Below are positions 1 to 64,000 of a DNA stretch of 64,000 nucleotides, piece after piece (within the stretch, counting starts at the first letter, position 1; each line of letters starts with the position of its first letter). Source of the stretch: Candidatus Levyibacteriota bacterium. Lineage in GTDB: Bacteria; Patescibacteriota; Microgenomatia; Levybacterales; UBA12049. The notes beneath the pieces are model-generated. The model was not told the origin of the DNA. It saw nothing but the letters and a program-made list of their open reading frames with translations, and made no database searches. The stretch spans positions 24,129-88,128 of the forward strand of contig JAJDCH010000014.1 of NCBI GenBank assembly GCA_029260905.1. The letters run 5' to 3'. The translations under genes and the position numbers were made by a program.

Positions 1-14
1 AATTTTTTGTATAC

Positions 15-1307
15 GTGTTAATTTCACTTGCCGTCAAATTGATGGTGGTTATTTCTTATTTCAACAAAATAGTTGATAATAATATAGGATCTATTATTGG
101 GCTTTTCAAAAGTTACAAATTTGAGAAAAAGAATAACAAAAAAAAGCTGCACGTATTGTTTTTTAACTGGAGAGACACAAAGCATATTTATTCAGGAGGA
201 GCTGAGGTTTATATTCATGAAATTGCAAAAAGATTTGTAGGTGATGGAAATAGGGTTACTGTTTTTTGTGGAAACGATAATAATCAAAGAGCAGAAGAGG
301 TAATTAACGGGGTTGAGATTATGAGAAGAGGTGGAACTTTTAGTGTTTATGTATATGCACTTTTTTATTATCTTTTAAAATTTAGAGGTAAAGTAGATGT
401 TATAATTGATTGTGAAAATGGAATTCCATTTTTTACACCTCTTTTTGTAAAAGAGCCAGTTATTCTTCTTGTACACCATGTTCATCAAGAAATATTCAGA
501 GCATTTTTAAAATTTCCACTAAATTATATTGCAGAATTTTTGGAGGGAAATTTGATGCCATTGGTGTATAGCAAAAAAAAGGTTGTAACCGTCTCTCAAT
601 CATCAAGAGAGGATATTATATCGCTAGGATTTACTGATCCATCAAGAATTGAAATTATCCAAAATGGTGTTTCTGGAAATGTGAGTATTTTGCCAGCTGA
701 AAAAACGACATACCCCTCATTTATTTATTTGGGGAGATTAAAAGAATATAAGAGTGTTGATATTGCCATAAAAGCATTTTCAAAAATTCTTTTAAAACAT
801 AAAGATGCAAGATTATCAATAGTTGGCTGGGGAGAAACTTACCCAAAGCTAAAAAACTTAGTTAATAACCTTGGATTAACTGAAAGTATTAATTTTTATG
901 GAAAAGTTGATGAGGCTAAAAAGATTCAGCTTCTCTCATCGGCTTGGGCAATGATTCAGCCTTCATTATTTGAAGGTTGGGGTCTTACTGTAATAGAGGC
1001 AAATACATGTAAAACACCTGTTATTGCATCAAGGGTAAACGGTCTTGTTGATTCTGTTATTGATAAAAGTACAGGAATTTTGGTTGATGTCAAAGATGTT
1101 GATGGTTTTGCAAAAGCGATGTCAGAGATTATATCAGATCCTCAATATTTGCAGATACTCTCGAAAGAAGCAGAAATTTGGTCAAAGAATTTTAGCTGGG
1201 AAAGAAGCGTTCAGGAATTTTATCAAGTAATCGATAAAACAGTAAGTGAAAATAAATCCAGAGCTTCATTTGCCGGATTTACATTTTGGTCAGACTTGAA
1301 TAATTAA
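15..1307 (+). CDS. Glycosyltransferase family 4 (GT4, RfaB-like). The ORF runs to the window edge, so the true start may lie upstream, or internally near the KKKLHVLFFNWRD segment.
   Basis: The N-terminal GT-B motif HVLFFNWRD...GGAEVYIHEIAKRFV and the C-terminal EGWGLTVIEANTCKTPVIASRVNGLVDSV motif (the EX7E region) are both present. It is the first gene of a tightly packed plus-strand operon. Confidence 0.8.
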   Translation: MLISLAVKLMVVISYFNKIVDNNIGSIIGLFKSYKFEKKNNKKKLHVLFFNWRDTKHIYSGGAEVYIHEIAKRFVGDGNRVTVFCGNDNNQRAEEVINGVEIMRRGGTFSVYVYALFYYLLKFRGKVDVIIDCENGIPFFTPLFVKEPVILLVHHVHQEIFRAFLKFPLNYIAEFLEGNLMPLVYSKKKVVTVSQSSREDIISLGFTDPSRIEIIQNGVSGNVSILPAEKTTYPSFIYLGRLKEYKSVDIAIKAFSKILLKHKDARLSIVGWGETYPKLKNLVNNLGLTESINFYGKVDEAKKIQLLSSAWAMIQPSLFEGWGLTVIEANTCKTPVIASRVNGLVDSVIDKSTGILVDVKDVDGFAKAMSEIISDPQYLQILSKEAEIWSKNFSWERSVQEFYQVIDKTVSENKSRASFAGFTFWSDLNN

Positions 1308-1309
1308 TT

Positions 1310-2218
1310 ATGAAAAATAAAAAATTACTATCTGTTGGAATACCTGCATATAATGAATCAGGAAATATCAAAAAACTGATTAAATCAATATTGTCTCAGG
1401 CTCAAGACAATTTTAGACTAAAAGAAATTATTGTTGTGTCTGATGGAAGTACAGACAGTACTTATGAAAAAGCAAAAAAATATAATAGTTCAAAGCTACG
1501 TGTTGTAAAAAATAAAAAAAGAATGGGAAAATCTTTTTGTCTTAAGGAGATTATCAAAAAAAACAAAAGTGACATTCTTATTCTGATTGATGCGGATGTT
1601 TATATAGATAATTCATTTTTATTTTCATCAATCGTGAATAACTGTAATTTCAAAAAAGCTGGAATTGCAGCAGTTAACGCATCGCCGATTGATGGAAAGA
1701 CATATTTTGAAAAAATTCTTCAATCAGGTGTTGTTGCAATGAAGCAAATATCAAAATTGTGGTTGAAGTCTCACAATTATTTAGCATTTAGAGGTAGTTT
1801 GTTAGCTTTGGATCGCAGATTTTCAAAAAAGTCACAAATAGACGAAAACCTGGTAAATAATGATTCATTTTTTTACTTTAAAGCAATTGAGCTTGGTTAC
1901 TCCCCTATTTTTTTTGAAAACCTTTTTGTTTATTATAAATTACCATCAAATTTCACAGACCATAAAAAACAATCTCTTAGACATTCTTTTGCAAAAAATG
2001 AGTTGAGGATATATCTTAATAAAGACTTAAGCAAGAAACTTAAAATACCATTTCAAATATATTTTTTTGTAACACTTTCAAATATTGCTAAAAATTTTAT
2101 TTATTTTTTCCCTTATTTAATTATTAGTTTTTTAATAAAATTTGGCAAAAAAGAAAAAGTAAAAAATAAATGGATGGTTGCTGAGTCAACCAAGAAAGGT
2201 GTTTATGTCAAAAAATAA
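1310..2218 (+). CDS. Glycosyltransferase family 2 (GT-A fold) with C-terminal transmembrane helices
   Basis: The N-terminus LSVGIPAYNESGNIKKLI...VVSDGSTDST...DADV matches the GT2 DXD-type signature. It starts 3 nt after the upstream gene. Confidence 0.8.
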   Translation: MKNKKLLSVGIPAYNESGNIKKLIKSILSQAQDNFRLKEIIVVSDGSTDSTYEKAKKYNSSKLRVVKNKKRMGKSFCLKEIIKKNKSDILILIDADVYIDNSFLFSSIVNNCNFKKAGIAAVNASPIDGKTYFEKILQSGVVAMKQISKLWLKSHNYLAFRGSLLALDRRFSKKSQIDENLVNNDSFFYFKAIELGYSPIFFENLFVYYKLPSNFTDHKKQSLRHSFAKNELRIYLNKDLSKKLKIPFQIYFFVTLSNIAKNFIYFFPYLIISFLIKFGKKEKVKNKWMVAESTKKGVYVKK

Positions 2219-3215
2219 ATATTCAGATCTAAAAAAAATAAATTTTTTAAAAATAATTAAAAATCAAAAAAAAATCAAGAATTTAAAATGTTTAATTTTT
2301 GGTAATTTTGGCGCTGGCAATATGGGAGATGAAGCAATTCTTGCTGGAGAATTAAATCAATTAAGAAAAAATAAAATTAGTAATATTTTTGTAGTTGGAA
2401 AAAATACAAGATTGATTAAAAAAATCCACAAGGTAAATGCAATTAATCTTTATAAATTGGATAAAATACTTAGAGCACTTTTAAGTTCAGATTTAATAAT
2501 ATTTGGTGGAGGTGGGATAATCAATAAATCTGATATTAAAGGATTTATTTATCAAATATACATTTTAACTATTTTTTTGTTTATTCCATCTTTATTTGAA
2601 AAAAGAATTTATCTAATAGGACTTGGCATATATAAAAATGCTAATAAATTAATTATTGGTTATTTTGTTTCTCTTTTAAAGAAAGTAGAATTTATTTCAG
2701 TAAGAGACAGGGATTCAAAGGTTTTACTTGAAGAAAAAGGAGTGAGTAGTAGTGTTTTTATGGACAATAGTTTTTTGATGGATTTGCTATCAAAAAAAGC
2801 TGTGTTAAAAAATGATTTTTTTTCAAAAAAATATGACAAAAATAAAAAAAATATTGGAGTTGCGCTTGTTGATCCAAAAGACAAAGAGCTTGAAAAAAAG
2901 ATTCTGTCTGAAATAAGCAAACTTGTTTTATCTAAAAAAGATACGGTTTTTTGGTTTTATTATTCATATGTAAATGATAAAAAATTTGTAGATAAAATAA
3001 AAATTAGTATTAGCAAAAAATTTAATGATAAATTTGTTTATTTTGATATTCCAGTAGATTTTGGTCCCAAAATGTTTTTCTCCTCATTTTGCCTAATGGA
3101 TTATTTCCTAGCAAGCAGATTTCATGCTATGGTATTTGCATACCGTCAAAAAATAAAGTTTAGTCCTTTCCCTTATGATCTGAAATGTAGCCAATTCTTA
3201 AATTCAATAAAATAA
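2205..3215 (+). CDS. Polysaccharide pyruvyl transferase family protein (CsaB/WcaK-like)
   Basis: The motif FGNFGAGNMGDEAILAGEL near the N-terminus is typical of the PS_pyruv_trans family. The ATG at 2205 is preferred over the TTG at 2178 that the ORF track used. Confidence 0.55.
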   Translation: MSKNKYSDLKKINFLKIIKNQKKIKNLKCLIFGNFGAGNMGDEAILAGELNQLRKNKISNIFVVGKNTRLIKKIHKVNAINLYKLDKILRALLSSDLIIFGGGGIINKSDIKGFIYQIYILTIFLFIPSLFEKRIYLIGLGIYKNANKLIIGYFVSLLKKVEFISVRDRDSKVLLEEKGVSSSVFMDNSFLMDLLSKKAVLKNDFFSKKYDKNKKNIGVALVDPKDKELEKKILSEISKLVLSKKDTVFWFYYSYVNDKKFVDKIKISISKKFNDKFVYFDIPVDFGPKMFFSSFCLMDYFLASRFHAMVFAYRQKIKFSPFPYDLKCSQFLNSIK

Positions 3216-3219
3216 TAAT

Positions 3220-6200
3220 ATGAAACTTACAAATCTGTTTAATAAAATAACTTTTTTTAAAAACCCAAATTTTTTACTTGCATTTTTTTGCTTTATAATT
3301 CTTGGATTTGTTTTAAGAGGAATTCCTGGAAATCCTACCGCAAAGGATTTGAGTTCTGATGTATGGGTAGATGAGAAGGGGCCACTTGAACTTTCTCCTG
3401 AAAAAGGAAGATACGCTCTTACCTATTCACTAGTTGAAAATAAGTCGATTTATTTTTCAAAGGAATTAGCTCGTTTTTCTGCACCAGATGTAGGATATAT
3501 AAATAATAGATATGTATCTCTTTTTGCTCCAAGCCTCTCAGCTATTGCCATCCCTGGATATATTTTAGGAAAATTTTTTGGATCAGCACAACTTGGTACA
3601 TATCTTACTGTTACTATTTTTGCAGTTCTTAATGCACTGCTGATTCGTTTGATTGCGATAAGAATAGGTGTGGGTAAAAAAGCTGCAATTATTTCATCGT
3701 TTGCTTTTATTTTTGCATCGCCTGCTTTTTCGTATGCAGTCAGTTTTTATCAACATCATTTAAGTACTTTTTTAATTCTATTAAGCATTTATATATTAAC
3801 CTGTTCTAAATCTGTCAGATCACTAGCTGCTATATGGTTTTTGTTTGCATTTGCCGTAACTGTTGATTATCCAAATTTTTTCATGATGCTTCCAATCGCG
3901 CTTACAGCGTTTTTTAGATCTATTAATGTAAGAAACAAATTAGATCAAATAAGCTTACAAGTAAATTATAAAAAACTGTTAACATTTATTGTCGCTTTTG
4001 TTCCATTAATATCTCTTTTATTATTCAATCAATTTTCAAACGGCAATCCTTTTCTTTTATCAGGAGGTGTTGAGAGAGCAATAGGGGTTGAAAAAGATGG
4101 AACACCAAAGCTTGAAGGGGATGTAATACTTGAGAGACTGGATTTAAAACCAGGTGAGGCTTTGCCAGAAAAAACCATACTTGGATTTTTTCAGAACAGG
4201 AATATGTTAAATGGAATTTATATACAGTTATTTAGTCTTGATAGAGGATTTATTGTTTATGCACCAGTTATGCTTTTTGGAATTCTGGGTCTTATATATG
4301 CTTTAAGAAAAAAAATCAGCAATAGTGAACTTTTACTTTCAATTGTTGGATTCAATCTTATTTTATATTCAATGTGGAGTGATCCAGCAGGCGGTTGGGC
4401 TTTTGGAACGCGTTATCTTATTCCATCTTTCGCAATTCTTTCGATATTCATTGGTTTTGCGCTTCGTATTATTAGAAAAAATATTGTTCTCTTACTTATA
4501 TTTATGAGTCTTTTTTCGTATTCAATTGGAGTTAATACAATTGGTGCAGTCACTTCCAATAGAAATCCGCCAAGAGTTGAGATAAATGATTTGGAATCGA
4601 AAACAAAAAAAGTAGAAAAATACACATTCATGAGAAATTTTGAAAAGCTTAACGACGGAAACGTTAAGTCATATTTCTATCAAACAAATGCAAAAGCTAT
4701 TATCTCAGCAAAAACTTATTATTTAATAATCTTACTGATTCTTTTATCTTCAACTTGTTTTATTTTGTATCAGTTTCAAAGAAAAGATGATGAGATATCT
4801 GAAGTTAAAAATAATGAGTCAGAATCGCTTACGAATTATTCGGAAATTGATATTTCTCAAAAATTTGTTCAAAAAGTAAAAAATTTCTTTCACAAAAGAA
4901 CGATCAAGGTAATTGTTGTAAGTTTTTCGACTGTTTCTATTGTTGCTTTTATCATTTATTATTTGAATGGTCTTGGTCTTGCATACAATGATGCAAGATC
5001 ACATCTAGACATTGGGCGACGCGTGGTAGAGAATTTGCAGCCAGGATTTGCTCAGCTTGGGTCAGTCTGGTTGCCGCTTCCCCATCTTCTTATGACTGTT
5101 ACGATCTGGAATGACTTTATGTGGCATTCTGGATTGTCTGGGGCAATACAGTCTATGGTTTCATATGTAGCATGTAATGTAATGATTTATCTATTTCTTA
5201 AAAAACTTAATGTCTCTATGTTTGGTCGAGTAATAGGAGTTTTGATTTTTGCATTTAATTTAAATGTTTTGTATATGCAATCAACTGCCATGACTGAGCT
5301 TTTACTGCTTGCTACACTTCTGGCTGGCACATATCAGCTTTTGTTGTGGTTTGAGTCAGATGAGGTATGGGATTTGATAAAGTCTGCATTTTTTGTCATG
5401 CTTGCAACACTTATCCGTTATGAAGGCTGGTTTTTGCTTCTTTTTTCAGCTATTTTAATTTTTCTGAAAACACTTAAAAAATCTAGTTATAAAAGAGCTG
5501 AAGGAATGTTTCTTCTTTATTCAAGTTTTGCAGGACTTGGTGTTGTCCTCTGGGTGTTGTGGAACACAATGATTTTTAAAGACCCTCTGTATTTCATATT
5601 CGGACCTTATTCTGCGTCTGCGCAGCAGGAGCTTTTGGAAGAAGCAGGAGTACTAGCAACTAAGCACGATTTGTTTTTTTCATTAAAAACATATTATTTT
5701 GCGCTTGTTTATAATACCGGAATGTTTCAAGTTATCCTAGGAGTTGTAGGTGCGCTTTTCCTTTTCTTTGATAAAAGAATATCTAAGAATCTAAAAATGG
5801 CATCTACTGCTCTTTTTGCGCCTTTTATTTTTAACGTGTTAGCTTTGTATCTAGGTCATTCTGTACTATTTGTACAAGGCTTATCAGGCACCTCATGGTT
5901 TAATGTCAGATATGGCTTGATGATGGCACCTGCTATTGCTATATTTATTGGATTTTTTATGGATAGAGTTAAATCAGTAAGACTGACTATTATTGGTATG
6001 TTGCTTTTTGTAACATTTTTTACATTTGTAAATCATGATGCTGTGACAATTGATGATGCGGTAGTTGGAGCAAGTGGGAAAAACGTTAAAGAAGTTAGTG
6101 GGTATTTAGAAGAAAATGCATTGCAAGAGCCTCATTTTGTACTTATATCAGCAGCAAGTCATGATGCAATTATTTTTTCATCAGGTCTCCCAATGAAGCG

Positions 6201-6441
6201 ATTTATTCATGAAGGAACAGGTTTGTATTGGGATTTAGCAACAGCACATCCTGAAAAATGGGCACGCTGGATCATTCTTCGAACTTATGATCAAGGAGAT
6301 CAAACCTACAGAATACTACAATACAGCACATCTTTTAAGGAAAATTATACATTAGTACATAAATTTCCATTTGCCGATATATATGAATTAAAACCTGAAT
6401 TCATATCTGCTCTTGAGACAAATGCAAGCGCTTTTGAATAA
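3220..6441 (+). CDS. Large polytopic membrane protein that looks like two tandem GT-C-type (PMT/ArnT-like) glycosyltransferase modules fused into one 1073-aa protein
   Basis: The hydrophobic periodicity suggests many TM helices. The first half carries an extracytoplasmic loop (YSLVENKSIYFSKELARFSAPDVGYINNRYVSLFAPS) that resembles PMT_2/ArnT. The second half (from about residue 560, AYNDARSHLDIGRRVVENLQPGFAQLGSVWLPLPH) starts a second GT-C-like module. The modules are separated by a K/E-rich linker. Confidence 0.55.
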   Translation: MKLTNLFNKITFFKNPNFLLAFFCFIILGFVLRGIPGNPTAKDLSSDVWVDEKGPLELSPEKGRYALTYSLVENKSIYFSKELARFSAPDVGYINNRYVSLFAPSLSAIAIPGYILGKFFGSAQLGTYLTVTIFAVLNALLIRLIAIRIGVGKKAAIISSFAFIFASPAFSYAVSFYQHHLSTFLILLSIYILTCSKSVRSLAAIWFLFAFAVTVDYPNFFMMLPIALTAFFRSINVRNKLDQISLQVNYKKLLTFIVAFVPLISLLLFNQFSNGNPFLLSGGVERAIGVEKDGTPKLEGDVILERLDLKPGEALPEKTILGFFQNRNMLNGIYIQLFSLDRGFIVYAPVMLFGILGLIYALRKKISNSELLLSIVGFNLILYSMWSDPAGGWAFGTRYLIPSFAILSIFIGFALRIIRKNIVLLLIFMSLFSYSIGVNTIGAVTSNRNPPRVEINDLESKTKKVEKYTFMRNFEKLNDGNVKSYFYQTNAKAIISAKTYYLIILLILLSSTCFILYQFQRKDDEISEVKNNESESLTNYSEIDISQKFVQKVKNFFHKRTIKVIVVSFSTVSIVAFIIYYLNGLGLAYNDARSHLDIGRRVVENLQPGFAQLGSVWLPLPHLLMTVTIWNDFMWHSGLSGAIQSMVSYVACNVMIYLFLKKLNVSMFGRVIGVLIFAFNLNVLYMQSTAMTELLLLATLLAGTYQLLLWFESDEVWDLIKSAFFVMLATLIRYEGWFLLLFSAILIFLKTLKKSSYKRAEGMFLLYSSFAGLGVVLWVLWNTMIFKDPLYFIFGPYSASAQQELLEEAGVLATKHDLFFSLKTYYFALVYNTGMFQVILGVVGALFLFFDKRISKNLKMASTALFAPFIFNVLALYLGHSVLFVQGLSGTSWFNVRYGLMMAPAIAIFIGFFMDRVKSVRLTIIGMLLFVTFFTFVNHDAVTIDDAVVGASGKNVKEVSGYLEENALQEPHFVLISAASHDAIIFSSGLPMKRFIHEGTGLYWDLATAHPEKWARWIILRTYDQGDQTYRILQYSTSFKENYTLVHKFPFADIYELKPEFISALETNASAFE

Positions 6442-6442
6442 T

Positions 6443-7411
6443 ATGAAAAAAAAATTAAAAATTATAATTTTTTTACTTTTAATGATAATTTTTTTGTCAG
6501 GTTTTTATATATTTATAAAAAATAAGATAGATCAAAACTGGCAAGTAAAATCAATTGATACTATGAAATATTCAAGAGATGAGGCTCAAAGAGGAATAAA
6601 TGATAAGAATTATGTTTCATCAATTGACAGACAGATGGCCGAGATTGCTGGAGCTGGGGCAAATTATGTTGCAATAGGAACACCATATGATAAAGAATTT
6701 TTGCCGGTATTGAGGTTGTGGGTAAAAGCAGCAAGAAGACGTGAGCTAAAAGTTTTCTTTAGGGGAAATTTTTCGGGTTGGGAAGAGTGGTTTGGGTATG
6801 AAAAAATTGGAGAAGAAGAACATCTGAGGTTAACAGAAGAGTTTATTCTTGAAAATTCTGATCTTTTTGAAGATGGAGATATTTTCTCATCTTGTCCAGA
6901 ATGTGAAAATGGTCCAAGATTCTCATATCATGACAAAATAGCTGTTTCTAAGCACAGGAGCTTTATCCTACAGGAATACCAATTAACCAAAAAAGCTTTT
7001 GAGGAAATAGAAAAAGATGTTGATTCAAATTATTTTTCTATGAATATGGATGTTGCAAAACTTATTATGGATCGTGAAACTACTGAAAAACTTGATGGAA
7101 TTGTGACTGTTGATCACTATGTAAAAGATACTGAGGTGCTTGCTAGAGACGTAGAAGCACTTGCTAACCAAACCGGTGGAATGATAGTTCTGGGTGAGTT
7201 TGGCGCTCCAATTCCTGATATCCATGGAGAAATGAACAATCAGCAACAAAAAGATTGGATTGAGGCTGTTTTAACAGATTTATCTAATCGTTCTTATATA
7301 AAGGGAGTTAATTATTGGGTGGGTGTGGGGGGCTCTACAGCTCTCTGGAGTGACAGTGGGGATCCCAAACCAGCAGTTGAGGTAATTAGACAATTTTATC
7401 AAAAGAAATAA
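6443..7411 (+). CDS. Membrane-anchored hypothetical protein, possibly a TIM-barrel glycoside hydrolase (GEFG nucleophile-like motif)
   Basis: An N-terminal TM anchor is followed by the motifs VAIGTPYDKEF, FFRGNFSGWEEWFGY and VLGEFGAPIP, which are reminiscent of GH5-type catalytic motifs. The ATG at 6443 lies 2 nt after the upstream stop and is last in the glycan operon. Confidence 0.35.
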   Translation: MKKKLKIIIFLLLMIIFLSGFYIFIKNKIDQNWQVKSIDTMKYSRDEAQRGINDKNYVSSIDRQMAEIAGAGANYVAIGTPYDKEFLPVLRLWVKAARRRELKVFFRGNFSGWEEWFGYEKIGEEEHLRLTEEFILENSDLFEDGDIFSSCPECENGPRFSYHDKIAVSKHRSFILQEYQLTKKAFEEIEKDVDSNYFSMNMDVAKLIMDRETTEKLDGIVTVDHYVKDTEVLARDVEALANQTGGMIVLGEFGAPIPDIHGEMNNQQQKDWIEAVLTDLSNRSYIKGVNYWVGVGGSTALWSDSGDPKPAVEVIRQFYQKK

Positions 7412-7428
7412 CATATAGTAATATACTA

Positions 7429-7457
7429 TTGACAAACTAATTGATCTATGATATAAA
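7429..7457 (+). promoter_or_regulatory. Sigma70-like promoter: TTGACA, 17-nt spacer, TATAAA
   Basis: TTGACA lies at 7429-7434 and TATAAA at 7452-7457 with a 17-nt spacer, 29 nt upstream of the ATG at 7486. Confidence 0.4.
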
Positions 7458-7485
7458 GTGATTCATACTTTCTATAAGTCTTAAT

Positions 7486-8010
7486 ATGAATAAAAATAAA
7501 AGTATTTTAATGGTAACAGCATTCGCCCTTTCGCTTGGGTTTGTTTCACCAGTTGAAGCAGCAGGCGGTGCTCCTGATTTTGGGACATGTGTTGCTCCAA
7601 AAGGAGAAGTAATAGCTAGCTACGCAAATGGGGTTCATGGAATTCCAGGAAAAAGAGAAACCTTTAAAGGTTCAGACACTGTATATAAAATATCTCAAGA
7701 CGTAGTCTTGCAGTGTTTTTGTCCAGAAAACGGCAAAGGAATCCAAACTAATTGGCTTAGAGCAAAAGATCTTTCCAAAACAGAAATAGCAAAGCTCAGA
7801 AAACAAGGATGGGTCTATATCGCAACAGGTTCAGTCTGGGGACTTGATGATGTTGCATATCTTGCAAAAAATGTTGAATATACATGTAAAGCTGGAGTAG
7901 CCACAAAAGGTCTTGCAAATACAGGTAATCTTTTTCTTCTCAATACCCTTCTTTTAGGCGGCATGACAACAGCTGCATTAGCATTTCTTTTAAAGAAATT
8001 CAGAAAATAA
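7486..8010 (+). CDS. Secreted Cys-containing protein with a C-terminal cell-wall sorting signal (LANTG, a hydrophobic stretch and a KKFRK tail); a predicted sortase substrate
   Basis: It has a signal peptide (MNKNKSILMVTAFALSLGFVSPVEA). The C-terminus reads LANTGNLFLLNTLLLGGMTTAALAFLLKKFRK, which is the classic three-part sorting signal with an LAXTG-type motif. A sortase gene follows immediately. Confidence 0.65.
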   Translation: MNKNKSILMVTAFALSLGFVSPVEAAGGAPDFGTCVAPKGEVIASYANGVHGIPGKRETFKGSDTVYKISQDVVLQCFCPENGKGIQTNWLRAKDLSKTEIAKLRKQGWVYIATGSVWGLDDVAYLAKNVEYTCKAGVATKGLANTGNLFLLNTLLLGGMTTAALAFLLKKFRK

Positions 8011-8022
8011 TCGAATTTCATT

Positions 8023-8592
8023 ATGAAGAATGCATTCAACATTTTTCTAATTACTTTATCTATCGTTTTTTTCACACTTGCAGGTTTCCAGGTTTATCTT
8101 CGACTCAATCCCTCACGTACTCTAGCTGTTTCTACTGTTGGTTTTGAAAAATATCGTTATCCTCAGGTATTTGATCAAGTTGATGAAATAGTCGTTCTAA
8201 GCAACCCAATAAGAATTCAAATCGAAGATTTAGGAATTAACTTACCTATTTTTCAATCAAGAATTAATAACGATGTTTGGGAAACAACGGATAAGGGCGC
8301 ATCTTATCTCGTAGAAACGCCAGTTCCTGGAGACAAAGGCAATAGTGTTATCTATGGACATAACTGGAATGGTTTGTTTGCAAATCTAGTAAATACAAAG
8401 TCAGGACAAATTGTGAAAGTGGAGTATGAAGATGGAAGCACTAAGGAATTTGTAGTTGATCATACATCAATTGTAGGTCCTGATAATTCAGAAATTTTAG
8501 CTTTTTCAGAAAAACCGATATTGACAATATATACATGTACTGGTTTTCTTGATTCTCAAAGATTTGTTGTTGTTGCAACACTTAAACAATAA
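8023..8592 (+). CDS. Sortase (transpeptidase, C60 family), probably LAXTG-specific (class E-like)
   Basis: An N-terminal TM anchor is present. The catalytic residues are His in IYGHNWNG, Cys in the TLXTC motif LTIYTCTGF, and Arg in RFVVVATL. It lies 13 nt downstream of the substrate gene. Confidence 0.85.
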   Translation: MKNAFNIFLITLSIVFFTLAGFQVYLRLNPSRTLAVSTVGFEKYRYPQVFDQVDEIVVLSNPIRIQIEDLGINLPIFQSRINNDVWETTDKGASYLVETPVPGDKGNSVIYGHNWNGLFANLVNTKSGQIVKVEYEDGSTKEFVVDHTSIVGPDNSEILAFSEKPILTIYTCTGFLDSQRFVVVATLKQ

Positions 8593-8626
8593 AACCCCAC
8601 TATAGCTTTTTGCTAGGCGGGGTTTT
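8591..8626. terminator. Bidirectional rho-independent terminator between convergent genes
   Basis: The sequence AAAACCCCAC TATAGC TTTTT GCTAGG CGGGGTTTT forms an imperfect GC-closed hairpin flanked by an A-run and a T-run. It sits right after the sortase stop codon. Confidence 0.6.
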
Positions 8627-8767
8627 AAGTAAAACAAATATTGTTGTTTCATGATTATGATTAGGACAGAAAATCATAATCTAAAAAGTGTGTTCTTAGA
8701 TTAAGGGATATGCTTATTCTTGTCAATTAGTGCAAAGACAATTAAACTATATCAAAAGGTAGAATTA

Positions 8768-9619
8768 TTATTTTTTGTTAAAACTTAAAGATATTTTTGT
8801 TTTTAATCCAATGTGATCTGAGAGAAACCTTTTTTTGTTATTTCCAAGTATTTCTTTTTTGTTGAAAATCTCAATTGTATTTTGTATTTTTATTTTTCCA
8901 GTATTCATTCTTAAAAATATATAATCAATTCTTTTTACTTTTTTGTGTTTGGGTAAAAATGATTGGTGCTGTGTAGGGGTATGAAGTCGTTTAAATAAAT
9001 CCTCAAGCTTTGCATTTTTAATAAAATCCTTATAGATGAGTGAATCTTTTGCGGTATTAAAATCTCCTGCTGCTATTAGATCTCTTTTCTTTTTTGAATG
9101 ATTGTTTATTATTTCTGAAAGTTGCGCAAGTTGAGCGCTATTATACTTGCTAAAACGGTTTTTCATCGAGTAGTCATGGTCTAGATTTGGCGTGATGTGA
9201 GCGTTTAGTATATATACTGGGTAATTCTTCAATTTGCAAACAAGCGCTCCATTCCTAATTATATGAGCTATAAATGAAGTGTTGGTGAGACTTCCTCTAA
9301 TTTCAAAATCGATATATTCTGTTTTTTCAACTTTATGTTTGGAAAACATAACGAGTCCGCCTTTTGGCCCATAAAGATATTTTTTATAAATAACATAAGG
9401 ATATTTTGTAAGTTGTTTTCTTAAAATATTTAAAAAAGAGTATGTGTGAACCTCTTGAAGAAAAATTAAATCAACATCTTCTTTTTCAAGAATTTCAGCA
9501 ATTTTTTTTTGTCTTTTTATAAAATTTATAGAGTCCCAAAAGCCGTGAAGACTATCAAAACTAAATGCTCCCATGGTATTAAAACAAATAAGTGTTAGTT
9601 TAAGGGTTGTAAATTTCAT
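8768..9619 (-). CDS. Endonuclease/exonuclease/phosphatase (EEP) family protein
   Basis: The N-terminus has DLIFLQEVHTY, the catalytic Glu region. The C-terminus has FLSDHIGLK, the EEP SDH motif. Confidence 0.7.
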   Translation of the reverse strand: MKFTTLKLTLICFNTMGAFSFDSLHGFWDSINFIKRQKKIAEILEKEDVDLIFLQEVHTYSFLNILRKQLTKYPYVIYKKYLYGPKGGLVMFSKHKVEKTEYIDFEIRGSLTNTSFIAHIIRNGALVCKLKNYPVYILNAHITPNLDHDYSMKNRFSKYNSAQLAQLSEIINNHSKKKRDLIAAGDFNTAKDSLIYKDFIKNAKLEDLFKRLHTPTQHQSFLPKHKKVKRIDYIFLRMNTGKIKIQNTIEIFNKKEILGNNKKRFLSDHIGLKTKISLSFNKK

Positions 9620-9659
9620 CCAAACATTATACCATATTAGTCGTTATTTAAAGCTTTTT

Positions 9660-10634
9660 ATGCAGTTTAAAAAATTTATAAAATATATAAGTAAAATCAT
9701 TTTTTTCTCAGTTGTCTTTGCTTTTTTGGCTTGGCTCTTGATTGGTCGGAATATTGAAAATGGTTCACCACTTTCCCCTCTTCCAGACTTTTTAACACTA
9801 AGCAAGAATAAGCAAGTCAGATTTTTAGATTTGTGGTTTCCAGCTCTTGAAAAAAAAGATGTTGCAGGATTTGATACCTCATTCTTTACAGCGGAATCAG
9901 CAATTGTTTACGACCTGACAGATAATAAAACAATTTTTGAAAAAAATCCTACAAAAAAATTAGCCATGGCATCTATTACTAAAATAATGACTGCTATTGT
10001 AGCCATAGAAAATAAAAAAAACGATGATAAATACCTGGTGAAAAAAGAAAATCTGGTGGGAGAGAATGTAATGGGACTTGATATAGGAGAGGTGCTTTCT
10101 CTGGAAGATTTGCTTTATGGACTTATTCTTCCATCGGGAAATGATGCTGCTGAAGTTCTCGCGTCAAATTTTCCAACAGGAAGAAGAGGATTTATAAAAG
10201 CTATGAATGACAAAGCAAGATCAATGGGCCTTTTTAATACAGTATTTAGCAATCCGTCAGGACTCCAGGGTGATGGTCTTCAGCAGACAACTACTGAAGA
10301 TTTGGTGGTTATTACCAAATATGGACTTGAGAATCATCCGCTTTTTGCAGAAGTTGTTGCTACTCCAGAGCATCAAATTCCAAAAACATATGATCATAAG
10401 TCTTATTATTTATATAATGAAACAAATCTATTGACAACATATGAGGGTGTAAAAGGTGTAAAAACAGGTTATACACCTGAGGCAGGATTTTGTTTGGTTA
10501 CTTACATTGATTATGGTGGTCATGAACTAATAGCAGTGATTCTCAATAGTGAAAATAGAAGAGAGGAGATGATAGAACTGCTTGATTTTTCTTTAAATTC
10601 CCTTGGCATAGCTCCACCAAAGTACAGAGGATGA
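9660..10634 (+). CDS. D-alanyl-D-alanine carboxypeptidase (serine-type, S11/PBP5 family)
   Basis: All three PBP motifs are present: SxxK (ASITKIMT), SxN (LPSGND) and KTG (KTGYT). An N-terminal TM/signal segment is present. The ATG at 9660 avoids overlap with the convergent gene. Confidence 0.85.
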   Translation: MQFKKFIKYISKIIFFSVVFAFLAWLLIGRNIENGSPLSPLPDFLTLSKNKQVRFLDLWFPALEKKDVAGFDTSFFTAESAIVYDLTDNKTIFEKNPTKKLAMASITKIMTAIVAIENKKNDDKYLVKKENLVGENVMGLDIGEVLSLEDLLYGLILPSGNDAAEVLASNFPTGRRGFIKAMNDKARSMGLFNTVFSNPSGLQGDGLQQTTTEDLVVITKYGLENHPLFAEVVATPEHQIPKTYDHKSYYLYNETNLLTTYEGVKGVKTGYTPEAGFCLVTYIDYGGHELIAVILNSENRREEMIELLDFSLNSLGIAPPKYRG

Positions 10635-10636
10635 TG

Positions 10637-10707
10637 AGCGGGTGAAGGGAATCGAACCCTCGTATGCAGATTGGAAATCTGCTGTTCTACCATTGAACTA
10701 CACCCGC
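10637..10707 (-). tRNA. tRNA-Gly (anticodon TCC)
   Basis: It forms a manual cloverleaf with acceptor gcgggtg/cacccgc, anticodon loop tttCCaa (TCC), a 4-nt variable loop, T-loop ttcgatt and discriminator U. No CCA is encoded. Confidence 0.85.
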
Positions 10708-10780
10708 ATATTCAGATCTATATTTTATAATAATTGAGGTTTTAATACAACTGAGGTATAATATATTTCTGGTTGTTTAT

Positions 10781-10863
10781 GCCGCGGTGGTGGAACGGTA
10801 GACACAGGGGCCTTAAGAGCCCCCGTCCGCAAGGGCGTGAGAGTTCGATTCTCTCCCGCGGCA
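10781..10863 (+). tRNA. tRNA-Leu (anticodon TAA), type II with a long variable arm
   Basis: The acceptor is gccgcgg/ccgcggc, the anticodon stem-loop is ggggc-ctTAAga-gcccc, the long variable arm is cgtccgcaagggcg, and the T-loop is ttcgatt. Confidence 0.85.
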
Positions 10864-10870
10864 CCCCGCT

Positions 10871-10896
10871 GACTAATAGCTTAATAGCTATTAGTC
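10871..10896. repeat. Perfect 10-bp inverted repeat (GACTAATAGC ttaata GCTATTAGTC) between tRNA-Leu and tRNA-Pro
   Basis: Direct inspection shows the arms at 10871-10880 and 10887-10896 are exact reverse complements. No U-run follows. Confidence 0.5.
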
Positions 10897-10913
10897 ATTG
10901 GCTAAATTAAATT

Positions 10914-10990
10914 CGGGGAGTAGCTCAGTTGGCTAGAGCGCGCGGTTTGGGACCGTGAGGTCGGAGGTTCGAGTCCTCTCTCCCCGACCA
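10914..10990 (+). tRNA. tRNA-Pro (anticodon TGG), CCA encoded
   Basis: The acceptor is cggggag/ctccccg, the D-arm is gctc-agttggcta-gagc, the anticodon stem-loop is cgcgg-tttGGGa-ccgtg, and the T-loop is ttcgagt. The 3' ACCA is encoded. Confidence 0.9.
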
Positions 10991-10997
10991 ATATATT

Positions 10998-11606
10998 ATG
11001 AGTCGAGTCACAGATAATTATAAAAAACATACTGTTGGTTATTCTTTTTGGCAATTCAAATTTTTGCAAAAACTATTAATCGATAACTACTTATTCATCC
11101 TTCTTCGAGAGGTAAAAAACCTCAAGCCTGAAAACGTACTAGAAGTTGGATGTGGTGAGGGGTTTATTCTTGAAAAGTTAAAAAATGAAAAGGCTTGTAA
11201 AAAACTATTTGGAGTTGATATCTCAAAGGATGCAATAAATTTAGCAAAAAAAATACACCCTGGCCTTGACCTCAAAGAAGGGAATATCTATAATCTCCCC
11301 TATAAAGATAACTCTTTTGATTTAGTGATTTGCGCTGAGGTTCTTGAGCATCTTGAAAAACCGATTGACGCGATGAATGAAATAAAAAGAGTCTGCAAAA
11401 AAAATCTACTACTTTCAGTTCCAAATGAACCTCTTTTTAGAATTGGAAATTTTACAAGAGGCAAGAACTGGTCAAGATTTGGTAATGACATAGATCACAT
11501 TCAGCATTGGTCAGAGAATAGTTTTAGGAAATTTGTAGGCAAATTTCTGAAGGTTAAAAAGGTTGTTACTCCCCTGCCATGGATATTTGTGATTGCTGAA
11601 AAATAA
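10998..11606 (+). CDS. Class I SAM-dependent methyltransferase
   Basis: It has motif I VLEVGCGEGF and motif II/III DLVICAEVLEHLEKP. The ATG lies 7 nt after the tRNA-Pro 3' end, with no Shine-Dalgarno sequence. Confidence 0.8.
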   Translation: MSRVTDNYKKHTVGYSFWQFKFLQKLLIDNYLFILLREVKNLKPENVLEVGCGEGFILEKLKNEKACKKLFGVDISKDAINLAKKIHPGLDLKEGNIYNLPYKDNSFDLVICAEVLEHLEKPIDAMNEIKRVCKKNLLLSVPNEPLFRIGNFTRGKNWSRFGNDIDHIQHWSENSFRKFVGKFLKVKKVVTPLPWIFVIAEK

Positions 11607-12602
11607 TTATTTTTTCGCCTCAAGACTCTGGAGAATAACAATTATAAATGAAACAAAAGGAATAGCTAGAAGTGCTCCTGATATTCCCATCAAATTTGCA
11701 CCAGTTATCACAGCAAGAATCACAACAACAGGATTAAGGCCAACTGCGCGTTCCATTATTTTGGGAACTAGGAAATTGTTTTCAATTGCCTGTATCAGAA
11801 GATAAAGAATAATCACAATTACTGCCAATTGAGGTGAGATGGTAAGCGCAACGATTACAGCGGGGATAGCAGATAGGATGGGTCCAAGAGTTGGTATGAC
11901 CTCAAGAATCCCTGCAAGAAGTGCAAGGGGCAATGGGTCTGGTATCCCGATAAGTGTCAAGCCAATCCATGAAAAAACACCTATAAAAACACTAAGAACT
12001 ACTTGTCCCCTTACCCAAGCGCCAAGTTTTTCGTTAATCTGGTCAAGTGTCTTGAGAATAAATGTATGCCGATGTGGCTGAAAAAGATCAGCAAACCATT
12101 TTTTAAAAGATTCATGATAAAGAAGAAGGTAAAAACTAACGATAAGAATGGTAAGAAAAGAAAACAATCCTCCAAATACTTTGGTTGTGAAAGAAAAAGC
12201 TCCCTCACCAACTTTTCCTAATTGCCCGCTGAGATTAAGTGTTTGTTCAAGTTGTCTTGGGTCAAAAGCAAATCCAAAAGTTGATGCGGATTGATCTATG
12301 TATCTTGGCAGTCCTTTCACAAGAGCTGATATTTGTTCAATTGTAAACGGAACAAGCGGAAATACAATTAAAATTATTGAAAGCAGTATGCCTAAGTATG
12401 GGATGAGAACCGCAAGCACGTTTGGTAGTTTTTTTATTTTAAGATAATCAACAATCGGAAGAATAGCTGCCATTATAATATAAGAGATAAATATAGAAAC
12501 TAAAATTCCTCGTACATGAAATACAAGCCAGCCCAACACAATCGCAAAAAGTGCGAACATTACCTGATTAGCAAGAAGATATTTTATAAATCTCTGTAGC
12601 AT
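11607..12602 (-). CDS. AI-2E family transporter (UPF0118, PerM/YdiK-like)
   Basis: It has 7-8 TM helices. The C-terminal region GANLMGISGALLAIPFVSFIIV is typical of AI-2E. Confidence 0.8.
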   Translation of the reverse strand: MLQRFIKYLLANQVMFALFAIVLGWLVFHVRGILVSIFISYIIMAAILPIVDYLKIKKLPNVLAVLIPYLGILLSIILIVFPLVPFTIEQISALVKGLPRYIDQSASTFGFAFDPRQLEQTLNLSGQLGKVGEGAFSFTTKVFGGLFSFLTILIVSFYLLLYHESFKKWFADLFQPHRHTFILKTLDQINEKLGAWVRGQVVLSVFIGVFSWIGLTLIGIPDPLPLALLAGILEVIPTLGPILSAIPAVIVALTISPQLAVIVIILYLLIQAIENNFLVPKIMERAVGLNPVVVILAVITGANLMGISGALLAIPFVSFIIVILQSLEAKK

Positions 12603-12654
12603 AGCTTGACTATATGAGAATTAGAAGCTTTTGTCAATTAGAAATGGGTTTGTA

Positions 12655-12728
12655 GTACGCCCAGAGGGATTCGAACCCCCGACCATGTCGTTAGAACCGA
12701 CGTGCTCTATCCAACTGAGCTATGGGCG
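12655..12728 (-). tRNA. tRNA-Arg (anticodon TCT). The call is tentative because of a C-A mismatch at 27-43 and G at position 32.
   Basis: The acceptor is gcgccca/tgggcgt with G1-U72. The D-arm is gctc-agttggata-gagc (cf. argU), the anticodon loop is gtTCTaa, and the T-loop is ttcgaat. Confidence 0.7.
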
Positions 12729-12816
12729 CATAAAGCTATTTTACCAATTACGCCTACAAGTTGCAATAAGATATCCTATAGTTGAAAATTTGATAAAATT
12801 TTGCTATACTTCAGGC

Positions 12817-13374
12817 ATGAAAGAAGTAAAGATATCTGCTATTGACTTACTGGCATATCCTGATTTTGAAGCAAGTGTGTTTGATAATGGAAAAAAACTT
12901 CATGCTAGGCAATTGGAATTAAGAAATGGTTGGGATCGAAGAATAGAAAATATTTCAAGGGAACCAGGGGTTATTTTGGTTTATTTTTCTATACTTGATA
13001 TCAACCAGATATCTAGTGGTTGGAAGAGCAGTGACTCATTGTTATCAGCTATTGAAAAAGAGGAGATTAAAAGACAACAAAAGTATAATAATCTCCTTAG
13101 AGAAAGGCTTCTTATTATTCCAAGAGATGTGCCCGTTACCAAAGATCTTCTTGGTAAAAAATTGAAGCAAAATGGGCTAATATTTAGCCCAGAAAATTCT
13201 AGGTTGACAGCTTATGGTGAATATACAGAAAATGGAGTAGTGGGCAGGAGAAATGATGTTCGAGTTGCTCTTGGGATATCTGGTATCCATATTGGAACAG
13301 ATTGTGATTTATCTTTATCTATTGAGCAGCAAAGACAGATAACACGTTGGAGAGCAAGAAATAGAGACGAGTAA
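12817..13374 (+). CDS. Hypothetical protein (185 aa), first gene of a three-gene operon
   Basis: The start is set at the first ATG (12817) downstream of the tRNA-Arg gene, because the annotated N-terminus from 12631 overlaps that tRNA. I recognise no domain. The gene is 3 nt upstream of the next gene. Confidence 0.45.
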   Translation: MKEVKISAIDLLAYPDFEASVFDNGKKLHARQLELRNGWDRRIENISREPGVILVYFSILDINQISSGWKSSDSLLSAIEKEEIKRQQKYNNLLRERLLIIPRDVPVTKDLLGKKLKQNGLIFSPENSRLTAYGEYTENGVVGRRNDVRVALGISGIHIGTDCDLSLSIEQQRQITRWRARNRDE

Positions 13375-13377
13375 AGT

Positions 13378-14616
13378 ATGAGAATTTTTAATTTAGAAAC
13401 TAGAAATAAAGATAGGAGTATTGTTCTTTCCGCTGATGTTGTTTTTGATGGGAAAAAGCCTGAGCGAATTTGGTTTGAGATTGAGGATATTCGTGTTGAA
13501 ACTCCAGCTATTGATTACACTCCATTTCTTGCATGTGTTCTTCTTCCCTGTCTCAAACTTGGTGAAAATATTTATATTGAAGGAAATGTTTCTGAAAAGT
13601 TTTTGGAGAAAACTAAAAAGTTGATGGATTTGGTAGTTGGATGGAAAGTGGGATTTAGAAAAATAACAATTGAAACAGCTCCATCCCAGCTTCTTTCTGA
13701 AAAAAGTACAAGTTTGAAAGGAGTGGGGACGTTTTTTTCTGGTGGGGTTGATTCGTTTTATACATATCTAAAGCACAAAAAAGAAATTACTGATCTTATT
13801 CTAATTCATGGATTTGATATACCACTTAAAAATAAGATTTTATCTGAAGAAACAAAAAAACAAATTGCAAAAATTGCAGAAAAAGAAAATTTAAAGTTTA
13901 TTATCGTCAAAACAAATGCCAAAGATATTCTTGAAAAATATTTGATTTGGGATTTTACACACGGAGGCGTGCTAGCTGCAGTTGGACTTTTGTTTGAAAA
14001 TAATTTAAAAAAAATATTTATTCCTGGATCTGTCAGAAAAGATGAACTTTTTCCATATGGCACACATCCTTTGCTTGACCCCCTTTGGTCAACAGAGAAA
14101 ATTAATTTCATTCATGACGGCACAGAATACAATAGGCTTGGCAAAATAATAAATAGTATTTCCAAGTCAAATCTGGCTCTTTCCAATCTTCGAGTCTGTA
14201 CAAAAAACATAAAGGGAAAATATAATTGTTCTGAATGCTATAAATGTCTTCAGACCATGATTGAATTGATAGTTGCAGGAATTTTTGAAAAAGCAAATAC
14301 TTTTGAACATCCTCTTGATCTTAAAAAAGTAAAAAATATGTACTATGACTATTCTCTTCATTATAATGATCAGGGAGAGGAAAACTTAAAAATCCTTAGA
14401 GAACAAAACCGTAAACCGGAATTGCAAAAGGCAATTGAGGAAAGTCTTAAAAAAAGTAGAGAGTTTTCTATGATTAGAACTGTTTCCAAAATTTTTTCTC
14501 AGTTCGATCAGAAATATATGGATAGAAAATTTTACAGATTTGTTTTTGGCATCAGCAATAATCAAGATAGAAATTTTGTTTTTAAATTTTTGATGAAAAT
14601 AGGTTTTTTGAAATAA
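13378..14616 (+). CDS. QueC-like PP-loop ATP pyrophosphatase with N- and C-terminal extensions (412 aa)
   Basis: The PP-loop SGGVDS lies at about residue 120 (FFSGGVDSFYTY). A downstream Cys cluster C-x10-C-x2-C-x2-C (RVCTKNIKGKYNCSECYKC) is spaced about 165 aa after the PP-loop, as the Zn site is in QueC. The extra ~110-aa N-terminal and C-terminal domains are unassigned. Confidence 0.55.
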   Translation: MRIFNLETRNKDRSIVLSADVVFDGKKPERIWFEIEDIRVETPAIDYTPFLACVLLPCLKLGENIYIEGNVSEKFLEKTKKLMDLVVGWKVGFRKITIETAPSQLLSEKSTSLKGVGTFFSGGVDSFYTYLKHKKEITDLILIHGFDIPLKNKILSEETKKQIAKIAEKENLKFIIVKTNAKDILEKYLIWDFTHGGVLAAVGLLFENNLKKIFIPGSVRKDELFPYGTHPLLDPLWSTEKINFIHDGTEYNRLGKIINSISKSNLALSNLRVCTKNIKGKYNCSECYKCLQTMIELIVAGIFEKANTFEHPLDLKKVKNMYYDYSLHYNDQGEENLKILREQNRKPELQKAIEESLKKSREFSMIRTVSKIFSQFDQKYMDRKFYRFVFGISNNQDRNFVFKFLMKIGFLK

Positions 14617-14617
14617 T

Positions 14618-15193
14618 ATGACGACACTTTTCGTACCACTTATTGTTAATATGTTGTTTGGGATATTTAGTCTTAAGATTTTTTGGATTGCTACAGAAAT
14701 TAGAGAATTCCCAAAACGTCTTAATTTTCAGATGTTCAAGACTAACTTTATTGAAATTATCATACTTGTTCTTCAGATTTTTGCATCAGTCTATACTCCT
14801 CTTCCACAAACGCCTTTTGATTCGCTAATTGTTATAACAGGAGTCTTAATGTATGTTGCTGGATTTGTGATTGCTGTTTGGGGAAAGGTGATAATGAGTG
14901 GTTCTTGGGGAATACCTGGTGTGCATGATAAAAAACAAGACGAACTAATTGTCGCTGGTCCTTTCAAATTTAGTCGAAATCCTATTTATGTTGGATTTAC
15001 GCTTTTGTATTTAGGGTTTGCTATTGCAATTAAAAGTTGGTTGGTGATACTTAGAATTCCTCTTATTTTTTATTTTTATAAATCAATCCTTAAGGAAGAA
15101 AAGCTTTTGGAGAAAAAGTTTGGAAGTAAGTATTTGGATTACAAGTCTAAAACTCCCCGCTTTATTTCTTTGAAAAAGAAAAAAAAGGCATAA
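14618..15193 (+). CDS. Isoprenylcysteine carboxyl methyltransferase (ICMT/PEMT-like) family membrane methyltransferase
   Basis: It has 4-5 TM helices. The C-terminal motif FKFSRNPIYVGFTLLYLGFAI matches the RHPxY-hyd-G signature of ICMT family enzymes. It starts 2 nt after the upstream gene. Confidence 0.7.
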   Translation: MTTLFVPLIVNMLFGIFSLKIFWIATEIREFPKRLNFQMFKTNFIEIIILVLQIFASVYTPLPQTPFDSLIVITGVLMYVAGFVIAVWGKVIMSGSWGIPGVHDKKQDELIVAGPFKFSRNPIYVGFTLLYLGFAIAIKSWLVILRIPLIFYFYKSILKEEKLLEKKFGSKYLDYKSKTPRFISLKKKKKA

Positions 15194-16484
15194 GTAGATA
15201 TGCCAGAAGATCAACTCCGATATATTTTGCAAAAAGATCCTGCTTTTTTTTATTGTCATAAGCTTTTTTGTAGTCAATAGTATCTTTTGCAATAGTGTAG
15301 TAAAGAGGCGGAAGCCAATTGTTTGGAAAAAGCTTATGTAGCAGGGTGTCAATCTTGTCTTTGGCAATTGAAAAAGGCTTTTTATTTTTTTCTCTTAGTT
15401 CAATAAAATTTTCTCTTGAAAGCGCTGCCAAAACATCGGTATTTGGCTTTCTGGTGTCCTGATATTTTTTGAAAGCATCTTCAAGAGAGGATGTATTATC
15501 GATCAGGTCTCTTAGAAGCAAACAATCATCAAAAGCAGCACAGGTTCCCTGTCCGTAAAATGGTATTACTCCATGAGCGCTATCACCAACAAGTACAAAG
15601 CTTTTTAAATACCAGTTGTTAGTAAGAACTGTTACAAATGATCCTGTTGGTTTTTTTATAAAGCTTTCAGTAATTTGACTTGAAAGATCAGTTAGGTCTG
15701 GAAAATTTTTATCTAGATAGGTTTTTATAAAAGGTTCGCTTATAAGTTCTTCAAAACTATTTATGCCTTTGAGGGGAAGATTAAACATAAGTGTAAATGT
15801 TTTGTCAGGATTTGGAAAGGCAAGAAGAAGAGAATTTTTTCTTGGCCAGGTGTGGGTTGAATTGTTTCTTAAGTTTAGTTTTGTTGCTGTTTGCTCAGAA
15901 ATATTTACTTCTTTGTATCCCCAGTCTTCGTAAGTTCGCGCTTCTGATTTGTCACTTTTCTCATTTTTAATATTTGTTCTGACAAAAGAATTTACCCCAT
16001 CTGCGCCTATTATTATATCTGCTGAATCTGAAAAATGACCAGATATTTTTTCAAGCACTATTGTTTTGTTAAGAAAATCAATTCTTTGGCATTTTGTGTT
16101 GAAGTAGATTTTGATATTTTCTTTTTTTTCAATTAAGTTAAGGAAAGTTGAATTGAGATTATTCCTGTGAATAGTAAAAAGCACTTCTTTGCCTGATGTG
16201 TCAAACGATGTGAATTGTGGCTTTTTGTTTAAAAAATGCGCAACGTTTCCCTCGGCAAGAATAGTATGCTTTGCTACTTCGTCCCAGATGTTTATGCGTT
16301 TTAAAGCTAAGATACTTCTGTAGTAAAGCGTGAGGTTGTATGAGCGTCCAGATATCTCAGGGTAATGTCTTATGTCTTCACCTGCTTCATAGATATTTAT
16401 ATCGTATTTTTTGCTATCCAAACAAAGCGCCATGAAACACCCTGCTAGCCCACCGCCAATAATAATTATTTTCTTTTTTATCAT
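15162..16484 (-). CDS. FAD-dependent monooxygenase (kynurenine 3-monooxygenase-like / UbiH family)
   Basis: The N-terminus has the GxGxxG Rossmann motif KIIIIGGGLAGCFMALCL. The motif GDSAHGVIPFYGQGTCAAFDDC is the FAD monooxygenase DG/GD signature. The C-terminus is hydrophobic. The 3' end overlaps the convergent ICMT gene by 32 bp. Confidence 0.8.
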   Translation of the reverse strand: MIKKKIIIIGGGLAGCFMALCLDSKKYDINIYEAGEDIRHYPEISGRSYNLTLYYRSILALKRINIWDEVAKHTILAEGNVAHFLNKKPQFTSFDTSGKEVLFTIHRNNLNSTFLNLIEKKENIKIYFNTKCQRIDFLNKTIVLEKISGHFSDSADIIIGADGVNSFVRTNIKNEKSDKSEARTYEDWGYKEVNISEQTATKLNLRNNSTHTWPRKNSLLLAFPNPDKTFTLMFNLPLKGINSFEELISEPFIKTYLDKNFPDLTDLSSQITESFIKKPTGSFVTVLTNNWYLKSFVLVGDSAHGVIPFYGQGTCAAFDDCLLLRDLIDNTSSLEDAFKKYQDTRKPNTDVLAALSRENFIELREKNKKPFSIAKDKIDTLLHKLFPNNWLPPLYYTIAKDTIDYKKAYDNKKKQDLFAKYIGVDLLAYLLMPFFSFSKK

Positions 16485-16498
16485 GTTATAATATTAAA

Positions 16499-16864
16499 AT
16501 GAACCCCCTTATTACTATAAAAGGAAATGTGATAGATGGCAAGAAGCGCGGCAAGGATTTTGGATTTCCAACTGCGAATTTAAAACCTGAAATAACTTTG
16601 CCTGAGGGTGTTTTCGTATCTGAGACTATTGTAGCTAAAAATGTATATAAGTCAGTTACTTTTATTGGAGCAGCAAGAACCTTTAATGAGTCAGATATTA
16701 TAGTTGAAACATATATTATTGATTTTAGTCAGGATATCTATGGTTTGGAAATCGAGGTTAATTTATTGAAAAAAATAAGAGATAATGTGAGGTTTAACAA
16801 CAAAGAAGATTTGATAGCGCAAATGAAAAAAGATGAGGCAGAAACAGTTAGGTTTTTTAATTAG
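16499..16864 (+). CDS. Stand-alone riboflavin kinase (RFK domain only, 121 aa)
   Basis: GKKRGKDFGFPTANL matches the RFK signature GxxxGRxLGFPTAN. No FAD-synthetase (FMN adenylyltransferase) domain is attached. Confidence 0.7.
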   Translation: MNPLITIKGNVIDGKKRGKDFGFPTANLKPEITLPEGVFVSETIVAKNVYKSVTFIGAARTFNESDIIVETYIIDFSQDIYGLEIEVNLLKKIRDNVRFNNKEDLIAQMKKDEAETVRFFN

Positions 16865-17930
16865 TATAACCCATGGTAAGTAGATCTCTGTCAATTTTTT
16901 TGTAAATAACATTTTTTAATTTTATAGCATCAGCTATTTTTTCGACACCTTTTCCTGAAATTGCAGAAACAGATTCTTTTCCACCAATCAGAATTGGCGA
17001 ATGAAAAATGTATACTTTGTCAATAAGTTTTTCATCAATAAAACTTCCAATTACTTCTCCCCCGCCCTCAACAAGAACGCTGAGAATATTTCTTTTTTTT
17101 AGTTCATTTAACAAAGTTCTAATAATTATTTTATCGCTTTTAAATTTGATAAAATCTATTCCTATTTTTATTAACGCCTTTTCATTTTTAGCATCTGCTT
17201 TATTTGTTGTGACAATAATTATATTTTTATCTCTTAAGACATCTGACTTAAGAGGAATTTTTAGAGTGGAATCAAGGATTATTCGAGTTGGGTTTTTTTT
17301 GTTTTTAGACTTTGTTCCAAGATTGGGATTATCTGCTAGAACTGTATTTATGCCAATTAAAATTGACTGATATTCTCCTCTAAGGCTTAAGGCAAATTTT
17401 CGGGATTTTTGATTGCTAATCCATTTAGAATCTTGCGTTTTTGTCGCGATTTTGCCATCAAGACTTGAAGCAAATTTGATAGCAACAAAAGGTCTTTCTT
17501 TTTCAAAAAAACTAAAAAAGGCTTCATTTAAAATCTTTGCTTCTTCTTCAAGAATGCCAATAGATGTAGTTATTCCTGCTTTTTTTAATTTTTCAATTCC
17601 CTCTCCAGATACTTTAGGATTTGGATCAAGCGTTGAGCATATAACTTTTTTGATGCCCGATCTTATTATTAAATCAACACAAGGTGGAGTTTTTCCAGAG
17701 TGACTACATGGTTCAAGATTTACATAAAGTGTTGACCCAGTTAATTTTTCCTTGCAATTTTTAATTGCTTCTACTTCTGCATGATATGAGCCAAATTTTT
17801 TATGAAAGCCATTGGAAATTATTTTGTCATTTTTAACAATAATAGCTCCAACCATTGGATTGGGATTGGTGTGACCGAGTGCTTTTTTTGCAAGTTTAAA
17901 AGTTTGATTTAGGTAAAATTGATCTGTCAT
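16857..17930 (-). CDS. ribD: Bifunctional diaminohydroxyphosphoribosylaminopyrimidine deaminase / 5-amino-6-(5-phosphoribosylamino)uracil reductase
   Basis: The CMP/dCMP deaminase zinc motifs HAEVEAI and LYVNLEPCSHSGKTPPC are present. A C-terminal RibD reductase domain follows. Confidence 0.9.
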   Translation of the reverse strand: MTDQFYLNQTFKLAKKALGHTNPNPMVGAIIVKNDKIISNGFHKKFGSYHAEVEAIKNCKEKLTGSTLYVNLEPCSHSGKTPPCVDLIIRSGIKKVICSTLDPNPKVSGEGIEKLKKAGITTSIGILEEEAKILNEAFFSFFEKERPFVAIKFASSLDGKIATKTQDSKWISNQKSRKFALSLRGEYQSILIGINTVLADNPNLGTKSKNKKNPTRIILDSTLKIPLKSDVLRDKNIIIVTTNKADAKNEKALIKIGIDFIKFKSDKIIIRTLLNELKKRNILSVLVEGGGEVIGSFIDEKLIDKVYIFHSPILIGGKESVSAISGKGVEKIADAIKLKNVIYKKIDRDLLTMGYTN

Positions 17931-18505
17931 TTTAGAAAATGTCCAAGCTTTTGTTTTTTAACTAGTAGATATTTTTGGTTTTGTTTGTTTGGTTTTACTT
18001 CAAGAGGGATTCTTTTTACAATCTCAACCCCATAAGTTGTTACTTGTTTTATTTTATCCGGATTATTTGTCAAAAGATTTATTTTTGCAATGTTTAGGTC
18101 TTTTAATATCTCAACTGCTATTTTGTAATCCCTGTCATCAATTGGAATGCCCAGCTCGTTTTGCGCATCAACAGTATCAAATCCTTTCTCCTGAAGCGCG
18201 TAGGCTTTTATTTTATTAAAAAGTCCAACACCTCGACCCTCCTGGTTGAGATATATAATGATACCTGATTTGTTTTTTTGAATGAGCTTCATGCTTTTAA
18301 TTAATTGTTCCTGGCAATCGCAACGTAGTGATGAAAATGTATCACCAGTCAGGCATTTTGAATGAATCCTTGTAAGGACGGGTTGTTCTTTTAAATCACC
18401 AACTGTCAGTAAAACATGTTCGAGATTGTCTGTTTGGGATTTGTAAATACTAATTTGAAAGTCTCCGTATTTTGTAGGAAGAAATGCTTGTATTGTGTTG
18501 GTCAT
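17927..18505 (-). CDS. ribA: GTP cyclohydrolase II (monofunctional; no DHBP synthase domain)
   Basis: The motifs RIHSKCLTGDTFSSLRCDCQEQ and YLNQEGRGVGL are present, and the protein is 192 aa. It overlaps ribD by 4 bp (ATGA). Confidence 0.9.
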   Translation of the reverse strand: MTNTIQAFLPTKYGDFQISIYKSQTDNLEHVLLTVGDLKEQPVLTRIHSKCLTGDTFSSLRCDCQEQLIKSMKLIQKNKSGIIIYLNQEGRGVGLFNKIKAYALQEKGFDTVDAQNELGIPIDDRDYKIAVEILKDLNIAKINLLTNNPDKIKQVTTYGVEIVKRIPLEVKPNKQNQKYLLVKKQKLGHFLK

Positions 18506-18507
18506 TA

Positions 18508-18975
18508 TTATAATTTTTTTGCTGTCTTAATAGTTTCAACAGCCGATCTTGCAACCTCTGCACCCTTCATAGTCAAGTGTTTTTTAAAGAATTTAATATC
18601 TGATGAATTGTTTTCATCAAATCTTTGTGGAGTAAGGACAGCAGAAAGAATGGGAGTATTTGTTTGAAGTGAAACCTCCATCATTCCATTTAGTACTGTT
18701 TGGGCTACAAATTCATGACGGTATATTCCACCATCAACAACAAGTCCAAAAGCAATCACTGCATCAAAATTATTCTTTTGAAGTATTAACTTAGATGTGA
18801 GTGGTATTTCAAGACTGCCTGGAACTTGAAATTGTTTAACATTTTTTTTAGTATCAATCCCAAGCATTGATAACTCAAGAGTACATGATTTTGTCATGGC
18901 GCTGACAAGATCCTGATGCCATTTAGCAGAAATAAATGCAATTTTATAATCTAATTTTTTATTATTATTTTTCAT
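18508..18975 (-). CDS. ribH: 6,7-dimethyl-8-ribityllumazine synthase
   Basis: The 155-aa size, the VPGSLEIP motif and the operon position support this call. Confidence 0.8.
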   Translation of the reverse strand: MKNNNKKLDYKIAFISAKWHQDLVSAMTKSCTLELSMLGIDTKKNVKQFQVPGSLEIPLTSKLILQKNNFDAVIAFGLVVDGGIYRHEFVAQTVLNGMMEVSLQTNTPILSAVLTPQRFDENNSSDIKFFKKHLTMKGAEVARSAVETIKTAKKL

Positions 18976-18980
18976 CTCTA

Positions 18981-19568
18981 TTAGTTATTTTTATTTAAAT
19001 TTTTTTCTATGTATTTACCAATTAGATCTGTTTCGATATTTATCATATCGCCAATTTTTATATTTCTTAACATCGTGTTTGCATAGGTGAATGGAATAAT
19101 TCCGACATTAAATGATTTTCTGTTAACACTGATAACAGTAAGAGAAATTCCATTTATAGTAATTGAACCCTTTTTAATAATTTGTTTGCTAAGCTCAATT
19201 GGATAAGAGATTGTTAGTATTTTGCTGTTTCCATTTTGTTCAATTTTTTTGATTATTCCTATGCCGTCAACATGCCCTTGAACAAGATGTCCGGATATGA
19301 AATCATTAAGCGTAAGAGGTAGTTCAAGATTTACAACATCATTTATTTTTAATGTTTTAAACATTGTTTTGGAAACAGTTTCTGGCATGATATCAATAGA
19401 GAAGCTTTGTTTTGTTGGTAAGTCTACAACTGTTAGGCAAGTACCATTTGCTGAAACACTCATGCCCTTTTCTAGTTTTTGATAGAAATCTTTTTTTGCT
19501 TTAAACACAAAAGTTGATTTCTTATTTTTAATTAACTTTCCCAAATGATTTATAATTCCTGTAAACAT
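18981..19568 (-). CDS. ribE: Riboflavin synthase alpha subunit
   Basis: It has the MFTGII N-terminus and the GHVDG motif (ISGHLVQGHVDGIG) of the internal lumazine-binding repeats. Confidence 0.9.
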   Translation of the reverse strand: MFTGIINHLGKLIKNKKSTFVFKAKKDFYQKLEKGMSVSANGTCLTVVDLPTKQSFSIDIMPETVSKTMFKTLKINDVVNLELPLTLNDFISGHLVQGHVDGIGIIKKIEQNGNSKILTISYPIELSKQIIKKGSITINGISLTVISVNRKSFNVGIIPFTYANTMLRNIKIGDMINIETDLIGKYIEKNLNKNN

Positions 19569-19573
19569 AGCAC

Positions 19574-19594
19574 AAAAAAACCCGCGTCAACGGG
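19574..19594 (-). terminator. Intrinsic terminator of the FMN riboswitch expression platform
   Basis: On the minus strand the sequence reads CCCGT-TGAC-GCGGG followed by TTTTTTT. It ends 5 nt before the ribE ATG. Confidence 0.5.
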
Positions 19595-19618
19595 GTGAAA
19601 CTCTGCCTAAGCAATTTG

Positions 19619-19744
19619 TCTTTCTTTTATCCCGACTGTACGGTCGCTATTGGATTTTCACCAATTCATGTCGCCTTAGACGACTCGTAGAGTTATCCCA
19701 TTGGGAATCACTACCGATTTGGACTTCCACCAAACCCCGAAAGA
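19619..19744 (-). promoter_or_regulatory. FMN riboswitch (RFN element) aptamer upstream of ribE-ribH-ribA-ribD
   Basis: The minus-strand read is TCTTTCGGGGTTTGGTGGAAGTCCAAATCGGTAGT...TTGGTGAAAATCCAATAGCGACCGTACAGTCGGGATAAAAGAAAGA. P1 is closed by TCTTTC/GAAAGA. The conserved GGUG-AAAUCC and GCGACCGUACAGUCGGGAU blocks match the RFN consensus. Confidence 0.85.
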
Positions 19745-19817
19745 ACAATATAATAATACTTAATCTGAAGCTATTTGTCAAATAAAAATCTATTTTGAAT
19801 TTAGTATAATTAAGAAA

Positions 19818-20483
19818 ATGTTTCCGCTTTCAGACTCAATCAAATCCAAAAGATTTCCTTTTCTTAATCTTGCTATTGTTGTTGTGACTGTATATGTATT
19901 TTTCAGACAGGTTATGACGCCAGACTTTGAAGCATTTATTTTCCAGTATGCGTTGGTTCCAAGACTTGTTGATTTCTCAAATTTTGAAACGTTTTTGCCG
20001 TTTATTACTTCAATTTTTCTTCATGGAGGATTTTTGCATTTGCTTTCCAATATGTGGTTTTTGATTGTTTTTGGAGACAATGTGGAGACGCATCTTAATC
20101 CAATAATTTTTTTATTTCTATATTTTGTTGCAGGAGTTGCAGGGGGTGTCAGTCAGTATTTATTGATGCCTGATGCAAACATACCAATGCTTGGTGCATC
20201 AGGCGCAGTTGCAGGAGTTCTTGGTTGCTACTATGTTCTTTTTCCTCATTCTAGGATAAAAACACTTGTCTTTATTTTGTTTTTTGTAACAATTGTAAAT
20301 ATTTCTGCCCCCTTTATGCTTGGTTATTGGTTCGTACTTCAGGTTTTGTCTGCGCTGAGTGCCGGATCCGAGCTTGCAGCACAGGGTGGAGTTGCATTCA
20401 TGGCGCATGTTGTTGGGTTTATAATCGGCGTTTTATTTGGAAATATATTTAGAGGAAAAAGAGATCAAGCTTTTGAAAAATAA
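19818..20483 (+). CDS. Rhomboid family intramembrane serine protease
   Basis: The catalytic Ser lies in GASGAVAGVLG and the catalytic His in AHVVGFIIG. The HxxxN region is FLHGGFLHLLSNMWFL. It has six TM helices. Confidence 0.85.
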   Translation: MFPLSDSIKSKRFPFLNLAIVVVTVYVFFRQVMTPDFEAFIFQYALVPRLVDFSNFETFLPFITSIFLHGGFLHLLSNMWFLIVFGDNVETHLNPIIFLFLYFVAGVAGGVSQYLLMPDANIPMLGASGAVAGVLGCYYVLFPHSRIKTLVFILFFVTIVNISAPFMLGYWFVLQVLSALSAGSELAAQGGVAFMAHVVGFIIGVLFGNIFRGKRDQAFEK

Positions 20484-20542
20484 TATATTCGGGCTTTGGG
20501 CTTTGAATTAATCTTTAAAAATGCTAAACTAAATAAGTTGTA

Positions 20543-21802
20543 ATGAAATTTTTAAAGCTTCTTAAGAAACCCCTTGTATGGTTTAGGAAAACAAGAAAGA
20601 GAAATAAATTACTATCCATAATTGCTGTTGTGGTTGTAATTATTTTGCTAAATTCTATTGTTGCTGCAAATAAGAAGCCAGATTATGAAACAGATACTGT
20701 AAAAAGAGGAAGCATAACTCAAATAGTAAGCGAAACAGGAAATATAAAATCTGCAGGAAGAGTAGATGTACCAAGCACAACAACAGGGATAGTTGAAGAA
20801 ATCTATGTGGATAATGGCAATAGCGTCACAACTAGTCAAAACCTTTTTAAGGTTCGCGCTATTGCAACTGAGCAGGAAAAGGCTAGCGCTTATGCAGGAT
20901 ATCTCTCAGCGAAATCAACTCTAGATGCTGCTAATGCTACACTGTTTACTTTGCAGTCGCAGATGTTTGCTGCATGGGATAAGTACAAAGAGCTTGCAGA
21001 AAGCGATGAGTATGAAAATGATGATGGTACAGCAAAAACGCAACAGAGAACGCTTCCAGAATTTCATATCCCTGAAAAAGACTGGTTCGCAGCAGAAGCA
21101 AAGTTTAAAAACCAGCAAGCAGTTATCAAGCAAGCAGAAGCATCTGTAAATGCTGCATATTTATCTTATCAGGCAACTCAAAACTCAACTACCACTTCCC
21201 CTACCTCAGGTACAGTTGCAAACCTGTCTGTTTCAGTTGGCGACAATGTTCAAGCCGGAGGTAATGCTCAGGCAGCGCTTCTGACAGGGGTGAGCGCTAA
21301 GCCTGTTTTGACAGTTGCTGGTTTGTCTGAGAATTTTTCAGTTGAGGTAGTGTTGAATGAAACAGATATTCCTAAAATCAAAAAAGGTCAAAGAGCAAAG
21401 GTAGAGGTTGATGCACTTTCCGATAAAGAATTTGATGGGATTGTAGATCATGTTGACTCAATTGGATCAAGCAATAATGGCGTGATCACCTACAATGTAT
21501 TGATATCTCTCTTGGGTACGGATAGTGAAATTCGCTCAGGTATGACAACAGGAGTTGAGATAGAGGTAGAAAAGAAAGAGAATGTGTTGACAGTTGCAAG
21601 CTCTGCAATCAAGCCATATCAGGGTGGAAGAGCAGTTCGCGTCTACAATGAAAAAATCAAAAAAATTGAATTTAAATCTGTAAAGCTTGGAATTAAAGGA
21701 GATGGTAGAACTGAAATATTAGAAGGCTTGGATGAGGGAGAGGAATTGATAATTTCACTTCCAAATGAAGAAATATCACGACCAGGACTTTTTGGCAACT
21801 AA
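20543..21802 (+). CDS. Efflux periplasmic adaptor (membrane fusion protein, HlyD/MacA family)
   Basis: It has an N-terminal TM anchor, a long coiled-coil Q/A-rich hairpin and a C-terminal beta-barrel region. It lies upstream of MacB-like ABC genes. Confidence 0.75.
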   Translation: MKFLKLLKKPLVWFRKTRKRNKLLSIIAVVVVIILLNSIVAANKKPDYETDTVKRGSITQIVSETGNIKSAGRVDVPSTTTGIVEEIYVDNGNSVTTSQNLFKVRAIATEQEKASAYAGYLSAKSTLDAANATLFTLQSQMFAAWDKYKELAESDEYENDDGTAKTQQRTLPEFHIPEKDWFAAEAKFKNQQAVIKQAEASVNAAYLSYQATQNSTTTSPTSGTVANLSVSVGDNVQAGGNAQAALLTGVSAKPVLTVAGLSENFSVEVVLNETDIPKIKKGQRAKVEVDALSDKEFDGIVDHVDSIGSSNNGVITYNVLISLLGTDSEIRSGMTTGVEIEVEKKENVLTVASSAIKPYQGGRAVRVYNEKIKKIEFKSVKLGIKGDGRTEILEGLDEGEELIISLPNEEISRPGLFGN

Positions 21803-22497
21803 TGGCAGTAAAAACTCCACTCATAAAACTTGATAATGTAACAAAACGCTATCCCCTAGCAGATGGTGAATTTTATCAAGCGCTAAATGGCGTCTCTATG
21901 AATATAAAAGAGGGGGAATTTGTGGCAATCATGGGGCCATCTGGCAGTGGGAAGTCAACATTTATGCATATCATGGGTCTTTTGGATGTACCAAGTACTG
22001 GCAGATACTTATTGAAAGGAAAAGACATAGAATTATATTCCTCAGATGAATTAGCGGATATACGCAATAAAGATATTGGTTTTGTTTTTCAGTCATTTAA
22101 TCTTCTCTCTCGTACTACTGTTCTTAAAAATGTAGAACGTCCCATGATGTATGCTGGGATTTCTCAAGATGAGCGAACAAAGCGCGCGATGGATGCTCTC
22201 AGATTAGTTCAGATTGATAATAAAGCTGAGAATCTTTCAAATCACATTTCAGGAGGTCAAATTCAACGAGTTGCCATAGCTCGTGCCATGGTAATGAATC
22301 CTAGTATTTTACTTGCTGATGAGCCGACTGGAAATCTAGATACAAAAACATCAAAGGAAATAATGGAGCATATAAAAGAGCTAAATAAAAAAGGGACAAC
22401 TATAATTTTAATTACACATGAGGAAAACATAGCTGACTATGCAAAAAGAATTGTACGGATAGTGGATGGAAAAATAGTTGCAGATAGACAAAAATAA
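21802..22497 (+). CDS. ABC transporter ATP-binding protein (MacB/LolD-like)
   Basis: It has Walker A (GPSGSGKST), the signature ISGGQIQRVAIARAM and Walker B (LLADEPTGNLD). Confidence 0.9.
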   Translation: MAVKTPLIKLDNVTKRYPLADGEFYQALNGVSMNIKEGEFVAIMGPSGSGKSTFMHIMGLLDVPSTGRYLLKGKDIELYSSDELADIRNKDIGFVFQSFNLLSRTTVLKNVERPMMYAGISQDERTKRAMDALRLVQIDNKAENLSNHISGGQIQRVAIARAMVMNPSILLADEPTGNLDTKTSKEIMEHIKELNKKGTTIILITHEENIADYAKRIVRIVDGKIVADRQK

Positions 22498-22499
22498 TT

Positions 22500-23711
22500 A
22501 TGGATTATAAAGAAATAGTTAAGACTTCGCTTCAGGTTCTCAGACGAAACGTCATGAGGACATCTCTAACTATGCTCGGAATCATAATTGGTATTACATC
22601 AGTAATACTTATTGTCTCAATTGGGCAGGGTGCTGTAAAGTTCATAACTGATGAACTTTCAACTTTTGGTACTGATTATTTTCAGATAAGTCCCGGGGCT
22701 GATCAGTTTAGCACACTTACGGGTTCGGATACCTTAACGCTTGATGATGTTGATGCAATAAAAACTGATCCATCGCTTACAAATGTTAATAAGGTTATCC
22801 CTGTTTCTCTTCAGTCAGCAAGGGTCACCGCCAATGATGAAGATGAAACAATTAATATATCAGGAACTACCACCGATGCTCCAGCTATCTTAAGGCCTGA
22901 AATACTCTATGGTGAATTTTTAAGTAATGAAAATAATACTGCCTCTGAGCATGTGGCTGTGATGGGTTCTGATGCAGCAGAAACTTTTTTTGGTGAAGAT
23001 ACAAATCCCACAGGTGAGCGGATAAGAATTAATGGTACGCCATACCTCGTGATAGGAGTAGCGCATTTTGAATCAGCCCTAGCAGGCTCTGTTCTTAGTA
23101 ATTCTATTTTTGTTCCTATTAATGTGATGTTTCGTGAGATACAGGGGCAAGAAAGAATACAAGAAATAAATGTAAGTGTCAAAAATACAGATGCTCTAAA
23201 TCAAACCATTGATGACGTGGAAGTGCTTTTGAGAGACAGGCATGATCTAGACGAAGATGAGGAAAATGATTTTCGTATATCTAGCGCGCAGGATATACTG
23301 AGCACGGTTGAGACAATTACAAGTCTTTTGACTCTTATGATTGCAGCAATATCTGGTATCTCACTAGTTGTCGGAGGAGTCGGTGTCATGAATATCATGC
23401 TCGTGTCAGTTACGGAGCGAACGAAAGAAATAGGGCTGTTGAAGGCAATTGGCGCCAAAGAAAAAGATATCCTGACTCAATTCCTGGTGGAATCAGTAGT
23501 AATGACAATGCTTGGTGGAATTATAGGAATAGTTTTTGGGGTAGCTGGTGCATTCGTAGTCTCAATTTTTGTAGGAATTCCATTTGTGGTCAGTCCTATT
23601 GCAGTCCTTCTAGCAGTTGGTGTTTCATCACTTGTGGGAATAGCATTTGGCCTCTATCCTGCGCGTAAGGCTGCCCGTCTCTCCCCCATCGATGCGCTGA
23701 GGTATGAGTAA
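22500..23711 (+). CDS. ABC transporter permease, FtsX/MacB family
   Basis: It has the MacB_PCD-like periplasmic domain followed by a C-terminal FtsX 3-TM bundle. It lies 3 nt after the ATPase gene. Confidence 0.85.
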   Translation: MDYKEIVKTSLQVLRRNVMRTSLTMLGIIIGITSVILIVSIGQGAVKFITDELSTFGTDYFQISPGADQFSTLTGSDTLTLDDVDAIKTDPSLTNVNKVIPVSLQSARVTANDEDETINISGTTTDAPAILRPEILYGEFLSNENNTASEHVAVMGSDAAETFFGEDTNPTGERIRINGTPYLVIGVAHFESALAGSVLSNSIFVPINVMFREIQGQERIQEINVSVKNTDALNQTIDDVEVLLRDRHDLDEDEENDFRISSAQDILSTVETITSLLTLMIAAISGISLVVGGVGVMNIMLVSVTERTKEIGLLKAIGAKEKDILTQFLVESVVMTMLGGIIGIVFGVAGAFVVSIFVGIPFVVSPIAVLLAVGVSSLVGIAFGLYPARKAARLSPIDALRYE

Positions 23712-23777
23712 TGCGAGATCCTGAGTACGTTGAAGGATTAACGCGCTGAGATAAGAGTAGTGTTTGTTTCAATAATT

Positions 23778-24326
23778 TTAATTTGATTTAAGAAGTACCC
23801 AGTTTTTTGATACTTCGGGTACTGAGCAAAGATTGCGGTTAAAACAGCACGGGCGTCTCACGCCGTGGTTTAGCTTATCAAGCATGACTTCTATATGCTT
23901 TTGGCGCGTCTCAGGTGTCTTGACTGCTCTTACCCAGCGGATCCAGTCCCATCTAGCAAGAGGTGTGATATCTTTCCATAAAGCTTGTGCTTTTTGAGAA
24001 GTTGACAGAGCTTTCTTTACATCCGAGGGGACAACCGGTTCTATCCACTCTTTGGTTGGTTCAAGTGTGACTTGAACCATATCCCCTACCCTGGCTTTTA
24101 CCTGATCAAGAAGTTTTTTATCAGGAGCAAACCAGTGACTAGGTTTTGATCCCTGTCCATACCTCCCATCAGGTTCAAGGAGTGTTTTAAAAGGAACATT
24201 ATTTATCTTTCCCTTCACCATCGTCATCCCACGCGATGGAAGCTGAGCAGAAGAGTCTTCAGGCAGGTGAAGAATCGTCCAGTTGTTGATTTTAAATAGC
24301 TTGGTTTCAAAGTGAATAGCGGACAT
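23778..24326 (-). CDS. DUF1905 + YdeI/OmpD-associated (bacteriocin-protection) family protein
   Basis: The N-terminus FETKLFKINNWTILHLPEDSS...EPDGRYG...HWF matches DUF1905. The C-terminus WKDITPLARWDWIRWVRAVKTPETRQ matches YdeI/OmdA. Local GC is visibly higher than in the flanking genes. Confidence 0.7.
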   Translation of the reverse strand: MSAIHFETKLFKINNWTILHLPEDSSAQLPSRGMTMVKGKINNVPFKTLLEPDGRYGQGSKPSHWFAPDKKLLDQVKARVGDMVQVTLEPTKEWIEPVVPSDVKKALSTSQKAQALWKDITPLARWDWIRWVRAVKTPETRQKHIEVMLDKLNHGVRRPCCFNRNLCSVPEVSKNWVLLKSN

Positions 24327-24496
24327 GAAGATATTATAGCAAAGTTAGAAAATGGGTTATTGGGTGAGTGATAGTTCGACAGGTTCACATCTTTTTCAAG
24401 GTTCTTTAGCGACGTCTGACATCGCAATACTAAAAATATATAAAACATGTCGCGTCATACGCGATCACGTCTGCACGGGCGAAGCCACGTTTGACG

Positions 24497-24571
24497 TGGG
24501 TGAGTGACGGGGATCGAACCCGCGGCATCCAGCTCCACAAGCTAGCGCTCTACCACTGAGCTACACCCACC
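24497..24571 (-). tRNA. tRNA-His (anticodon GTG) with encoded G-1 and CCA
   Basis: The acceptor is gtgggtg/cactcac. An extra 5' G pairs with discriminator C73, which is a His identity element. The anticodon loop is ttGTGga and the T-loop is ttcgatc. A 3' CCA is encoded. Confidence 0.9.
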
Positions 24572-24804
24572 ATGATTAAATTCTAGTTTCTAAAAAAATT
24601 TCTTCTGTACCTGTCTTAAAATATTGTTCTCTTTTATATGCATTTGCATAAATGTATCTACCCACTGACTTCTCCCGCAAGCGGGCGGGGCTACACCTAT
24701 CAAAGCAAATGTAATTATATCAATTTCGCGTAGAAGATAAAAGCAGTATATATTACTAATAGCTTTTACTTATTATTTCAAGTTTTAGTATAGTCATTTG
24801 CTAA

Positions 24805-24833
24805 TTGACATTAATTTTGGTTGATTTTATAAT
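24805..24833 (+). promoter_or_regulatory. Consensus sigma70 promoter TTGACA-17-TATAAT, 10 nt upstream of an ATG (leaderless or near-leaderless)
   Basis: TTGACA lies at 24805-24810 and TATAAT at 24828-24833. The ATG is at 24844 with no Shine-Dalgarno sequence. Confidence 0.55.
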
Positions 24834-24843
24834 TAATTTAAAA

Positions 24844-25329
24844 ATGATAACTGAAAAAGGTACTTCGCTTGTTAAAATAGGATTTTGGGAAAAACAGGTT
24901 CTTTTTGACGCGAGAGTATTTTCAATGCCTCTTAGAGCTAGATGGCAAATTAATGAAAGGTTGGGCTTGGAAAGTCCAACAGATAGAAAATTAGCTGCAT
25001 ATTGTTTCAGAGAATATCAACTTAGACAGAATAGCTTATCGATGGGTAGAAATTTATCTACGATAAGAATGTCTAGCTTTAAAAATTTAGTTGATGAAAA
25101 AGAAAGAATAGAAAATCAGATTATCGAATTGGCTCATATCACGGATTTATTTGTTCAGAATAATTATTCTTCCCAATCCAACAGGCCAAATCTGATAAGG
25201 CAGGCAATCAGTAATTTAGTTACTTCTGGTACTCAACGGGATGAGCAGGAAAGAGTTGCTTTTAGGCTTGAGAGATCGATGCTCTCCACATGGGGTACTG
25301 AATGGAAAACTAGACTAGCTGAAGCTTAA
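24844..25329 (+). CDS. Hypothetical protein (161 aa) upstream of dinB
   Basis: The start is reassigned to 24844 so that the consensus promoter is not inside the CDS. No domain was recognised. Confidence 0.45.
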   Translation: MITEKGTSLVKIGFWEKQVLFDARVFSMPLRARWQINERLGLESPTDRKLAAYCFREYQLRQNSLSMGRNLSTIRMSSFKNLVDEKERIENQIIELAHITDLFVQNNYSSQSNRPNLIRQAISNLVTSGTQRDEQERVAFRLERSMLSTWGTEWKTRLAEA

Positions 25330-25399
25330 TTTTTGACCTCTTTTTATCTTCTTTGTCATCTTGTTTTTCGTAAATTTTTTACATAAACTAATATTGCCT

Positions 25400-26767
25400 A
25401 TGTTTCCTGAAAAGATCATTCTTCATATTGATTTTGATTCATTTTTCGCAAGTGTGGAGCAGCAGAAAAACTCGCTTCTAAGAGGAAGACCTGTTGGCGT
25501 TACAGCAACCAATGGTAGAACGTGCATAATTGCCGCAAGTCGCGAGGCCAAAGCACTTGGTATCAAATCTCCCTCTCGTACATTTGATGCGAAAAGAATC
25601 TGTCCCTCAATTGTATTTGTGCCAGCTGACTTTGTTAATTACTGGAATATAAGTAAGAAATTTTTAAAGATTTGCAATAACTACTCCCCTGTAGTTGAGG
25701 TTTTTTCACTTGATGAGGTTTTTATGGACGCGACGCTTACGGCACCTCTTTTTGGCGGGGTTGAGGGTTTAATAAAAAAATTGAAAAAAGAACTGGCTCA
25801 GGAAATAGGTGAATACATCACTGTGTCTGTTGGTATTTCTCACAATAAAATACTTGCCAAGCTTGCATCAGGAATGAAAAAGCCTGATGGCGCTTTTGAA
25901 ATAAACAAAGAGAACCTGACAGATATTTATAAAAAGGCAAAACTTACTGATATTTGTGGCATAGGTAATAGGATTGAGGTGAGGCTCAATCAAATGGGTA
26001 TTTATAGTCTTGTCCAGCTTTCAAAATGTCCGTTAAATTATTTAATTGCTGAGTTTGGAGAATCTGAAGGAAATTTTCTTTTCAATGTTGGTCGTGGTGT
26101 TGATCAGAGCAATATTGTCCCGTATGCCCAGTTTCCAGGCGTTAAATCAGTGGGACGCAGCTATTGTCTGCCTGTTAATGAATATGATATGAGAAAAGCA
26201 ACTCAGAATATTTATGAGCTCTGTGAAGAGGTCGCGCTCAAATTGAGGAGGCTAAATAAAAAAGCACGCGGTGTAGGATTTTGTTTCAGAGGAAACAAGG
26301 ATATCTCAGGCAGGAAAACTTTTGGAACATACATGAATACAGGGAGGGAATTGTTTGAAGCATGCATGAACAATTTAAATTCTAATTTCCAATACCTAAA
26401 TCCTAAACAATTTCAAAAAATAAAATATAAAAATACAAAACAATTCGATAATTATAATTTTGAAAATTTAGATTTATTTAGTGTTTCTGGTTTGGAATTT
26501 AGGATTTTTGAAATAAAATATCTCCGTCAGATCAGTATTTGGACTTTTAGCTTGAAGAATGCAGACAGTGTGCCTTTATCTTTTTTTGAAACAGCAAAAT
26601 CACAAAAACTTCTTAAAACAATTGATATTTTAAATACCAAATTTGGTGATCATACGATCAGAAACGGATACCTTTTGGATGCTGATAAGCTGACAACTGT
26701 GCCAAACGGTTTTGGGGCTGATAGATATGAAAGGAAGAAATTGACTGATGAGAGTAGGCTGGTCTAA
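25400..26767 (+). CDS. dinB: DNA polymerase IV (Y-family) with an unusually long low-complexity C-terminal extension
   Basis: The N-terminus has ILHIDFDSFFASVEQ (catalytic Asp residues), followed by SVGISHNKILAKLASGMKKPDG. The protein is about 456 aa, against about 350-400 aa typically. The region NSNFQYLNPKQFQKIKYKNTKQFDNYNF is low complexity. Confidence 0.85.
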   Translation: MFPEKIILHIDFDSFFASVEQQKNSLLRGRPVGVTATNGRTCIIAASREAKALGIKSPSRTFDAKRICPSIVFVPADFVNYWNISKKFLKICNNYSPVVEVFSLDEVFMDATLTAPLFGGVEGLIKKLKKELAQEIGEYITVSVGISHNKILAKLASGMKKPDGAFEINKENLTDIYKKAKLTDICGIGNRIEVRLNQMGIYSLVQLSKCPLNYLIAEFGESEGNFLFNVGRGVDQSNIVPYAQFPGVKSVGRSYCLPVNEYDMRKATQNIYELCEEVALKLRRLNKKARGVGFCFRGNKDISGRKTFGTYMNTGRELFEACMNNLNSNFQYLNPKQFQKIKYKNTKQFDNYNFENLDLFSVSGLEFRIFEIKYLRQISIWTFSLKNADSVPLSFFETAKSQKLLKTIDILNTKFGDHTIRNGYLLDADKLTTVPNGFGADRYERKKLTDESRLV

Positions 26768-26800
26768 TTCTGCCAGCCTACTCTCAAACCCTGTAATCTT

Positions 26801-27058
26801 TTAAGTTTTTCTCCTGCTAAACATCATGTAGAGCCATAGGAGTATAACTGATCCTAAAACTGCCACAAATGTTGAGTACAAATTAAATCCTGTGACTCCA
26901 GGCTCTCCAAACGCATTCATAATCATGCCACCGACGAAAGCGCCTATAATTCCAACAATAATATTTCCTAAAGCGCCTTGTTCTGCGTCATTTCCCATAA
27001 TTAGTGATGCAATCCACCCAGCAAGAGCGCCAAATATAATCCAAAGAATAAAATTCAT
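26801..27058 (-). CDS. GlsB/YeaQ/YmgE family (transglycosylase-associated) stress membrane protein
   Basis: The sequence MNFILWIIFGALAGWIASLIMG...GIIGAFVGG, with three TM helices and 85 aa, is typical of the family. A strong AGGAGGTG ribosome-binding site lies upstream. Confidence 0.75.
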   Translation of the reverse strand: MNFILWIIFGALAGWIASLIMGNDAEQGALGNIIVGIIGAFVGGMIMNAFGEPGVTGFNLYSTFVAVLGSVILLWLYMMFSRRKT

Positions 27059-27094
27059 ATGTTTTCACCTCCTTCCTTTTTTAATAAAGGCTAT

Positions 27095-27316
27095 TTATTG
27101 TCCTTTATTTACATTTACATCTACCTGATCCGGAACGTTTATCTGCGGAGTAGATGATTGAGTATTGTTTCCTATTGAATTACTGACATAAGGAATTCCA
27201 TAGAAAATAAAAATAATTGCAAAAATTATTATCAAAATAACCCCAAGCAAAAAGCCCATTCCACCTCCTGAATCATTATTTGTGGGTGTTGCTGGATTGT
27301 TAACTACTGTTGCCAT
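27095..27316 (-). CDS. Small membrane protein (73 aa), hypothetical
   Basis: It has a single TM helix (GFLLGVILIIIFAIIFIFYGI). A strong AGGAGGTG ribosome-binding site lies 6 nt upstream. Confidence 0.5.
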   Translation of the reverse strand: MATVVNNPATPTNNDSGGGMGFLLGVILIIIFAIIFIFYGIPYVSNSIGNNTQSSTPQINVPDQVDVNVNKGQ

Positions 27317-27403
27317 CTAATATCACCTCCTTTCTGGTTTATGAAGCATCATAAGCTATGAGAGTAAGAGATAGATGAGGTGAAGGTAAGAAATAGATGA
27401 GAG

Positions 27404-28216
27404 CTATTCTATGCTACAGACATATGAGCTTTCATCAATTATTCTTTCTCTTTCTTCATGTGTGAGAGGAAGGTTATTAAGAATAGATGGATCTTTACAA
27501 ATGTCTTTACACATGACAATGTGGTTATTGAGAAGATTTACTTTGTTTGCAGGCTTGAGACTAGAAAGAACTGTAATTGGATGAAGTCCTGACTGCTCAA
27601 TAAGGTCTCTTAACGATCCATTTTCAGGATAGTCCCAGCTTATGACTTTCATACCCTTACACATGGCATATGCTTTAACATCTGATGTTGCTTTTGTGTT
27701 TGTGACAATCCATGCATCGTTTAATTCAGCTCCTCTTTTTATATCATCAAATCGTGCCTTGGTGTAAAGCGCTACATGAACTTGAGAGCGAGTACCAGGA
27801 TTATTGTGAAATTTTGCCTCAATCATTGATCTTAATCCGTCTTTTTCAGCAATTACATCAATTTCATGTGCAATACATTCCCCCTGAAGAATTTGTCTTA
27901 TTTTTGTCTTGTAGCCTTGTGCTTGAAGAATATTTGCAATAAAATCTTCAAATGGATAACCACTTGGCCCCAAGTCCATAATTGCCTGCTTGAGACTGTA
28001 TTTGGATCTAGTGAAGGGCTGGGGAGATTTATCAAGATATTCAAGTATATGATGATATATCTCTTTGGTTGAAATATTATCATGAAGTCTTTCTTTTACG
28101 TGAATAAGTGTTTGGTCTTGAAGATTTTTGGGAATTCCTGCACGTTTTATAGAGGACATGACCTTTTCTTCACTAAACGGTTCTGTCTTTCCGTTTGCTT
28201 TTAGGACATTGGGCAT
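27404..28216 (-). CDS. ATP-cone domain fused to an Mrr-cat-like (PD-(D/E)xK) restriction endonuclease domain
   Basis: The N-terminus VLKANGKTEPFSEEKVMSSIKRAG matches the ATP-cone signature. The middle region FEDFIANILQAQGYKTKIRQ...HEIDVIAEKDG...IEAKFH matches the Mrr_cat nuclease core (E/D...EAK). A C-terminal Cys-containing ~100-aa region is unassigned. Confidence 0.6.
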   Translation of the reverse strand: MPNVLKANGKTEPFSEEKVMSSIKRAGIPKNLQDQTLIHVKERLHDNISTKEIYHHILEYLDKSPQPFTRSKYSLKQAIMDLGPSGYPFEDFIANILQAQGYKTKIRQILQGECIAHEIDVIAEKDGLRSMIEAKFHNNPGTRSQVHVALYTKARFDDIKRGAELNDAWIVTNTKATSDVKAYAMCKGMKVISWDYPENGSLRDLIEQSGLHPITVLSSLKPANKVNLLNNHIVMCKDICKDPSILNNLPLTHEERERIIDESSYVCSIE

Positions 28217-28224
28217 AATTTATA

Positions 28225-30558
28225 TTATAGACTTTTTCGTTCAAAGACTACAACTTCTTTTTCTTCTAGAACAATTTTATAGTTTTTATCTTTCCTAAGG
28301 TTTTGAATTTGGATGAGTTGCTTTTCAAGTGATGGAGCTGATTCTGTAGGATTGGTTCTGAAAATTAATATGTCAGCTACCTCTATTCCCTTAGGCAGAA
28401 CATAAATATATTCCCGGTTTGATAGATGAGCCCCAATGTTATTTGATGCAGCAACTTTCTTATCTTTTGGAATATTATTTAAATAATTGTTTAGAATATA
28501 CTTTTCTTTTGCTGGTTTTGTAATCATATCAAGATTTGGTTCTCTTGATCCTGGAAGTGGTCCAAAAAGATAAGCTGCATAAACAGAAACAATAATCATA
28601 TGTATAGACAAATATGAAAGATTGATCTTGGGAAAAATCTTTCTTAGGACAGCTATTCCATAAATAGCACTAATAAAAATAAAAGGAGTAATGGTTGATG
28701 TGTATTGATAGTAAATTTGCTGAAAATTGTCATTGGTACTTAAGAGGTTTTTGAGAAGATCTGGAATTGCATAGATAAGAACTGGTGGAAAAAGAAGCGA
28801 AAGATATGAAAGGGGTAAAAAAAGCTTTGTTAGATAATCAATCTTTTTTTCAGTAAGAATGGCTGAGACTACATCCTGAGGGGATAAGATTATGTTTTTA
28901 ATAATTTCAAATGGACTATTACCAAATTGTGAATAGTTAGATAAGGCAAAGTGATCTCCTCCACGTGCCTGCGGAATTGCAATTGATACTAAATAATAAA
29001 AAACTCCAACTCCTGTGAAAAATAAAATTGAACCAAGTAGCTTTTTGTTGTGTTTTAAAAAAAGAACAGGACCAAAAAGGGCCACAATTAAAAAAACTTG
29101 TTCTTTGGTAATGGCTGCAAGAAGCGCAAAGATCAAAAATGTAAGGTATTTCTTTTTTATCATGAAATAATATGCTGCAAGAAGGAAAGTTGTCGCTAAG
29201 GCAACAGCATGAAAATCATAGATATTAACCCGTTGCAAGCTTGGATTAAGTAGATATGCTATTGACAAAGAAAGTGCTATATTTTTATTAGTTAAAATCC
29301 TCTCTGATATTAGAAAAACAAACAGTGCGCCTATGGACAAAATAATTGTCTGAATAAATAAAAGGGTTTTGGGTGTTTGGAAAACCGCATAGAATGGTGC
29401 AAGAAATATAAGTATAAAATCTGAATGAACCGCTAGTCGAGATTGGATATTTATTCCATCTGGATTTGTAAGTGTAAATATTCTACCCTGGGTAGTATTC
29501 CAGACAGTTTGTGCCATATTCCCAAGATCAAATCTCCCAGCATAATAGTTTTCGTATCTAAGAAAAGAAATTGTTGTGAAGTAGATAATATAAATAATAG
29601 CAAGTAAAATAAGAATGCTTAATTGTTTGTTTTTGTTAATCCATGTTTCTGTTTGTATTAAATATTTATTTTTGGATTTGTACCATAAAAAAGCAAGCCC
29701 TAAAAATATAATTTCAGATATGATTAGAAAAAACCGTGCCAGCAACGATGCAAAGCCTGCAGCACTTGATGAAATAATTTTTGAAAGTCCAAAAACAATT
29801 ATTCCCTCTCTAACACCAAGACCAGCTGGCGTAATAAAAGAAAGCGTGCCAATCAAAAAACTAAGTACAAAAAATCCAGCCAGTTGAAAAAAAAGTTGTG
29901 GATTAAGAAATGTAAAAGACGAAATAGCAAAATAAGCACCCATGCCAAAAAAAAGAAGGTATGTGCAGACAATCAAAAGATGAATAAAGTTCTCTGCTAC
30001 ACTAAATTTTTCCCAAAGTTTATGAATTTTGTGATTGAAAAGATAGACAACAAACCCGATTAGAGCTGATATGTAGACAATGCCTAACCAAAAGTTTCCA
30101 AAGTCAGGAAAAAGATATTTAGAAATAAAAGGAAGCGACAATATTGAAATTAGGAGTGCTCCAACCACAAAAAGCCCCATTTCAATAAGTAAAAGTTTGG
30201 CAATTTCTTTTTGGGTTATACCTTTGTCTGAAAAGTGGGCGCCTCTTGCTAAAAATGACCAAATATTTCCTGGAACATATCTTTTTAGTTCTGAAAACCC
30301 CCAAAAAAGAACAGAATGAGAAAGAGCTATGTCTGCATCATAGATTTTTATTAGTCTATACCACAATCCCCCTCTTAAGAAATAAAAACCTGTAAAGCAA
30401 CATAAAGCATAAAAAATAAAAATATAATTAAGGTTTTGAAATTGTGTTCCAACCTCTGATAAGTTAGGAAGAATTGTTTTGACAATAAAGAATATAGCGA
30501 CAATTGATATTGGCCAGCCAAGAAGGTATTTTAAGGTTGAAATAAATTTATTTTGCAT
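28225..30558 (-). CDS. Large membrane protein with an N-terminal UPF0104 (lysylphosphatidylglycerol-synthase TM-like, flippase-like) domain and a C-terminal GT-C / DUF2079-like domain
   Basis: The N-terminal part carries the GLGVREGIIVFGL motif typical of UPF0104. The C-terminal part RYENYYAGRFDLGNMAQTVWNTTQGRIF...AVHSDFILIF is a polytopic domain resembling DUF2079/GT-C. The start codon lies 6 nt after the tRNA-Arg 3' end. Confidence 0.55.
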   Translation of the reverse strand: MQNKFISTLKYLLGWPISIVAIFFIVKTILPNLSEVGTQFQNLNYIFIFYALCCFTGFYFLRGGLWYRLIKIYDADIALSHSVLFWGFSELKRYVPGNIWSFLARGAHFSDKGITQKEIAKLLLIEMGLFVVGALLISILSLPFISKYLFPDFGNFWLGIVYISALIGFVVYLFNHKIHKLWEKFSVAENFIHLLIVCTYLLFFGMGAYFAISSFTFLNPQLFFQLAGFFVLSFLIGTLSFITPAGLGVREGIIVFGLSKIISSSAAGFASLLARFFLIISEIIFLGLAFLWYKSKNKYLIQTETWINKNKQLSILILLAIIYIIYFTTISFLRYENYYAGRFDLGNMAQTVWNTTQGRIFTLTNPDGINIQSRLAVHSDFILIFLAPFYAVFQTPKTLLFIQTIILSIGALFVFLISERILTNKNIALSLSIAYLLNPSLQRVNIYDFHAVALATTFLLAAYYFMIKKKYLTFLIFALLAAITKEQVFLIVALFGPVLFLKHNKKLLGSILFFTGVGVFYYLVSIAIPQARGGDHFALSNYSQFGNSPFEIIKNIILSPQDVVSAILTEKKIDYLTKLFLPLSYLSLLFPPVLIYAIPDLLKNLLSTNDNFQQIYYQYTSTITPFIFISAIYGIAVLRKIFPKINLSYLSIHMIIVSVYAAYLFGPLPGSREPNLDMITKPAKEKYILNNYLNNIPKDKKVAASNNIGAHLSNREYIYVLPKGIEVADILIFRTNPTESAPSLEKQLIQIQNLRKDKNYKIVLEEKEVVVFERKSL

Positions 30559-30564
30559 TGTAAG

Positions 30565-30639
30565 TACGCCTGGAGGGATTCGAACCCCCGACCCCTTCGT
30601 CCGAAGCGAAGTGCTCTAAATCCGCTGAGCTACAGGCGC
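30565..30639 (-). tRNA. tRNA-Arg (anticodon TCG)
   Basis: The acceptor is gcgcctg/caggcgt with G1-U72. The anticodon stem-loop is cttcg-ctTCGga-cgaag with G37. The T-loop is ttcgaat and the discriminator is A. Confidence 0.85.
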
Positions 30640-30683
30640 GTATGGTAATTTTACCAGTCTGGAGGGTGAATAACAATAAAAAC

Positions 30684-31040
30684 TCACGAGGACTTTTTGG
30701 AGGTTTCTAATCGTTCTACTCTATCTTCAAGATCTGTTACTTTAATCTGAAGCTCTCTGGTTTGATGAGTTCCAACTTCATTGTCTATACTCAAGTCGTC
30801 AACCCTTCCTACAAAACCATCTAGAGTATTCTGAAGTTTATCAAGTTTGGAGTCCAGATTTATATTATCTGATTTCAGGTCTTTAATTTCATCCTGTATA
30901 TTTTCTACTTTTATTTCGACTCTAAATATTTCAGAATGAAGTAGTTTTGATTCTTTTCTAAGATCTGACTTTGTTGATTTTTGCAAGCCTTTAATTGCAT
31001 TGTCTAGATCTGACTTTGTTGCAGGTTTAATAACGTTCAT
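30684..31040 (-). CDS. Coiled-coil hypothetical protein (118 aa)
   Basis: It shows heptad-like charged periodicity, with no TM helix and no recognised domain. Confidence 0.4.
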   Translation of the reverse strand: MNVIKPATKSDLDNAIKGLQKSTKSDLRKESKLLHSEIFRVEIKVENIQDEIKDLKSDNINLDSKLDKLQNTLDGFVGRVDDLSIDNEVGTHQTRELQIKVTDLEDRVERLETSKKSS

Positions 31041-31101
31041 GTAGCGATTAGTATATCACTTTTACGCCCTTTTTAGTCAAGATAACAAATGATATCAAAG
31101 T

Positions 31102-31680
31102 CTATATTTGGCTTGACCAGAAGTACCAGAAATGAATAAGAATAGTAAAAAAGATTATAAGGTACCAGATGAGGATGATGCTTGCATGGAATCGTTTGAT
31201 AAAACTAATTGTTTTTTTAAGACTGTTTGGAGCTAAAATATGTTTATTTTCAAGATTAAAAAGTGTAGTGTAATAAAAAATGGGAATTGTTACACTCCAG
31301 ACAATCATGCAATACGGGCAAAGAACACCTATTACAAAAACGCTTTGATAAAAAAGCCAGTGAACAAATATAATTCCAAGAATAACTCCTGTCTCAAAAC
31401 ATAACCAAAACCAACGCTTAAAATTGGCACCTGCGAGAATACCCATTCCTACTGTAACCACCATAGAAAATCCTCCAATGCCAATAATGGAATTGGGAAA
31501 ACCAAAAATCTCTGCCTGTCTACTCGCCATGACAGAAGTGCAGCTGACTAAAGGATTTATGTTGCAGGCGGGTTGATAATTGGGATTTTTGATAAGTTCA
31601 ATTTTATCTAATGTCAAAGCAAATGAAGCGACAAAACCGATTACTCCAAGTGCTACCAAAATATATCCAAGTTTTTTCAT
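31102..31680 (-). CDS. Vitamin K epoxide reductase (VKOR) family protein
   Basis: It has a four-TM core with the active-site CxxC (VLCPYCMIVW) and loop cysteines (PACNINPLVSCTSV). Confidence 0.7.
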   Translation of the reverse strand: MKKLGYILVALGVIGFVASFALTLDKIELIKNPNYQPACNINPLVSCTSVMASRQAEIFGFPNSIIGIGGFSMVVTVGMGILAGANFKRWFWLCFETGVILGIIFVHWLFYQSVFVIGVLCPYCMIVWSVTIPIFYYTTLFNLENKHILAPNSLKKTISFIKRFHASIILIWYLIIFFTILIHFWYFWSSQI

Positions 31681-31684
31681 ATAA

Positions 31685-32236
31685 TTACTTTTTGGGATGA
31701 AGTGTAGTAGTTAGAAATAAAAACATCATAAACCCACCAATCATTATACCCACAAAAGCAATCCCTACAAAAAGCCATAGTCTTTTAATAAGTTCTTGCA
31801 AAAGAAAATAGGATGTCGGTTCCCTAACTTGGATTTGTTTTCCAGCGCCTTCATCTTCCTGGACTCCCCAAACATATTCAACATCATAAAAACCTTCATT
31901 TTTGAATTTGTATCTTAAACCTGTACTTCCTGCTCCATCGGTATATCCTTTTTCCGTATGAATAATTTCTATTTTTTCTTTAGGTTTCTCTCCGACAAAT
32001 CCCTGCTTTTCATTTTTTTTAATCAAAAAATTTCCTTGAAGCTCTTTAATAGGCTCTCCAGATTCGTTTTCAAAGGTAAATACGATATCTACATCTTCTC
32101 CAGTCAAAGGCGAAAGTGGCGTTTGTGTTATTTCAACTGTGTAGTCACCTCTTATTTGAGGCTCATCCGAATGCGCGAATGAGGTTTTGGGAATTATTAG
32201 TAGCAATAGAAAAGCAAAGATTAAAAAAAATTTCAT
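31685..32236 (-). CDS. Secreted/membrane-anchored hypothetical protein (signal peptide plus C-terminal TM helix)
   Basis: The start is reassigned to the ATG at 32236, because the annotated N-terminus overlaps tRNA-Lys. It lies 18 nt downstream of the tRNA 3' end. Confidence 0.45.
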   Translation of the reverse strand: MKFFLIFAFLLLLIIPKTSFAHSDEPQIRGDYTVEITQTPLSPLTGEDVDIVFTFENESGEPIKELQGNFLIKKNEKQGFVGEKPKEKIEIIHTEKGYTDGAGSTGLRYKFKNEGFYDVEYVWGVQEDEGAGKQIQVREPTSYFLLQELIKRLWLFVGIAFVGIMIGGFMMFLFLTTTLHPKK

Positions 32237-32254
32237 AGTTTTAAATAAGTTTTG

Positions 32255-32326
32255 TGAGCCGGGAGGGATTTGAACCCACAACCAATACCTTAAGAGGGTA
32301 CTGCTCTACCGTTGAGCTACCGGCCC
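32255..32326 (-). tRNA. tRNA-Lys (anticodon CTT)
   Basis: The acceptor is gggccgg/ccggctc. The anticodon stem-loop is gtacc-ctCTTaa-ggtat. The T-loop is ttcaaat. The acceptor is shared with tRNA-Lys(TTT) at 62496. Confidence 0.85.
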
Positions 32327-32403
32327 GAATTAGCTGTTAATCGCTAAGCGTTTGCTGTTTGCAAATTCAAGCTTTCTAATTGTAGCAAAACTGAGCTTAA
32401 ATT

Positions 32404-32994
32404 TCAGCCTTTTTTGAAAAGTGGGTGATTTATTATTTCTTTCCACGACTTAACTCTATAAATATCTTTTCTTAGTTTTTCTTTGTTCCATGGGTAATCA
32501 ATAAGCAATACTTTTGTTTTTCTTGATACGCATTCTTTTGCATAATCCAAATTGTCTTCAATTAATATATCTACTCCAAGATTTTCGCAAATCTCTTTTT
32601 TAGTTATTGACTTTCCTCCAAGCGCCCAATCTGCATGGTTAAGAACATATACATTTTCGAATTTACTTTTGAAGTATTTATCGACCCATTTTTTTGTTAT
32701 ATCTTCAAGCTCAATCTGACGAGAAGTGACTATAATTAGTTTGTGTTTTTTTGACAAAGTATTTATTCCCTCAATAGCACCTGAAAGAGGAATAATCCCT
32801 GGATATCGATCCTCCTTTATTAATTTTATGCAATAATTGACAGCATCTGATCTTGTAATGCCAAGTGTTTCCCACCAGCGGTAAGTATAAAACTGTAGCA
32901 CGGAATAATTAGTATTATTTTCTTTGTTGTATTCTTTAAATATGTAATTATGAAGACATCCAAGCACTTCATCTAAATCTACTGCAACAAGCAT
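32404..32994 (-). CDS. HAD-superfamily hydrolase, 5'(3')-deoxyribonucleotidase-like
   Basis: The N-terminus has VAVDLDEVL (the DxDxV HAD motif I). The protein is 196 aa. Confidence 0.5.
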   Translation of the reverse strand: MLVAVDLDEVLGCLHNYIFKEYNKENNTNYSVLQFYTYRWWETLGITRSDAVNYCIKLIKEDRYPGIIPLSGAIEGINTLSKKHKLIIVTSRQIELEDITKKWVDKYFKSKFENVYVLNHADWALGGKSITKKEICENLGVDILIEDNLDYAKECVSRKTKVLLIDYPWNKEKLRKDIYRVKSWKEIINHPLFKKG

Positions 32995-33069
32995 GTTTTG
33001 ATTATAGCATCTAGATCCAAACTATTGATTATCTTTCAAAAACACGGTACTATCAAAGTATATTAAAAG

Positions 33070-34239
33070 ATGAATAAGTATATGCAGTTAAAAGATAAAT
33101 CCCATTTATTGTTTCCTTTCTTTTCGTTTTTTCTCTTAATTGGAGCAATTGTGCTTGTTTCTTTTCAGAATCAGACAAGGCAAAGTATAAATTCAAAAGC
33201 TGCAAGCAATGTCGTAAATTGCGAAGTTCCTGGTTCTGATTTGACTATATCTACAAACGAGCAATCGCTTCTGACTCTAGTAAATGAGTATCGTAGTCAA
33301 AATAATGCAGGCCCTTTAGCTTTTAATGACTTGCTTAATAGAGCTGCTTCCTGGATGAGCAATGATCTTGCCGCAGGCAATAGACAAGGTCATACTGATT
33401 CTTTGGGAAGAAGTATTGCGCCAAGATTTAAGGATTGCGGTTATACGGCTTATCAGAATATAGGAGAAAATCTTTTTTATGGAAGTAGCAGTCCTCAGGA
33501 AGCAATTAGTTGGTGGAAAAACTCACCAAGCCACAATGAAACTATGTTAAATCCTATTTTTACAGAGGTTGGAATCGCAGAAAAGGGAGGAAAATATACA
33601 ATGGATTTTGGAAGACCTTTACAGGTGGTTGATCCTTCGATTACCCTAGAACCGTCTTTGAGTGTTACTGGTGTTCCAAATGCATCAGTTTCTGCTACTC
33701 CTACACCAGAAGTAAGACCAACCGTTGATCCTCAACAGCCTGCCACAAAGGTAAAGGTTTCTATCGAGTTTAATGGAATAGGCAGAGCGGGCAATTCTTC
33801 CCCAATTAATCTTTCTCGCCAAGTAGCGCTTCAGGTTCTTGATCTTGAAAATAAAGAGGTTACCACTGCTGTTGCATTCCTCACCTATAATCAACAAAAA
33901 GGGTTTTTTGCTGGAGATGTAAATCTTGGAAAAATTGCAAATGGTACTTATTATATGAAGGTTTTTTCTGAGTTTACTCTGATCTCTCTTGTTCTTCCTC
34001 AATTTCAAGTGCTTGATTATACAAAAACACTGGAGTTGCCAACAGTTCTTCTTTATCCTGGAGATTTTGATCAAGATAATGCATTAACAATTGATGATTA
34101 CACTTTGGCGCTGGCTTGTTTTCAGGATGCAGTCTGCTCAGCTGAAGAAAAAGCGGTTGATCTAAATGATGATGGAATAGCAGATATCAAAGACTATAAT
34201 TTGCTTTTAGACAGTTACAATAGTTTGTCTGGCGATTAA
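33070..34239 (+). CDS. Secreted CAP/SCP/PR-1 domain protein with a C-terminal dockerin-like double Ca-binding repeat
   Basis: It has a signal/TM anchor. The CAP core is LVNEYRSQNNAGPLAFND...HTDSL...GENLFYGS...WKNSPSHNETM. The C-terminus carries GDFDQDNALTIDDYTLAL and VDLNDDGIADIKDYNLLL, which is a tandem dockerin type I signature. Confidence 0.7.
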   Translation: MNKYMQLKDKSHLLFPFFSFFLLIGAIVLVSFQNQTRQSINSKAASNVVNCEVPGSDLTISTNEQSLLTLVNEYRSQNNAGPLAFNDLLNRAASWMSNDLAAGNRQGHTDSLGRSIAPRFKDCGYTAYQNIGENLFYGSSSPQEAISWWKNSPSHNETMLNPIFTEVGIAEKGGKYTMDFGRPLQVVDPSITLEPSLSVTGVPNASVSATPTPEVRPTVDPQQPATKVKVSIEFNGIGRAGNSSPINLSRQVALQVLDLENKEVTTAVAFLTYNQQKGFFAGDVNLGKIANGTYYMKVFSEFTLISLVLPQFQVLDYTKTLELPTVLLYPGDFDQDNALTIDDYTLALACFQDAVCSAEEKAVDLNDDGIADIKDYNLLLDSYNSLSGD

Positions 34240-35480
34240 GCACTCTTTCCAAAAAATTTATTAAGCAAACTAAACCTAACTTTTCTTTTGGGAACTCTAG
34301 CTGCTTCTTTTAGAGTTCTTGGATGTCTAGCTTTTTTGCTTGTACTTATCGCAGGAAATGAATCTACAATTTTTTTTAGTGATCTTCCCTCATTTTTTTT
34401 CAAACCAACTATTTTATTAATTGCTAAACGTACGTCTTCCCAGGTACCATCAAAATTTATTCCCAATTCTTCTGCAAATTTACTAATTATTTCTTTAGTG
34501 GGTTTATCCGGCAATAAAGCTGTAATGTCAGATCCCCTAACGCGCTTTGCATTCTTTTTTTCAAGCGCTGATTTGAAAGCATTGATAATTAAATTCATTC
34601 TTTCTGTTTGGGCTCCTGTATCAGTATCAAATTCTCGCCTGTTGTCTTTATTTAAGTTGGCATCTCCGGTGCCCTGTCTTTTTTTCAATTCAAAAATAAT
34701 TGTTTCTTTTGTTTCTGTTTCTAGACCCGTATGCGCTTCTTTGTTTGCTTTAGGGGTTGCTGATATTTCAGAACGTGTTTGGGTGTTTGTGATTTCTGCT
34801 AAAACATTTGTTTGTTCATCAGGTAATACAAGCGCAATATCTCTTAATTCCTCTTGGGTCAGGTCAGGATTAAGCTTTTCCTGCTCTTTTCGTTTTCTGC
34901 GTCTTAATTCTTCTTCAAGAGCGCTTATATCAGCGTAGTATCTAGAACTAATTTTCGGCATTATTGTTGCTTCAGGTTGTCTGACAGGTATCTCAGTATT
35001 TGTTTTTATACTTTTTTTCTCGAGTATAGAAATTAACTCACCTGCAGTAGACTTGCTGTCGGGATTTATCTTTGCCTCTTTTGGTTCTGATTGGCTTTTT
35101 GGTATATTAATAGAAGAGCTAACAGCAGGACGTGTCACGTGTGTTTCTTCTGCTTTGGGAACAATAACTTTTACTTTTGCTTCAGGTACGGGTCTGAATT
35201 CCTGGCTAAAAATACCTAGTGGTACAGATGGTGTTTCTTTTATCGCTGGGGCAAGTGATGTTTCAGCAGTAGGTTGTTTTACGTCAATTGCATTTATCCT
35301 AGGTACAGAGATGGCAAATGGTTTCCCAAGTGTTTTTGCTGGGCCTTCATTGGTAACAACAGTTGAAAGATTGAATTGAGCAAAAGATGATGCACGAAAT
35401 TCTCCTCCTCCTGTTAGGGTTTTAGGTGATGCGATAGAAATATTCCCACTGCGTAATGATCCTCCTTCTATTCCTCTCAT
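34236..35480 (-). CDS. Hypothetical K/E/T-rich low-complexity protein
   Basis: The start is set at Met12 (35480), which has an AGGAGG site 8 nt upstream. No domain was recognised. Confidence 0.4.
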   Translation of the reverse strand: MRGIEGGSLRSGNISIASPKTLTGGGEFRASSFAQFNLSTVVTNEGPAKTLGKPFAISVPRINAIDVKQPTAETSLAPAIKETPSVPLGIFSQEFRPVPEAKVKVIVPKAEETHVTRPAVSSSINIPKSQSEPKEAKINPDSKSTAGELISILEKKSIKTNTEIPVRQPEATIMPKISSRYYADISALEEELRRRKRKEQEKLNPDLTQEELRDIALVLPDEQTNVLAEITNTQTRSEISATPKANKEAHTGLETETKETIIFELKKRQGTGDANLNKDNRREFDTDTGAQTERMNLIINAFKSALEKKNAKRVRGSDITALLPDKPTKEIISKFAEELGINFDGTWEDVRLAINKIVGLKKNEGRSLKKIVDSFPAISTSKKARHPRTLKEAARVPKRKVRFSLLNKFFGKSA

Positions 35481-35613
35481 AGCATATGCCTCCTTTACAT
35501 TTGGTACACACAATCTATTATATTTTATACTTTGCTTTTTTCATATTTATGTGAGGTGATTATAGTAGTTGAGGCGGATTGCAACTTGATATTTAGCTTA
35601 CAAAATGATTTTA

Positions 35614-36714
35614 TTATTCTCCCTCTTCAAGCTCAAGCGCATCTGAAGCAAGTGGCTTAAGGGATGGTATATGCGCCTGAAGTTCGCCATAAAGCTGATT
35701 ATTATTTCTTGAGAGTTTCTCTATATATGTTTCCATTCTTTTCCAGCGTCTTTCTGTTGTAGATTTTTCGGAATCAAGTTCTTTTTTCATAACATCTATC
35801 AATTCATCTCTTTGCTCAAATTTACTCCTGAACGAATCGCTTGTAATGACTTTATAAAGATCTCTTAGCTCATCATCGGTATGAGATGCAGACTTTTTAG
35901 CTATTGCTACATTGAGAATCCCAAGTCGGAGCACAGATGTAATTTGGATAACATACTCAAAAGAAGTTACCCAAACATTGTCTATACGATCATAAACTTT
36001 TACATCCTGAGGCATTCTATCTGTAACTAATATACAGTCACTGGCCTCAATTTTTCGCATATCTTCCTTTAGTTTTGTAAGCCAATTTTTGTTCCATGCT
36101 TTTGCTCTTTTTGCCTCCCAAAGAATAGTTCCTGCTACATTGCCAAATTTATTTCTAATTTCATGAATAATATCGCCACCTCTTATGCCTGTTGGAACTG
36201 GTTTAAAATTGTCATAAGGAAATGCTTCTCTAAGTCTTTCTTCAAGATCTCGCTCTAAAACGTCTCCCTGAAGCTGCTGAGAGCCTTGCTTGCCTTTTCT
36301 TTGAGCTTCTTCAAGCGCTTTTTGCATATCTTGAATTTTCTTTTCGTATTCAAGCTTTTCAAGTCGGTGTTTGGTTTCTGTTTCTTTTTCTATATTTTCT
36401 TTTAATTTTTTTTCGAATTCAATTCTTTCTTCCTTTTCCTGAGCTAGTTTTTTTAGAAGCTCAGTTTCTTTCTTGCTTGCTTCTTCAGATCTTTTTTTTA
36501 CCTCCTCAAGCTCTCTCCTTTGTTCTTTTGATGTTTGTTCAAATTCCACTCGAAGCCTTTTTTCATTTTCGGCTGAAATTTTTGCTTTTTCTTTCTCAAA
36601 TTCAGCTTGAATAATTTTCTTTTCTTCCTCACGGATTGCAGATTGAAATTCATGGATAAGTGCTTCTGAAAGTTCTACCTTTTTATTGCAATGAGGACAA
36701 ATAACGCTTTTCAT
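35614..36714 (-). CDS. Zinc-ribbon plus long coiled-coil protein with a C-terminal globular domain (DUF2130-like)
   Basis: The N-terminus has CPHCNKK. About 180 aa of E/K-rich coiled coil follow. The C-terminus reads GGDIIHEIRNKFGNVAGTILWEAKRAKAWNKNW. Confidence 0.45.
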   Translation of the reverse strand: MKSVICPHCNKKVELSEALIHEFQSAIREEEKKIIQAEFEKEKAKISAENEKRLRVEFEQTSKEQRRELEEVKKRSEEASKKETELLKKLAQEKEERIEFEKKLKENIEKETETKHRLEKLEYEKKIQDMQKALEEAQRKGKQGSQQLQGDVLERDLEERLREAFPYDNFKPVPTGIRGGDIIHEIRNKFGNVAGTILWEAKRAKAWNKNWLTKLKEDMRKIEASDCILVTDRMPQDVKVYDRIDNVWVTSFEYVIQITSVLRLGILNVAIAKKSASHTDDELRDLYKVITSDSFRSKFEQRDELIDVMKKELDSEKSTTERRWKRMETYIEKLSRNNNQLYGELQAHIPSLKPLASDALELEEGE

Positions 36715-36784
36715 AAAACAGTCTAACTATAATAAACCCTAAAACGTATTTTGACAAGGATAATATTGTGTTAAGATATAAAAA

Positions 36785-37186
36785 GTGAAAACAATTTTAC
36801 GAAATACACTTGTTTATGCTTTGCTTCTTTATTTTCTTCCCCTAGCTGTGCCGGGTGTTCAAATAACAGGTGGTATAATTACCCTTTTTGTAGGGGGATT
36901 TGGACTTGCGTTGATGTTTATGCTTTTAAAACCAGTTCTGACTATAATTAGTTTTCCAATTAACTTAATAACATTAGGTTTTTTTTCGCTTCTGACAAAT
37001 GCATTCATTATCTATATTCTTACTTTTTTTTTAAGCGATGTAACCATAGACGCTTTTAACTATCCTGGCTTTGAATTTTCAGGTTTTGTAATTCCAAAAA
37101 TAAATTTTAATACGTTTTTTGCATACGTATATGCTGCATTTCTTCTATCTTTTAGCGATTCTTTTATAAAGTGGTTGATAGACTAG
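36785..37186 (+). CDS. Small 4-TM membrane protein of the phage_holin_4_2 / YvlD family
   Basis: The sequence [46 protein letters not shown] matches that family pattern. Confidence 0.5.
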
Positions 37187-37239
37187 ATCCCCCTCGTTGC
37201 CAATCATAAAAATTTCCTTTATAATAGTTCGGCTTCATA

Positions 37240-40125
37240 ATGGATAAAATTATAATAAAAGGTGCGCGTGAGCATAACTTAAAAAATATCAATCTTGAGA
37301 TTCCTAAAAACAAGCTTGTTGTATTAACAGGTCTTTCTGGATCTGGAAAATCTTCACTGGCTTTTGATACAGTCTATGCTGAGGGGCAAAGAAGATACGT
37401 AGAAAGTCTTTCATCTTATGCTAGGCAATTCTTGGGAACGATGAAAAAGCCTGATGTTGATTTGATTGAAGGATTGTCTCCTGCTATTTCAATTGATCAA
37501 AAATCAACTTCTCACAATCCGCGATCAACTGTTGGAACAGTAACTGAAATTTATGACTACATGAGGCTTCTTTTTGCAAGAGTCGGTCATCCACATTGTC
37601 CTGAATGTGGGCGGGAAATTGAAAGACAATCAAAAGAACAGATTGTAAATAATATATTAAAACTTACCCAAACTCACAAAGAAATGGGCAAAAAACTACT
37701 ACGGGTTCTTATCCTAGCACCAATTGTAAAAGATAGAAAAGGAGAATATACAGAACTATTTAAAGATTTACAAAAAAGAGGATATAGCAAAGTAAGAGTC
37801 GATGGAAAAATATATAATCTGACAGAGGATTTTGTGCTGATAAAAACCAATAAGCACTCAATAGATCTTGTAATCGATGCGATTGTTCTTTCGAAAGACA
37901 CAGAGCGGACAAGACTGGCAACAGATGTCGAGCAGGCGCTTAAATTTGGAGATGGCGAGATGATTATAAGCATTATAAAGGATGCCTCATTTGAAATGCC
38001 TGAAAAACCGGAAAAAATGGAAGATCAGCTGTTTTCTGAGAAATTTGCTTGTCCTGTTGATAATTTATCGCTTTCTGAAGTTGAACCAAGAATTTTTTCT
38101 TTTAACACTCCTCATGGCGCATGTCCAGAATGTTCAGGTCTTGGTCGTGTTCTTAATGTTGATCCTGAGCTTGTTTTTAATGACAATTTGACAATAAATG
38201 AAGGTGGGATAGTACCTTTTTTTAATATTGGAACAAGTGATACTTGGTTTGCAAGAACAGTAAAAAAGTTTTGTGAAGAAAATGATATTGCACTAAATAA
38301 AAGATTAAGTGAAATATCAGAAGAAAAGAAAAAGCTTCTTGTAAAAGGAACAGGCAATAAAGAATATTTTGTCGAAGGAGAAAATCGTTGGGGTCATGAA
38401 ACAGCAATAAGTGAGCCTTTTAAGGGAATTGAGGGTGAGTTGAAGAAAAAATATAATGAATCTGATTCGCAGTATATGAGATCTCAAATTGATAAATTTA
38501 TGCGTTATGAAATATGTCCAGCATGTAAAGGAGGTCGCTTAAAAAAAGAAGCTTTATCAGTAACAATCAACAATAAGTCAATTGTTGCGGTTTCAGATAT
38601 GCCAATTGAAAAAGCACTGGAATTTATAAGCGGATTAGAAAATATATTTACTAATCGCGAGCAAGAGATAGGAAAAATGATTTTAAGAGAAATAAAAGAA
38701 AGACTTTCTTTTCTTTCAAATGTTGGTTTGGAATATTTAACTCTTGCAAGAACTGCATCAACTTTGGCAGGTGGAGAAGCGCAAAGAATAAGGCTTGCAT
38801 CGCAAATCGGATCAGGCTTGACAGGGGTTCTTTACGTACTTGATGAACCATCGATTGGACTTCATCAAAGAGATAACTCTAAATTAATTGAAACTCTAAA
38901 AAAACTTCGTGATCTTGGTAATACTGTGCTTGTTGTAGAGCATGATCAGGACACAATGGAGCAATCTGATTATATATATGATTTCGGTCCAGGTGCTGGC
39001 GAGAATGGGGGCTACATAACAGCAGAAGGAACTATAGATCAAATTAAAAAAAATAAAAATTCACTTACCGGACAATATTTATCAGGAAAAAAACAAATAA
39101 AATCACAGAAATCTGAAAGCGAGCACGATCAAGGAAAATCGTTAAAACTAATTGGTGCAAAAGAACATAATCTCAAAAATATAACAGTTGAATTTCCTCT
39201 TAATATGTTAACAGTTGTAACAGGTGTTTCAGGATCAGGTAAATCAACTTTGGTTAATGATATTTTGTATCACGCGATGATGATGAAGAAAAATTCATAT
39301 CATCCACAAAAGCCAGGAGAATTTACTGAACTTGCAGGATCTGAAAATATTAGAAATGTTTTTGCAATTGACCAATCCCCAATTGGCAGAACACCAAGAA
39401 GTAATCCTGCAACTTACACTGGCGCATTCACTTATATTAGAACTCTTTTTGCAAGCACGAAAGAGGCAAAGCTGAGAGGTTATGGACCAGGAAGATTTTC
39501 GTTTAATGTAAAAGGCGGCAGATGTGAGGCGTGTGAAGGTGAGGGGCAGATAAAGATTGAAATGCAGTTCATGCCAGATGTTTATATAACGTGTGAAGTT
39601 TGTGAGGGGTCTCAATACACACACGATGCACTTGAGGTGTTGTTTAATGGAAAAAATATTGCTGATGTTCTTTCCATGAGCGTAAAAGAAGCACTTGAGT
39701 TTTTTCATTTTGTCCCCTCACTTGCACGAAAACTTGAAACCCTAAATGACGTTGGTCTTTCTTATATAAAGCTTGGACAGCCTGCTCCTACTTTATCTGG
39801 AGGTGAGGCGCAACGAGTGAAACTGGCAACCGAGTTGTCAAAAAAAGGAAGAGATGCACTATATATCCTAGATGAGCCAACAACCGGTCTCCATTTTGCA
39901 GATCTTGAAAAACTTCTTCATGTTCTTCGCAAATTAGTAGATGCAGGTAATTCAGTAATTGTGATTGAGCATAATCTAGATGTGATAAAAAACGCTGATC
40001 ATATAATTGATTTGGGGCCTGAAGGTGGTGAGAAAGGCGGACAGATTGTAGCAACAGGAACACCTCTTGAAATTGCATCACATTTAACGTCTTGGACAGG
40101 AAAATTTTTGAAAAAAGTTTTATAA
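37240..40125 (+). CDS. uvrA: Excinuclease ABC subunit A
   Basis: It has two ABC modules with Walker A ([13 protein letters not shown]; [13 protein letters not shown]), signature [12 protein letters not shown] / [12 protein letters not shown] and zinc-finger CxxC pairs. It is 961 aa. Confidence 0.95.
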
Positions 40126-40140
40126 TACGAGTTACGAATT

Positions 40141-42024
40141 ATGAATCGAGAATTAAGGAATGATAATAAGAATAAATCCTTTTTTCTAGGTTTTTTATTT
40201 TTGTTTCAGAAGTTTACAGTTTTTTTATTAACCTTTTTTTTATTAATTTTTTTAAATACCTCAAAAATCAGTGCCTCAAGTAATTTTATAACTGATTACA
40301 ATGTTACTTATACTGTGCTTGACTCAGGTATTACGAAAGCAAATTTTAAAATATCTCTTACAAATAAAACATCTGATTTTTATGCTTCTTCCTATAATGT
40401 CCAACTTGGATTTGAAGACATGAAAAATGTGCGTGTCACTGATCCTAAAGGAACGATCACACCAGTTGTAACTAAGGTTGAAAATGGACACATTCTAGAC
40501 CTTAGCTTTAATGAAAAATCAATTGGTAAAGACTCAAAAATGATTTTTGATATTTATTTTGAAACACCTGAAATTGCTGCAAAAATTGGAAAAATTTGGG
40601 AAATTAATGTACCCGGTGTTAGCGAAGTGTCTGAATTTAACAGTTTTAACGTAGAAATAATAGTACCTGATGAATTTGGAAGCCCGACTTATGTCAAGCC
40701 TGTCAAAAGTGACAATGATCTTAAATTTTCAAAAGAAGAACTTGGAAAATCAGGAATATCATTAGGATTTGGCAAAAAACAAATTTACAATTTTGATCTT
40801 TTGTATCATCTAAAAAATACAAATCTTTATCCAATTGATACAGAAATAGCAATTCCCATGACTACCAACTACCAAACAGTTTATATATCAAATATCGATC
40901 CAGAGCCAATAGATGTTGATATTGATAAAGACGGAAATTGGCTTGCAAAATATAAAATGCTTCCATCTGAAAGAAAAAATGTTCGTGTAAAAGGAGCAGT
41001 TGAAATAAGTCTTGCTCCCAAAGAAGTTCTACTTTCAAATTCAGAAAAAAAACTTTATACAAGACCGACTTTAAATTGGCAAACAGAAAATCCTGAGATC
41101 AAAAAAAATGCAGCTAATCTTAAAACACCAAGGGCAATTTATGATTATGTAATAAGCTCTCTTAATTATGATTTTAAAAGAGTAGAAAAACAGCTTCCCA
41201 GGCTTGGCGCTGCGCAGGCATTGGCTAAATCAGACTCAGCAGTTTGTCGCGAGTTCACAGATCTTTTTGTGGCTATTGCAAGATCAGCCGGTATTCCAGC
41301 ACGGGAAGTGAATGGATATGCATATACACAAAATTCCAAGCAGCGTCCCCTCTCGCTTATTCAGGACATACTTCATGCATGGCCTGAGTATTACGACTAT
41401 GATAAAAAAACTTGGGTTATGATTGATCCAACATGGGGAAATACAACTGGCGGTGTTGATTATTTTGAAGTTTTGGATTTTGATCATTTTGCATTTGCAA
41501 TAAAGGGTATTCAAGATGATTATCCTGTGCCTGCTGGTGGTTATAAATTTGAAGACAACAAAGACAAAAAAGATGTAAGCATTTCTTTTGATGGAAATAT
41601 ACCTGAGGTTATTCAAAGCATTGATGTGGATACTAATTTTAAGGATCCAATTTTTACCGTTCTTCCCATAAGGGGAAGGTTAGTTTTCATAAATACGGGT
41701 TCAGTTTTGATAGATAGTCAGGAGATAGTTGTTGTTTCAGAAGATTTGAATCCATCAGAACAAAAAATTAAAATAAATTCAATTCCACCATTTGGAAAAG
41801 AAGAAATTGAGATAAGTTTTAATTCTATTTTTTCATTTTCAAAAAAAGATGCGAGGATATCTATCTTAATAGCAGGTGTTGAAATATATAAACAAATAAA
41901 AATTATTCCTTTTTACCAAAATATTTGGGGAGTAGGAGGTGTTTTTGGTGGAATATTTACGGTCGGGTTACTCATCTTTGCCAGAAAAGCCTGGGGTTTA
42001 CATATTTTTGGACGAAAAAAATAA
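40141..42024 (+). CDS. Transglutaminase-like superfamily membrane protein
   Basis: The N-terminal TM anchor and the C-terminal TM anchor flank a TGase core. The core has Cys (AVCREFTDLFVAIARSAGIPAR), His (HAWPEYY) and Asp (DPTW). Confidence 0.75.
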   Translation: MNRELRNDNKNKSFFLGFLFLFQKFTVFLLTFFLLIFLNTSKISASSNFITDYNVTYTVLDSGITKANFKISLTNKTSDFYASSYNVQLGFEDMKNVRVTDPKGTITPVVTKVENGHILDLSFNEKSIGKDSKMIFDIYFETPEIAAKIGKIWEINVPGVSEVSEFNSFNVEIIVPDEFGSPTYVKPVKSDNDLKFSKEELGKSGISLGFGKKQIYNFDLLYHLKNTNLYPIDTEIAIPMTTNYQTVYISNIDPEPIDVDIDKDGNWLAKYKMLPSERKNVRVKGAVEISLAPKEVLLSNSEKKLYTRPTLNWQTENPEIKKNAANLKTPRAIYDYVISSLNYDFKRVEKQLPRLGAAQALAKSDSAVCREFTDLFVAIARSAGIPAREVNGYAYTQNSKQRPLSLIQDILHAWPEYYDYDKKTWVMIDPTWGNTTGGVDYFEVLDFDHFAFAIKGIQDDYPVPAGGYKFEDNKDKKDVSISFDGNIPEVIQSIDVDTNFKDPIFTVLPIRGRLVFINTGSVLIDSQEIVVVSEDLNPSEQKIKINSIPPFGKEEIEISFNSIFSFSKKDARISILIAGVEIYKQIKIIPFYQNIWGVGGVFGGIFTVGLLIFARKAWGLHIFGRKK

Positions 42025-43234
42025 AGTTCTCTATGTTGGTAAGGCAATAAATTTAAAATCTCGTGTCTCTTCATATTTTGCAAAATCAGGGCTTGGTGAA
42101 AAAACAAAATTAATGGTTTCAAAGATCAACAGGATAAGAATCATAACTGTTGAATCAGAGCTTGAAGCGCTTCTTCTTGAAGCTTTTTACATTAAAAAAT
42201 ACAAAGCTCGTTACAATGTAAAGCTAGCAGATGGAAAAGCTTATGTTCTTATCAAAATAAATCTAAAAGATAAATACCCTGCTGTTCTTATCTCAAGAAA
42301 AAAAGATGATCTTGATTCAGTTTATTTTGGTCCTTATCCTAACTCAAGTGCTGTAAGAACAGTTCTAAGAGTAATTAGGAAAGCATTTCCCTATCAGTCG
42401 GTTCTCAATCATCCAAAAAAAACTTGTCTTTATAACCATATTGGTCTTTGTCCCTGTCCTAATGTTTATGACTCACCTGTACTACAAAAAGAATACAAAA
42501 AAAATATCAAAAACATCATCAGAATTCTTGAAGGAAAATCTAAAAAAATACTGATTGAGCTTGAAAAAAAAAGAGACAAGCGTAGTGAGACTGAAAATTA
42601 TGAAGTTGCTCTTGAGCTTCAAAGGAAAATTAACGCCTTAAAAGTAATTACAGAGCCTTTTTTAAGACCTCATGAGTATGATTTAAATCCAAACCTTAGA
42701 CAAGACATAAGAGCAAAAGAATTAGCTGAACTTATCGAAATATTAAATGATAGCAAACTGAAAATTAAGAAATTAGATAGGATTGAGTGCTATGATATTT
42801 CAAACATTCAGGGAACAAATGCAACAGGCTCGCTTGTTGTTTTGACAAAAGGTGAAATCGATAAATCTCAATATAGAAAGTTTAAAATAAAAAGAAAAAA
42901 TACGCCAAATGATTTTGCGATGATGGAGGAGGTCCTGAGACGCAGATTCAATCGTACTGATTGGGAGATTCCTAATTTAATTGTGGTTGATGGTGGAAAA
43001 GGTCAAGTTACATCAGCGCTTAAAGCACTTGTTGCTAGTAATGTTAATATCCCGATTGTTGGTCTTGCAAAAAGAGAAGAAACAATTATTATTCCAATCA
43101 GAAAAAACTTCAAAGAAATTTTATTACCAAAAAATAGTAAAGCACTGCATTTAATTATGCGAATCAGAGATGAAGCTCATAGATTTGCAATCACTTATCA
43201 TAAGCATTTAAGAAGTAAGCAGTTTCTTAAATAA
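41945..43234 (+). CDS. uvrC: Excinuclease ABC subunit C, short form (GIY-YIG, UvrBC and RNaseH-like domains; no C-terminal (HhH)2 domain)
   Basis: It has the GIY-YIG motif PEKPGVYIFLDEKNKVLYVGKA. It ends right after the RIRDEAHRFAITYH motif. The start is probably the TTG at 41945 or the GTG at 41948, 5-8 nt after AGGAGG. It overlaps the upstream gene by about 80 bp. Confidence 0.8.
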   Translation: MVEYLRSGYSSLPEKPGVYIFLDEKNKVLYVGKAINLKSRVSSYFAKSGLGEKTKLMVSKINRIRIITVESELEALLLEAFYIKKYKARYNVKLADGKAYVLIKINLKDKYPAVLISRKKDDLDSVYFGPYPNSSAVRTVLRVIRKAFPYQSVLNHPKKTCLYNHIGLCPCPNVYDSPVLQKEYKKNIKNIIRILEGKSKKILIELEKKRDKRSETENYEVALELQRKINALKVITEPFLRPHEYDLNPNLRQDIRAKELAELIEILNDSKLKIKKLDRIECYDISNIQGTNATGSLVVLTKGEIDKSQYRKFKIKRKNTPNDFAMMEEVLRRRFNRTDWEIPNLIVVDGGKGQVTSALKALVASNVNIPIVGLAKREETIIIPIRKNFKEILLPKNSKALHLIMRIRDEAHRFAITYHKHLRSKQFLK

Positions 43235-43237
43235 TGC

Positions 43238-44590
43238 TTATCCTCTCTTAATCTCGTATTCGTAAGGAAAATAGAGAAATGATGCTGGGACATCTTCCCA
43301 AAGGTAACGTTGAAAGTCAGTATAAACACTACGTCTTTCATTTTGATTTGCTGTTTTTCTTCCATCTTCAAGAAGTTTATCAATTCTTAGATTTTTGTAT
43401 TTTGTAATATTGTTGATTTGTCCTGAATGCCAAAGGGTATATTGATCAGGGTCTTTTGGAAGATTAAAATCCCCTAGAAATATTTGAAAACTTGTTGGTA
43501 CCTGATCTACTTCTTCAATTTTTGTTATCACACCTGCTTTTTTCCAGTATTCACTTATTTTTTCAGCGAGATTTTTATATTTTGGTAAAGTTTTGAGATT
43601 TACTGTTCTTGCAGAACCCGACGCGCTTGAGTCTTCAAGTAAAAGCATCGCATGTTCGAAATCTTGAATACGGCCTGTTATTTCCTGATTATAAAAATGT
43701 GATGTTTTTGGATATGATTGGTAAACTCTTTCACCATTTTCAAACTTATTTGGCAACGAATAATCGAGTGCAAGTCTTACTTTTTTATCCGACAAAACAG
43801 GATCAGAGGTATTGTAAAAAACGGTAATTAGTTTGGAGTTATTAATCTTTGTTGTCACATCTGTTCTTGAAAAGTCAGAAAAGTTATATTCTTTAAATGT
43901 TGAATTAGTAAGGCCTTTTGCTGTGTCTATTTCGCCTAAGAGATAGGCCATTTTCAATGCTTCATCAGATGGATAAAATTGATATCTAATTACATTAAAT
44001 CTATTTTTTGAGCTGGAGACTTGAATTGATTGTACGAAATTTCCGTTTAAATCAACATCATCGATTGAATATTCTCCAACTCCGACATAACCATTTTTAA
44101 AAATTGGACTTGAGACAGTTGAAAGAAAGGGCGCGTATGAATTTTTTAGTTTAAATACCAGCGTATCCATATCTGGTTTTTCAACTGCGACATCAGTAAA
44201 ATTATAGTTTATATCATTTGAATTAAGAATCTTACCATCAGTAAACTTAATGTCTTTTTTGAGTGTAAAAATGTAAGTTTTTCCATCGTCTTTGACAATC
44301 CATTTTTCAGCAACATCTGGTTTTATTGTTCCATCTTCCTCTATTTTTGTTAACCCTCGACCAATTTTGCTCATAACAATTGGTGGAAGATGATTTACGT
44401 CATAAGCCCCAACCATTCCTATCGTCTCTTTCTTGCTAACAGGAATTATTTTCGTTAAAGTGGATGAACCAAAATATAATCCTGAAAATATAAAAAGACC
44501 TGCAAGAAAGGAGAATAAAATAATTTTTTTAGACTTTTTAAGATATGCCTTAAGAAGCCAAAAAATCAGTCTTTTTCTAAATATAATCAT
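43238..44590 (-). CDS. Membrane-anchored solute-binding protein, ABC family 5 (peptide/nickel)-like, orphan
   Basis: It has an N-terminal TM anchor. The segment KIIPVSKKETIGMVGAY...TFTLKKDIKFTDGKILNSNDI resembles the SBP_bac_5 N-lobe. There is no adjacent permease or ATPase. Confidence 0.45.
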   Translation of the reverse strand: MIIFRKRLIFWLLKAYLKKSKKIILFSFLAGLFIFSGLYFGSSTLTKIIPVSKKETIGMVGAYDVNHLPPIVMSKIGRGLTKIEEDGTIKPDVAEKWIVKDDGKTYIFTLKKDIKFTDGKILNSNDINYNFTDVAVEKPDMDTLVFKLKNSYAPFLSTVSSPIFKNGYVGVGEYSIDDVDLNGNFVQSIQVSSSKNRFNVIRYQFYPSDEALKMAYLLGEIDTAKGLTNSTFKEYNFSDFSRTDVTTKINNSKLITVFYNTSDPVLSDKKVRLALDYSLPNKFENGERVYQSYPKTSHFYNQEITGRIQDFEHAMLLLEDSSASGSARTVNLKTLPKYKNLAEKISEYWKKAGVITKIEEVDQVPTSFQIFLGDFNLPKDPDQYTLWHSGQINNITKYKNLRIDKLLEDGRKTANQNERRSVYTDFQRYLWEDVPASFLYFPYEYEIKRG

Positions 44591-44608
44591 ATTTTCCTAA
44601 TTCTCATT

Positions 44609-44833
44609 TTAGCTTTGAGGAAATAGAAGTATAAGTGAGATGCCAACTAATAAAGCTGCAAGCACAATTGTCGCAACAACAAAAAATTTTTCAACATTTC
44701 TTTTGCTCCTGTAGGACTCTCCACCCCCACCAAATACAGCAGACATTCCCTCTTCAGGAACTTGAAGAAGAATAACTGCTATTAAAAGTACAGACACAAT
44801 TATTTGAAATATATTAAGTACAGTCGTGAACAT
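44609..44833 (-). CDS. secG: Preprotein translocase subunit SecG
   Basis: It is 74 aa with two TM helices, a Gly-rich loop (VFGGGGESYRSKR) and the LLQ motif in TM1. Confidence 0.7.
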   Translation of the reverse strand: MFTTVLNIFQIIVSVLLIAVILLQVPEEGMSAVFGGGGESYRSKRNVEKFFVVATIVLAALLVGISLILLFPQS

Positions 44834-44897
44834 ATCAAACAGCTTTAATTATATAGCTATTAAGGCTGGTATGCAAGTTTATAAAAAAAATGCCATA

Positions 44898-44906
44898 TGC
44901 TATAAT
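44898..44906 (+). promoter_or_regulatory. Extended -10 element TGcTATAAT, 6 nt upstream of the aroG-type ATG (predicted leaderless)
   Basis: TGCTATAAT lies at 44898-44906 and the ATG at 44913. There is no Shine-Dalgarno sequence. Confidence 0.45.
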
Positions 44907-44912
44907 CATCAG

Positions 44913-45965
44913 ATGAAAACGCACAATTTAAGGATTAAATACATCCGTCCACTCATTCCTCCTACAATTCTCGTAGAAGAGCTTCCTCTATCAGAAAAAG
45001 GGTCAATTCTTATTTCTAATTCGAGAAAAACCTTAACCAATATTTTGGATAAAAAAGATGACCGATTGATTGCAGTTGTTGGCCCGTGTTCAATCCATGA
45101 TCCTATTGCTGCAATTGATTATGCAAAAAGACTAAAAAAGCTTTCCATAGAATTAGAAAAAGAACTTTTTATAGTGATGAGGGTCTATTTTGAGAAGCCT
45201 AGAACGACTATTGGCTGGAAAGGGCTTATCAATGATCCAGATCTTGACAATAATTTTGATATAAATAAAGGACTTCATGTTGCCAGAAAGTTGCTTCTGG
45301 ACATAACTGAAATAGGTCTGCCAGCAGGTTGTGAATTTCTTGATCCTATTACCCCTCAATTCATCGCTGATGTTGTTTCATGGGGTGCAATTGGTGCAAG
45401 AACAGCTGAGAGTCAAGTTCACCGTAATTTAACATCAGGTCTTTCTATGCCTGTAGGTATAAAAAACGGGACAGGTGGAAACGTAAACATGGCAATTGAT
45501 GCCATGCTTGCTGCGAAACACCCACATATTTTTTTAAGCGTAACAGAGCAAGGAATTGCAGCAATTGTCAAAACTCAGGGAAATAAGGATACTCATATAA
45601 TTCTTCGAGGAAGCGATAAAGGACCAAATTATGATAAAGAACATATAGAAAAAACAACTAAATTATTAGAAAAAACAAAGCTTCCAATACGCATTATGGT
45701 TGATACTAGTCATGGAAATAGCGGCAAGGATTACAAAAAACAACCAGATGCAGTTCATGCAGTTTCTAAGCAGATCGCTGCTGGAAATACAGATATTATT
45801 GGGGTATTGACAGAAAGTTTTATTGAAAATGGAAATCAAAGCGTTGGAACCAAAGAAGCAAGGATATATGGAAAAAGTGTAACTGATGCTTGCATGGGGT
45901 GGGAAATGACTGTTCCCTTGTTGCGTGAGTTTGCAAAAGCGGTTAAATCAAGAAGAACTAAGTAA
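44913..45965 (+). CDS. aroG: 3-deoxy-7-phosphoheptulonate (DAHP) synthase, class I alpha (AroG/F/H type)
   Basis: The motif LIAVVGPCSIHD, the KPRT motif (FEKPRTTIGWKG) and the 350-aa length from the ATG at 44913 support the call. Confidence 0.85.
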   Translation: MKTHNLRIKYIRPLIPPTILVEELPLSEKGSILISNSRKTLTNILDKKDDRLIAVVGPCSIHDPIAAIDYAKRLKKLSIELEKELFIVMRVYFEKPRTTIGWKGLINDPDLDNNFDINKGLHVARKLLLDITEIGLPAGCEFLDPITPQFIADVVSWGAIGARTAESQVHRNLTSGLSMPVGIKNGTGGNVNMAIDAMLAAKHPHIFLSVTEQGIAAIVKTQGNKDTHIILRGSDKGPNYDKEHIEKTTKLLEKTKLPIRIMVDTSHGNSGKDYKKQPDAVHAVSKQIAAGNTDIIGVLTESFIENGNQSVGTKEARIYGKSVTDACMGWEMTVPLLREFAKAVKSRRTK

Positions 45966-45977
45966 AACCAAATAAAC

Positions 45978-46907
45978 TTAGCTGATAGAAATTTTTGTGT
46001 TCCAGTGAGAGTAATCAGAACTTTTTCCTCTTACAATTTCAAAATAAATCTTTTGCAATTTCTTAGTGATTTCACCTATTTTACCGCTGCCGATTGTTCT
46101 TTTATCAATTTTTTCAACCCAAGCTATTTGACATCCAGTTCCTGACAAAAAAACTTCATCAGCTATATATAGTTCGCTTTTCTCTACGGGTCTTTCAAGA
46201 GTTTTTATACCAAGGTTTTCGCATATTTTAAGAATTGATCTTCTGGTAATGCCTTCAAGTACGCCCTCAGAAAGACTTGGTGTAATTAATGTTTTATTTC
46301 TAATAATAAATAAATTTTCAGCTGATCCTTCTGCAACACGACCGTATCTGTTAAGCATAATTGCTTCGTCAAATCCCCCATCTGTTGCCTCTTTTCTGGC
46401 AAGTGCTGAATTAACATAGCTTCCAGATATTTTGCCACGAGATGGAATAGCATTATCGCTAATTCTCTCCCAAGATGAGACAACAAGACTAAGTCCTTTG
46501 TCAACTGGTAAATAGTCGCCGAGTGGAATCATGTAGAGTGCAAAATCAAGCGTAGTATTGGCAAGATTTGGTCCAAGCTCTGTATGCCCAACATATGCAA
46601 ATGGCCTTAGGTAAAAATTTGTATTTGGTTTATTCTTTTTAATCAAATCCGTTGTTATTTTTTTCAATTCTCCATGGGAGTATGGAAATTTACAGCCTAA
46701 AATGTTTGCTGAAGAAAGAAAACGGTTGTAGTGATCATCAAACCTGAAAATAAATGCTGCATTTTGATCTTTGTCAAAATAGCCTCGTATCCCGCCAAAA
46801 AAGGCTGTACCATATTGCAATGCATTAGTCATGATTGAAACTTTTGCATCAACAACTGGAATAGTTTTTCCCTGAAAAAAAGAATATTGATAAAATTTTG
46901 TTTTCAT
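45978..46907 (-). CDS. ilvE: Branched-chain amino acid aminotransferase (class IV)
   Basis: It matches the class IV PLP fold, is 309 aa, and sits last in the ilv operon. Confidence 0.85.
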   Translation of the reverse strand: MKTKFYQYSFFQGKTIPVVDAKVSIMTNALQYGTAFFGGIRGYFDKDQNAAFIFRFDDHYNRFLSSANILGCKFPYSHGELKKITTDLIKKNKPNTNFYLRPFAYVGHTELGPNLANTTLDFALYMIPLGDYLPVDKGLSLVVSSWERISDNAIPSRGKISGSYVNSALARKEATDGGFDEAIMLNRYGRVAEGSAENLFIIRNKTLITPSLSEGVLEGITRRSILKICENLGIKTLERPVEKSELYIADEVFLSGTGCQIAWVEKIDKRTIGSGKIGEITKKLQKIYFEIVRGKSSDYSHWNTKISIS

Positions 46908-46920
46908 AAATTAAAGTTTA

Positions 46921-48708
46921 TCATGCCCAACCTGCACCATCAACTGCTGGTTTTGCAAATTTCCTCATTCTTAAAAGTATTCTGTTTGAAACTTTTTTTA
47001 CATTTGGATGAACTCCTTTATTTTTTTTAACTTCTTTTTTCCATGTGTTTAGTCTTTTTTCAAAAATTTGCTTATCAAATAATTGAGTGCAGTTTATGCT
47101 GTTTTTGTTGGTGTCAACAACTATATCATCTCCATCCTTAATTAAAGCAATCGGGCCTCCAAGATAAGCCTCAGGCCCAACATGTCCAATTACCAATCCA
47201 ACTGAGCCTCCAGAAAATCTAGCATCAGTCATAAGCGCAATTGTAATATTTTTTTTTCTGCAAAGAGATGTAATTCTCGAAGTCGGCTCAAGCAATTCGG
47301 GCATACCTGGGGCTCCTTGAGGTCCGGCGTATCGAATAACAACCATATCTTTGTCTAGAAATATCTCAGGTGTTTTTGATAGTGCATCTAAAAGTTCTTT
47401 TTCGCTATCAAAAACACGAGCCTTACCCTTAAATATACCATTTTCAAGTCCTTTTTCTACTCCAGCAACCTTTATAATTGCCCCACCCTTTGGTGCAAGA
47501 GATCCAGAAAGAAATTTAAGTCCACCTTTTGTTTTAAATGGTTTTTTGACTGAATAAATTACATCTCCATCAGGTTTTGGCGGATTAATACGTCTTACTT
47601 GTTCCATAAGTGTTTCACCAGTACAAGTTGTACAGTCTCCATCAAGAAAACCATTTTCCAGCAATTCTTTAACAATAACAGGGAGTCCTCCCTTTTTTTC
47701 TATGTCAACCATTGAATATTTTCCAAAAGGCCTTGCATTTATAAGAACTGGAAGTTTTTCTGAAAGTGAATTAAATTCTTCCTGTGTTATTACATCCCTC
47801 CAAAGATCAATTCCAGCAGCTCTTGCTATTTCAACGCTATGAAGCGCGACATTTGTTGATCCACCCATGGCAATTACTACAGTTAATGCGTTTTTCAGTG
47901 ATTTTGAAGTAACTATATCACGTGGTTTAATATCTTTTTTTACCATTGTGATAAGTGCTTTTATCAGTTCTTGCGGAAATTCACTTACTCTTCGGGGATC
48001 ATCTGATGTAGGCGTAACCATGTTTAGGGGCTCCATACCAGCAACTGCGATAAATGTCTGCATAGTGTTGTAAGTAAACATGCCACCGCAACTTCCCTGA
48101 CCACAACATGCATTCATGGCTATTTTGTTTCTTTTCTGTGCATCTTTTTCTCCTGCAGCTTGAAAAGCAGTAACAATATCAATCCTCTCTCCAGTTTCTT
48201 GATCAATTCCAGGTTTTATTGAACCATCAGAAAAAATAACTGCAGGTTCATTGTGTTCAAGAATGGCAGCAAGAGTTCCAACAGGTGGCTTGTCACAGGC
48301 AACAACTGAAATAAGACCTCTGAGCTTATTTGCGTTCAAATGAAGACTAATAGAATCATTCGTTATTTCTCGTCCAATTAGGGAATATCTCATTCTTTCA
48401 GTTCCATTCAACTGACCATCAGAAACGCCTATTGTAAATGCTGGTGCGATAAGTCGAATGTTCAAATTTTCATTATTTATCTTTGCACCAAGAAGTTTTT
48501 GGATAGTCTGAACCTTTTCAGTAACGCCCAGATAGCACTGACTATCCCCTAGGCTTCCAGTTACAGCAAAAACTGGGTCATGAACTTTTGTTGGATCCTG
48601 ACCCAGAAATTTTGCAGTACCAATCTGCTGGACATCACGTCCAGGATTATCAGATACAAAGTTTGAAGATTTTTTGTCTCCACAATTACAATCAATGCAC
48701 TTGTTCAT
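46921..48708 (-). CDS. ilvD: Dihydroxy-acid dehydratase
   Basis: It has the CDKPPVG motif (VVACDKPPVGTLAA) and Fe-S cluster cysteines. It is 595 aa. Confidence 0.95.
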   Translation of the reverse strand: MNKCIDCNCGDKKSSNFVSDNPGRDVQQIGTAKFLGQDPTKVHDPVFAVTGSLGDSQCYLGVTEKVQTIQKLLGAKINNENLNIRLIAPAFTIGVSDGQLNGTERMRYSLIGREITNDSISLHLNANKLRGLISVVACDKPPVGTLAAILEHNEPAVIFSDGSIKPGIDQETGERIDIVTAFQAAGEKDAQKRNKIAMNACCGQGSCGGMFTYNTMQTFIAVAGMEPLNMVTPTSDDPRRVSEFPQELIKALITMVKKDIKPRDIVTSKSLKNALTVVIAMGGSTNVALHSVEIARAAGIDLWRDVITQEEFNSLSEKLPVLINARPFGKYSMVDIEKKGGLPVIVKELLENGFLDGDCTTCTGETLMEQVRRINPPKPDGDVIYSVKKPFKTKGGLKFLSGSLAPKGGAIIKVAGVEKGLENGIFKGKARVFDSEKELLDALSKTPEIFLDKDMVVIRYAGPQGAPGMPELLEPTSRITSLCRKKNITIALMTDARFSGGSVGLVIGHVGPEAYLGGPIALIKDGDDIVVDTNKNSINCTQLFDKQIFEKRLNTWKKEVKKNKGVHPNVKKVSNRILLRMRKFAKPAVDGAGWA

Positions 48709-48729
48709 AAAATCAGTGATTTATATTTA

Positions 48730-49788
48730 CTATTCCCCCTTTTTTTGGTATTCAGGTCTTAGTTTTCTAACTTCAATTCCTGTTTGCCACATTTCACTAT
48801 TATGAATTTGATCAAGCTCGACTTGTAATTTTTCACGATAATCTGACTGACTGTTCTTTTTTATAGTTCGTTCGGCTTCTTTTCCTGTTTTGACACTCTT
48901 ATAAAGGTCTTTAAATACAGGTAAGCTTGCATCTCTAAATTTATTTTTCCAATCAAGCGCGCCTCTTTGCGCTGTTGTTGAGCAATTAGCAAACATCCAA
49001 TCCATGCCATTTTCTCCAATTAATGGGATGAGGCTTTGCGTTGCCTCTTCTACAGTTTCGTTAAACGCCTCCGATGGTGTGTGACCATTTTTACGAAGCA
49101 CGCTGTATTGCGCCTCCATTATTCCAGCAATTGCACCCATCAAAACTCCTCTTTCTCCTGTCAAATCACTATAAACTTCTTTTTTAAATGTGGTAGGAAA
49201 AAGAAAGCCTGATCCTATACCAATTCCAATTGCTTTTGCGGTTTCTTCTGCTTTTTTGCTTGGATTTTGATAAACAGCAAAGCTTGAGTTTATGCCTCGA
49301 CCTTCAAGAAAAATTTTCCTTACAGTTTTACCTGAGCCCTTGGGCGCAACCAAAATGACATCTACGTCTTTTGGTGGAACAATTCCAGTTTGCAATGAAA
49401 ATGTAACTCCAAATCCGTGAGAAAAATATAAAGTTTTACCTTTTTTCAAATATTTTTTAACAGTTGGCCAAATTTTTATTTGCGCAGCATCTGAAAGAAG
49501 ATAACAAATAATATCACCTTTTTCACATGCCTTATCAATTTCAAAAAGAGTTTTGCCTTCAACCCATTTGTCCAAAATTGCCTTTTTCCACGACTTTGAT
49601 TTTTTTCTCTGACCTACTATTACATTAAACCCATTATCACGAAGATTTAGAGCTTGTGCAGGACCTTGAACACCATATCCAATAACTGCGATTGTTTTAT
49701 TTTTTAATACTTTTTTTGATTTTTTGAGTGTAAATTCAGAGCGTGTAACCACTTCTTCTCTTACTCCTCCAAAATTTATTTTTGCCAT
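48730..49788 (-). CDS. ilvC: Ketol-acid reductoisomerase
   Basis: The Rossmann motif IGYGVQGPAQALNLRDNG matches the KARI signature GYGSQGHA. Confidence 0.95.
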   Translation of the reverse strand: MAKINFGGVREEVVTRSEFTLKKSKKVLKNKTIAVIGYGVQGPAQALNLRDNGFNVIVGQRKKSKSWKKAILDKWVEGKTLFEIDKACEKGDIICYLLSDAAQIKIWPTVKKYLKKGKTLYFSHGFGVTFSLQTGIVPPKDVDVILVAPKGSGKTVRKIFLEGRGINSSFAVYQNPSKKAEETAKAIGIGIGSGFLFPTTFKKEVYSDLTGERGVLMGAIAGIMEAQYSVLRKNGHTPSEAFNETVEEATQSLIPLIGENGMDWMFANCSTTAQRGALDWKNKFRDASLPVFKDLYKSVKTGKEAERTIKKNSQSDYREKLQVELDQIHNSEMWQTGIEVRKLRPEYQKKGE

Positions 49789-49816
49789 ATGTTTATATTA
49801 TCACCTCCTATCACCC

Positions 49817-50284
49817 TTAATTCATCAAAGCTATTCTACCAGATCTGACATATTCCAATATACCAAATGTTCTTAGTTTTTCCGATAATTTATTAATTGC
49901 TTCTTCTGTACCAGATAATTCAACAATGAAACTATTTTTTTTCTTAGATATAATCTTAGCCTTTTGATCTTTTATAATTTTTTCAATTTTTTCAGGTGTT
50001 TTTTTTGCATTTACTTTTATCAGAGCTATTTCTCGATAGACAATCTTATCATTGGTGGTGTTTATGACATCTATAACTTCAATTATTTTATTTAGTTGAT
50101 TAATTCCTTTTTGAAGAGTTTTAATATTTGCATCAATTACAACTGTAAATCGCGACATATTTTTTTCTTCAATTTTTGAAACAGTAAGACTTTCAATGTT
50201 TATTTTTCTTTTTAGAAAAACATCTGCAATTCTGTACAAAATTCCATGTTTATTTTCTGTAAATACAATAACAGTATTAAGCAT
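49817..50284 (-). CDS. ilvN: Acetolactate synthase small (regulatory) subunit, ACT domain
   Basis: The N-terminal ACT domain begins MLNTVIVFTENKHGILYRIADVF. It is 155 aa. Confidence 0.85.
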   Translation of the reverse strand: MLNTVIVFTENKHGILYRIADVFLKRKINIESLTVSKIEEKNMSRFTVVIDANIKTLQKGINQLNKIIEVIDVINTTNDKIVYREIALIKVNAKKTPEKIEKIIKDQKAKIISKKKNSFIVELSGTEEAINKLSEKLRTFGILEYVRSGRIALMN

Positions 50285-50287
50285 AAT

Positions 50288-51973
50288 TTACTCCAATCTT
50301 ATTTCATCAACAGCTGCACCACTTGGAATCATGGGAAAGATATTTTCTTCTTTTCTTACCTTTACTTCCAGCACATAAGGTTTTTTAGAATCAAGCATTT
50401 TATCAAGTTCTTTGCTTAATTTTTCTCTTTTTTCAACCCTCTCACCATCAACAAAAAATCCTTTACAAACTTTAATAAAGTCAGGGTTTTTAAGATCAAC
50501 AAATGAATATCTATTGTCAAAAAACAGCTCTTGCCACTGTCTTACCATCCCTAAAAAATTATTATTAAGAATAATTACTTTAACTGGAATTTGTTCTTGG
50601 GCAAGAGTGGCCAATTCCTGAATGTTCATCTGAAAACCTCCATCCCCAATTACTGCAACAACTTCTCTTTCAGGTTTTGCAAATTTTGCCCCAATTGCTG
50701 CAGGAAGCGCAAAACCCATGGTGCCAAGACCACCTGATGTAATAAAGCTATCTGTTTTTTGCGCTTTATAATATCTGGCTGCTACCATTTGGTGCTGCCC
50801 AACATCTGCAACAATTACAGCCTCTCCCTTTGTTTTTAGCGATAGCATGTGAATTACCTCAGCCATTGTAATCTTACCTGATTTGGGATGTGTTTCATGA
50901 GTAATGATTTTCTGATGTTCTTTTTTATAACAATCATTAAATTTCTTAACCCATGCAGTATGATTATTTTTCTTGACCATTGGATAAAGACCAGTTAACG
51001 CCTTTTTAGCATCAGCAACAATTGCTATATCTGCATTTACATTCTTGGAAAGCTCAGCAGGATCTATGTCAACATGAATAATCTTTGCATTTTTTGCATA
51101 ATCAGATACTCTTCCAGTCACTCTGTCATCAAATCTCATCCCCACTGCTAGTATTGCATCAGCTTCATTTGTGAGAAGATTTGGGCCATAATTTCCATGC
51201 ATTCCAAGCATCCCCATATACAATGGATGATTTGATGAAAGAGCAGAAAGGCCGTGAAGTGTTGAAGCAGTTGGTATTCCTGTTTTTTCAATAAACTTAA
51301 CAAGTGCTTCTTCAGCTTTTGAAATAAGTATTCCATGACCAATCAGCATAAGTGGTTTTTTTGCTGAATTTAAAATATTTGAGGCCTCTTTTAGCTTGTT
51401 TGGTTCAGGCTCAGGTATAGATTTATATCCAATTATTTTGGGATTTTGTTTATAGAAATAGTTAAATGACTCAATTTGTGCATTTTTTGTAATATCAATA
51501 AGAACCGGTCCGGGACGATTGGTTGATGCGATATGAAAGGCTTTTGCAAAAACCTCAGGTATTTCCTCAGCTTTTGTTATCTGGTAATTCCATTTAGTAA
51601 TAGGTGCAGTTATGCCTATTACATCTGCTTCCTGAAATGCGTCCGATCCTATTAGATGTGCCGCAACTTGTCCGCTTATGCAAACAATTGGTACAGAATC
51701 AAGCATTGCATCAGTTATTGCAGTGACCAAATTTGTTGCTCCTGGCCCAGATGTAACTAGCGCAACTCCTGGTCTACCAGTAAGTCTTGCGTAGCCTTCT
51801 GCTGCGTGCCCAGCACCTTGTTCGTGACGGACAAGCACATGATGGATCTTGTTTCTGTAGTCATATAAAGCATCATAAACAGGCATGATAGCGCCTCCGG
51901 GATAGCCAAAAATTGTATCAACCCCTTCGTTGACCAGTGATTCCATTACTGCTTTTGAACCATTTATTTTCAT
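50288..51973 (-). CDS. ilvB: Acetolactate synthase large subunit (ThDP-dependent)
   Basis: It has a TPP-binding GDG motif (IGDGGFQMNIQEL) and an N-terminal Pyr domain. It is 561 aa. Confidence 0.95.
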   Translation of the reverse strand: MKINGSKAVMESLVNEGVDTIFGYPGGAIMPVYDALYDYRNKIHHVLVRHEQGAGHAAEGYARLTGRPGVALVTSGPGATNLVTAITDAMLDSVPIVCISGQVAAHLIGSDAFQEADVIGITAPITKWNYQITKAEEIPEVFAKAFHIASTNRPGPVLIDITKNAQIESFNYFYKQNPKIIGYKSIPEPEPNKLKEASNILNSAKKPLMLIGHGILISKAEEALVKFIEKTGIPTASTLHGLSALSSNHPLYMGMLGMHGNYGPNLLTNEADAILAVGMRFDDRVTGRVSDYAKNAKIIHVDIDPAELSKNVNADIAIVADAKKALTGLYPMVKKNNHTAWVKKFNDCYKKEHQKIITHETHPKSGKITMAEVIHMLSLKTKGEAVIVADVGQHQMVAARYYKAQKTDSFITSGGLGTMGFALPAAIGAKFAKPEREVVAVIGDGGFQMNIQELATLAQEQIPVKVIILNNNFLGMVRQWQELFFDNRYSFVDLKNPDFIKVCKGFFVDGERVEKREKLSKELDKMLDSKKPYVLEVKVRKEENIFPMIPSGAAVDEIRLE

Positions 51974-51985
51974 AAAGCCTTTATA

Positions 51986-52009
51986 ATCAAAAACCCGCCT
52001 TCCGCGGGT
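51986..52009 (-). terminator. Attenuator terminator of the ilv leader (also palindromic on the plus strand)
   Basis: The minus strand reads CCCGC-GGAA-GCGGG followed by TTTTT. It lies 15 nt upstream of the ilvB ATG. Confidence 0.55.
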
Positions 52010-52035
52010 GTTTTTGTCATGTTGGACAACACCCG

Positions 52036-52080
52036 ATTAGGGGGTAACTTCAACAACAATGACAAGACCTGTTCTATACA
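52036..52080 (-). CDS. Candidate ilv leader peptide MYRTGLVIVVEVTP (14 aa; 6 of 14 residues are Val/Ile/Leu)
   Basis: The ORF was read directly from the sequence. Its stop codon is followed at once by GGGTGTT, which can pair with AACACCC overlapping the 5' arm of the terminator. An extended -10 (TGcTACTAT, minus 52106-52098) lies upstream. Confidence 0.5.
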
Positions 52081-52144
52081 TAATTTATTATTAAGGGTAT
52101 AGTAGCACCAACATGATTTTTTTTCAATAGTTTTTATTTACTTG

Positions 52145-52172
52145 TTGACGGATATTTTTCATGTGATATACT
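52145..52172 (+). promoter_or_regulatory. Promoter TTGACG-16-TGaTATACT (extended -10) driving a leaderless leu leader peptide
   Basis: TTGACG lies at 52145-52150 and TATACT at 52167-52172, with a TG at 52164-52165. The ATG at 52180 is 7 nt after the -10 box. Confidence 0.5.
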
Positions 52173-52179
52173 CACAGTA

Positions 52180-52224
52180 ATGAATAGCAAAAACCTTCTT
52201 AATCTACTTCTTCTTACCGTTTAG
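52180..52224 (+). CDS. Candidate leu leader peptide MNSKNLLNLLLLTV (14 aa; 7 Leu, including four consecutive)
   Basis: The ORF was read directly. Its stop codon TAG is followed by GGCGGG, which is complementary to CCCGCC forming the 5' arm of the downstream terminator. Confidence 0.55.
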   Translation: MNSKNLLNLLLLTV

Positions 52225-52257
52225 GCGGGAAGTTCGTATGTTGAGAAACGAGCAGAA

Positions 52258-52279
52258 CCCGCCGAAAGGCGGTTTTTTT
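52258..52279 (+). terminator. Attenuator terminator of the leu leader: CCGCC-GAAA-GGCGG followed by TTTTTTT
   Basis: A GC hairpin plus a 7-U run lies 37 nt upstream of the leuA ATG. Confidence 0.6.
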
Positions 52280-52315
52280 GTGCAAGTAAATTGTGATGTA
52301 TAATTTATTTAGTTT

Positions 52316-53806
52316 ATGAAAAATAGAATTTTTATTTTTGATACAACATTAAGAGATGGCGAGCAGGTTCCAGGTTGTCAGTTAAATACAGTAGAAAAAA
52401 TAGAAGTTGCCAAAAATTTAGAAAATTTAGGTGTTGATATTATAGAAGCAGGTTTTCCTATTTCAAGCCCGGGGGATCTTAAATCAGTTCAAGAAATTAC
52501 AAAAGTTATTAAAAAACCAGTTATTGCTGCTTTATCAAGAGCAATTAAGGGAGATATAGATGCTGCAGTAGAATCTTTGAAATTTGCTAAGAGAAAGAGA
52601 ATCCATACATTTATAAGCAGTTCTGATATTCATATTATTCATCAATTTAAATCAACCAGGGAAAAAATAACTGAACAAGCAGTTGAAGCTATAAAATACG
52701 CTAAAAAATATGCAGAAGATGTGGAGTTCTCAGCTATGGATGCAGGAAGAACTGAAAACAAATTTTTAGCTTACTTTATAGCACAAGCTATAAAGGCTGG
52801 CGCAACAACAGTAAATATTCCTGACACAACCGGATATTGTCTTCCATCTGAGTTTGGCGCTAAAATTAAGTATCTATTTAATAATGTGCCTGGGATTGAA
52901 GATGTGATCGTTGCTGTTCATTGTCATAATGACTTGGGGATGGCGACAGCAAATAGTATTGCAGCTGTTCAAAATGGAGCAAGACAACTGGAAGTGACAG
53001 TAAATGGAGTTGGGGAAAGGGCTGGCAACACTGCTCTTGAAGAGGTAGTGATGGTCTTAAAAACCAGAGAGGATCTAAATACAGAGACAAATATAAATAC
53101 ACAAAGAATTTATCCGATCAGTAGACTTGTATCAGGTCTTATGAAAATGCCTGTTCAGGCCAATAAGGCTATTGTTGGAAGAAATGCATTTGCTCATTCA
53201 TCAGGAATCCACCAAAATGGAATCTTAAAAAATAGACTCACCTATGAAATTATCAGCCCTCAGGAAGTTGGAATCAAAGAATCATCTCTTGCTTTAACAG
53301 CAAGATCTGGAAGAGCAGCACTTGCTCATCATTTGAAAAGACTGGGCTTTAAGACAACACCACAAAAACTAGATCAGATTTATCAACAATTTCTTGTAGT
53401 TGCAGACAAGAAAAAAGAAATAAATGATAATGATTTAAGAATGCTGATGGGTCAATCTGCAAGTGAGACCGGTGCTAAAATAGTTTCAATTGAAGTTACA
53501 GGTGGTTTTCCAGCCAAGCCACATGCAACTGTAACTCTTTCTATTAAGAATAAAATAATAACACAAAAAGCAGATGGAAACGGGCCAGTAAATGCTGCTT
53601 TTTTAGCAATTGACAAAATAATAAAAAAGGAAAATAAACTTGAAGAATACCTGGTTCAGGCAGTAACAAGGGGAATAGATGACTTTGCCAAGGTGCATGT
53701 TCAAATTGATTACAAAGGAGTTGTCTACTATGGATTGGGAGTTGATACAGATGTAATTGTTGCATCAGTAAAAGCATATCTTGATGTACTTAATAAGTTA
53801 AAATGA
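52316..53806 (+). CDS. leuA: 2-isopropylmalate synthase
   Basis: The N-terminus [11 protein letters not shown] and the HxH motif ([13 protein letters not shown]) are present. It is 496 aa. Confidence 0.95.
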
Positions 53807-55227
53807 AATTCGATAAACCAAAAACACTTTTTGAAAAAATTTGGGATAGTCATGTTGTTTATCAAAAAGATGGCTATCCTGCTGTTTTATATATAGACAC
53901 CCATCTTATTCACGAAGTCACAAGCCCTCAGGCATTTGAAGGTCTTCGAAAAAGAGGCGTAAAGGTCTATGATACCAATAAAACTTGGGCAACAATGGAT
54001 CACAATGTCCCAACTAAGGATCAAGATAAGATAATTAAAGAACCAATGTCTAGAAAACAGGTTGAAATGCTTAGAACCAATTGTGAAGAGTTCAGTGTCA
54101 GACTTTTTGGACTTGGACATCCATTTCAAGGGATAGTTCATATTATCGGACCTGAGCTGGGAATTACCCAACCAGGTATGACCATTGTCTGCGGAGACAG
54201 CCATACTTCAACACACGGAGCGTTTGGGACAATTGCTTTTGGAATAGGAACAAGCGAGGTTGAGCAAGTTTTGGCAACTCAAACAATTCTTCAGTACAAA
54301 CCAAAAACAATGAACATAAGAATAGATGGCATGCTTGGTCAAGGTGTAAGCTCAAAAGATATTATTCTTTATATTATCTCAAAAATCTCAACATCTGGTG
54401 GAACAGGATACTTTGTTGAATACACAGGAACAGCAATTGAAAATCTTTCAATGGAAGCACGCATGACAATATGTAACATGAGTATAGAAATGGGCGCAAG
54501 AGGCGGTCTTATCGCCCCTGATCAGACAACATTTGATTACATAAAAAGGCGTAAATTTGCGCCAAAAGGCAAAGATTGGGATAAAAAGATTGAAAAATGG
54601 AAAAAACTTACAACAGATAAAAACGCTAAGTATGATAAAGAGCTCTTTTTTGACGCTGCTGAAATAGAACCCATGATTACATACGGTACAAATCCGGGAA
54701 TGGGGATGGGTATTACAGGTACAATTCCATCTGTTGATGATTATGAAACTCAATCACAAAAAGACAATTTTCTTAAAGCAATGGAATATATGGGATTAAC
54801 AGACAAGCAAGGGTCAAAATTGCTTGGAAAAAAAGTTGATTATGTGTTTTTGGGTTCTTGTACCAATTCAAGAATTGAGGATTTTAGAAAAATTGCCAAA
54901 ATAGTAAAAAACAAGAAGAAACCAGATTGGCTTCATGTTTTTGTAGTTCCAGGATCTGCACAAGTTGTTAAGCAAATTGAAAAAGAGGGGTTAGATAAAA
55001 TATTTACTGATGCGGGATTTGACATGAGAGGCGCTGGATGTTCTGCGTGTCTTGGAATGAATGAAGACAAAATACCAGCTGGTAAATACTGCGTTTCTAC
55101 ATCCAATCGAAATTTTCAGGGCAGGCAAGGGCCAGGTGCGAGAACTTTTCTTGCAAGCCCGATGACTGCAGCAGCTGCAGCAATTACAGGAAAAGTAAGT
55201 GATGTAAGAAAATTTTTAAAGTTATGA
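53803..55227 (+). CDS. leuC: 3-isopropylmalate dehydratase large subunit
   Basis: It has an aconitase-family fold with Fe-S cysteines (GSCTNSR, GCSACLG). It overlaps leuA by 4 bp. Confidence 0.95.
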
Positions 55228-55817
55228 AAAAAAAGTTACTCAATAAAATTGTTTCAACTGCAGTTCCACTTGATATGGAAGATGTTGACACAGATCAGAT
55301 TATTCCTGCGCGATTTTTAAAAAGCATAGGAAGAGATGGGTTTGGTTTGAATGTATTTAGAGATTGGCGCTATGATCCTGAGGGCAATCCCAAACCTCAC
55401 TTCATTCTCAATCACCCGCAATACAAAGGAGAGATATTGATAGCAGGAAATAATTTTGGTTGTGGATCAAGCAGAGAACACGCTGCTTGGGCCTTATCTG
55501 ATTATGGATTTAAAGTCGTTGTTTCAAGCTTTTTTGCTGATATTTTTAAAAACAATGCTCTTAACAACACCCTACTTCCAGTACAAGTTAGCAATAAATT
55601 TCTAAGAAAATTATTTGCTGAAGTTAATAAAAATCATCAAACAATAATTGAAGTGGATATTGAAAAACAAACAATAAGTATTCCAAAAAAAAACCTGAGT
55701 GAATTTTTTGAAATAAATCCTTATAAAAAAATTTGCGTGATCAATGGATATGATGATGTAGATTATTTAATCAGTATGAAAGAAAAAATAGCTGATTTTG
55801 AAAAGAAATATGAATAA
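55224..55817 (+). CDS. leuD: 3-isopropylmalate dehydratase small subunit
   Basis: The aconitase swivel domain ([13 protein letters not shown]) is present. It overlaps leuC by 4 bp. Confidence 0.9.
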
Positions 55818-56865
55818 AAAAATTGCTGTACTGGCGGGAGATGGAATAGGGCCAGAAATAACAAAAGAGGCTATAAATGTACTAAAAAAGGTAGCAGATA
55901 AATTTGGGCATCAGTTTGACTTCAGACAAGGGCTTGTTGGAGGAGTAGCAATTGATCAGACAAAAAACCCTTTTCCAGGTGAAACGCTTAAGCTTTGTCT
56001 TGACTCAGATGCTATTCTTTTTGGCGCAATTGGTGATCCAAAATATGATAATGACCCAACTGCAAGGATAAGACCAGAACAAGGACTTCTTGCTATGCGA
56101 AAAGAGCTTGGTCTTTATGCCAACATCAGACCTGTTTTTGTATTCAAAAGCTTACTTGATAGATCTCCTCTGAAAAAAGAAATTGTAGATGGAGTTGATT
56201 TTGTAGTTGTGAGGGAGCTGATAAGCGGCATATATTTTGGAGAAAGAGGAAGAAGTAATGATAATAAATCAGCCTTTGACACATCAGAATATAGCGTTGA
56301 TGAAATAGCAAGAATTGCAAAAGTGGGATTTGAAATGGCTGGGAAAAGAAGGAAAAAATTAACTGTTGTTGATAAAGCAAATGTGCTTGAAACATCCCGT
56401 CTTTGGCGAGAGACAATTCAAAATATGGAAAAAGATTATAGTGATATTGAAGTTGAGTATATGTTTGTTGATAATGCAGCGCAACAAATTATCAAAAACC
56501 CAACCAGGTTTGATGTAATAGTAACAGAAAATATGTTTGGTGATATTTTGACTGATGAGGCATCTGTGATAAGTGGATCTCTTGGTATGCTGCCGTCTGC
56601 ATCGCTTGGACTAAAGACATCTCTTTTTGAACCAATTCATGGATCTTTTCCAAAAGCAGCAGGTCAAAACATCGCAAATCCTACAGGAATCATCTTGTCT
56701 GCTGCTATGCTTCTCGAAGAAGCATTTGAGATGGTTGAGGAAGGAGCAGTGATCAGAAATGCTGTACAAAAAGTGCTTGATGATGGTTTTGGAACAAGAG
56801 ACATAGCAACTAAAAAAGTTATGGGTACAAAAGAATTCGGACAAAAAATAGTTGGAGCTTTATAA
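55810..56865 (+). CDS. leuB: 3-isopropylmalate dehydrogenase
   Basis: The N-terminus [13 protein letters not shown] and the isocitrate/isopropylmalate dehydrogenase signature [25 protein letters not shown] are present. Confidence 0.95.
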
Positions 56866-56870
56866 AGATT

Positions 56871-57260
56871 TTATTTTAAATGTTTTTGAAAAGTTGTGAA
56901 AACAAGTAGGGCGCATTTGGTTCGAGCTGGGGTAAGGGTTATTCCCAATTCTTCCAGAGCATCTTTAGGTTTTAAACTTCTTATTTTTTTAATCTTCTCC
57001 CCTTTTATTTTTTCAAGAAAAAGCGATGCTGATGCTTTTGAGATTGCACAACCCGTACTTTCAAATGCAACATCAGTCAAAACACCCTTTTTAACAACAG
57101 CTGTTATTTCTATCTGATCTCCACAAACTGGATTGTGCCCAACTGATTTAATATCAGGACTTTTTATTTTCCCATAATTTAAAGGATTTTCCCAATGATC
57201 AAGTACTAGTTCACGATATAAAGAATCATCATGATTATTTAGCTTTTTTACATTTGTCAT
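56871..57260 (-). CDS. sufU: Fe-S cluster assembly scaffold, SufU/NifU-like
   Basis: It has the CGDQIEI motif and three conserved Cys residues. It is 129 aa. Confidence 0.85.
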   Translation of the reverse strand: MTNVKKLNNHDDSLYRELVLDHWENPLNYGKIKSPDIKSVGHNPVCGDQIEITAVVKKGVLTDVAFESTGCAISKASASLFLEKIKGEKIKKIRSLKPKDALEELGITLTPARTKCALLVFTTFQKHLK

Positions 57261-57297
57261 GTTAGATTTTCATAATTCCTAATTCATTATTCTTTAT

Positions 57298-58509
57298 TCA
57301 TATCCTAAATACTTTTTTAACTTCTTTTATTCCAGCAAAAAGTCTGTCAATATCTTGTGTTGTATTATAAATATAAATTGATGCGCGAGTTGTTGATGAT
57401 ATGTTAAGTGCCTTCATCAAGACTTGTGCGCAGTGATGGCCTGATCTTACAGCAACACCAGACCGATTCAGAATCTCAGCCATATCATGCGAATGGATAT
57501 TTCCTACTGCAAATGAGAAAACACCAAGTCTTTGATCTGATTTATGAGATCCAAACAACTTAACTTTTTCTTCTTTTGCAAATTTTTTAAGCGTGTATTC
57601 TACAAGTTTTTTTTCATCTTTTTTTATTTTCTCAAAACCTATTTTTTCAATATAATCTATGGCTGCTCCAAGACCGATTACACCTTCAATATTTTTAGTA
57701 CCTGCTTCTAGCTTTTCAGGTATATCCGCAAGTTCAACAATTTCTTTGCTGACTGTTTTTATCATATGCCCACCAGTTATCACGGGACTCATATCGCTAA
57801 GAAGCTCTTTTTTTGCCCACAAAACACCAACTCCAGTTGGGCCAAGCATTTTATGAGATGAAAAAACAAGAAAATCGCAATTAAGTTTTTTAACATCAAT
57901 TTTTAAATGAGGAATAGACTGCGCAGCATCAATCAAAATCTTAGTATTGGGATTTTTTTTCTTAAAAAATAAAATTATTTCAGAAATTGGATTAACTGTC
58001 CCAAGTACATTTGACGCATGTGTAAGACTAACTAATTTTACTTTTTTAAAGTCAAGATCAATTGATTTGTAATCAAGATTTCCATCTTTTGTAACTGGAA
58101 TAAAAAATAATTTAATACCTATTCTTTGTTTTAAAATAAGCCAGGGAACGATATTGCTATGGTGCTCCATTTCAGACAAAACAACAATATCACCTTTTTT
58201 AAGATGTTTCCCAAAATACCCAATTGCTGCAAAATTTATTGCTTCAGTCGTGCCACTGGTAAAAATTATTTCATTTGAATCACTAGCTGATATAAAATCA
58301 ACAGCTTTTTTCCTGACATTCTCATACATTTCAGTTGCATCCTGACTGAGTGTATAAATTCCCCTGTGAATACTTGAATAATTTTTTTCATAAAAATCAG
58401 TTACAGCATCAATTACAACATTTGGCTTTTGCGTTGTTGCTGCGCTGTCAAGATAACACAAGTCAGGATTATTTTTAAAAATAGGAAAGTCTGATTTAAT
58501 ATTTATCAT
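57298..58509 (-). CDS. sufS: Cysteine desulfurase (class V aminotransferase, SufS type)
   Basis: The PLP lysine lies in SSHKMLGPTGVGVLW and the catalytic Cys in RSGHHCAQ. Confidence 0.9.
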   Translation of the reverse strand: MINIKSDFPIFKNNPDLCYLDSAATTQKPNVVIDAVTDFYEKNYSSIHRGIYTLSQDATEMYENVRKKAVDFISASDSNEIIFTSGTTEAINFAAIGYFGKHLKKGDIVVLSEMEHHSNIVPWLILKQRIGIKLFFIPVTKDGNLDYKSIDLDFKKVKLVSLTHASNVLGTVNPISEIILFFKKKNPNTKILIDAAQSIPHLKIDVKKLNCDFLVFSSHKMLGPTGVGVLWAKKELLSDMSPVITGGHMIKTVSKEIVELADIPEKLEAGTKNIEGVIGLGAAIDYIEKIGFEKIKKDEKKLVEYTLKKFAKEEKVKLFGSHKSDQRLGVFSFAVGNIHSHDMAEILNRSGVAVRSGHHCAQVLMKALNISSTTRASIYIYNTTQDIDRLFAGIKEVKKVFRI

Positions 58510-59069
58510 AGACCAATGTTTAGTGCTGCTTCAGCTTTTTTGGAAAGCAAGAGCGGAAATTTATCAATCATTTCTCTTAAAAATCCCTGAATGATAAGCT
58601 CTTTTGCCTTTTTGTGAGATAAACCTCTTGACATTAGATAAAAAATTTCAAGATCATTGATTCTCCCAACAGTTGTTGCATGTCCTGCTTTTATATCATT
58701 TTCAAGTATTTCAAGACTAGGTATTGCCTTGCCTTTTGCTTTGTCTGAAAGAAGAAGGATATGCGCGGCCAGCCAGGTGTTTGTGCCAATTGAACCTTGA
58801 TTTATCTTCACAAGGCCATCTATTTCCACTTTTGCGTTATCAGTTAATGCGCTTTTTATAATTACATTACTTTTTGTTTGAGCTGCTTTGTGTTCAACCC
58901 GAACAGACAAAGAAAGACTTTGATTTTCTTTGCCAAGAAGAAGACCCATGAAATCAACTGATGAATTTGCACCAGTTAGTTTGATATCATAAGAAAGCTC
59001 TGTTTCTTTGCCAATCCACAAGATAGGAATAACTTTTTTTTCGTTGGCTTTTACAATAATTGTTTTCAT
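58506..59069 (-). CDS. sufD: Short SufD-like protein (187 aa; only the C-terminal beta-helix portion)
   Basis: It has SufB/SufD family C-terminal similarity ([17 protein letters not shown]). It is less than half the usual SufD length. Confidence 0.6.
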   Translation of the reverse strand: MKTIIVKANEKKVIPILWIGKETELSYDIKLTGANSSVDFMGLLLGKENQSLSLSVRVEHKAAQTKSNVIIKSALTDNAKVEIDGLVKINQGSIGTNTWLAAHILLLSDKAKGKAIPSLEILENDIKAGHATTVGRINDLEIFYLMSRGLSHKKAKELIIQGFLREMIDKFPLLLSKKAEAALNIGL

Positions 59070-59075
59070 AACTTC

Positions 59076-60473
59076 TCATCCAACTGAGCCTGCCATAGAA
59101 AGTGTAATTAATTTATTTAACTCTATAGCATATTCAAGCGGCAATTCTTTTACGATCGGCTCTATAAATCCATTTACAACCATGGACGTCGCATCTGCCT
59201 CAGACAGACCTCTGGACATCAGGTAAAAGAGCTGTTCTTCACCAATCTTACTAACTGATGCTTCATGCCCAAGCGTGACATCTTCTTCATTTACAATATT
59301 TGTAGGATATGTATCAGATCTTGAAAGCTCGTCAAGAAGCAATGCGTCGCATCTGACAAAAGATTTACTTCCTTTGGCTCCATTTATGATCTTGACCATA
59401 CCGCGATAACTTGATCTGCCGCCACCAACACTGACTGATTTTGAATTAATAGTACTTGTTGTGTAAGGCGCCAAATGTATTGCTTTTCCTCCTGCATCCT
59501 GATGTTGACCTTTTCCCGCAAAAGCAAGCGATAAAACTTCTCCCTTTGCGCCTTTGCCGTTTAAGATAACTGATGGATATTTCATAGTAACTTTTGATCC
59601 GATATTTCCATCAATCCATTCACCAAAACCCTCTTCTTCGACCAGCATTCTTTTTGTCACTAGATTATAAACATTATTTGACCAGTTCTGGATGGTGGTG
59701 TAGCGGACTCTGGCGCCTTTTTTGACAATTATCTCAACAACTGCTGCATGAAGTGAGTCTGTTGTGTAGATTGGCGCTGTACAGCCCTCCACATAATGAA
59801 CATATGAACCCTCCTCAGCAATTATCAATGTCCTCTCAAACTGCCCCATATTGGCAGCATTGATCCTGAAATACGCCTGTAGCGGTATCTCGACATGTAC
59901 TCCTTTTGGCACATACACAAAACTACCCCCACTCCAGACAGCTGAGTTAAGAGCTGCAAATTTATTATCAGAAACAGGTATCACAGTTCCAAAATATTGT
60001 CTGAAAAGATCAGGATGTTTTTTAAGAGCAGTATCTGTATCAAGAAAAATAACGCCTTTTTTCTCCCATTCTTTTTTAAGATTGTGATAAATCACTTCAG
60101 AATCATATTGCGCGCCAACACCAGCCAAAAATTTTTTTTCAGCCTCAGGTACACCAATCAGATCATATGTATCCTTTATATCTTTTGGCACGTCTTTCCA
60201 TTTTCTTGATTTTTTTTGAGTCGGACTGAGGTAATAAAATATGTTATCAAAGTCAATACCTGTTAAATCAGCACCCCAAGCTGGCATCATCTTTTGCTCA
60301 AACATCATCAAAGCCTGAAGCCTGAATTGAAGCATCCAATCTGGCTCATTTTTGTAGTGAGAAATTTGTTCCACAATATCCCTGCTCAAGCCCCTTTCTG
60401 TTCTAAAAACAGAGGTCTCAGGCTTATGAAAACCGTATTTATAGCTGTTTTTTATATTTTGTGTAGATCTCAA
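59076..60473 (-). CDS. sufB: Fe-S cluster assembly protein SufB
   Basis: The 465-aa SufB signature regions are present, including [13 protein letters not shown]. Confidence 0.9.
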
Positions 60474-61231
60474 ATGAATTTTTTGTATCCTTCCTCTTCG
60501 ATTTTTTGGGCAAGTGATGATCCACCAGATTTGACGATCTTACCTCCTGCAATCACATGAACGAATTGGGGTTTTATATAATGAAGAATTCTTTGATAAT
60601 GAGTAATTAGAACAAGTCCCAGTGAAAAATCGAGCTTATTTATAGCAACTGAAATATGTCTGAGGGAATCAACATCAAGCCCAGAATCAGGCTCGTCAAG
60701 TACAGCAAACTTTGGTTTGAGCGCTGCCAACTGCAGGATCTCAGCTTTTTTCTTTTCTCCACCAGAGAAACCTTCATTCAGAGATCTTTTGACAATCTCT
60801 TCATTAAAGCCAATTTGTTTGGCAACAGGCTCAATCTGATTTCTAAAAGCAATAGGAGATAGCTTTTTTTCTTTGGCTTTTTTCTGTTCATTTATAGCAG
60901 TTCTGAGGAAATTTCCAAAGTTAACGCCAGCTACTTCAATTGGGTACTGAAATCCAAGAAAAAGCCCCAGCTTTGCCCGCTCATCAGGTTTGAGAGTGGT
61001 TATATCTTTATTGTTTAGTTTTATCTGACCCTTCGTAACAACATATCCAGGATGACCCATCAGAACTTGAGCAAAAGTTGATTTACCTCCTCCATTGGGT
61101 CCCATGATTGCGTGGATTTCGCCTTGATCTATACTAAAATTTAGACCTTTTAGAATTTCTTTGCCTTTTATTGTTTGGGCGTATAAATTTTTAACTGTTA
61201 ATTTATTATTCATTTTTCCATTCTTTCTCAA
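60470..61231 (-). CDS. sufC: Fe-S cluster assembly ATPase SufC
   Basis: It has Walker A (GPNGGGKST), the signature [14 protein letters not shown] and Walker B ([10 protein letters not shown]). Confidence 0.9.
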
Positions 61232-61448
61232 GCTGAGTGTTTATTTCATCAATCATTTCCAGCATCTCCTCTTCTGTCATATTGTGCATTTCTGCGCCGG
61301 TCTCAAGCGTATCGTTTTCATTGGCATAGCAATTCGCACAGTGCAGTCCGTATTCTGCCAGTAGTTCAGCAGCTCTAGGGCATTCCTGACCGATGATACT
61401 GACAGGATCAAAACGGGTGATAACATATGGGGATCCCTGTCCTTTCAT
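61206..61448 (-). CDS. DUF1858 (hybrid-cluster-protein-associated redox disulfide) domain protein
   Basis: The sequence GLHCANCYANENDTLETGAEMHNMTEEEMLEMIDEIN matches the DUF1858 pattern G-x-HC-x-GC...HG...L...LN. It overlaps the sufC start by 26 bp. An extended -10 (TGtTATAAT) lies 6 nt upstream of the ATG. Confidence 0.65.
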   Translation of the reverse strand: MKGQGSPYVITRFDPVSIIGQECPRAAELLAEYGLHCANCYANENDTLETGAEMHNMTEEEMLEMIDEINTQLEKEWKNE

Positions 61449-61506
61449 GGCTACATTATAACACGAAAGAAAAAAAGCTAAAAATATAAAATAAAAACAA
61501 CTTTTG

Positions 61507-61580
61507 TGACCCGTATGGGAGTCGAACCCATGATTTTCGGGATGAAAGCCCGACGTCCTAGGCCACTAGACGAACGGGCC
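61507..61580 (-). tRNA. tRNA-Glu (anticodon TTC)
   Basis: The acceptor is ggcccgt/acgggtc. The D-arm is Glu-type (cgtctagtggcctaggacg). The anticodon stem-loop is tcggg-ctTTCat-cccga. The T-loop is ttcgact. Confidence 0.85.
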
Positions 61581-61659
61581 TAAATTTATCGAAACACCTA
61601 AAATGGCGTCATAATATGTATTATAACGCCATTCAGGCTTAAATTCAATGAAGAAAGAT

Positions 61660-62319
61660 TTATTTAAATTTTTTCTTTGCTTCATCAACTACGCTTTTTG
61701 CTGCATCACGGCCTCCAAGACCAAATGCAATTCCACCTGCTAACGCAATCATTGCCACAAATCCAGTAAATAAGATTCTTACAAGATCTTGTGCAACACC
61801 TAGCTGATTAAGAACAGCTAGAAGTACAAAAACGGTCAGGGAAATTTTAGTCACTGATGCAATAGTATTTGCTGCATCAGAAGAAAGACCTGTTACTGAT
61901 GCTTGAACGAGATTGCCGGCAAGTCTGGCAAGAACTAAACCAACAAGACCGATAATTGCTGCTACAAATACATTTGGCAGATAAAGCAAAAATGTATTTA
62001 AGACTGTTGTGACTTGTGGTATACCCCAGACATCTGCTGTTGGGATAAGAAAAAGGATAAGTACAAACCACCTGACAATCTCAGCTAGTATATTTGTCCA
62101 TGTTAGTTCTTTTTTTGCCTCAGGAACCCCGTATTTCTTTAGGTATTTTTCAACCTTTAAGACATTAAAAATCTGGACAAAAACTTGCCTCGCGATTGAG
62201 GCTACGATAACACCAATTAAAAAGATAATAATGCCAGCAAGAAAATTGGGGAAAAAAGCAACTACTCCTTCAACACCTTTATTAATAGATGAAAGAAAAG
62301 TGTCTGCTATATTATTCAT
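61660..62319 (-). CDS. Membrane protein with conserved-TM-helix repeats (mechanosensitive-channel-associated TM_helix-like)
   Basis: It has repeated amphipathic or TM segments. The start is set at the ATG at 62319, 9 nt after AAAGGAG. The GTG at 62328 that the ORF track used abuts the Shine-Dalgarno sequence. Confidence 0.45.
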   Translation of the reverse strand: MNNIADTFLSSINKGVEGVVAFFPNFLAGIIIFLIGVIVASIARQVFVQIFNVLKVEKYLKKYGVPEAKKELTWTNILAEIVRWFVLILFLIPTADVWGIPQVTTVLNTFLLYLPNVFVAAIIGLVGLVLARLAGNLVQASVTGLSSDAANTIASVTKISLTVFVLLAVLNQLGVAQDLVRILFTGFVAMIALAGGIAFGLGGRDAAKSVVDEAKKKFK

Positions 62320-62495
62320 ATAATTCACCTCCTTTCATAGTAAGCTTCAAAAGTATGTTCGTCTTGATTTAGCAATCTAACCTAGATTGATATTTGGAAA
62401 TAGTATTGCACTTTAAAAATTACTTGTCAAGCATATCCCAGCTTGATATAATTCAATGATGTCCAAAAGCTATTAGTATAAGCTAAAAGCTAATC

Positions 62496-62567
62496 GGGCC
62501 GGTAGCTCAGCGGTAGAGCAGGAGCCTTTTAAGCTCTTGGTCGCGGGTTCGATCCCCGCCCGGCTCA
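62496..62567 (+). tRNA. tRNA-Lys (anticodon TTT)
   Basis: The acceptor is gggccgg/ccggctc. The anticodon stem-loop is ggagc-ctTTTaa-gctct. The T-arm is gcggg-ttcgatc-cccgc. Confidence 0.9.
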
Positions 62568-62591
62568 CAGTAAAGAAGAAAAAGTCTGAGG

Positions 62592-63377
62592 CTATGGAGT
62601 TTTTTCTGTACCGATAATTATCGTAACATCTGTGTCATTTTCTGCTTTTTCTATGTCCTCATCAATAGAATAAGTTTTTTTCAGAAATTCAGTTAATTTT
62701 TGAAGATACTCTTTATCTACTTTTTCAGCTGCAGTGATTTTGGTTAACTCAAAATCAGTTGAATCCGCATTGCCTACTGAGTCAACCTTGAAACCTTCTT
62801 CCTCCAAAGCTTCTTGCGCATCCCCTGCTGCGCCTGTCACGCCTGAACCATTTAGAACCTCAATGCTATATGCCTGAAGGTCAACTTCCACTGGCATTTC
62901 AATTATAGGAGTAGGTGTAGGTGGTACCTCAGTAGGCTTAGGAAAAAGATTTATTTGATTGCCAGATGTAACGTAGTAAATGCCGGCAAAAAGACCAATT
63001 CCAATAAGAAAAGTAACTAAAAAGACTGTTAAGAAATAAATAAATGCGCCTTTTTTGCTACCTACCTCAACATCAGGTGGCTTTGTAAAGAAATCTACTG
63101 CTTCATCTGTGGAGCTTTCTTCGACTATCTCTTCTTTGTGAAGAACAGATTTTTTTTCTTCCTTCTCCTCTTCGTCTTTTGCTTCAACTACTTCCACGTC
63201 TTCTACTGCTTCTTTCTCATCCACCTCATCTGGATTAACTGCCTCAATTTCTACTACTTCTGTTTCTTGCTTTTCGTCTTTGAGCGTATCTTTTTCTATC
63301 TTCTTTGGCTCTAGTGGCTGCTTTTTTTCTTTTTTTGAACCAAACTTAACTGGCTTTGCTCGTTTTTTTGTTTGCAT
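62592..63377 (-). CDS. LytR_C (LytR cell-envelope-related C-terminal) domain membrane protein with an acidic N-terminal tail
   Basis: It has an E/K-rich N-terminus and a single TM helix. The C-terminus IEVLNGSGVTGAAGDAQEALEEEGFKV...TVIIGT matches LytR_C. Confidence 0.5.
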   Translation of the reverse strand: MQTKKRAKPVKFGSKKEKKQPLEPKKIEKDTLKDEKQETEVVEIEAVNPDEVDEKEAVEDVEVVEAKDEEEKEEKKSVLHKEEIVEESSTDEAVDFFTKPPDVEVGSKKGAFIYFLTVFLVTFLIGIGLFAGIYYVTSGNQINLFPKPTEVPPTPTPIIEMPVEVDLQAYSIEVLNGSGVTGAAGDAQEALEEEGFKVDSVGNADSTDFELTKITAAEKVDKEYLQKLTEFLKKTYSIDEDIEKAENDTDVTIIIGTEKTP

Positions 63378-63421
63378 AAATTATCCTCCTTATTTAGTTT
63401 AGAATTAATTAGTGTTTGTTG

Positions 63422-63931
63422 TCAATTAATCAAAAACTCGATATGTAAAAGGTTGAGAGCAAAACTAGTTAATTGATCTCCCCAAAAAAGACATGCAAAT
63501 GTCCCCAGAACCAAAAATGGTCCAAATGGTATAGTACTTCCGTGAAGCTTTTTTTGCTTTGTAAGAATAAGTATCACAGCAGCAAAGGCACCTGTAAGAA
63601 CTGCTATATAAACAGCAACTATAATGTTTGGAAAGCCAAGCAGAAGCCCCATAAAGATTGCATAAACCACGTCTCCAAACCCTATTCCCCGACCCCTAGT
63701 TATCAAAAAAATAATTAAGAAAAAAGCAAATACTCCAATTGATGCAAAAAGCAGGTTGAAGATTTGATCATAATTATAGAAATATGAATACAAAAAAACT
63801 GCCAAGATAAGCGGAAAGACAATATTAAAAGGGATTAAGCCATATTTAAGATCTGTAAAAAATATAATGATTAGTCCTGAAATAATAAAAAGTAAATATA
63901 AAACATTAAATAACATATGCACATTATTCAA
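63422..63931 (-). CDS. Minimal A24-family prepilin peptidase-like protein (no N-terminal zinc-ribbon/methyltransferase part)
   Basis: It has GIGFGDVVYA (the GxGDxK-like catalytic Asp region) and the IPFGPFL motif, with about five TM helices. It is 169 aa. Confidence 0.55.
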   Translation of the reverse strand: MNNVHMLFNVLYLLFIISGLIIIFFTDLKYGLIPFNIVFPLILAVFLYSYFYNYDQIFNLLFASIGVFAFFLIIFLITRGRGIGFGDVVYAIFMGLLLGFPNIIVAVYIAVLTGAFAAVILILTKQKKLHGSTIPFGPFLVLGTFACLFWGDQLTSFALNLLHIEFLIN

Positions 63932-64000
63932 AGCTATATATATATTATTCCCAAAGACAGTAAATGTGGTAAAAGCAAAAAGTAGTGCTGTTGTTGTCTC

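Follow-up and report, generated by a model that had tools for sequence, protein, structure and literature searches.

Patescibacteria (CPR bacteria) account for much of the diversity of bacteria, yet most of them have not been cultivated, and the way in which they build their surface and attach to hosts is poorly known. Sortases dedicated to a single target are known from other bacteria, and include the class D sortase SrtC of Bacillus anthracis with BasH and BasI, and SrtB of Staphylococcus aureus with IsdC. The class GN 'marine' sortase (TIGR03784) is also encoded together with an adjacent target protein. Actinobacterial class E sortases, such as SrtE1 and SrtE2 of Streptomyces coelicolor, which act with chaplins, use substrates with the LAXTG motif (PMC5148588). 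Within the CPR, the passages on sortase family fam000526 in the work of Meheust et al. 2019 (PMC6744442) describe this family as near-ubiquitous in Microgenomates and take it as evidence for a Gram-positive-like envelope.

Here we describe a gene pair in a 64 kb stretch of DNA (referred to as the window, i.e., the whole stretch that was analysed). It consists of a gene for a small secreted protein, the cargo, and a sortase gene. The two are likely to form an operon by which a Patescibacteria bacterium, probably one of the Microgenomates group, displays the cargo on its surface by means of the sortase.

Results

Cargo protein and its sorting signal

The initial annotation had described the cargo as a small secreted protein with a signal peptide, a Cys-containing domain and a C-terminus composed of LANTG, a hydrophobic stretch and KKFRK, and all of these elements are present (Table 1). 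The signal peptide cleavage site was assigned by eye between MNKNKSILMVTAFALSLGFVSPVEA and AG. The head, a domain of disulfide type of about 105 aa with cysteines at positions 35, 77, 79 and 134, is separated from the sorting signal by a tether of 8 residues. The C-terminus has the layout of LPXTG-type signals, in which a pentapeptide is followed by a hydrophobic segment (22 residues in the cargo; helix 149-173 in the AF2 model) and by a positively charged extreme C-terminus.

Table 1. Features of the cargo–sortase locus and of neighbouring genes (positions in the window)
Feature	Position	Strand	Details or basis
Sigma-70-like promoter candidate	7429..7457	+	TTGACA 7429-7434, 17-nt spacer, TATAAA 7452-7457; read from sequence
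Cargo gene	7486..8010	+	174 aa; ORF
Predicted cargo signal peptide	7486-7560		residues ~1-25
Cargo head domain	7573-7890		residues ~30-135
Tripartite cell-wall sorting signal (predicted)	7912..8007	+	sequence and family conservation
LANTG	7912-7926		residues 143-147
Hydrophobic stretch	7927-7992		residues 148-169
Basic tail KKFRK	7993-8007
Cargo–sortase gap	8011-8022
Sortase gene	8023..8592	+	189 aa; PF04203
Sortase His113	8359-8361		VIYGHNW
Sortase Cys172	8536-8538		TIYTCTGF
Sortase Arg180	8560-8562		SQRFVV
Intrinsic-terminator-like hairpin	8590..8627	.	AAAACCCC...GGGGTTTT; between convergent genes
Gene 3' of the hairpin	8768-9619	-	ORF list
D-Ala-D-Ala carboxypeptidase gene	9573-10634		two genes from the pair
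VKOR-family oxidoreductase	31102..31680	-	PF07884, E=2.9e-44
ORF beside the VKOR gene	31685-32281

Loss of the C-terminal motif in orthologues had been named beforehand as an outcome that would speak against a sorting signal. In the 47 aligned homologues L143, A144, T146 and G147 are invariant, while the linker around the motif is hypervariable. The signal is present in 250 of 305 unique tails of the cargo family, and the remaining tails are mostly truncated fragments or have a different anchor. Position 2 of the motif is Ala in 237 of the 250 tails and Pro in 8, Thr is present in all 250 and Gly in 245, and the extended consensus is VLG-LAxTG-N/D. The motif is followed by a median of 28 residues, the last 8 of which include a median of 3 basic ones. 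The Gram_pos_anchor model (PF00746) does not match the window cargo and matches 2 of the 47 homologues only weakly (best E=0.0038), which is to be expected, since Ala replaces Pro; the NCBIfam LPXTG models do not match the window cargo either. The basis for assigning a sorting signal is therefore the architecture of the motif together with its conservation. The window contains no other ORF with a sorting signal. In a related contig (L056), an unrelated protein with fn3 domains only also carries LAxTG, and thus LAxTG appears to be the motif of the lineage.

The search for relatives of the cargo returned 113 homologues, none with a Pfam domain on the head, and an exhaustive search extended the family to 374 clusters at 50% identity, all without annotation. 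All named homologues are from Patescibacteria or Microgenomates. Invariant in the 47 aligned homologues are F32, C35, G49, G55, G62, D64, Q76, C77, C79, G85, I86, Q87, N89, W90, W109, G115, L120 and C134, so that the four Cys columns of the head are 100% conserved. The head of the window protein has no match in Pfam or NCBIfam, and a Pfam search of the 47 aligned members at E<=1 gave only scattered noise for this region. The structure prediction that had been proposed for the substrate domain resulted in a confident model (AF2 core pLDDT 93-97), for which Foldseek found no match in PDB (best E=0.44, TM below 0.31) or in BFVD (best E=0.16); the cargo profile had no match among PDB sequences (best E=0.2). 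The head always occupies the distal N-terminus. Besides the architecture of the window cargo, the family includes proteins in which the head is followed by fn3 and a sorting signal or by fn3 and a multi-pass membrane tail, as well as a protein with three tandem heads, SpaA_2 and LPRTG (P0234). The invariant QCFC and GIQTNW motifs recall the Cys and Gln motifs of the thioester adhesins of Gram-positive bacteria. A thioester domain was considered for the head and rejected: the head is half the size and has no PDB fold match, and its invariant Cys are even in number, with four in each repeat, also in the repeats of P0234.

Sortase

The product of the second gene is recognised by PF04203 (E=7.2e-24, 84.4 bits vs. 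a cut-off of 26.6) and by TIGR01076 (41.3 bits vs. 39.35). It comprises an N-terminal membrane anchor (about residues 2-28), a flexible linker (about 29-60) and a catalytic barrel (62-187), after which it ends. Lack of a conserved catalytic triad was the other outcome named in advance as refuting. In an alignment with SrtC of B. anthracis (PDB 2kw8), His113, Cys172 and Arg180 fall on the catalytic residues, and they are invariant in the 33 sortase homologues. The TLxTC-type motif reads TIYTC in the window enzyme and TLYTC in the family consensus. The AF2 model (pLDDT 87, N-terminal helix 2-28) and its Foldseek search point to the eight-stranded beta-barrel fold of sortases with a membrane anchor. 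The search returned 115 PDB matches at E<=1e-3, the best 50 of which are all sortases, with E-values of about 1e-10 for structures of classes C, A and D. By sequence and model, the window enzyme is a member of the sortase superfamily, with a predicted transpeptidase activity.

The class of the enzyme was approached through three proxies for a phylogeny, namely the NCBIfam class models, a search of the sortase profile against PDB and the ranking of the Foldseek matches. The window sortase scored 47.4 bits with the class F model, 40.4 with D, 39.2 with SrtD and 36.8 with GN, against class cut-offs of 140-166. The class C model (NF033745) gave 38 bits and the class E model (NF033747) 25.4 bits, each vs. 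a cut-off of 160, so that class E comes last among the seven sortase models with a match to the enzyme. Across the sortase family the best-scoring class model is that of class D; the class B model matches only 3 of the 33 members, and the best E-value of the class E model over all 33 is 3.3e-10. Among PDB sequences, SrtC of B. anthracis (2kw8) matches best, and structures that we assign to class E are found neither among the best 50 of the 115 Foldseek matches nor among profile-versus-PDB matches at E<=1e-3. Judging by these models and searches, the enzyme is not a class E sortase despite the LAxTG signal of its cargo, even though LANTG itself and Ala in 237 of the 250 family tails agree with the LAXTG substrates of that class. 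A near-invariant Tyr95 lies within 'GASYL', ahead of the His strand, in the 33 homologues; it may or may not correspond to SrtE1 Tyr229, a specificity residue and conserved Tyr of the class E beta3/beta4 loop (PMC5148588). Class C is disfavoured by the score, the lack of a C-terminal membrane anchor and the lack of a conserved Lys in the cargo.

Layout of the locus and pairing of the two genes

The TTGACA-17-TATAAA site proposed upstream of the pair is present as a candidate promoter that ends 28 nt 5' of the cargo ATG. The pattern TTGACA-N17-TATAA occurs twice in the window vs. 0.11 occurrences expected by chance. The site is absent from the list of the consensus scanner because its -10 hexamer ends in A and not in the consensus T. 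Downstream of the pair, folding of 8585-8640 bears out the strong hairpin (dG -18.9 kcal/mol, z=-3.8, none of 200 shuffles as stable), which the terminator scanner did not list. Since it lies between convergent genes, its bidirectional action is plausible. The spacing between cargo and sortase is short, as had been noted, although it amounts to 12 nt rather than 13.

Cargo loci were collected from metagenome contigs with a degenerate DNA pattern for G-x-GIQTNW, and the matches were filtered with HMMs; a single-protein scan of genome contigs had only 5 loci. A same-strand sortase gene lies directly downstream of the cargo gene in 42 of the 50 loci with enough downstream DNA. In cargo loci with an adjoining sortase, the two reading frames, measured stop-to-stop, range from an overlap of 84 nt to a distance of 127 nt, and the genes around the pair vary from locus to locus. 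When loci were fetched by way of the sortase, an LAxTG gene lay upstream in 4 of 4, and a database protein, P0285, is a cargo–sortase fusion. Both proteins belong to conserved, co-occurring families, which places their pairing well beyond chance. These counts, the fusion and the single sorting signal of the window agree with the proposal of a self-contained, dedicated module. Adjacency is not obligatory, as four family members with canonical LAxTG (L007, L017, L111 and L126) have no adjacent sortase.

Neighbouring genes

The VKOR-family gene to which the initial annotation had linked the cysteines of the cargo is real (Table 1), but lies 23 kb from the pair, outside its operon and with no physical linkage to it. 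The adjacent ORF encodes no thioredoxin/DsbA domain. An accessory role of VKOR in the oxidative folding of the head is plausible because of the four invariant Cys and the published enrichment of VKOR and MdbA-like oxidoreductase families across the CPR (PMC6744442). The nearby D-Ala-D-Ala carboxypeptidase gene implies a peptidoglycan wall, and such a gene is found close to the pair again in two relatives.

Discussion

To judge from the short distance between them, with one promoter-like site ahead and one terminator hairpin behind, cargo and sortase would be co-transcribed, on a predicted bicistronic mRNA from about 7463 to about 8630. The cargo would be exported by the Sec pathway, with removal of the signal peptide near Ala25, and its head would fold outside the cell with two disulfides formed by the four invariant Cys, possibly with VKOR/Dsb-type help; Cys35 and Cys134 are each predicted to have Cys77 or Cys79 as partner. 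The C-terminal helix and KKFRK would hold the precursor in the membrane. From established sortase chemistry, the membrane-anchored enzyme may be expected to cleave LANTG between Thr146 and Gly147 through Cys172, with His113 and Arg180, and to transfer the cargo to an amine nucleophile, most likely lipid II. The result would be a head joined covalently to the wall through an unusually short tether. The sortase itself probably belongs to a clade that is specific to the CPR and separate from the curated classes A-F and GN, in a lineage whose sorting motif would be LAxTG rather than LPxTG.

What the head does on the surface is the weakest part of this explanation. It is probably a ligand-binding, possibly glycan-binding, module, as suggested by its distal N-terminal position, by the richness of its invariant residues in Trp, Gln and Asn (GIQTNW, W109, W118), and by relatives that repeat it in tandem or raise it on fn3/SpaA-like stalks in the manner of adhesin heads. 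The searches of Pfam, of PDB with the profile, and of PDB and BFVD with Foldseek gave this role no homology or fold support, and the 8-residue tether of the window cargo is short for an outward-reaching adhesin, which counts against the explanation.

Other fates of the cargo have to be weighed against wall display. The sortase might process it by hydrolytic release, or by ligation to a surface-layer protein, a glycopolymer or a lipid, and not by attachment to peptidoglycan. The position of the enzyme outside every characterised sortase class would permit this, and a very short tether sits uneasily with a head displayed outside a thick wall. The recurring carboxypeptidase gene argues for peptidoglycan instead and, to our knowledge, in all characterised sortases that act on such a tripartite signal the acyl-enzyme is resolved by an amine that either lipid II or a pilin supplies, so that we regard such a fate as unlikely. 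Still less probable, and to be entertained only as a slight chance, is that the cargo is a pilin polymerised into a covalent fibre by an adjoining pilus-specific, class C-like sortase, even though a small secreted protein does adjoin its own sortase and class C enzymes rank near the top in comparisons of both sequence and structure. Structures of classes A and D match as well as those of class C, the class C model falls far below its cut-off, the membrane anchor is N-terminal only, and the N-terminal region of the sortase, when read, contains no DP[FWY] lid motif. On the side of the cargo, no Lys column of the head is conserved above 72%, and hence a pilin-motif nucleophile is lacking; the head model matches no PDB structure, pilins included, and neither a second (tip or base) pilin nor a second sortase is encoded nearby.

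A coincidental LANTG next to a sortase gene, in a cargo that is merely anchored in the membrane by its C-terminus, could account for the failure of the Pfam and NCBIfam anchor models and for those family members that have a multi-pass membrane tail and no motif. This is effectively refuted by conservation, i.e., by the invariance of L, A, T and G amid a hypervariable linker, by the fixed distance of the motif from the C-terminus with its basic tail, and by the adjacency to sortase genes and the fusion protein. Sortase-mediated display on the wall is therefore the reading that we retain. A bolder version of it, which we put forward tentatively and consider doubtful, would place the enzyme in a new sortase class of its own, specific to the CPR, whose LAxTG specificity arose separately from that of actinobacterial class E. 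Its partner would have a doubly disulfide-stapled fold that has not been described before, would be the main sortase cargo in Microgenomates, and would attach the cell to a host cell or to a substrate surface. If true, this version would explain the near-universal presence of sortase in a lineage with reduced genomes.

The mechanism is a textbook one, and the value of the analysis is incremental rather than conceptual. The prevalence of sortases in Microgenomates was known before, whereas our full-text literature search brought up no description of the cargo family, or of the use of LAxTG in CPR. A concrete candidate cargo family of 374 clusters for the Microgenomates sortase, together with a lineage-wide LAxTG motif, opens the question of the CPR surface to testing. 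The compact sortase (~130 catalytic residues), predicted to prefer LAxTG, could also serve as an orthogonal protein-ligation tool.

The window sortase almost certainly belongs to the same family as fam000526, for which the relevant passages of PMC6744442 name no substrate, sorting motif or gene pairing. With SrtE1 and SrtE2 the system shares Ala in place of Pro at motif position 2, an N-terminally anchored enzyme and the predicted wall anchoring of a small surface protein; it differs in its CPR rather than actinobacterial host and in a much shorter sortase without the long cytoplasmic N-terminal segment. As in the case of B. anthracis SrtC, S. aureus SrtB and the class GN sortases, one sortase gene lies beside the gene of its cargo. 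In contrast to these enzymes, the window sortase scores far below the cut-offs of classes D, GN and B, the motif is LAxTG and not LPNTA, NPQTN or LP[QK]T[AS]T, and the cargo head is an unrelated, unannotated domain.

Results

The genes of the cargo (ORF A) and the sortase (ORF B) lie on the same strand, the latter directly downstream as the initial annotation had described, with a gap of 12 nt and not 13 nt. The TTGACA-17-TATAAA sequence reported as a promoter is present, with a -10 hexamer that departs from the consensus in its last base, A, which is why the consensus scanner skipped it. TTGACA-N17-TATAA occurs twice in these 64 kb (G+C 34.5%) versus 0.11 occurrences expected by chance; the sole other exact copy (24805-24832, +) lies on the listed TTG start of ORF 24805-25329, and the true start of this ORF is thus probably further downstream. 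The strong terminator proposed behind the pair corresponds to a stable hairpin between convergent genes.

Features of the cargo-sortase region and its surroundings (window coordinates)
Feature	Position	Strand	Remarks
Glycosyltransferases and polysaccharide pyruvyl transferase	15-3215		
Multi-pass membrane protein	3220-6441	+	1073 aa; no Pfam match; two genes upstream of cargo
Weak glycosyl-hydrolase-like protein	6413-7411		
Promoter candidate	TTGACA 7429-7434; TATAAA 7452-7457	+	17 nt spacer; upstream of ORF A; read from sequence
ORF A, cargo	7486-8010	+	174 aa
ORF B, sortase	8023-8592	+	189 aa
Hairpin	8590-8627		Downstream of pair; dG -18.9 kcal/mol; z=-3.8; 0/200 shuffles as stable
Endonuclease/exonuclease/phosphatase-family gene	8768-9619		Convergent with pair; next gene after hairpin
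D-Ala-D-Ala carboxypeptidase	9573-10634		
VKOR gene	31102-31680		

Judged from their predicted products, the genes around the pair are envelope-related. This block is syntenic in L002, a relative's locus with a cargo 47% identical to that of the window; the 1073 aa membrane protein is syntenic with a 1070-aa protein there. Elsewhere in the window, an FMN riboswitch (RF00050, 84.9 bits, 19615-19748) precedes a run of minus-strand genes, the last of which encodes a RibD-type deaminase/reductase (16857-17930), and the whole (16857-19748, -) looks like a riboswitch-controlled riboflavin operon. The set of enzymes encoded at 44826-53806 (DAHP synthase, dihydroxy-acid dehydratase IlvD, an acetolactate-synthase-type TPP enzyme, and a LeuA-type isopropylmalate/homocitrate synthase) exceeds the amino-acid biosynthesis usually ascribed to CPR/Microgenomates genomes. 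The 5' end of a 247-aa TTG-start ORF (12631-13374, +) encloses an Rfam tRNA (12656-12729, -), so that either the start of this ORF is probably mis-set or its 5' end is spurious. Also encoded are a protein with a CAP (cysteine-rich secretory protein) domain (33070-34239, +) and a transglutaminase-like protein (40141-42024, +).

ORF B is a bona fide sortase that falls outside every curated class. Its Pfam match is Sortase PF04203 (E=7.2e-24, 84 bits), and with 41.3 bits it clears the cut-off (39.35) of TIGR01076, the NCBIfam model for sortases in general. At E<=1e-5, a search of a 5.8-billion-protein collection yielded 338 homologues. Among the 120 of them that were listed, all are about 155-205 aa long, and the source names are mostly Patescibacteria, Roizmanbacteria or Woesebacteria. 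The catalytic residues recognized in the initial annotation (His113, Cys172, and Arg180) are invariant in all 33 aligned homologues and align residue for residue with the triad of B. anthracis SrtC (PDB 2kw8); family-specific invariants are W86, S94, L96, P102-G103, G106-N107, and T168-x-Y170-T171-C172-x-G174-F175-x-D177. The AlphaFold model (pLDDT 87) has a membrane helix at its N-terminus (2-28), then a linker modelled with low confidence, and finally a beta-barrel (62-187), after which nothing follows. Foldseek returned 115 PDB matches at E<=1e-3, the best 50 being all sortases, with E-values alike (~1e-10) for the class C enzyme 2xwg, C. diphtheriae SrtA, a streptococcal class A enzyme, and the C. 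perfringens class D sortase 4d70. None of these best 50 of 115 is known to be a class E entry. Scores against the NCBIfam class models (F 47, D 40, SrtD 39, C 38, GN 37, and E 25 bits) are far below the cut-offs of 140-166, as are those of all 33 family members (best E-value for any class model, 1.8e-15). Of the models that hit the enzyme, the one with the lowest score is that of class E, the class known for LAXTG (PMC5148588).

All features by which ORF A had been recognized as a secreted sortase substrate were found: a predicted signal peptide of typical Sec type (MNKNK, then a hydrophobic core and VEA-A), a domain with cysteines at positions 35, 77, 79, and 134, and GLANTG (L143-G147) followed by 22 mostly hydrophobic residues and KKFRK. 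The cargo family is real, moderate in size and lineage-restricted: 113 homologues were found, with E-values as low as 1e-44 and an identity of 35-57% where they align; wherever a source names them, the name is Microgenomates, Gottesmanbacteria, Woesebacteria or Patescibacteria. An HMM search run exhaustively against 1.84 billion cluster representatives detected 374 clusters at E<=1e-3, of which 191 reached E<=1e-30. Invariant in 47 aligned cargos are F32, C35, G49, G55, G62, D64, Q76, C77, C79, G85, I86, Q87, N89, W90, W109, G115, L120, and C134 and, beyond a linker whose length and composition are hypervariable, L143, A144, T146, and G147; the LAXTG-type signal proposed initially is thus conserved in homologues of the cargo. 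Of 305 unique C-termini compared, from database proteins and loci, 250 carry a sorting signal, with L (216) or F (28) at position 1, A (237), P (8) or G (5) at position 2, Thr in 250 and Gly in 245, conserved flanks (VLG-LAxTG-N/D), and a median of 28 residues plus a basic tail after the motif. The remaining 55 are mostly truncated fragments, near-variants (e.g., LADSG) or proteins with another anchor. In 20 of 207 family members, the linker holds a degenerate second copy of the motif context (e.g., QVLGASTS...VLGLANTG) that precedes the sorting motif by 10-35 residues.

The N-terminal four-cysteine domain (head) of the cargo, to which no function had been assigned, was modelled with a confident beta-rich core (residues 31-130, pLDDT 93-97) containing one helix (98-106). 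No Pfam or NCBIfam model and no PDB sequence matches the head, none of the 113 homologues has a Pfam domain on it, and the best Foldseek E-values are 0.44 (PDB) and 0.16 (BFVD), with TM-scores below 0.33. In the model, a single strand carries both Cys77 and Cys79, Cys35 lies ahead of the first strand, and Cys134 comes right after the last. Since all four cysteines are conserved at 100% and each repeat of the tandem-repeat protein P0234 also has four, the simplest reading is that two disulfides would staple both head termini to the central strand.

P0234 consists of three tandem heads, a SpaA-type prealbumin domain, and LPRTG; other relatives combine the head with fn3 and an (F/L)AxTG signal, or with fn3 and a Cys-rich multi-pass membrane tail that replaces the sorting signal. 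These layouts are adhesin-like, and the multi-pass tail represents an alternative, sortase-independent anchoring of the same head. The sub-family with this tail (P0344, P0353, P0362, P0364, P0367, and locus L061 at 2269-3405) shows recurring ...CxxCxWWP... and ...PCKYFWA... motifs; fn3 was not detectable in P0344. The head is N-terminal, i.e., distal, in all members. The tether between Cys134 and Leu143 of the window cargo has only 8 residues, so its head would sit at or within the wall; homologue tethers reach ~60 Gly/Ser-rich residues or contain an fn3 spacer. The Trp/Gln/Asn-rich composition weakly suggests that the head may bind a ligand, possibly a glycan.

Discussion

The pair likely constitutes a bicistronic operon, probably with strong expression, through which a single dedicated cargo would be displayed covalently by its sortase, as is indicated by the enzyme family, the invariant triad, the invariant LAxTG within a tripartite signal, conserved adjacency, a fusion protein, and lineage restriction. 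A Pfam-annotated sortase is directly downstream in all four divergent cargo loci looked up, the other neighbors of which vary (transposases and a two-component system vs. glycosyltransferases). We pooled loci from cargo look-ups, a genome scan, and a scan of metagenome contigs with a degenerate DNA pattern for G-x-GIQTNW, and used HMMs derived from the cargo and sortase alignments to search the ORFs of these loci. The cargo HMM matched 66 ORFs, of which 50 are followed by 450 nt of sequence or more; 42 of these 50 are directly followed by a same-strand sortase, the stop-to-stop reading frames ranging from an 84 nt overlap to 127 nt apart. The eight unpaired ones are four canonical LAxTG members (L007, L017, L111, and L126) and four divergent ones, one with LPRTG and three without a clear signal. 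Conversely, four of four arbitrarily chosen sortase homologues on long contigs have a same-strand LAxTG gene directly upstream, in three cases a cargo-family member. The pairing claimed initially is borne out at these loci, and its origin by coincidence is extremely improbable. In the fourth locus (L133), the upstream LASTG gene (3240-3959, +) has a different, Pro/Thr-rich head, and the sortase is closely followed, on the other strand, by a cargo-family member (4569-5645, -); cargos of other kinds can therefore occupy the slot beside the sortase. P0285 (378 aa) joins a complete cargo (head, LASTG, and membrane helix) to a complete sortase, either as a natural fusion or possibly by read-through or frameshift of the assembly. 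The window contains no sorting-signal ORF besides the cargo. The sole extra one in all fetched flanks is an fn3-only protein with LATTG adjoining a head-domain gene (L056), which shows LAxTG to be the general motif of the lineage.

By analogy with established sortase chemistry, the enzyme would cut the cargo at the Thr146-Gly147 bond and form a thioacyl intermediate on Cys172, which a lipid II amine would resolve. A non-peptidoglycan acceptor, or release of the cargo, is an unlikely outcome of this reaction, and polymerization of a pilus by the sortase is still less probable: no Lys column of the cargo exceeds 72% conservation, which counts against it. Oxidative folding of the cargo might be supported by the VKOR; the ORF adjoining the VKOR gene contains no thioredoxin domain.

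The prevalence of the enzyme in Microgenomates has already been published by Meheust et al. (PMC6744442), where no substrate was found to be mentioned, and our full-text literature search found no description of a CPR sortase substrate or of LAxTG use in CPR. The Pam pilus of a recent preprint is a different, donor-strand-exchange system. As a kind of system, a sortase with an adjacent cargo bearing a variant motif is already well known; the pair is useful and lends itself to testing, although its mechanism brings no surprise. What appears to be new is a conserved family of cargos whose head has no recognizable fold, the lineage-wide LAxTG motif in its extended form VLGLAxTGN, and the pairing of LAxTG with sortases of a clade that lies outside classes A-F and GN, a pairing that implies a use of LAxTG independent of class E.

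Follow-up and report, generated by a model that had tools for sequence, protein, structure and literature searches.

A large unannotated family of QueC/QatC-fold PP-loop proteins linked to polysaccharide pyruvyl transferases and surface-glycan clusters

The locus described here lies in a window of 64 kb, the whole stretch of DNA analysed, from a Candidatus Levyibacteriota genome. Three genes on the plus strand, designated A, B, and C, lie between a tRNA gene and a converging gene on the minus strand:

12655-12729, minus strand: tRNA-Arg(tct), called by ARAGORN, the upstream bound of the A-B-C transcription unit
12817-13374, plus strand: gene A, ORF of 185 aa, a lineage-specific hypothetical protein
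13378-14616, plus strand: gene B, ORF of 412 aa, a QueC/QatC-fold PP-loop ATP pyrophosphatase-like protein
13738-13755, plus strand: SGGVDS PP-loop, the pyrophosphate-binding motif, residues 121-126 in the translation of gene B
14197-14247, plus strand: predicted zinc-binding Cys4 cluster C274-x9-C284-x2-C287-x2-C290, from the translation of gene B
14618-15193, plus strand: gene C, ORF of 191 aa, a polytopic methyltransferase of the PEMT/ICMT superfamily
15162-16484, minus strand: KMO-homologue FAD monooxygenase with full-length KMO matches in the PDB, converging on gene C

An earlier reading of this DNA, referred to here as the original prediction, had proposed an uncharacterised three-gene operon. 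All three ORFs were found in the ORF calls, with the 3-nt spacing between A and B and the 32-bp overlap of the converging KMO-like gene with gene C that had been described; the gap between B and C measures 1 nt rather than 2 nt. The mechanical ORF of gene A opens at 12631 and runs over the minus-strand tRNA-Arg(tct), and its start was taken as 12817 because the longer ORF covers this tRNA. Overall, the predicted genes and motifs held with small corrections, while the notion of a conserved three-gene unit did not.

The translation of gene B contains the predicted PP-loop SGGVDS at residues 121-126, together with the cysteine cluster CTKNIKGKYNCSECYKC (nt 14197-14247), whose spacing is C-x9-C-x2-C-x2-C and not the C-x10-C-x2-C-x2-C first reported. 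Both motifs are conserved in homologues, the PP-loop as [ST][GA]GVDS in 318-319 of 321 and the four cysteines in 319-321 of 321, and they are therefore not a product of chance. The canonical QueC motif reads C-x8-C-x2-C-x2-C (PMC13329287), and comparison with the zinc sites of QueC and QatC (PMC13279940, PMC13329287) suggests that the gene B cluster is probably a QueC-type Cys4 site serving as a zinc ligand. The family alignment also reveals conserved motifs of its own: HGFD, (E)TN, WDxxHGG, PYGTHPxLDxLW, and HDGxExxRxxK.

Gene B belongs to a family of 8768 clusters at 50% identity, found in Patescibacteria, Actinomycetota, Cyanobacteria, Planctomycetota, Proteobacteria, Bacillota, and haloarchaea, whose members are labelled “hypothetical” everywhere. 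Searches against Pfam, NCBIfam, PADLOC, and PDB sequences (Pfam and PADLOC up to an E-value of 1) returned no match for gene B, apart from weak AsnB/ArgG-related NCBIfam matches over residues 108-186. These searches and the homologue labels bear out the claim that the system had gone unrecognised; because the family falls outside PF06508, it has been overlooked by surveys. The window holds a single copy of gene B, which retains all family-consensus residues except for three conservative changes, and no clade-specific switch positions were seen relative to the family consensus.

Structural prediction places gene B more precisely. In its AF2 model (pLDDT 88.7), the SGGVDS loop at residues 121-126 comes after strand 115-119, and the modelled protein thus shows the arrangement that defines the PP-loop ATP pyrophosphatase superfamily, SGGxDS after the first Rossmann-like strand. 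A Foldseek search with this model identified QatC of the QatABCD anti-phage system (PDB 9y02, chain 9y02_B) as the top PDB match and the best over the whole length, with an E-value of 7e-5, a probability of 1.0, and 382 aligned columns. Phage QueC proteins also matched at a probability of 1.0, and the QueC structures 3bl5 and 2pg3 at 0.94-0.96, the core fold giving a TM-score normalised to the target of 0.52-0.59. The description of the middle protein as QueC-like with additional N- and C-terminal domains is thereby upheld at the level of fold; profile searches with PF06508, NASAT, and the PADLOC models for QatC and Cap9 returned no match.

The relationship to each of these enzymes is distant. 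QatC resembles gene B in size (about 400-430 aa), QueC-type Rossmann core, SGGxDS loop, Cys4 site, and the presence of N- and C-terminal extensions, which in QatC hold its protein substrate (PMC13279940). However, sequence identity is about 12% and the TM-score only 0.44, the QatC motifs D(x)4R(x)7WxR, RxRxxxF/Y, P(x)4TK, and C(x)19CGxCxxRR (PMC13329287) are absent from the gene B alignment, and the PADLOC QatC profile gave no match up to an E-value of 1. QueC (PF06508) has in common with gene B the SGGxDS loop and a C-x(8/9)-C-x2-C-x2-C motif in the same place, but gene B carries about 110 extra residues at each end. No Pfam match to PF06508 was obtained at an E-value of up to 1, and hhalign against E. 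coli QueC gave a probability of 2%, aligning only the 10-residue PP-loop. The QueC substrate and catalytic motifs YxQxHxxE, VPxRN, and YPDC (PMC13329287) are missing from the family alignment, and no queuosine context surrounds gene B. Cap9 of type IV CBASS is a minimal QueC of about 185 aa encoded beside a CD-NTase, compared with the 412 aa of gene B; no PADLOC match to Cap9/CBASS and no neighbouring CD-NTase were found. As had been predicted, PADLOC returned no Qat or CBASS matches, and qatA (KAP ATPase), qatB, and qatD (TatD nuclease) are absent beside gene B in the window and in about 75 related loci.

Gene A has a far narrower distribution. It has no family match in Pfam, NCBIfam, or PADLOC, a search of a large database returned only gene A itself, and its homologues are confined to the closely related loci L010 and L011 (4e-21 and 6e-17); its single-sequence AF2 model (pLDDT 39.5) is unusable. 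Upstream of B, related loci often carry a Methyltransf_24 gene, and several have neither this gene nor gene A. What stays constant through four upstream and three downstream contexts is gene B, then gene C, then the converging KMO homologue. The conserved unit comprises B, C, and the KMO homologue; gene A falls outside it.

Gene C, which contains RNPIYVGFTLLYLG, scores above the cutoff for PF04191 (PEMT; 1.1e-13, 52 bits against 25) and slightly below that for PF04140 (21.3 against 24). It also matches Ma-ICMT (4a2n) over its full length (4e-6), the alignment including the C-terminal AdoMet-binding region RxPxYxG...EE..L...FG..Y..Y. These results agree with its assignment to the ICMT/PEMT superfamily of membrane methyltransferases; its scores against the NCBIfam isoprenylcysteine-methyltransferase and LmtA equivalogs are far below their cutoffs (44.9 against 160 and 51.5 against 325). 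C-type homologues share contigs with gene B homologues, and in all Levybacteria-clade loci (at least 10) gene C comes directly after gene B, the two being 1 nt apart or overlapping by 4 nt. The two genes are read as translationally coupled in this clade, the only one in which this pairing of methyltransferase and PP-loop protein was seen. A more distant gene C homologue pairs instead with a Ste24-like M48 peptidase.

The converging gene matches solved KMO structures along its full length (residues 4-420, 2.5e-56 to 7.6e-54) and follows B-C in every Levybacteria-clade locus, although the flanking genes vary. It adjoins flavokinase and riboflavin genes. Apart from it, the kynurenine pathway is not represented among the annotated neighbours in the 64-kb window.

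Outside the Levybacteria clade, gene B pairs specifically with polysaccharide pyruvyl transferase (PF04230): in 29 of 64 loci the two genes lie side by side, mostly overlapping and in the same orientation, and across a dozen phyla they adjoin or are fused. A custom HMM detected a pyruvyl transferase at 42 loci, every one of which belongs to the approximately 60 outside this clade, and each of nine B-adjacent genes sampled scored above the PF04230 gathering threshold. An unbiased Pfam census of 111 immediate neighbours of B likewise ranked PF04230 first (30 genes), ahead of GT2 (9) and flippases, and the neighbourhood as a whole is dominated by PF04230, GT2, GT4, flippases, and epimerases. AsnB-type amidotransferases occur as occasional neighbours.

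This association is concentrated at the positions next to B. PF04230 was found at position -1 in 17/60 cases and at +1 in 13/58, compared with 3/54 at -2, 2/55 at +2, and at most 8% further out. Both gene orders occur, 26 of 30 pairs lie on the same strand, and the gaps span -147 to +63 nt, only one lying outside -25 to +63. At least three proteins fuse the two (P0184, P0252, and P0175), P0184 consisting of B (residues 1-394) and PF04230 (425-757, 1.7e-44); other fusions join B to GT2 (P0195) or to Methyltransf_11 (P0214). RefSeq-annotated pairs occur in Azospirillum brasilense, Gloeothece, Gemmobacter, and Priestia, the pair in A. brasilense being an isolated two-gene unit without other glycan genes. 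About a third of the non-Levybacteria loci have no PF04230 within 8 kb of B, and some are not glycan loci: in Sulfuricurvum B lies beside fumarate reductase genes, and in Aquisalinus beside oxidoreductases. The ketal-pyruvyl transferases of PF04230 (CsaB, WcaK, EpsO, GumL, and Pvg1) are the partner family of gene B and not its homologues. To our knowledge, characterised pyruvyl transferases work without any PP-loop partner.

The window itself contains such a transferase, within a cluster of surface-glycan and sortase genes:

15-8592, plus strand: surface-glycan and sortase cluster, from Pfam matches and synteny with L072, L078, L008, L022, L047, L061, L007, and L019
15-1307, plus strand: GT4 (Pfam)
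1310-2218, plus strand: GT2 (Pfam)
2178-3215, plus strand: polysaccharide pyruvyl transferase (PF04230, 1.2e-28, 101.2 bits against a cutoff of 25.3)
3220-6441, plus strand: U1073, a cluster member of 1073 aa without an assigned family
6413-7411, plus strand: U332, a cluster member of 332 aa without an assigned family
7486-8010, plus strand: U174, a cluster member of 174 aa without an assigned family
8023-8592, plus strand: sortase, the end of the cluster

This cluster is located about 10 kb upstream of gene B, which is not adjacent to the pyruvyl transferase here. In other Patescibacteria this cluster includes B: in the Woesebacteria locus L072, the syntenic cluster has the order GT4-GT2...PYR-B-U1073a/b-U332-U174-sortase, with B inside it, and in L019, from another Levyibacteriota genome, B comes after the orthologous GT4-GT2 genes. 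Among the loci fetched, the closest relative of the window's pyruvyl transferase is the one directly abutting B in L007 (6e-56). The transferase at 2178-3215 is likely the partner of gene B in trans.

Taken together, our findings favour, at about even confidence, a reading of gene B as a soluble, glycan-tailoring adenylating enzyme that acts with PF04230, probably on the pyruvyl carboxylate. The fold, the motif conservation, the size of the family, and its linkage and fusion to PF04230 and glycan clusters are observed directly; the substrate, the nucleophile, and the part played by gene C are inferred. Its chemistry would be a carboxylate adenylation, by analogy with the PP-loop enzymes QueC, Cap9, and LarE, which adenylate carboxylates (PMC13279940, PMC13329287). 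According to this scheme, the pyruvyl transferase would place a 1-carboxyethylidene group (a pyruvate ketal) on a sugar carried by a lipid on the cytoplasmic side of the membrane, and the gene B product would adenylate the new pyruvyl carboxylate with ATP, releasing PPi. A nitrogen nucleophile, which could be ammonia by the QueC precedent or an amine by that of Cap9, would then displace AMP, leaving an amide or an amide-linked conjugate without the negative charge. In this Levybacteria clade, B would have left the GT4-GT2-pyruvyltransferase...sortase cluster, from which it now lies about 10 kb away, and gene C may act on the same membrane-anchored intermediate; the KMO-type flavin monooxygenase, the third constant gene beside B and C, is given no part in the scheme. 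For the family as a whole, we propose more tentatively, with confidence somewhat below even, a widespread modification of pyruvylated glycans in which ATP activation of the pyruvate-ketal carboxylate leads to an amide or, as QueC and Cap9 would suggest, to a nitrile or an amide bond with an amine or protein. The literature searched yielded no report of an amidated or otherwise modified pyruvate ketal.

Several considerations temper this scheme. PP-loop enzymes also adenylate carbonyl and ureido oxygens, as in GMP synthase, ArgG, and WbpG-type enzymes, so the target of gene B need not be a carboxylate. Its role in the window could have shifted, as it is encoded apart from the pyruvyl transferase and beside a methyltransferase and a KMO homologue. 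A further point against the scheme concerns gene C: were it to methylate the carboxylate on which B acts, the two enzymes would be competitors and not successive steps.

The glycan could instead be tailored at another group, with B converting an acetamido to an acetamidino group in the manner of WbpG/NASAT or amidating a uronic-acid carboxylate; the link to the pyruvyl transferase would then reflect a shared acceptor sugar and not the pyruvyl group itself, and we regard this account as unlikely. The glycan context of B is strong, AsnB-type enzymes are sometimes nearby, and PP-loop amidotransferases of LPS pathways are known (PMC10607449; WbpG cluster 5 in PMC13329287). WbpG-type NASAT (PF06508 “cluster 5”, 300-400 aa) is, like gene B, a PP-loop protein of surface-polysaccharide clusters, but its cysteine motif CxxC(x)6CxC (PMC13329287) differs and stands in another order relative to the remaining motifs, and no connection with pyruvyl transferases has been described for it. 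Gene B has no match to the NASAT or other amidotransferase models of NCBIfam and Pfam, and the carboxylate-activating QatC and QueC lead its structural matches, NASAT being absent from the top 50. Moreover, adjacency and fusion are specific to PF04230 and do not extend to other glycan genes, and the Azospirillum pair stands alone. Of the findings that the original prediction had named as ones that would refute it, glycan-context neighbours were observed; WbpG-like scoring and loss of cysteine conservation were not.

Quite improbable, in our assessment, is a route in which the Levybacteria B was recruited with the KMO homologue and the methyltransferase so that an aromatic amino-acid-derived metabolite is hydroxylated, activated at its carboxyl group, and methylated. 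In outline only, such a route resembles that from kynurenine to the siderophore quinolobactin. It would account for B, C, and the KMO homologue, the latter a true full-length homologue, being the only constant genes through the varied flanking contexts (including L099), and for the location of B outside a glycan cluster in this clade; KMO genes have also been noted in CPR genomes (PMC12577380). On the other hand, the window's gene B keeps the family-consensus residues without clade-specific substitutions, it is the sole copy, and a pyruvyl transferase cluster of the kind that includes B in other lineages lies in the same 64 kb. The neighbours examined include no further kynurenine-pathway genes, the convergent KMO gene is not co-transcribed with B-C, and the neighbouring flavokinase and riboflavin genes may explain its position.

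The model originally put forward, a self-contained A-B-C operon whose two carboxylate-directed activities modify a nucleobase, a peptide C-terminus, or a lipid in a novel way, now appears highly unlikely. In its favour, all three genes share a strand with gaps of only 3 nt and 1 nt, and the families to which B and C are related make carboxylate-directed activities plausible for both, but gene A is absent from most B-C loci (present only in the window, L010, and L011), often being replaced by Methyltransf_24. Furthermore, the family-wide partner of B is a glycan enzyme, nothing ties the system to nucleobase or tRNA genes, and the comparative data direct attention to polysaccharide pyruvyl transferase and surface-glycan clusters in place of the suggested targets. 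Of that interpretation, the QueC-like B, the methyltransferase C, the lack of a Qat or CBASS context, and the unannotated status survive, whereas the three-gene unit and its targets do not.

Least credible of all is a QatC/Cap9-like ligase that attaches a carboxylate-bearing small molecule to a partner protein (gene A or a surface protein of the sortase cluster) at its N-terminus, possibly for defence or signalling: although QatC, whose extensions hold a protein substrate, is the best whole-length structural match and the small protein A without a family match lies 3 nt upstream, the defence neighbours and QatC-specific motifs are missing, gene A is neither conserved nor equipped with an N-terminal glycine tail, and the conserved partner, sometimes fused to B, is an enzyme (PF04230) rather than a protein substrate.

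To return to the pyruvyl-carboxylate reading, much of the negative charge on bacterial capsules, exopolysaccharides, and secondary cell-wall polymers comes from pyruvate ketals, which are also the ligand of S-layer homology (SLH) domains. If this reading is correct, the charge recognised by SLH domains and other lectins would be neutralised or functionalised, and the QueC scaffold would, after QatC and Cap9, have been put to new use independently for a third time, and for the first time on a carbohydrate. The supposed orphan operon of the window would be assigned instead to the surface-glycan and sortase genes that lie 10 kb upstream. A large unannotated family would thereby gain a testable context, a glycan modification step not described in structural glycobiology, and the B-PF04230 pair is available in culturable organisms such as Azospirillum brasilense, Priestia, and Gloeothece.

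The three plus-strand genes A, B and C lie in a window of low G+C content (in 2-kb steps between about 0.26 and 0.40, for the most part near 0.35) that is most closely related to genomes of Candidatus Levybacteria (Patescibacteria), and a minus-strand gene converges on their 3' end:

12817-13374, plus strand: gene A, ORF
13378-14616, plus strand: gene B, ORF for a 412-aa PP-loop protein
14618-15193, plus strand: gene C, ORF for a 191-aa methyltransferase (PF04191, 1.1e-13)
15162-16484, minus strand: converging KMO homologue (matches solved KMO structures at 2.5e-56)

We used 12817 as the start of gene A because the longer mechanical ORF, which opens at 12631, crosses the gene for tRNA-Arg(tct) on the opposite strand. 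As an observation, the original prediction of this locus was in essence correct, apart from two small errors in its numbers: the 3-nt gap between A and B was recovered, but B and C are separated by 1 nt rather than 2, and the four-cysteine cluster reported in B is present with a first spacing of x9, not x10. The converging KMO-like gene, a full-length KMO homologue, and its 32-bp overlap with C were both confirmed. Promoter and terminator scans gave signal no better than shuffled sequence.

The translation of B carries the reported SGGVDS PP-loop at residues 121-126 and the cysteine cluster CTKNIKGKYNCSECYKC, that is, C-x9-C-x2-C-x2-C; the canonical first spacing in QueC is C-x8 (PMC13329287). 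Searches of B against Pfam, NCBIfam and PADLOC returned nothing significant, and comparisons with PDB sequences, by single protein and by profile, gave noise only, so that a weak likeness of the PP-loop region to AsnB and ArgG-related models is the sole sequence trace. A confident AlphaFold2 model built on 24 homologues (pLDDT 88.7, pTM 0.88) came closest in the PDB to the QatC chain of the QatBC complex (9y02_B; E 7e-5, TM 0.44, probability 1.0, 382 columns aligned), followed by TtuA and then by QueC (3bl5 and 2pg3, probability 0.94-0.96, core only); among viral models, its core is matched by phage QueC proteins with a probability of 1.0. Judged from this model and its structural matches, the description of B as a QueC-like PP-loop ATPase with extra domains is correct at the level of the fold. 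The PP-loop and the four cysteines are kept in 318-321 of 321 diverse homologues, and the invariant motifs that mark this family as distinct are FF[ST][GA]GVDSFY, HGFD, TN, WDxxHGG, PYGTHPxLDxLW, HDGxExxRxxK and LRVCxxNxxGxYNCxxCxKCxxTM.

Despite this fold, B is outside QueC, QatC, Cap9 and the WbpG-like group, failing the membership tests of all four. The YxQxHxxE, VPxRN and YPDC motifs of QueC (PMC13329287) are missing from the B family, and alignment of the family profile with E. coli QueC by hhalign covered 10 residues, in the PP-loop only. A recent survey of QueC-scaffold diversification took PF06508 as its starting point; that profile gave no match to B. Like QatC, B has a QueC core flanked by N- and C-terminal extensions (PMC13279940), but it lacks the QatC motifs (listed in PMC13329287). 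Canonical QueC, or a part in queuosine synthesis, was rejected, as motifs and context are absent, and so was a Qat or CBASS defence role, as the partner genes are absent. An ordinary WbpG-like N-acetyl sugar amidotransferase, the identity that the original prediction had set against itself, was likewise rejected, with no profile match.

The family is very large: scoring of the word-matched candidates gave 1280 clusters at 90% identity, and at 50% identity 8768 clusters reached E <=1e-3 and 3253 reached E <=1e-30. In a one-genome-per-species collection, relatives of B occur at 524 places in many phyla. The source name is “hypothetical protein” in every case, which bears out the lack of annotation claimed for the system.

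Outside the Levybacteria clade (the loci with B, C and the KMO homologue), B is found in surface-glycan loci with one specific partner, the polysaccharide pyruvyl transferase PF04230 (PYR in the gene orders given here). Of the roughly 60 loci outside the clade, 42 have such a gene by a custom HMM, which found it in no others, and all nine sampled genes adjoining B were PF04230 above the gathering score. In an unbiased Pfam census of the 111 immediate neighbours, PF04230 ranked first (30), followed by GT2 (9), flippases (7 and 5) and GT4 (5). By position, it was found in 17 of 60 cases at -1, 13 of 58 at +1, 3 of 54 at -2 and 2 of 55 at +2, with at most 8% at any greater distance. Adjacent pairs share a strand in 26 of 30 cases; the gaps between the two genes range from -147 to +63 nt, and a single one falls outside -25 to +63. 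The pair is present in 29 of 64 loci, in both gene orders, and its PF04230 members belong to several subtypes of about 300, 350 and 430 aa. Natural fusions join B to PF04230 (P0184, 1.7e-44; P0252; P0175), and others join it to GT2 (P0195) or to the class I methyltransferase Methyltransf_11 (P0214). RefSeq-annotated records independently give the same picture: an isolated pair on Azospirillum brasilense plasmid p4, where a “polysaccharide pyruvyl transferase family protein” precedes the B homologue; GT1-GT4-GT-PYR-B in Gloeothece PCC 7822; GalT-PYR-B-B-GT-D-GalU in Priestia aryabhattai; and, in Gemmobacter, PYR divergent from B-ATP-grasp-GNAT.

Orphan or non-glycan loci are a minority. No pyruvyl transferase lies within 8 kb of B in Sulfuricurvum (L046, L059, L060), where B lies among fumarate reductase/succinate dehydrogenase and molybdopterin genes, or in Aquisalinus luteolus (L081), where GMC and GFO oxidoreductases accompany it; in Sulfuricurvum STA_65, two identical copies of B are on different contigs. 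Homologues on plasmids of the haloarchaeon Halobacterium zhouii (L102) and of Gemmobacter aquarius (L103, also with GNAT) adjoin an ATP-grasp domain protein, a second carboxylate-activating enzyme. Tandem B-B fusions (P0122, P0133, P0176, P0220, P0265) and adjacent paralogues (L049, L050, L104) are both frequent, which suggests that the enzyme may be dimeric or act on two sites.

Our analysis shows the fold, the invariant ATP-pyrophosphatase loop and Cys4 site, and the genetic coupling to and fusion with ketal-pyruvyl transferase and glycan genes. By analogy, B is predicted to act like a QueC- or QatC-type adenylating enzyme. From the families nearest to it, since QueC, Cap9 and LarE all act by adenylating a carboxylate (PMC13279940, PMC13329287), we infer that B would adenylate the carboxylate newly placed by the pyruvyl transferase on a lipid-linked sugar, after which a nitrogen nucleophile would displace AMP to give an amide or conjugate. 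That B is a glycan-tailoring partner of the pyruvyl transferase is, in our assessment, highly probable; the full statement, with the pyruvyl carboxylate as its substrate, stands at about an even chance. The glycan setting would also accommodate action on another group of the same glycan, such as acetamidino or uronamide formation, a reading that we consider unlikely given how specifically PF04230 recurs beside B.

Within the Levybacteria clade, the comparison of ten or more loci whose B is at least 47% identical to that of the window revealed a constant block of B, C and the converging KMO homologue, with a B-C junction of either a 1-nt gap or a 4-nt ATGA overlap; the flanks vary, with four upstream and three downstream arrangements. 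A C-type HMM found C only in this clade. Database homologues of C share contigs with B homologues, and a more distant relative adjoins an M48 peptidase without B. Because the block is constant, the HMM hits are clade-limited and that distant relative lacks B, we conclude that B-C is a real, translationally coupled pair confined to this clade. The predicted assignment of C to the PEMT/ICMT superfamily holds: its PF04191 match is above cutoff, and its alignment with 4a2n, an archaeal ICMT structure, is full-length; it scores far under every NCBIfam equivalog cutoff. A metagenome scan with gene C returned 7 loci, all distant and uninformative. C is a polytopic enzyme whose family acts on membrane-embedded substrates, and it would modify the same lipid-linked intermediate as B.

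That more distant C homologue, of 39% identity, is in L098 (5062-6555) and lies directly 3' of a Peptidase_M48 (Ste24-like) gene, a pairing that recalls eukaryotic CAAX processing by Ste24 and Ste14. In several loci of the Levybacteria clade, B or A-B is directly preceded by a Methyltransf_24 (PF13578) gene (L001, 5157-5957; L010, 6652-7389; L018, 6256-6951; L099, 7990-8685), and the window is without it. Together with the P0214 fusion, these neighbours suggest that methylation may be a recurrent companion step of B. The KMO homologue, conserved beside B-C in the whole clade, adjoins a flavokinase gene (16499-16864) and a minus-strand riboflavin operon (16857-19568) encoding RibD, GTP cyclohydrolase II, lumazine synthase and riboflavin synthase; this GTP cyclohydrolase II has only 192 aa, and the operon showed no DHBP synthase (RibB) domain. 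Two Saccharibacteria-type loci (L034, L077) likewise have monooxygenase-like genes, at 5-6 kb from B.

Gene order identifies a second part of the window, 15-8592, as the same cluster that holds B in other Patescibacteria:

15-1307, plus strand: GT4
1310-2218, plus strand: GT2
2178-3215, plus strand: pyruvyl transferase, PF04230
3220-6441, plus strand: 1073-aa protein (U1073), without Pfam match
between U1073 and the sortase gene, plus strand: 332-aa (U332) and 174-aa (U174) proteins, without Pfam match
8023-8592, plus strand: sortase

The corresponding orders are GT4-GT2-GT2-?-GT2-PYR-B-U1073a-U1073b-U332-?-U174-sortase in Woesebacteria (L072), B-U1073a-U1073b-U332-U174-sortase in L078 and (GT2+PYR)-U1073a-U1073b-U332-B in L008. 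A further Levyibacteriota genome (L019) has B after the orthologous GT4 (4e-152) and GT2. Among the loci compared, the nearest relative of the window's pyruvyl transferase (6e-56) is the enzyme encoded directly beside B in L007. The window holds a single B gene, which keeps the family-consensus residues apart from three conservative changes. The simplest reading of these comparisons is that B moved about 10 kb out of the cluster in the Levybacteria clade and became coupled to C, keeping its chemistry. Four tRNA genes (Gly-tcc, Leu-taa, Pro-tgg, Arg-tct; 10636-10990 and 12655-12729) lie between the cluster and B-C; tRNA genes are common rearrangement points, and these may mark where B relocated.

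U1073, which had no match in Pfam or among PDB sequences, has as its counterpart a pair of neighbouring genes, each of about 550 aa, in L072, L078, L008 and L047, and is therefore either fused in the window or split elsewhere; the 1101-aa protein upstream in L099 was rejected as a relative, having no similarity. Relatives of the 332-aa protein bear weak CarboxypepD_reg matches. The cluster, which includes putative surface-protein genes, keeps its order in Woesebacteria, Levybacteria and other Patescibacteria; it may be a CPR-specific glycoprotein or cell-wall polymer system.

The constant B-C-KMO block could also point to a clade-specific small-molecule pathway of B with the KMO homologue. We regard this as improbable: neofunctionalisation of B in the clade, judged by clade-specific residue switches, was rejected, as none were found. 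The A-B-C model of the original prediction is very improbable. The 3-nt spacing of A and B accords with it, but recognisable homologues of A are limited to the two closest loci and the constant block is B-C-KMO, so A-B-C did not hold as a unit. A itself matched no family in Pfam, NCBIfam or PADLOC, returned its own protein alone from a large-database search, and gave a single-sequence AF2 model of pLDDT 39.5. A QatC-like protein ligase, suggested by the best structural match, is scarcely credible with the QatC motifs missing.

A glycan-tailoring role beside the pyruvyl transferase remains our preferred reading. In its interpretation, the original prediction was sound on the enzyme classes and on the lack of annotation, and departed from our results on the A-B-C unit and on the target: in place of a nucleobase, peptide C-terminus or lipid, adjacency and fusion tie the B family to glycan pyruvylation. 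Our literature search found no paper tying a PP-loop enzyme to pyruvyl transferases, and no description of an amidated or otherwise modified pyruvate ketal. We rate the B family as new within a known superfamily; its conserved partner is also new, and it is predicted to carry out a new modification of glycans. The finding is wider than was originally thought: the enzyme family is large, crosses phyla and is tied to glycan pyruvylation. In the window it is found in a rearranged setting specific to the clade, together with a membrane methyltransferase and a KMO homologue.

Follow-up and report, generated by a model that had tools for sequence, protein, structure and literature searches.

An ATP-cone joined to a predicted Mrr-type nuclease: a chromosomal gene of Candidatus Levyibacteriota and its AF1548 family in Bacteria and Archaea

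To our knowledge, the only understood function of ATP-cones is to switch ribonucleotide reduction, from within ribonucleotide reductase (RNR) subunits or the regulator NrdR. In a 64,000-nucleotide stretch of contig JAJDCH010000014.1 from a Candidatus Levyibacteriota bacterium, referred to here as the window, the same kind of domain opens a protein of 270 residues that continues as an Mrr-type PD-(D/E)xK nuclease core and ends in a domain resembling the C-terminus of the archaeal protein AF1548. The original prediction described an ATP-cone fused to an Mrr-type nuclease and proposed a role in defence or stress, for example in answer to phage; the architecture stands, but the proposed role is not supported. 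We describe the gene as belonging to the ancient AF1548 family, represented in both Bacteria and Archaea, and as chromosomal and inherited vertically, and we infer that its composition is most economically read as that of a nuclease under the control of the nucleotide pool.

The features of the locus are collected in Table 1. The nuclease gene is present in a single copy in the window, and a protein identical to its product exists in a public collection (P0001). It begins 8 nt past the stop codon of the gene for a 777-residue DUF2079/LPG_synthase_TM protein, and inspection of the sequence upstream of it revealed no Shine-Dalgarno sequence of its own; given the 8-nt spacing, the two genes are probably co-transcribed and translationally coupled. 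On its 3' side lie genes for proteins of 73 and 85 residues with AGGAGGTG sites, the former product matching no family above threshold in a Pfam search, and beyond them a convergent dinB, whose true start probably lies some 13 codons inside the ORF as listed. This context of a minus-strand run with two small membrane-protein genes facing dinB is as first described. A scan for promoters and terminators returned sites no more numerous than in shuffled sequence, so that operon boundaries are drawn from gene spacing only, and Rfam returned no regulatory RNAs near the nuclease gene.

Table 1. Features of the nuclease locus, in positions of the 64,000-nucleotide window.
Feature	Position	Strand	Remarks
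Three-domain nuclease ORF	27404..28216	-	Complete, 270 aa, ATG start
ATP-cone domain, residues 3-74	27995..28210	-	Pfam PF03477, beta-hairpin + helices
Motif with the highest conservation in the family, L-G-P-(S/T)-G-(Y/F)-P-F-E-(D/x)-F, residues 82-92	27941..27973	-	Contains invariant E90
Mrr-type PD-(D/E)xK nuclease core, residues 85-192	27641..27964	-	PF04471; putative catalytic E90, D120, E133, K135
AF1548-like C-terminal helical domain, residues ~195-264	27425..27634	-	1Y88 alignment to residue 264; PF22357
Predicted membrane protein, 73 aa	27095..27316	-	Own GGAGGTG site; downstream of nuclease gene
Transgly_assoc (GlsB/YmgE-type) membrane protein, 85 aa	26801..27058	-	PF04226 54.3 bits; own AGGAGGTG site
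dinB, Y-family DNA polymerase	25361..26767	+	Pfam IMS/IMS_HHH_1/IMS_C; convergent with run
LPG_synthase_TM + DUF2079 membrane protein, 777 aa	28225..30558	-	Pfam; upstream of nuclease gene
tRNA-Arg (TCG)	30564..30639	-	Immediately upstream of DUF2079 gene, heads minus-strand run

Conservation was assessed in two alignments, one of 30 close homologues and one of 39 diverse sequences sharing 34-53% identity. The ATP-cone model PF03477 matches residues 3-74 at 31.1 bits (curated cut-off, 25.8) and recognizes all 39 diverse members, in agreement with the domain first proposed for the N-terminus. An AlphaFold model of the whole protein (pLDDT 84, pTM 0.71) places there a beta-hairpin (residues 3-13, strands 3-5 and 11-13) followed by helices 16-25, 30-42 and 50-63, and Foldseek matches the domain to E. 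coli NrdA, Aquifex R1 (7agj, rmsd 3.1 A over 89 columns) and P. copri NrdD. The sequence signature originally quoted needs correction: the protein reads V-L-K-A-N-G-K-T-E-P-F-S-E-E-K-V, with K-A rather than K-R and K-V rather than K-I. The alanine after the first lysine is invariant among the close homologues, and in this clade it occupies the place of the phosphate-binding arginine R10 of NrdA, a position filled by serine in the characterized cone of E. coli NrdR (K-S) and by arginine in archaeal members. K6 and K18 (K9 and K21 of E. coli NrdA) are invariant in close homologues and retained in more than 90% of the diverse members, as is T50 (NrdA T55) in more than 90% of members, while a conserved E12 aligns with NrdA E15. 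In E. coli NrdA structures the V-x-K-R...E...K...T residues contact the nucleotide, and their counterparts here are putative contacts. The protein shares with the cones of NrdA, NrdD, NrdB and NrdR a domain family and a fold of hairpin plus helices; it differs from them in substituting alanine for arginine after the first lysine and in having a nuclease, in place of an RNR subunit or Zn-ribbon, as its output. No RNR genes were found near the nuclease gene. ATP-cones work through nucleotide-dependent switching of oligomers (PMC9110341), and the 270-residue protein would, by analogy, be expected to change its oligomeric state according to the nucleotide bound.

The central region is matched by Mrr_cat (PF04471; 29.4 bits, cut-off 21), as are 38 of the 39 diverse members, which bears out the original assignment; the strings on which that assignment drew (FEDF, GY, HEIDVIAEKDG and IEAKFH) are all present in the translation. 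In the model this core follows an alpha-beta-beta-beta-alpha-beta order, comprising helix 87-99, strands 103-111, 116-125 and 128-135, helix 145-159 and strand 167-172. The four putative catalytic residues are invariant in both alignments, and D120, E133 and K135 align at identical spacing with the D/E/K triad predicted for AF1548 (PMC1821046). The fourth, E90, falls within the conserved motif of residues 82-92, which bridges the cone and the first nuclease helix and in which G83, G86, F89 and E90 are invariant across the diverse members. Judged from sequence, the nuclease active site is intact, cleavage itself being predicted.

The C-terminal segment of about 100 residues, initially left unassigned, proved to be homologous to a domain of known structure: residues 91-264 align with AF1548 of Archaeoglobus fulgidus (PDB 1Y88; phmmer E=4e-34), covering both the nuclease and the C-terminal domains, and the model of the whole protein superimposes on 1Y88 with a TM score of 0.84 (Foldseek E=1.8e-16). 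The corresponding profile, PF22357 (AF1548-like_C), matches 32 of the 39 diverse members and scores residues 213-264 of our protein at 18.4 bits, under its cut-off of 23.9. Modelled in isolation, residues 196-270 gave a poor structure (AlphaFold pLDDT 69, pTM 0.48), with which Foldseek found nothing in the PDB below E=2. The domain is possibly helix-hairpin-helix-like, a suggestion drawn from HHH_5 matches in two of the 39 members and from the SCOP classification of 1Y88. The crystallized AF1548, unlike the 270-residue protein, has neither an ATP-cone nor the LGPxG(F/Y)xFE motif with its first-helix glutamate, and could be read as proof that a cone-less nuclease exists. That reading is overturned by near-identical Archaeoglobus proteins (P0271, 99% identity), which are 265 residues long and bear the same cone: the crystallized form begins at an internal GTG corresponding to V92 of the 265-residue ORF, and it is without the cone because the ORF was called from that codon. 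PDB 1Y88 consequently represents a truncated ORF, from which the regulatory domain and a conserved residue of the active-site helix are missing, and a crystal structure already covers the nuclease half of the family. AF1548 itself is labelled a "predicted restriction endonuclease", with nothing further assigned (PMC1821046).

Grouped at 50% identity, the family so defined comprises 1083 clusters; 431 are retrieved at E<=1e-30, and the best 150 of the 1083 are all full length. A pattern for the motif of residues 82-92 retrieved it from at least 598 species genomes of Patescibacteria, Bacteroidota and Chlorobiota. Carriers include Patescibacteria/CPR, in which the family is especially common and identity reaches 57-69% across many lineages, Bacteroidota, Chlamydiota, Archaeoglobi and DPANN archaea, whose symbionts are likewise rich in it; the cone is present in nearly all members from Archaeoglobi, Nanoarchaeota, Aenigmatarchaeota and Hadesarchaea. 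Public records name these proteins "ATP cone domain-containing protein", and one source calls a homologue a "transcriptional regulator NrdR family protein". Two other names in the databases, "restriction endonuclease" and "Holliday junction resolvase", probably mislead. As to the latter, Hjc profiles match seven of the 39 diverse members weakly (best E=0.0029), and identity as the genome's Hjc was rejected, Geoglobus encoding a separate, bona fide Hjc of 132 residues three genes downstream. The literature searched, which did not extend to the original ATP-cone paper of Aravind et al. (2000), contained no functional or fusion-focused paper on an ATP-cone nuclease and no biochemical report on the family.

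We surveyed gene neighbourhoods at 81 loci. They are stable within lineages and composed of housekeeping genes (tRNA synthetases, MnmA, MltG, transporters, Ni-SOD), and in 70 of the 81 an upstream gene lies on the same strand, the median intergenic distance being 28 nt. In Levyibacteriota the conserved neighbours are the DUF2079 membrane protein and the convergent dinB: the same arrangement with DUF2079 upstream recurs in 26 loci, and a DinB neighbour in 24, nearly all of them of the Levyibacteriota type. Paceibacterota loci carry a YfbR-like HD 5'-deoxynucleotidase gene directly downstream and an adjoining gene of the UDG family. A different arrangement, seen only in the branch of Bacteroidota and Chlamydiota and absent from both the window and the Levyibacteriota loci, is an operon in which the nuclease gene is followed by genes for a beta-CASP/RMMBL hydrolase of RNase type, a long archaeal-type phosphorylase and a PRPP-synthetase of subfamily NF005537, with gaps of only -4 to 12 nt. 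The phosphorylase is AMP-phosphorylase-like, scoring 668-679 bits with NF003338 and 480-506 bits with the AMP_phos model TIGR03327, whose cut-off is 535. The beta-CASP gene occurs at eight loci and the full set at four; a four-gene cluster headed by the nuclease gene was found in Pontibacter, Criblamydia and Owenweeksia and partly at one further locus (L068), and the nuclease gene followed by beta-CASP in four further Bacteroidota loci. The partner proteins of Criblamydia are 66-73% identical to those of Owenweeksia, and the cluster has therefore moved between phyla as a unit. In Bradyrhizobium, the products of three adjacent MBL, PRS and TP-family genes form part of the core microoxic proteome (PMC6515984); the likeness of this triad to the operon is one of product names and adjacency only, not of sequence.

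Taken with the domain composition, these associations lead us to favour, tentatively and with somewhat less than even confidence, an endonuclease gated by ATP or dATP, through which nucleic-acid turnover or salvage would be coupled to the nucleotide pool. The cone would bind ATP, dATP or another adenine nucleotide; binding would shift the oligomeric state or the packing of the domains, as in ribonucleotide reductases and NrdR; and the shift would turn the endonuclease on or off, such that cleavage would track the pool of adenine nucleotides or of deoxynucleotides. Its role would be nucleic-acid turnover or nucleotide salvage and not restriction, with cut substrates handed on to exonucleases, nucleotide phosphorylases and PRPP-forming enzymes. 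The need might be greatest in organisms unable to make nucleotides, among the CPR and DPANN, and could be relevant under energy limitation too; one preprint (bioRxiv 10.64898/2026.07.13.738296) describes CPR organisms as incapable of nucleotide synthesis. Against this reading, the operon is seen in one branch only, the equivalent of R10 is alanine in this clade, and a C-terminus resembling a helix-hairpin-helix, together with the DinB, UDG and UvrD neighbours, would fit DNA repair about as well. We regard as rather doubtful a broader proposal, that of an ancient, cross-domain "nucleotide-stat" in which ATP/dATP occupancy gates the endonucleolytic breakdown of RNA or DNA that feeds salvage, kept above all by CPR and DPANN for want of nucleotide synthesis of their own and used by free-living Bacteroidota under limitation of energy or oxygen.

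Among other explanations, a DNA-repair or recombination endonuclease akin to Hjc, NucS or Mrr is unlikely. Such an enzyme would be specific for a structure or for damage, its C-terminal domain gripping duplex DNA and its cone tuning it to dNTPs; incision might, for example, be licensed only when dNTPs are present for repair synthesis. Each lineage places a DNA-repair gene within about three genes of the nuclease (DinB at 24 loci, a UDG-family gene at eight, PDDEXK_1 and UvrD at five each), Pur_DNA_glyco and DHH genes lie close by in Aenigmatarchaeota, and such a nucleic-acid enzyme falls within three genes on either side at 37 of the 81 loci, a post hoc count made without a background test. 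The weak Hjc matches, together with weak matches to Card1_endonuc (six of 39) and HHH_5, are in keeping with this explanation, as is the resemblance in fold to EndoMS/NucS and XisH found by Foldseek. The repair genes change in identity from lineage to lineage, however; UvrD lies on the opposite strand, dinB is convergent and therefore not co-transcribed with the nuclease gene, Geoglobus has its own Hjc, and the only tight operons of overlapping genes pair the nuclease with enzymes of nucleotide catabolism and salvage. We consider it very improbable that the protein is instead a non-catalytic, NrdR-like regulator whose nuclease fold and C-terminus only bind DNA and repress neighbouring genes according to the level of ATP or dATP. 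An ATP-cone is able to drive DNA binding in NrdR (PMC9110341), the gene often heads or sits within small operons, a same-strand upstream gene is frequent, and one homologue carries the NrdR name; yet four catalytic residues invariant over 34-69% identity are not expected of an inactivated nuclease fold, the protein opens directly with the cone and has no Zn-ribbon (13.9 bits with the NrdR model TIGR00244, cut-off 124.65), and the neighbours differ wholly between lineages, so that there is no common regulon.

The anti-phage or abortive-infection effector, whose cone would detect a phage-induced change in ATP or dNTPs and free a non-specific nuclease, we likewise judge improbable. Its architecture does parallel that of ligand-activated defence nucleases: Can2, Card1 and Cdn1 share the logic of a small-molecule sensor joined to a PD-(D/E)xK nuclease, their nuclease domains are structurally similar to ours (Foldseek E 2e-4 to 5e-3), and the Card1_endonuc profile is the one that matches six family members. 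The likeness is nonetheless confined to the nuclease domain, the sensor being an ATP-cone rather than CARF or SAVED and its expected ligand a primary metabolite, ATP or dATP, rather than a second messenger, and the CRISPR or CBASS context is lacking, since no cas or CBASS genes occurred in the surveyed neighbourhoods. PADLOC returned weak matches to Csx1, CARF-PDDEXK models and the nuclease domain of ZorD (best E=1.3e-5), but these are generic, Mrr-like and limited to the nuclease core. Relatives were absent from 50,697 phage records and from the 2.9 million viral contigs of IMG/VR, and although two of 72,556 plasmids carry full-length copies, the gene lies there within a metabolic operon. No defence genes were seen next to the single copy in the window, and the identity of 57-69% across CPR lineages with a lineage-stable position is the opposite of a patchy, island-associated pattern. 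On these grounds (generic PADLOC matches and housekeeping neighbours for the one, the phage, IMG/VR and plasmid searches for the other) both a defence island and an origin in mobile elements were ruled out. Mrr-type (type IV) restriction endonucleases share the Mrr_cat domain and the D...ExK motif; the 270-residue protein differs from them in having no DNA-reading domain of the Mrr_N type, no methyltransferase or defence context and no presence in phages, and in its high vertical conservation. The original prediction had named in advance a classical restriction-modification partner as a finding that would tell against it; no recurrent DNA methyltransferase was found at the 81 loci, the sole methyltransferase cluster being a generic, divergently oriented class-I SAM enzyme at seven of them, and plain restriction, whether classical or type IV, is therefore excluded as well.

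On primary-structure grounds, a sensor familiar from ribonucleotide reduction here sits on an apparently active nuclease, in hundreds of subfamilies spanning Bacteria and Archaea. The family is easy to test, the protein being soluble and only 270 residues long, and cultured carriers include Pontibacter actiniarum, Criblamydia sequanensis, Ferroglobus placidus and Geoglobus. Were the cone to gate the nuclease, this would be the first characterized nuclease under ATP-cone control and would couple the degradation of nucleic acids to the nucleotide pool by direct feedback, extending ATP-cone allostery beyond dNTP synthesis. If true, it may also explain part of the nucleotide supply of ultra-small symbionts that depend on scavenged nucleotides.

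Both domains of the fusion anticipated by the original prediction, an ATP-cone joined to an Mrr-type nuclease, score above the curated Pfam cut-offs in an ORF lying exactly where that reading had placed it: the ATP-cone (PF03477) spans residues 3-74 (31.1 bits; cut-off 25.8) and Mrr_cat (PF04471) residues 85-192 (29.4 bits; cut-off 21). The Cys-containing C-terminus, formerly left unassigned, is assignable, in that residues 91-264 align with archaeal AF1548 (PDB 1Y88; E=4e-34), and the Pfam model AF1548-like_C matches residues 213-264 at slightly under its cut-off. The encoded protein belongs to the AF1548 family, and its ATP-cone and Mrr_cat domains are genuine. Coordinates of this and other features are collected below.

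Locations of the nuclease gene, related clusters and neighbouring features
Feature	Location	Strand	Remarks
ATP-cone nuclease ORF	window 27404-28216	-	270 aa, ATG start
Junctions with preceding membrane gene	window 28217-28224; L090:8001; L091:7998-8001; L092:8001-8035		tiny gap or overlap
Long Archaeoglobus ORF	L092:8001-8798		265 aa
Four-gene cluster, Pontibacter plasmid	L088:1972-6597
Four-gene cluster, Criblamydia plasmid	L089:6995-11602
Four-gene cluster, Owenweeksia chromosome	L041:6001-10640		order as on plasmids
ORF directly upstream of dinB	window 24805-25329	+	roughly 171-174 aa; co-directional with dinB
Homologous locus of that ORF	L003:11388-11903		distant
FMN riboswitch	window 19615-19748	-	84.9 bits
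Gene run downstream of riboswitch	window 18981-19568 and onward	-
ORF lacking Pfam family at E<=1e-6	window 3220-6441	+	1073 aa
Branched-chain amino-acid genes	window 46921-53806		IlvD, acetolactate-synthase-type TPP enzyme, LeuA
Listed ORF	window 12631-13374	+	247 aa, TTG start
tRNA-Arg (TCT)	window 12655-12729	-	overlaps listed ORF

The cone aligns in register with its counterparts in E. coli NrdA and NrdR: K6 and K18, both invariant in that alignment, match NrdA K9 and K21, and T50 matches NrdA T55; from NrdA structures we take these NrdA positions to be nucleotide-binding. Its opening reads V-L-K-A-N-G rather than the V-x-K-R-x-G initially proposed; the alanine, invariant in the clade, replaces the arginine that follows the first lysine in NrdA, a position held by serine in E. 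coli NrdR, and archaeal members retain K-R. The family's most conserved stretch, L-G-P-x-G-(Y/F)-P-F-E, bridges the cone and the first nuclease helix. In the nuclease domain, E90, D120, E133 and K135 are invariant both in 30 close homologues (57-69% identity) and in 39 sequences drawn from distant subfamilies (34-53%); the last three align, with identical spacing, with the catalytic triad predicted in AF1548 by Yooseph et al. (PMC1821046), and sit on the standard alpha-beta-beta-beta-alpha-beta core of an AlphaFold model made from 30 homologues. On the strength of these residues, their alignment and the modelled core, the predicted nuclease is very probably active. The model is confident (pLDDT 84, pTM 0.71), and Foldseek matched it to 1Y88 (E=1.8e-16, TM 0.84) and its N-terminus to ribonucleotide reductase ATP-cones of E. 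coli, Aquifex and Prevotella.

The notion of AF1548 as a cone-less nuclease was overturned by the top match to an AF1548 query, a 99%-identical Archaeoglobus protein (P0271) of 265 aa whose N-terminus is a canonical cone, M-L-R-V-R-K-R-D-G-R-L-E-E-F. The long ORF properly begins within the preceding MscS channel gene, with a 35-nt overlap, but the crystallised sequence starts at an internal GTG equivalent to V92; 1Y88 is therefore without the regulatory domain, the LGPxGFxFE motif and the conserved first-helix glutamate. All three domains occur in nearly all archaeal relatives (Archaeoglobus, Geoglobus, Ferroglobus, Nanoarchaeota, Aenigmatarchaeota, Hadesarchaea), and DPANN archaea commonly carry the family.

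When 1.84 billion cluster representatives were searched exhaustively, 1083 clusters at 50% identity matched, and 431 of those reached E<=1e-30. The best 150 of the 1083 are all 263-403 aa long (most 265-295), with matches beginning, in all but one, at residue 1-5; fusion of cone and nuclease is the rule in this family, not an accident. Among diverse members the ATP-cone model matched 39/39, Mrr_cat 38/39 and AF1548-like_C 32/39. With one genome scanned for each species, the family turned up in at least 598 genomes, and carriers among the matches listed include CPR groups (Levyibacteriota, Gottesman-, Davies-, Shapiro- and Chisholmbacteria, Paceibacterota, Saccharimonadales), Bacteroidota (Owenweeksia, Roseivirga, Terrimonas, Ferruginibacter, Flavobacteriales) and Chlorobiota. 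Among these matches the nearest relative at species level, a Levyibacteriota MAG, shows 69% identity and identical gene order, which makes Levyibacteriota the likeliest source of the window. Since the sources already carry such labels as "ATP cone domain-containing protein", "restriction endonuclease" and "Holliday junction resolvase-like", the architecture is catalogued and the sequence family is not new; full-text literature searches found no study of the fusion. Levyibacteriota-type protein sequence and synteny also appear in many MAG records under the title "uncultured Gammaproteobacteria bacterium" (SRP..._co / binchicken assemblies; loci L012, L014, L016-L023, L026, L028, L029 and others), and L077 ("uncultured Citrobacter sp.") shares match coordinates, scores and gene order with Terrimonas L073; the taxonomy given for such records looks doubtful.

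In the window the nuclease gene, in a minus-strand run headed by a tRNA-Arg gene, starts 8 nt past the stop of a 777-aa LPG_synthase_TM/DUF2079 membrane-protein gene, with no Shine-Dalgarno of its own at that start. As originally described, a pair of genes for small membrane proteins, with AGGAGGTG sites, follows downstream and dinB is convergent; the ORF upstream of dinB, which has no Pfam family and holds the same place in the distant L003 locus, may be a conserved DinB-associated gene. Clustering all ORFs across 81 loci, and annotating the recurrent clusters, revealed four lineage-specific arrangements (NUC, nuclease gene; > and <, direction of transcription): Levyibacteriota-type (MacB transporter - DUF2079 > NUC > small membrane proteins < DinB); Paceibacterota-type (LeuRS - sigma-like - YceG/MltG - MnmA > NUC > HD 5'-deoxynucleotidase-like / UDG-family / MgtC / PDDEXK_1 ... 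AlaRS), often with a YfbR-like HD 5'-deoxynucleotidase gene directly downstream; a third CPR group (Peptidase_C39 > NUC > Ni-SOD - S26 peptidase ... < FemAB < UvrD); and Bacteroidota (Usp genes ... NUC > beta-CASP hydrolase, P-type ATPase). Time and again the nuclease gene comes directly after a gene for membrane transport or a membrane protein, of a kind that varies by lineage (DUF2079 in the window; MscS, CorA or permease-Usp in archaea); P-type ATPase and MgtC genes adjoin it in further loci of CPR bacteria and Bacteroidota. A connection with Mg2+ or cation homeostasis is conceivable.

Elsewhere in the window, genes downstream of the FMN riboswitch presumably serve riboflavin synthesis or transport, and the 1073-aa ORF stands in an otherwise housekeeping region. 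CPR bacteria, Levyibacteriota included, are usually described as lacking amino-acid biosynthesis, which makes the branched-chain amino-acid biosynthesis genes notable if the window does come from such a genome. The tRNA overlap indicates that the 247-aa ORF probably starts further downstream.

Full-length copies occur on just 2 of 72,556 plasmids, in cultured organisms of different phyla, Pontibacter actiniarum and Criblamydia sequanensis. On both, the nuclease gene heads a tight cluster of like order (gaps -4 to 12 nt), followed by genes for an MBL-fold hydrolase, a "thymidine phosphorylase family protein" and ribose-phosphate pyrophosphokinase (PRS). The cluster is partial in L068, with an ATPase gene inserted, and the nuclease-MBL pair recurs in four further Bacteroidota loci. 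The three Criblamydia partners are 66-73% identical to their Owenweeksia counterparts, a sequence similarity that implies movement of the cluster between phyla as a unit. The MBL partner is a beta-CASP enzyme with an RMMBL "RNA specificity" domain; the phosphorylase is of the long archaeal type (NF003338, 668-679 bits; AMP phosphorylase model, 480-506 bits, slightly below the cut-off of 535); and the PRS belongs to a PRPP-synthetase subfamily. In Bradyrhizobium diazoefficiens, bll3115-3117, an adjacent triad matched by product names and adjacency only, is induced by microoxia and forms part of a core microoxic proteome of 62 proteins (PMC6515984). The window's Levyibacteriota copy stands without these salvage partners.

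Our tentative preference is for a housekeeping function, either turnover of nucleic acids or salvage of nucleotides, because the only tight operons join the nuclease to enzymes that would act on what it releases and because the family is found chiefly in organisms dependent on scavenged nucleotides; CPR organisms are described in a preprint (bioRxiv 10.64898/2026.07.13.738296) as unable to synthesise them. DNA repair, the main rival, is rather unlikely. In its favour, DinB, UDG, UvrD, PDDEXK_1, beta-CASP or HD nucleotidase genes lie within three genes in 37 of 81 loci (a raw count with no background comparison), the set changing between loci, and weak helix-hairpin-helix signals point the same way.

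The defence or stress effector first envisaged is more doubtful still. PADLOC returned only generic Mrr-like nuclease matches, no relatives were found in 50,697 phage genomes (tblastn) or 2.9 million viral contigs (pattern scan), and full-length plasmid copies are confined to the two described. Instead of defence islands, the 81 loci show fixed positions among housekeeping genes and no recurrent DNA methyltransferase, the partner that a classical restriction system would have; the window itself is ordinary chromosome (UvrA, IlvB/IlvD/LeuA, SufB, nine tRNAs). High sequence conservation and fixed housekeeping position are the opposite of the pattern of defence genes. A non-catalytic, NrdR-like regulator is very improbable.

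ATP-cones act through nucleotide-dependent changes of oligomeric state, as in NrdR, which forms a dodecamer when bound to ATP and a tetramer able to bind DNA when both ATP and dATP are present (PMC9110341). The present architecture comprises a cone with conserved putative contact lysines, a highly conserved linker, an intact PD-(D/E)xK site and a helical C-terminal domain; occupancy by adenine nucleotide would toggle the nuclease between active and inactive assemblies, such that nucleic-acid cleavage would track the nucleotide pool. The protein is distinct from restriction-modification and type IV restriction enzymes, NrdR, Hjc and CARF nucleases; it may share the ligand-gated logic of Can2 and Card1, but with a primary-metabolite sensor. 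What is new is the coupling of an ATP-cone to nuclease output, its distribution across domains of life, the salvage-type operon and the truncation of the reference structure 1Y88, which together pose a well-defined and easily testable question rather than a startling anomaly.
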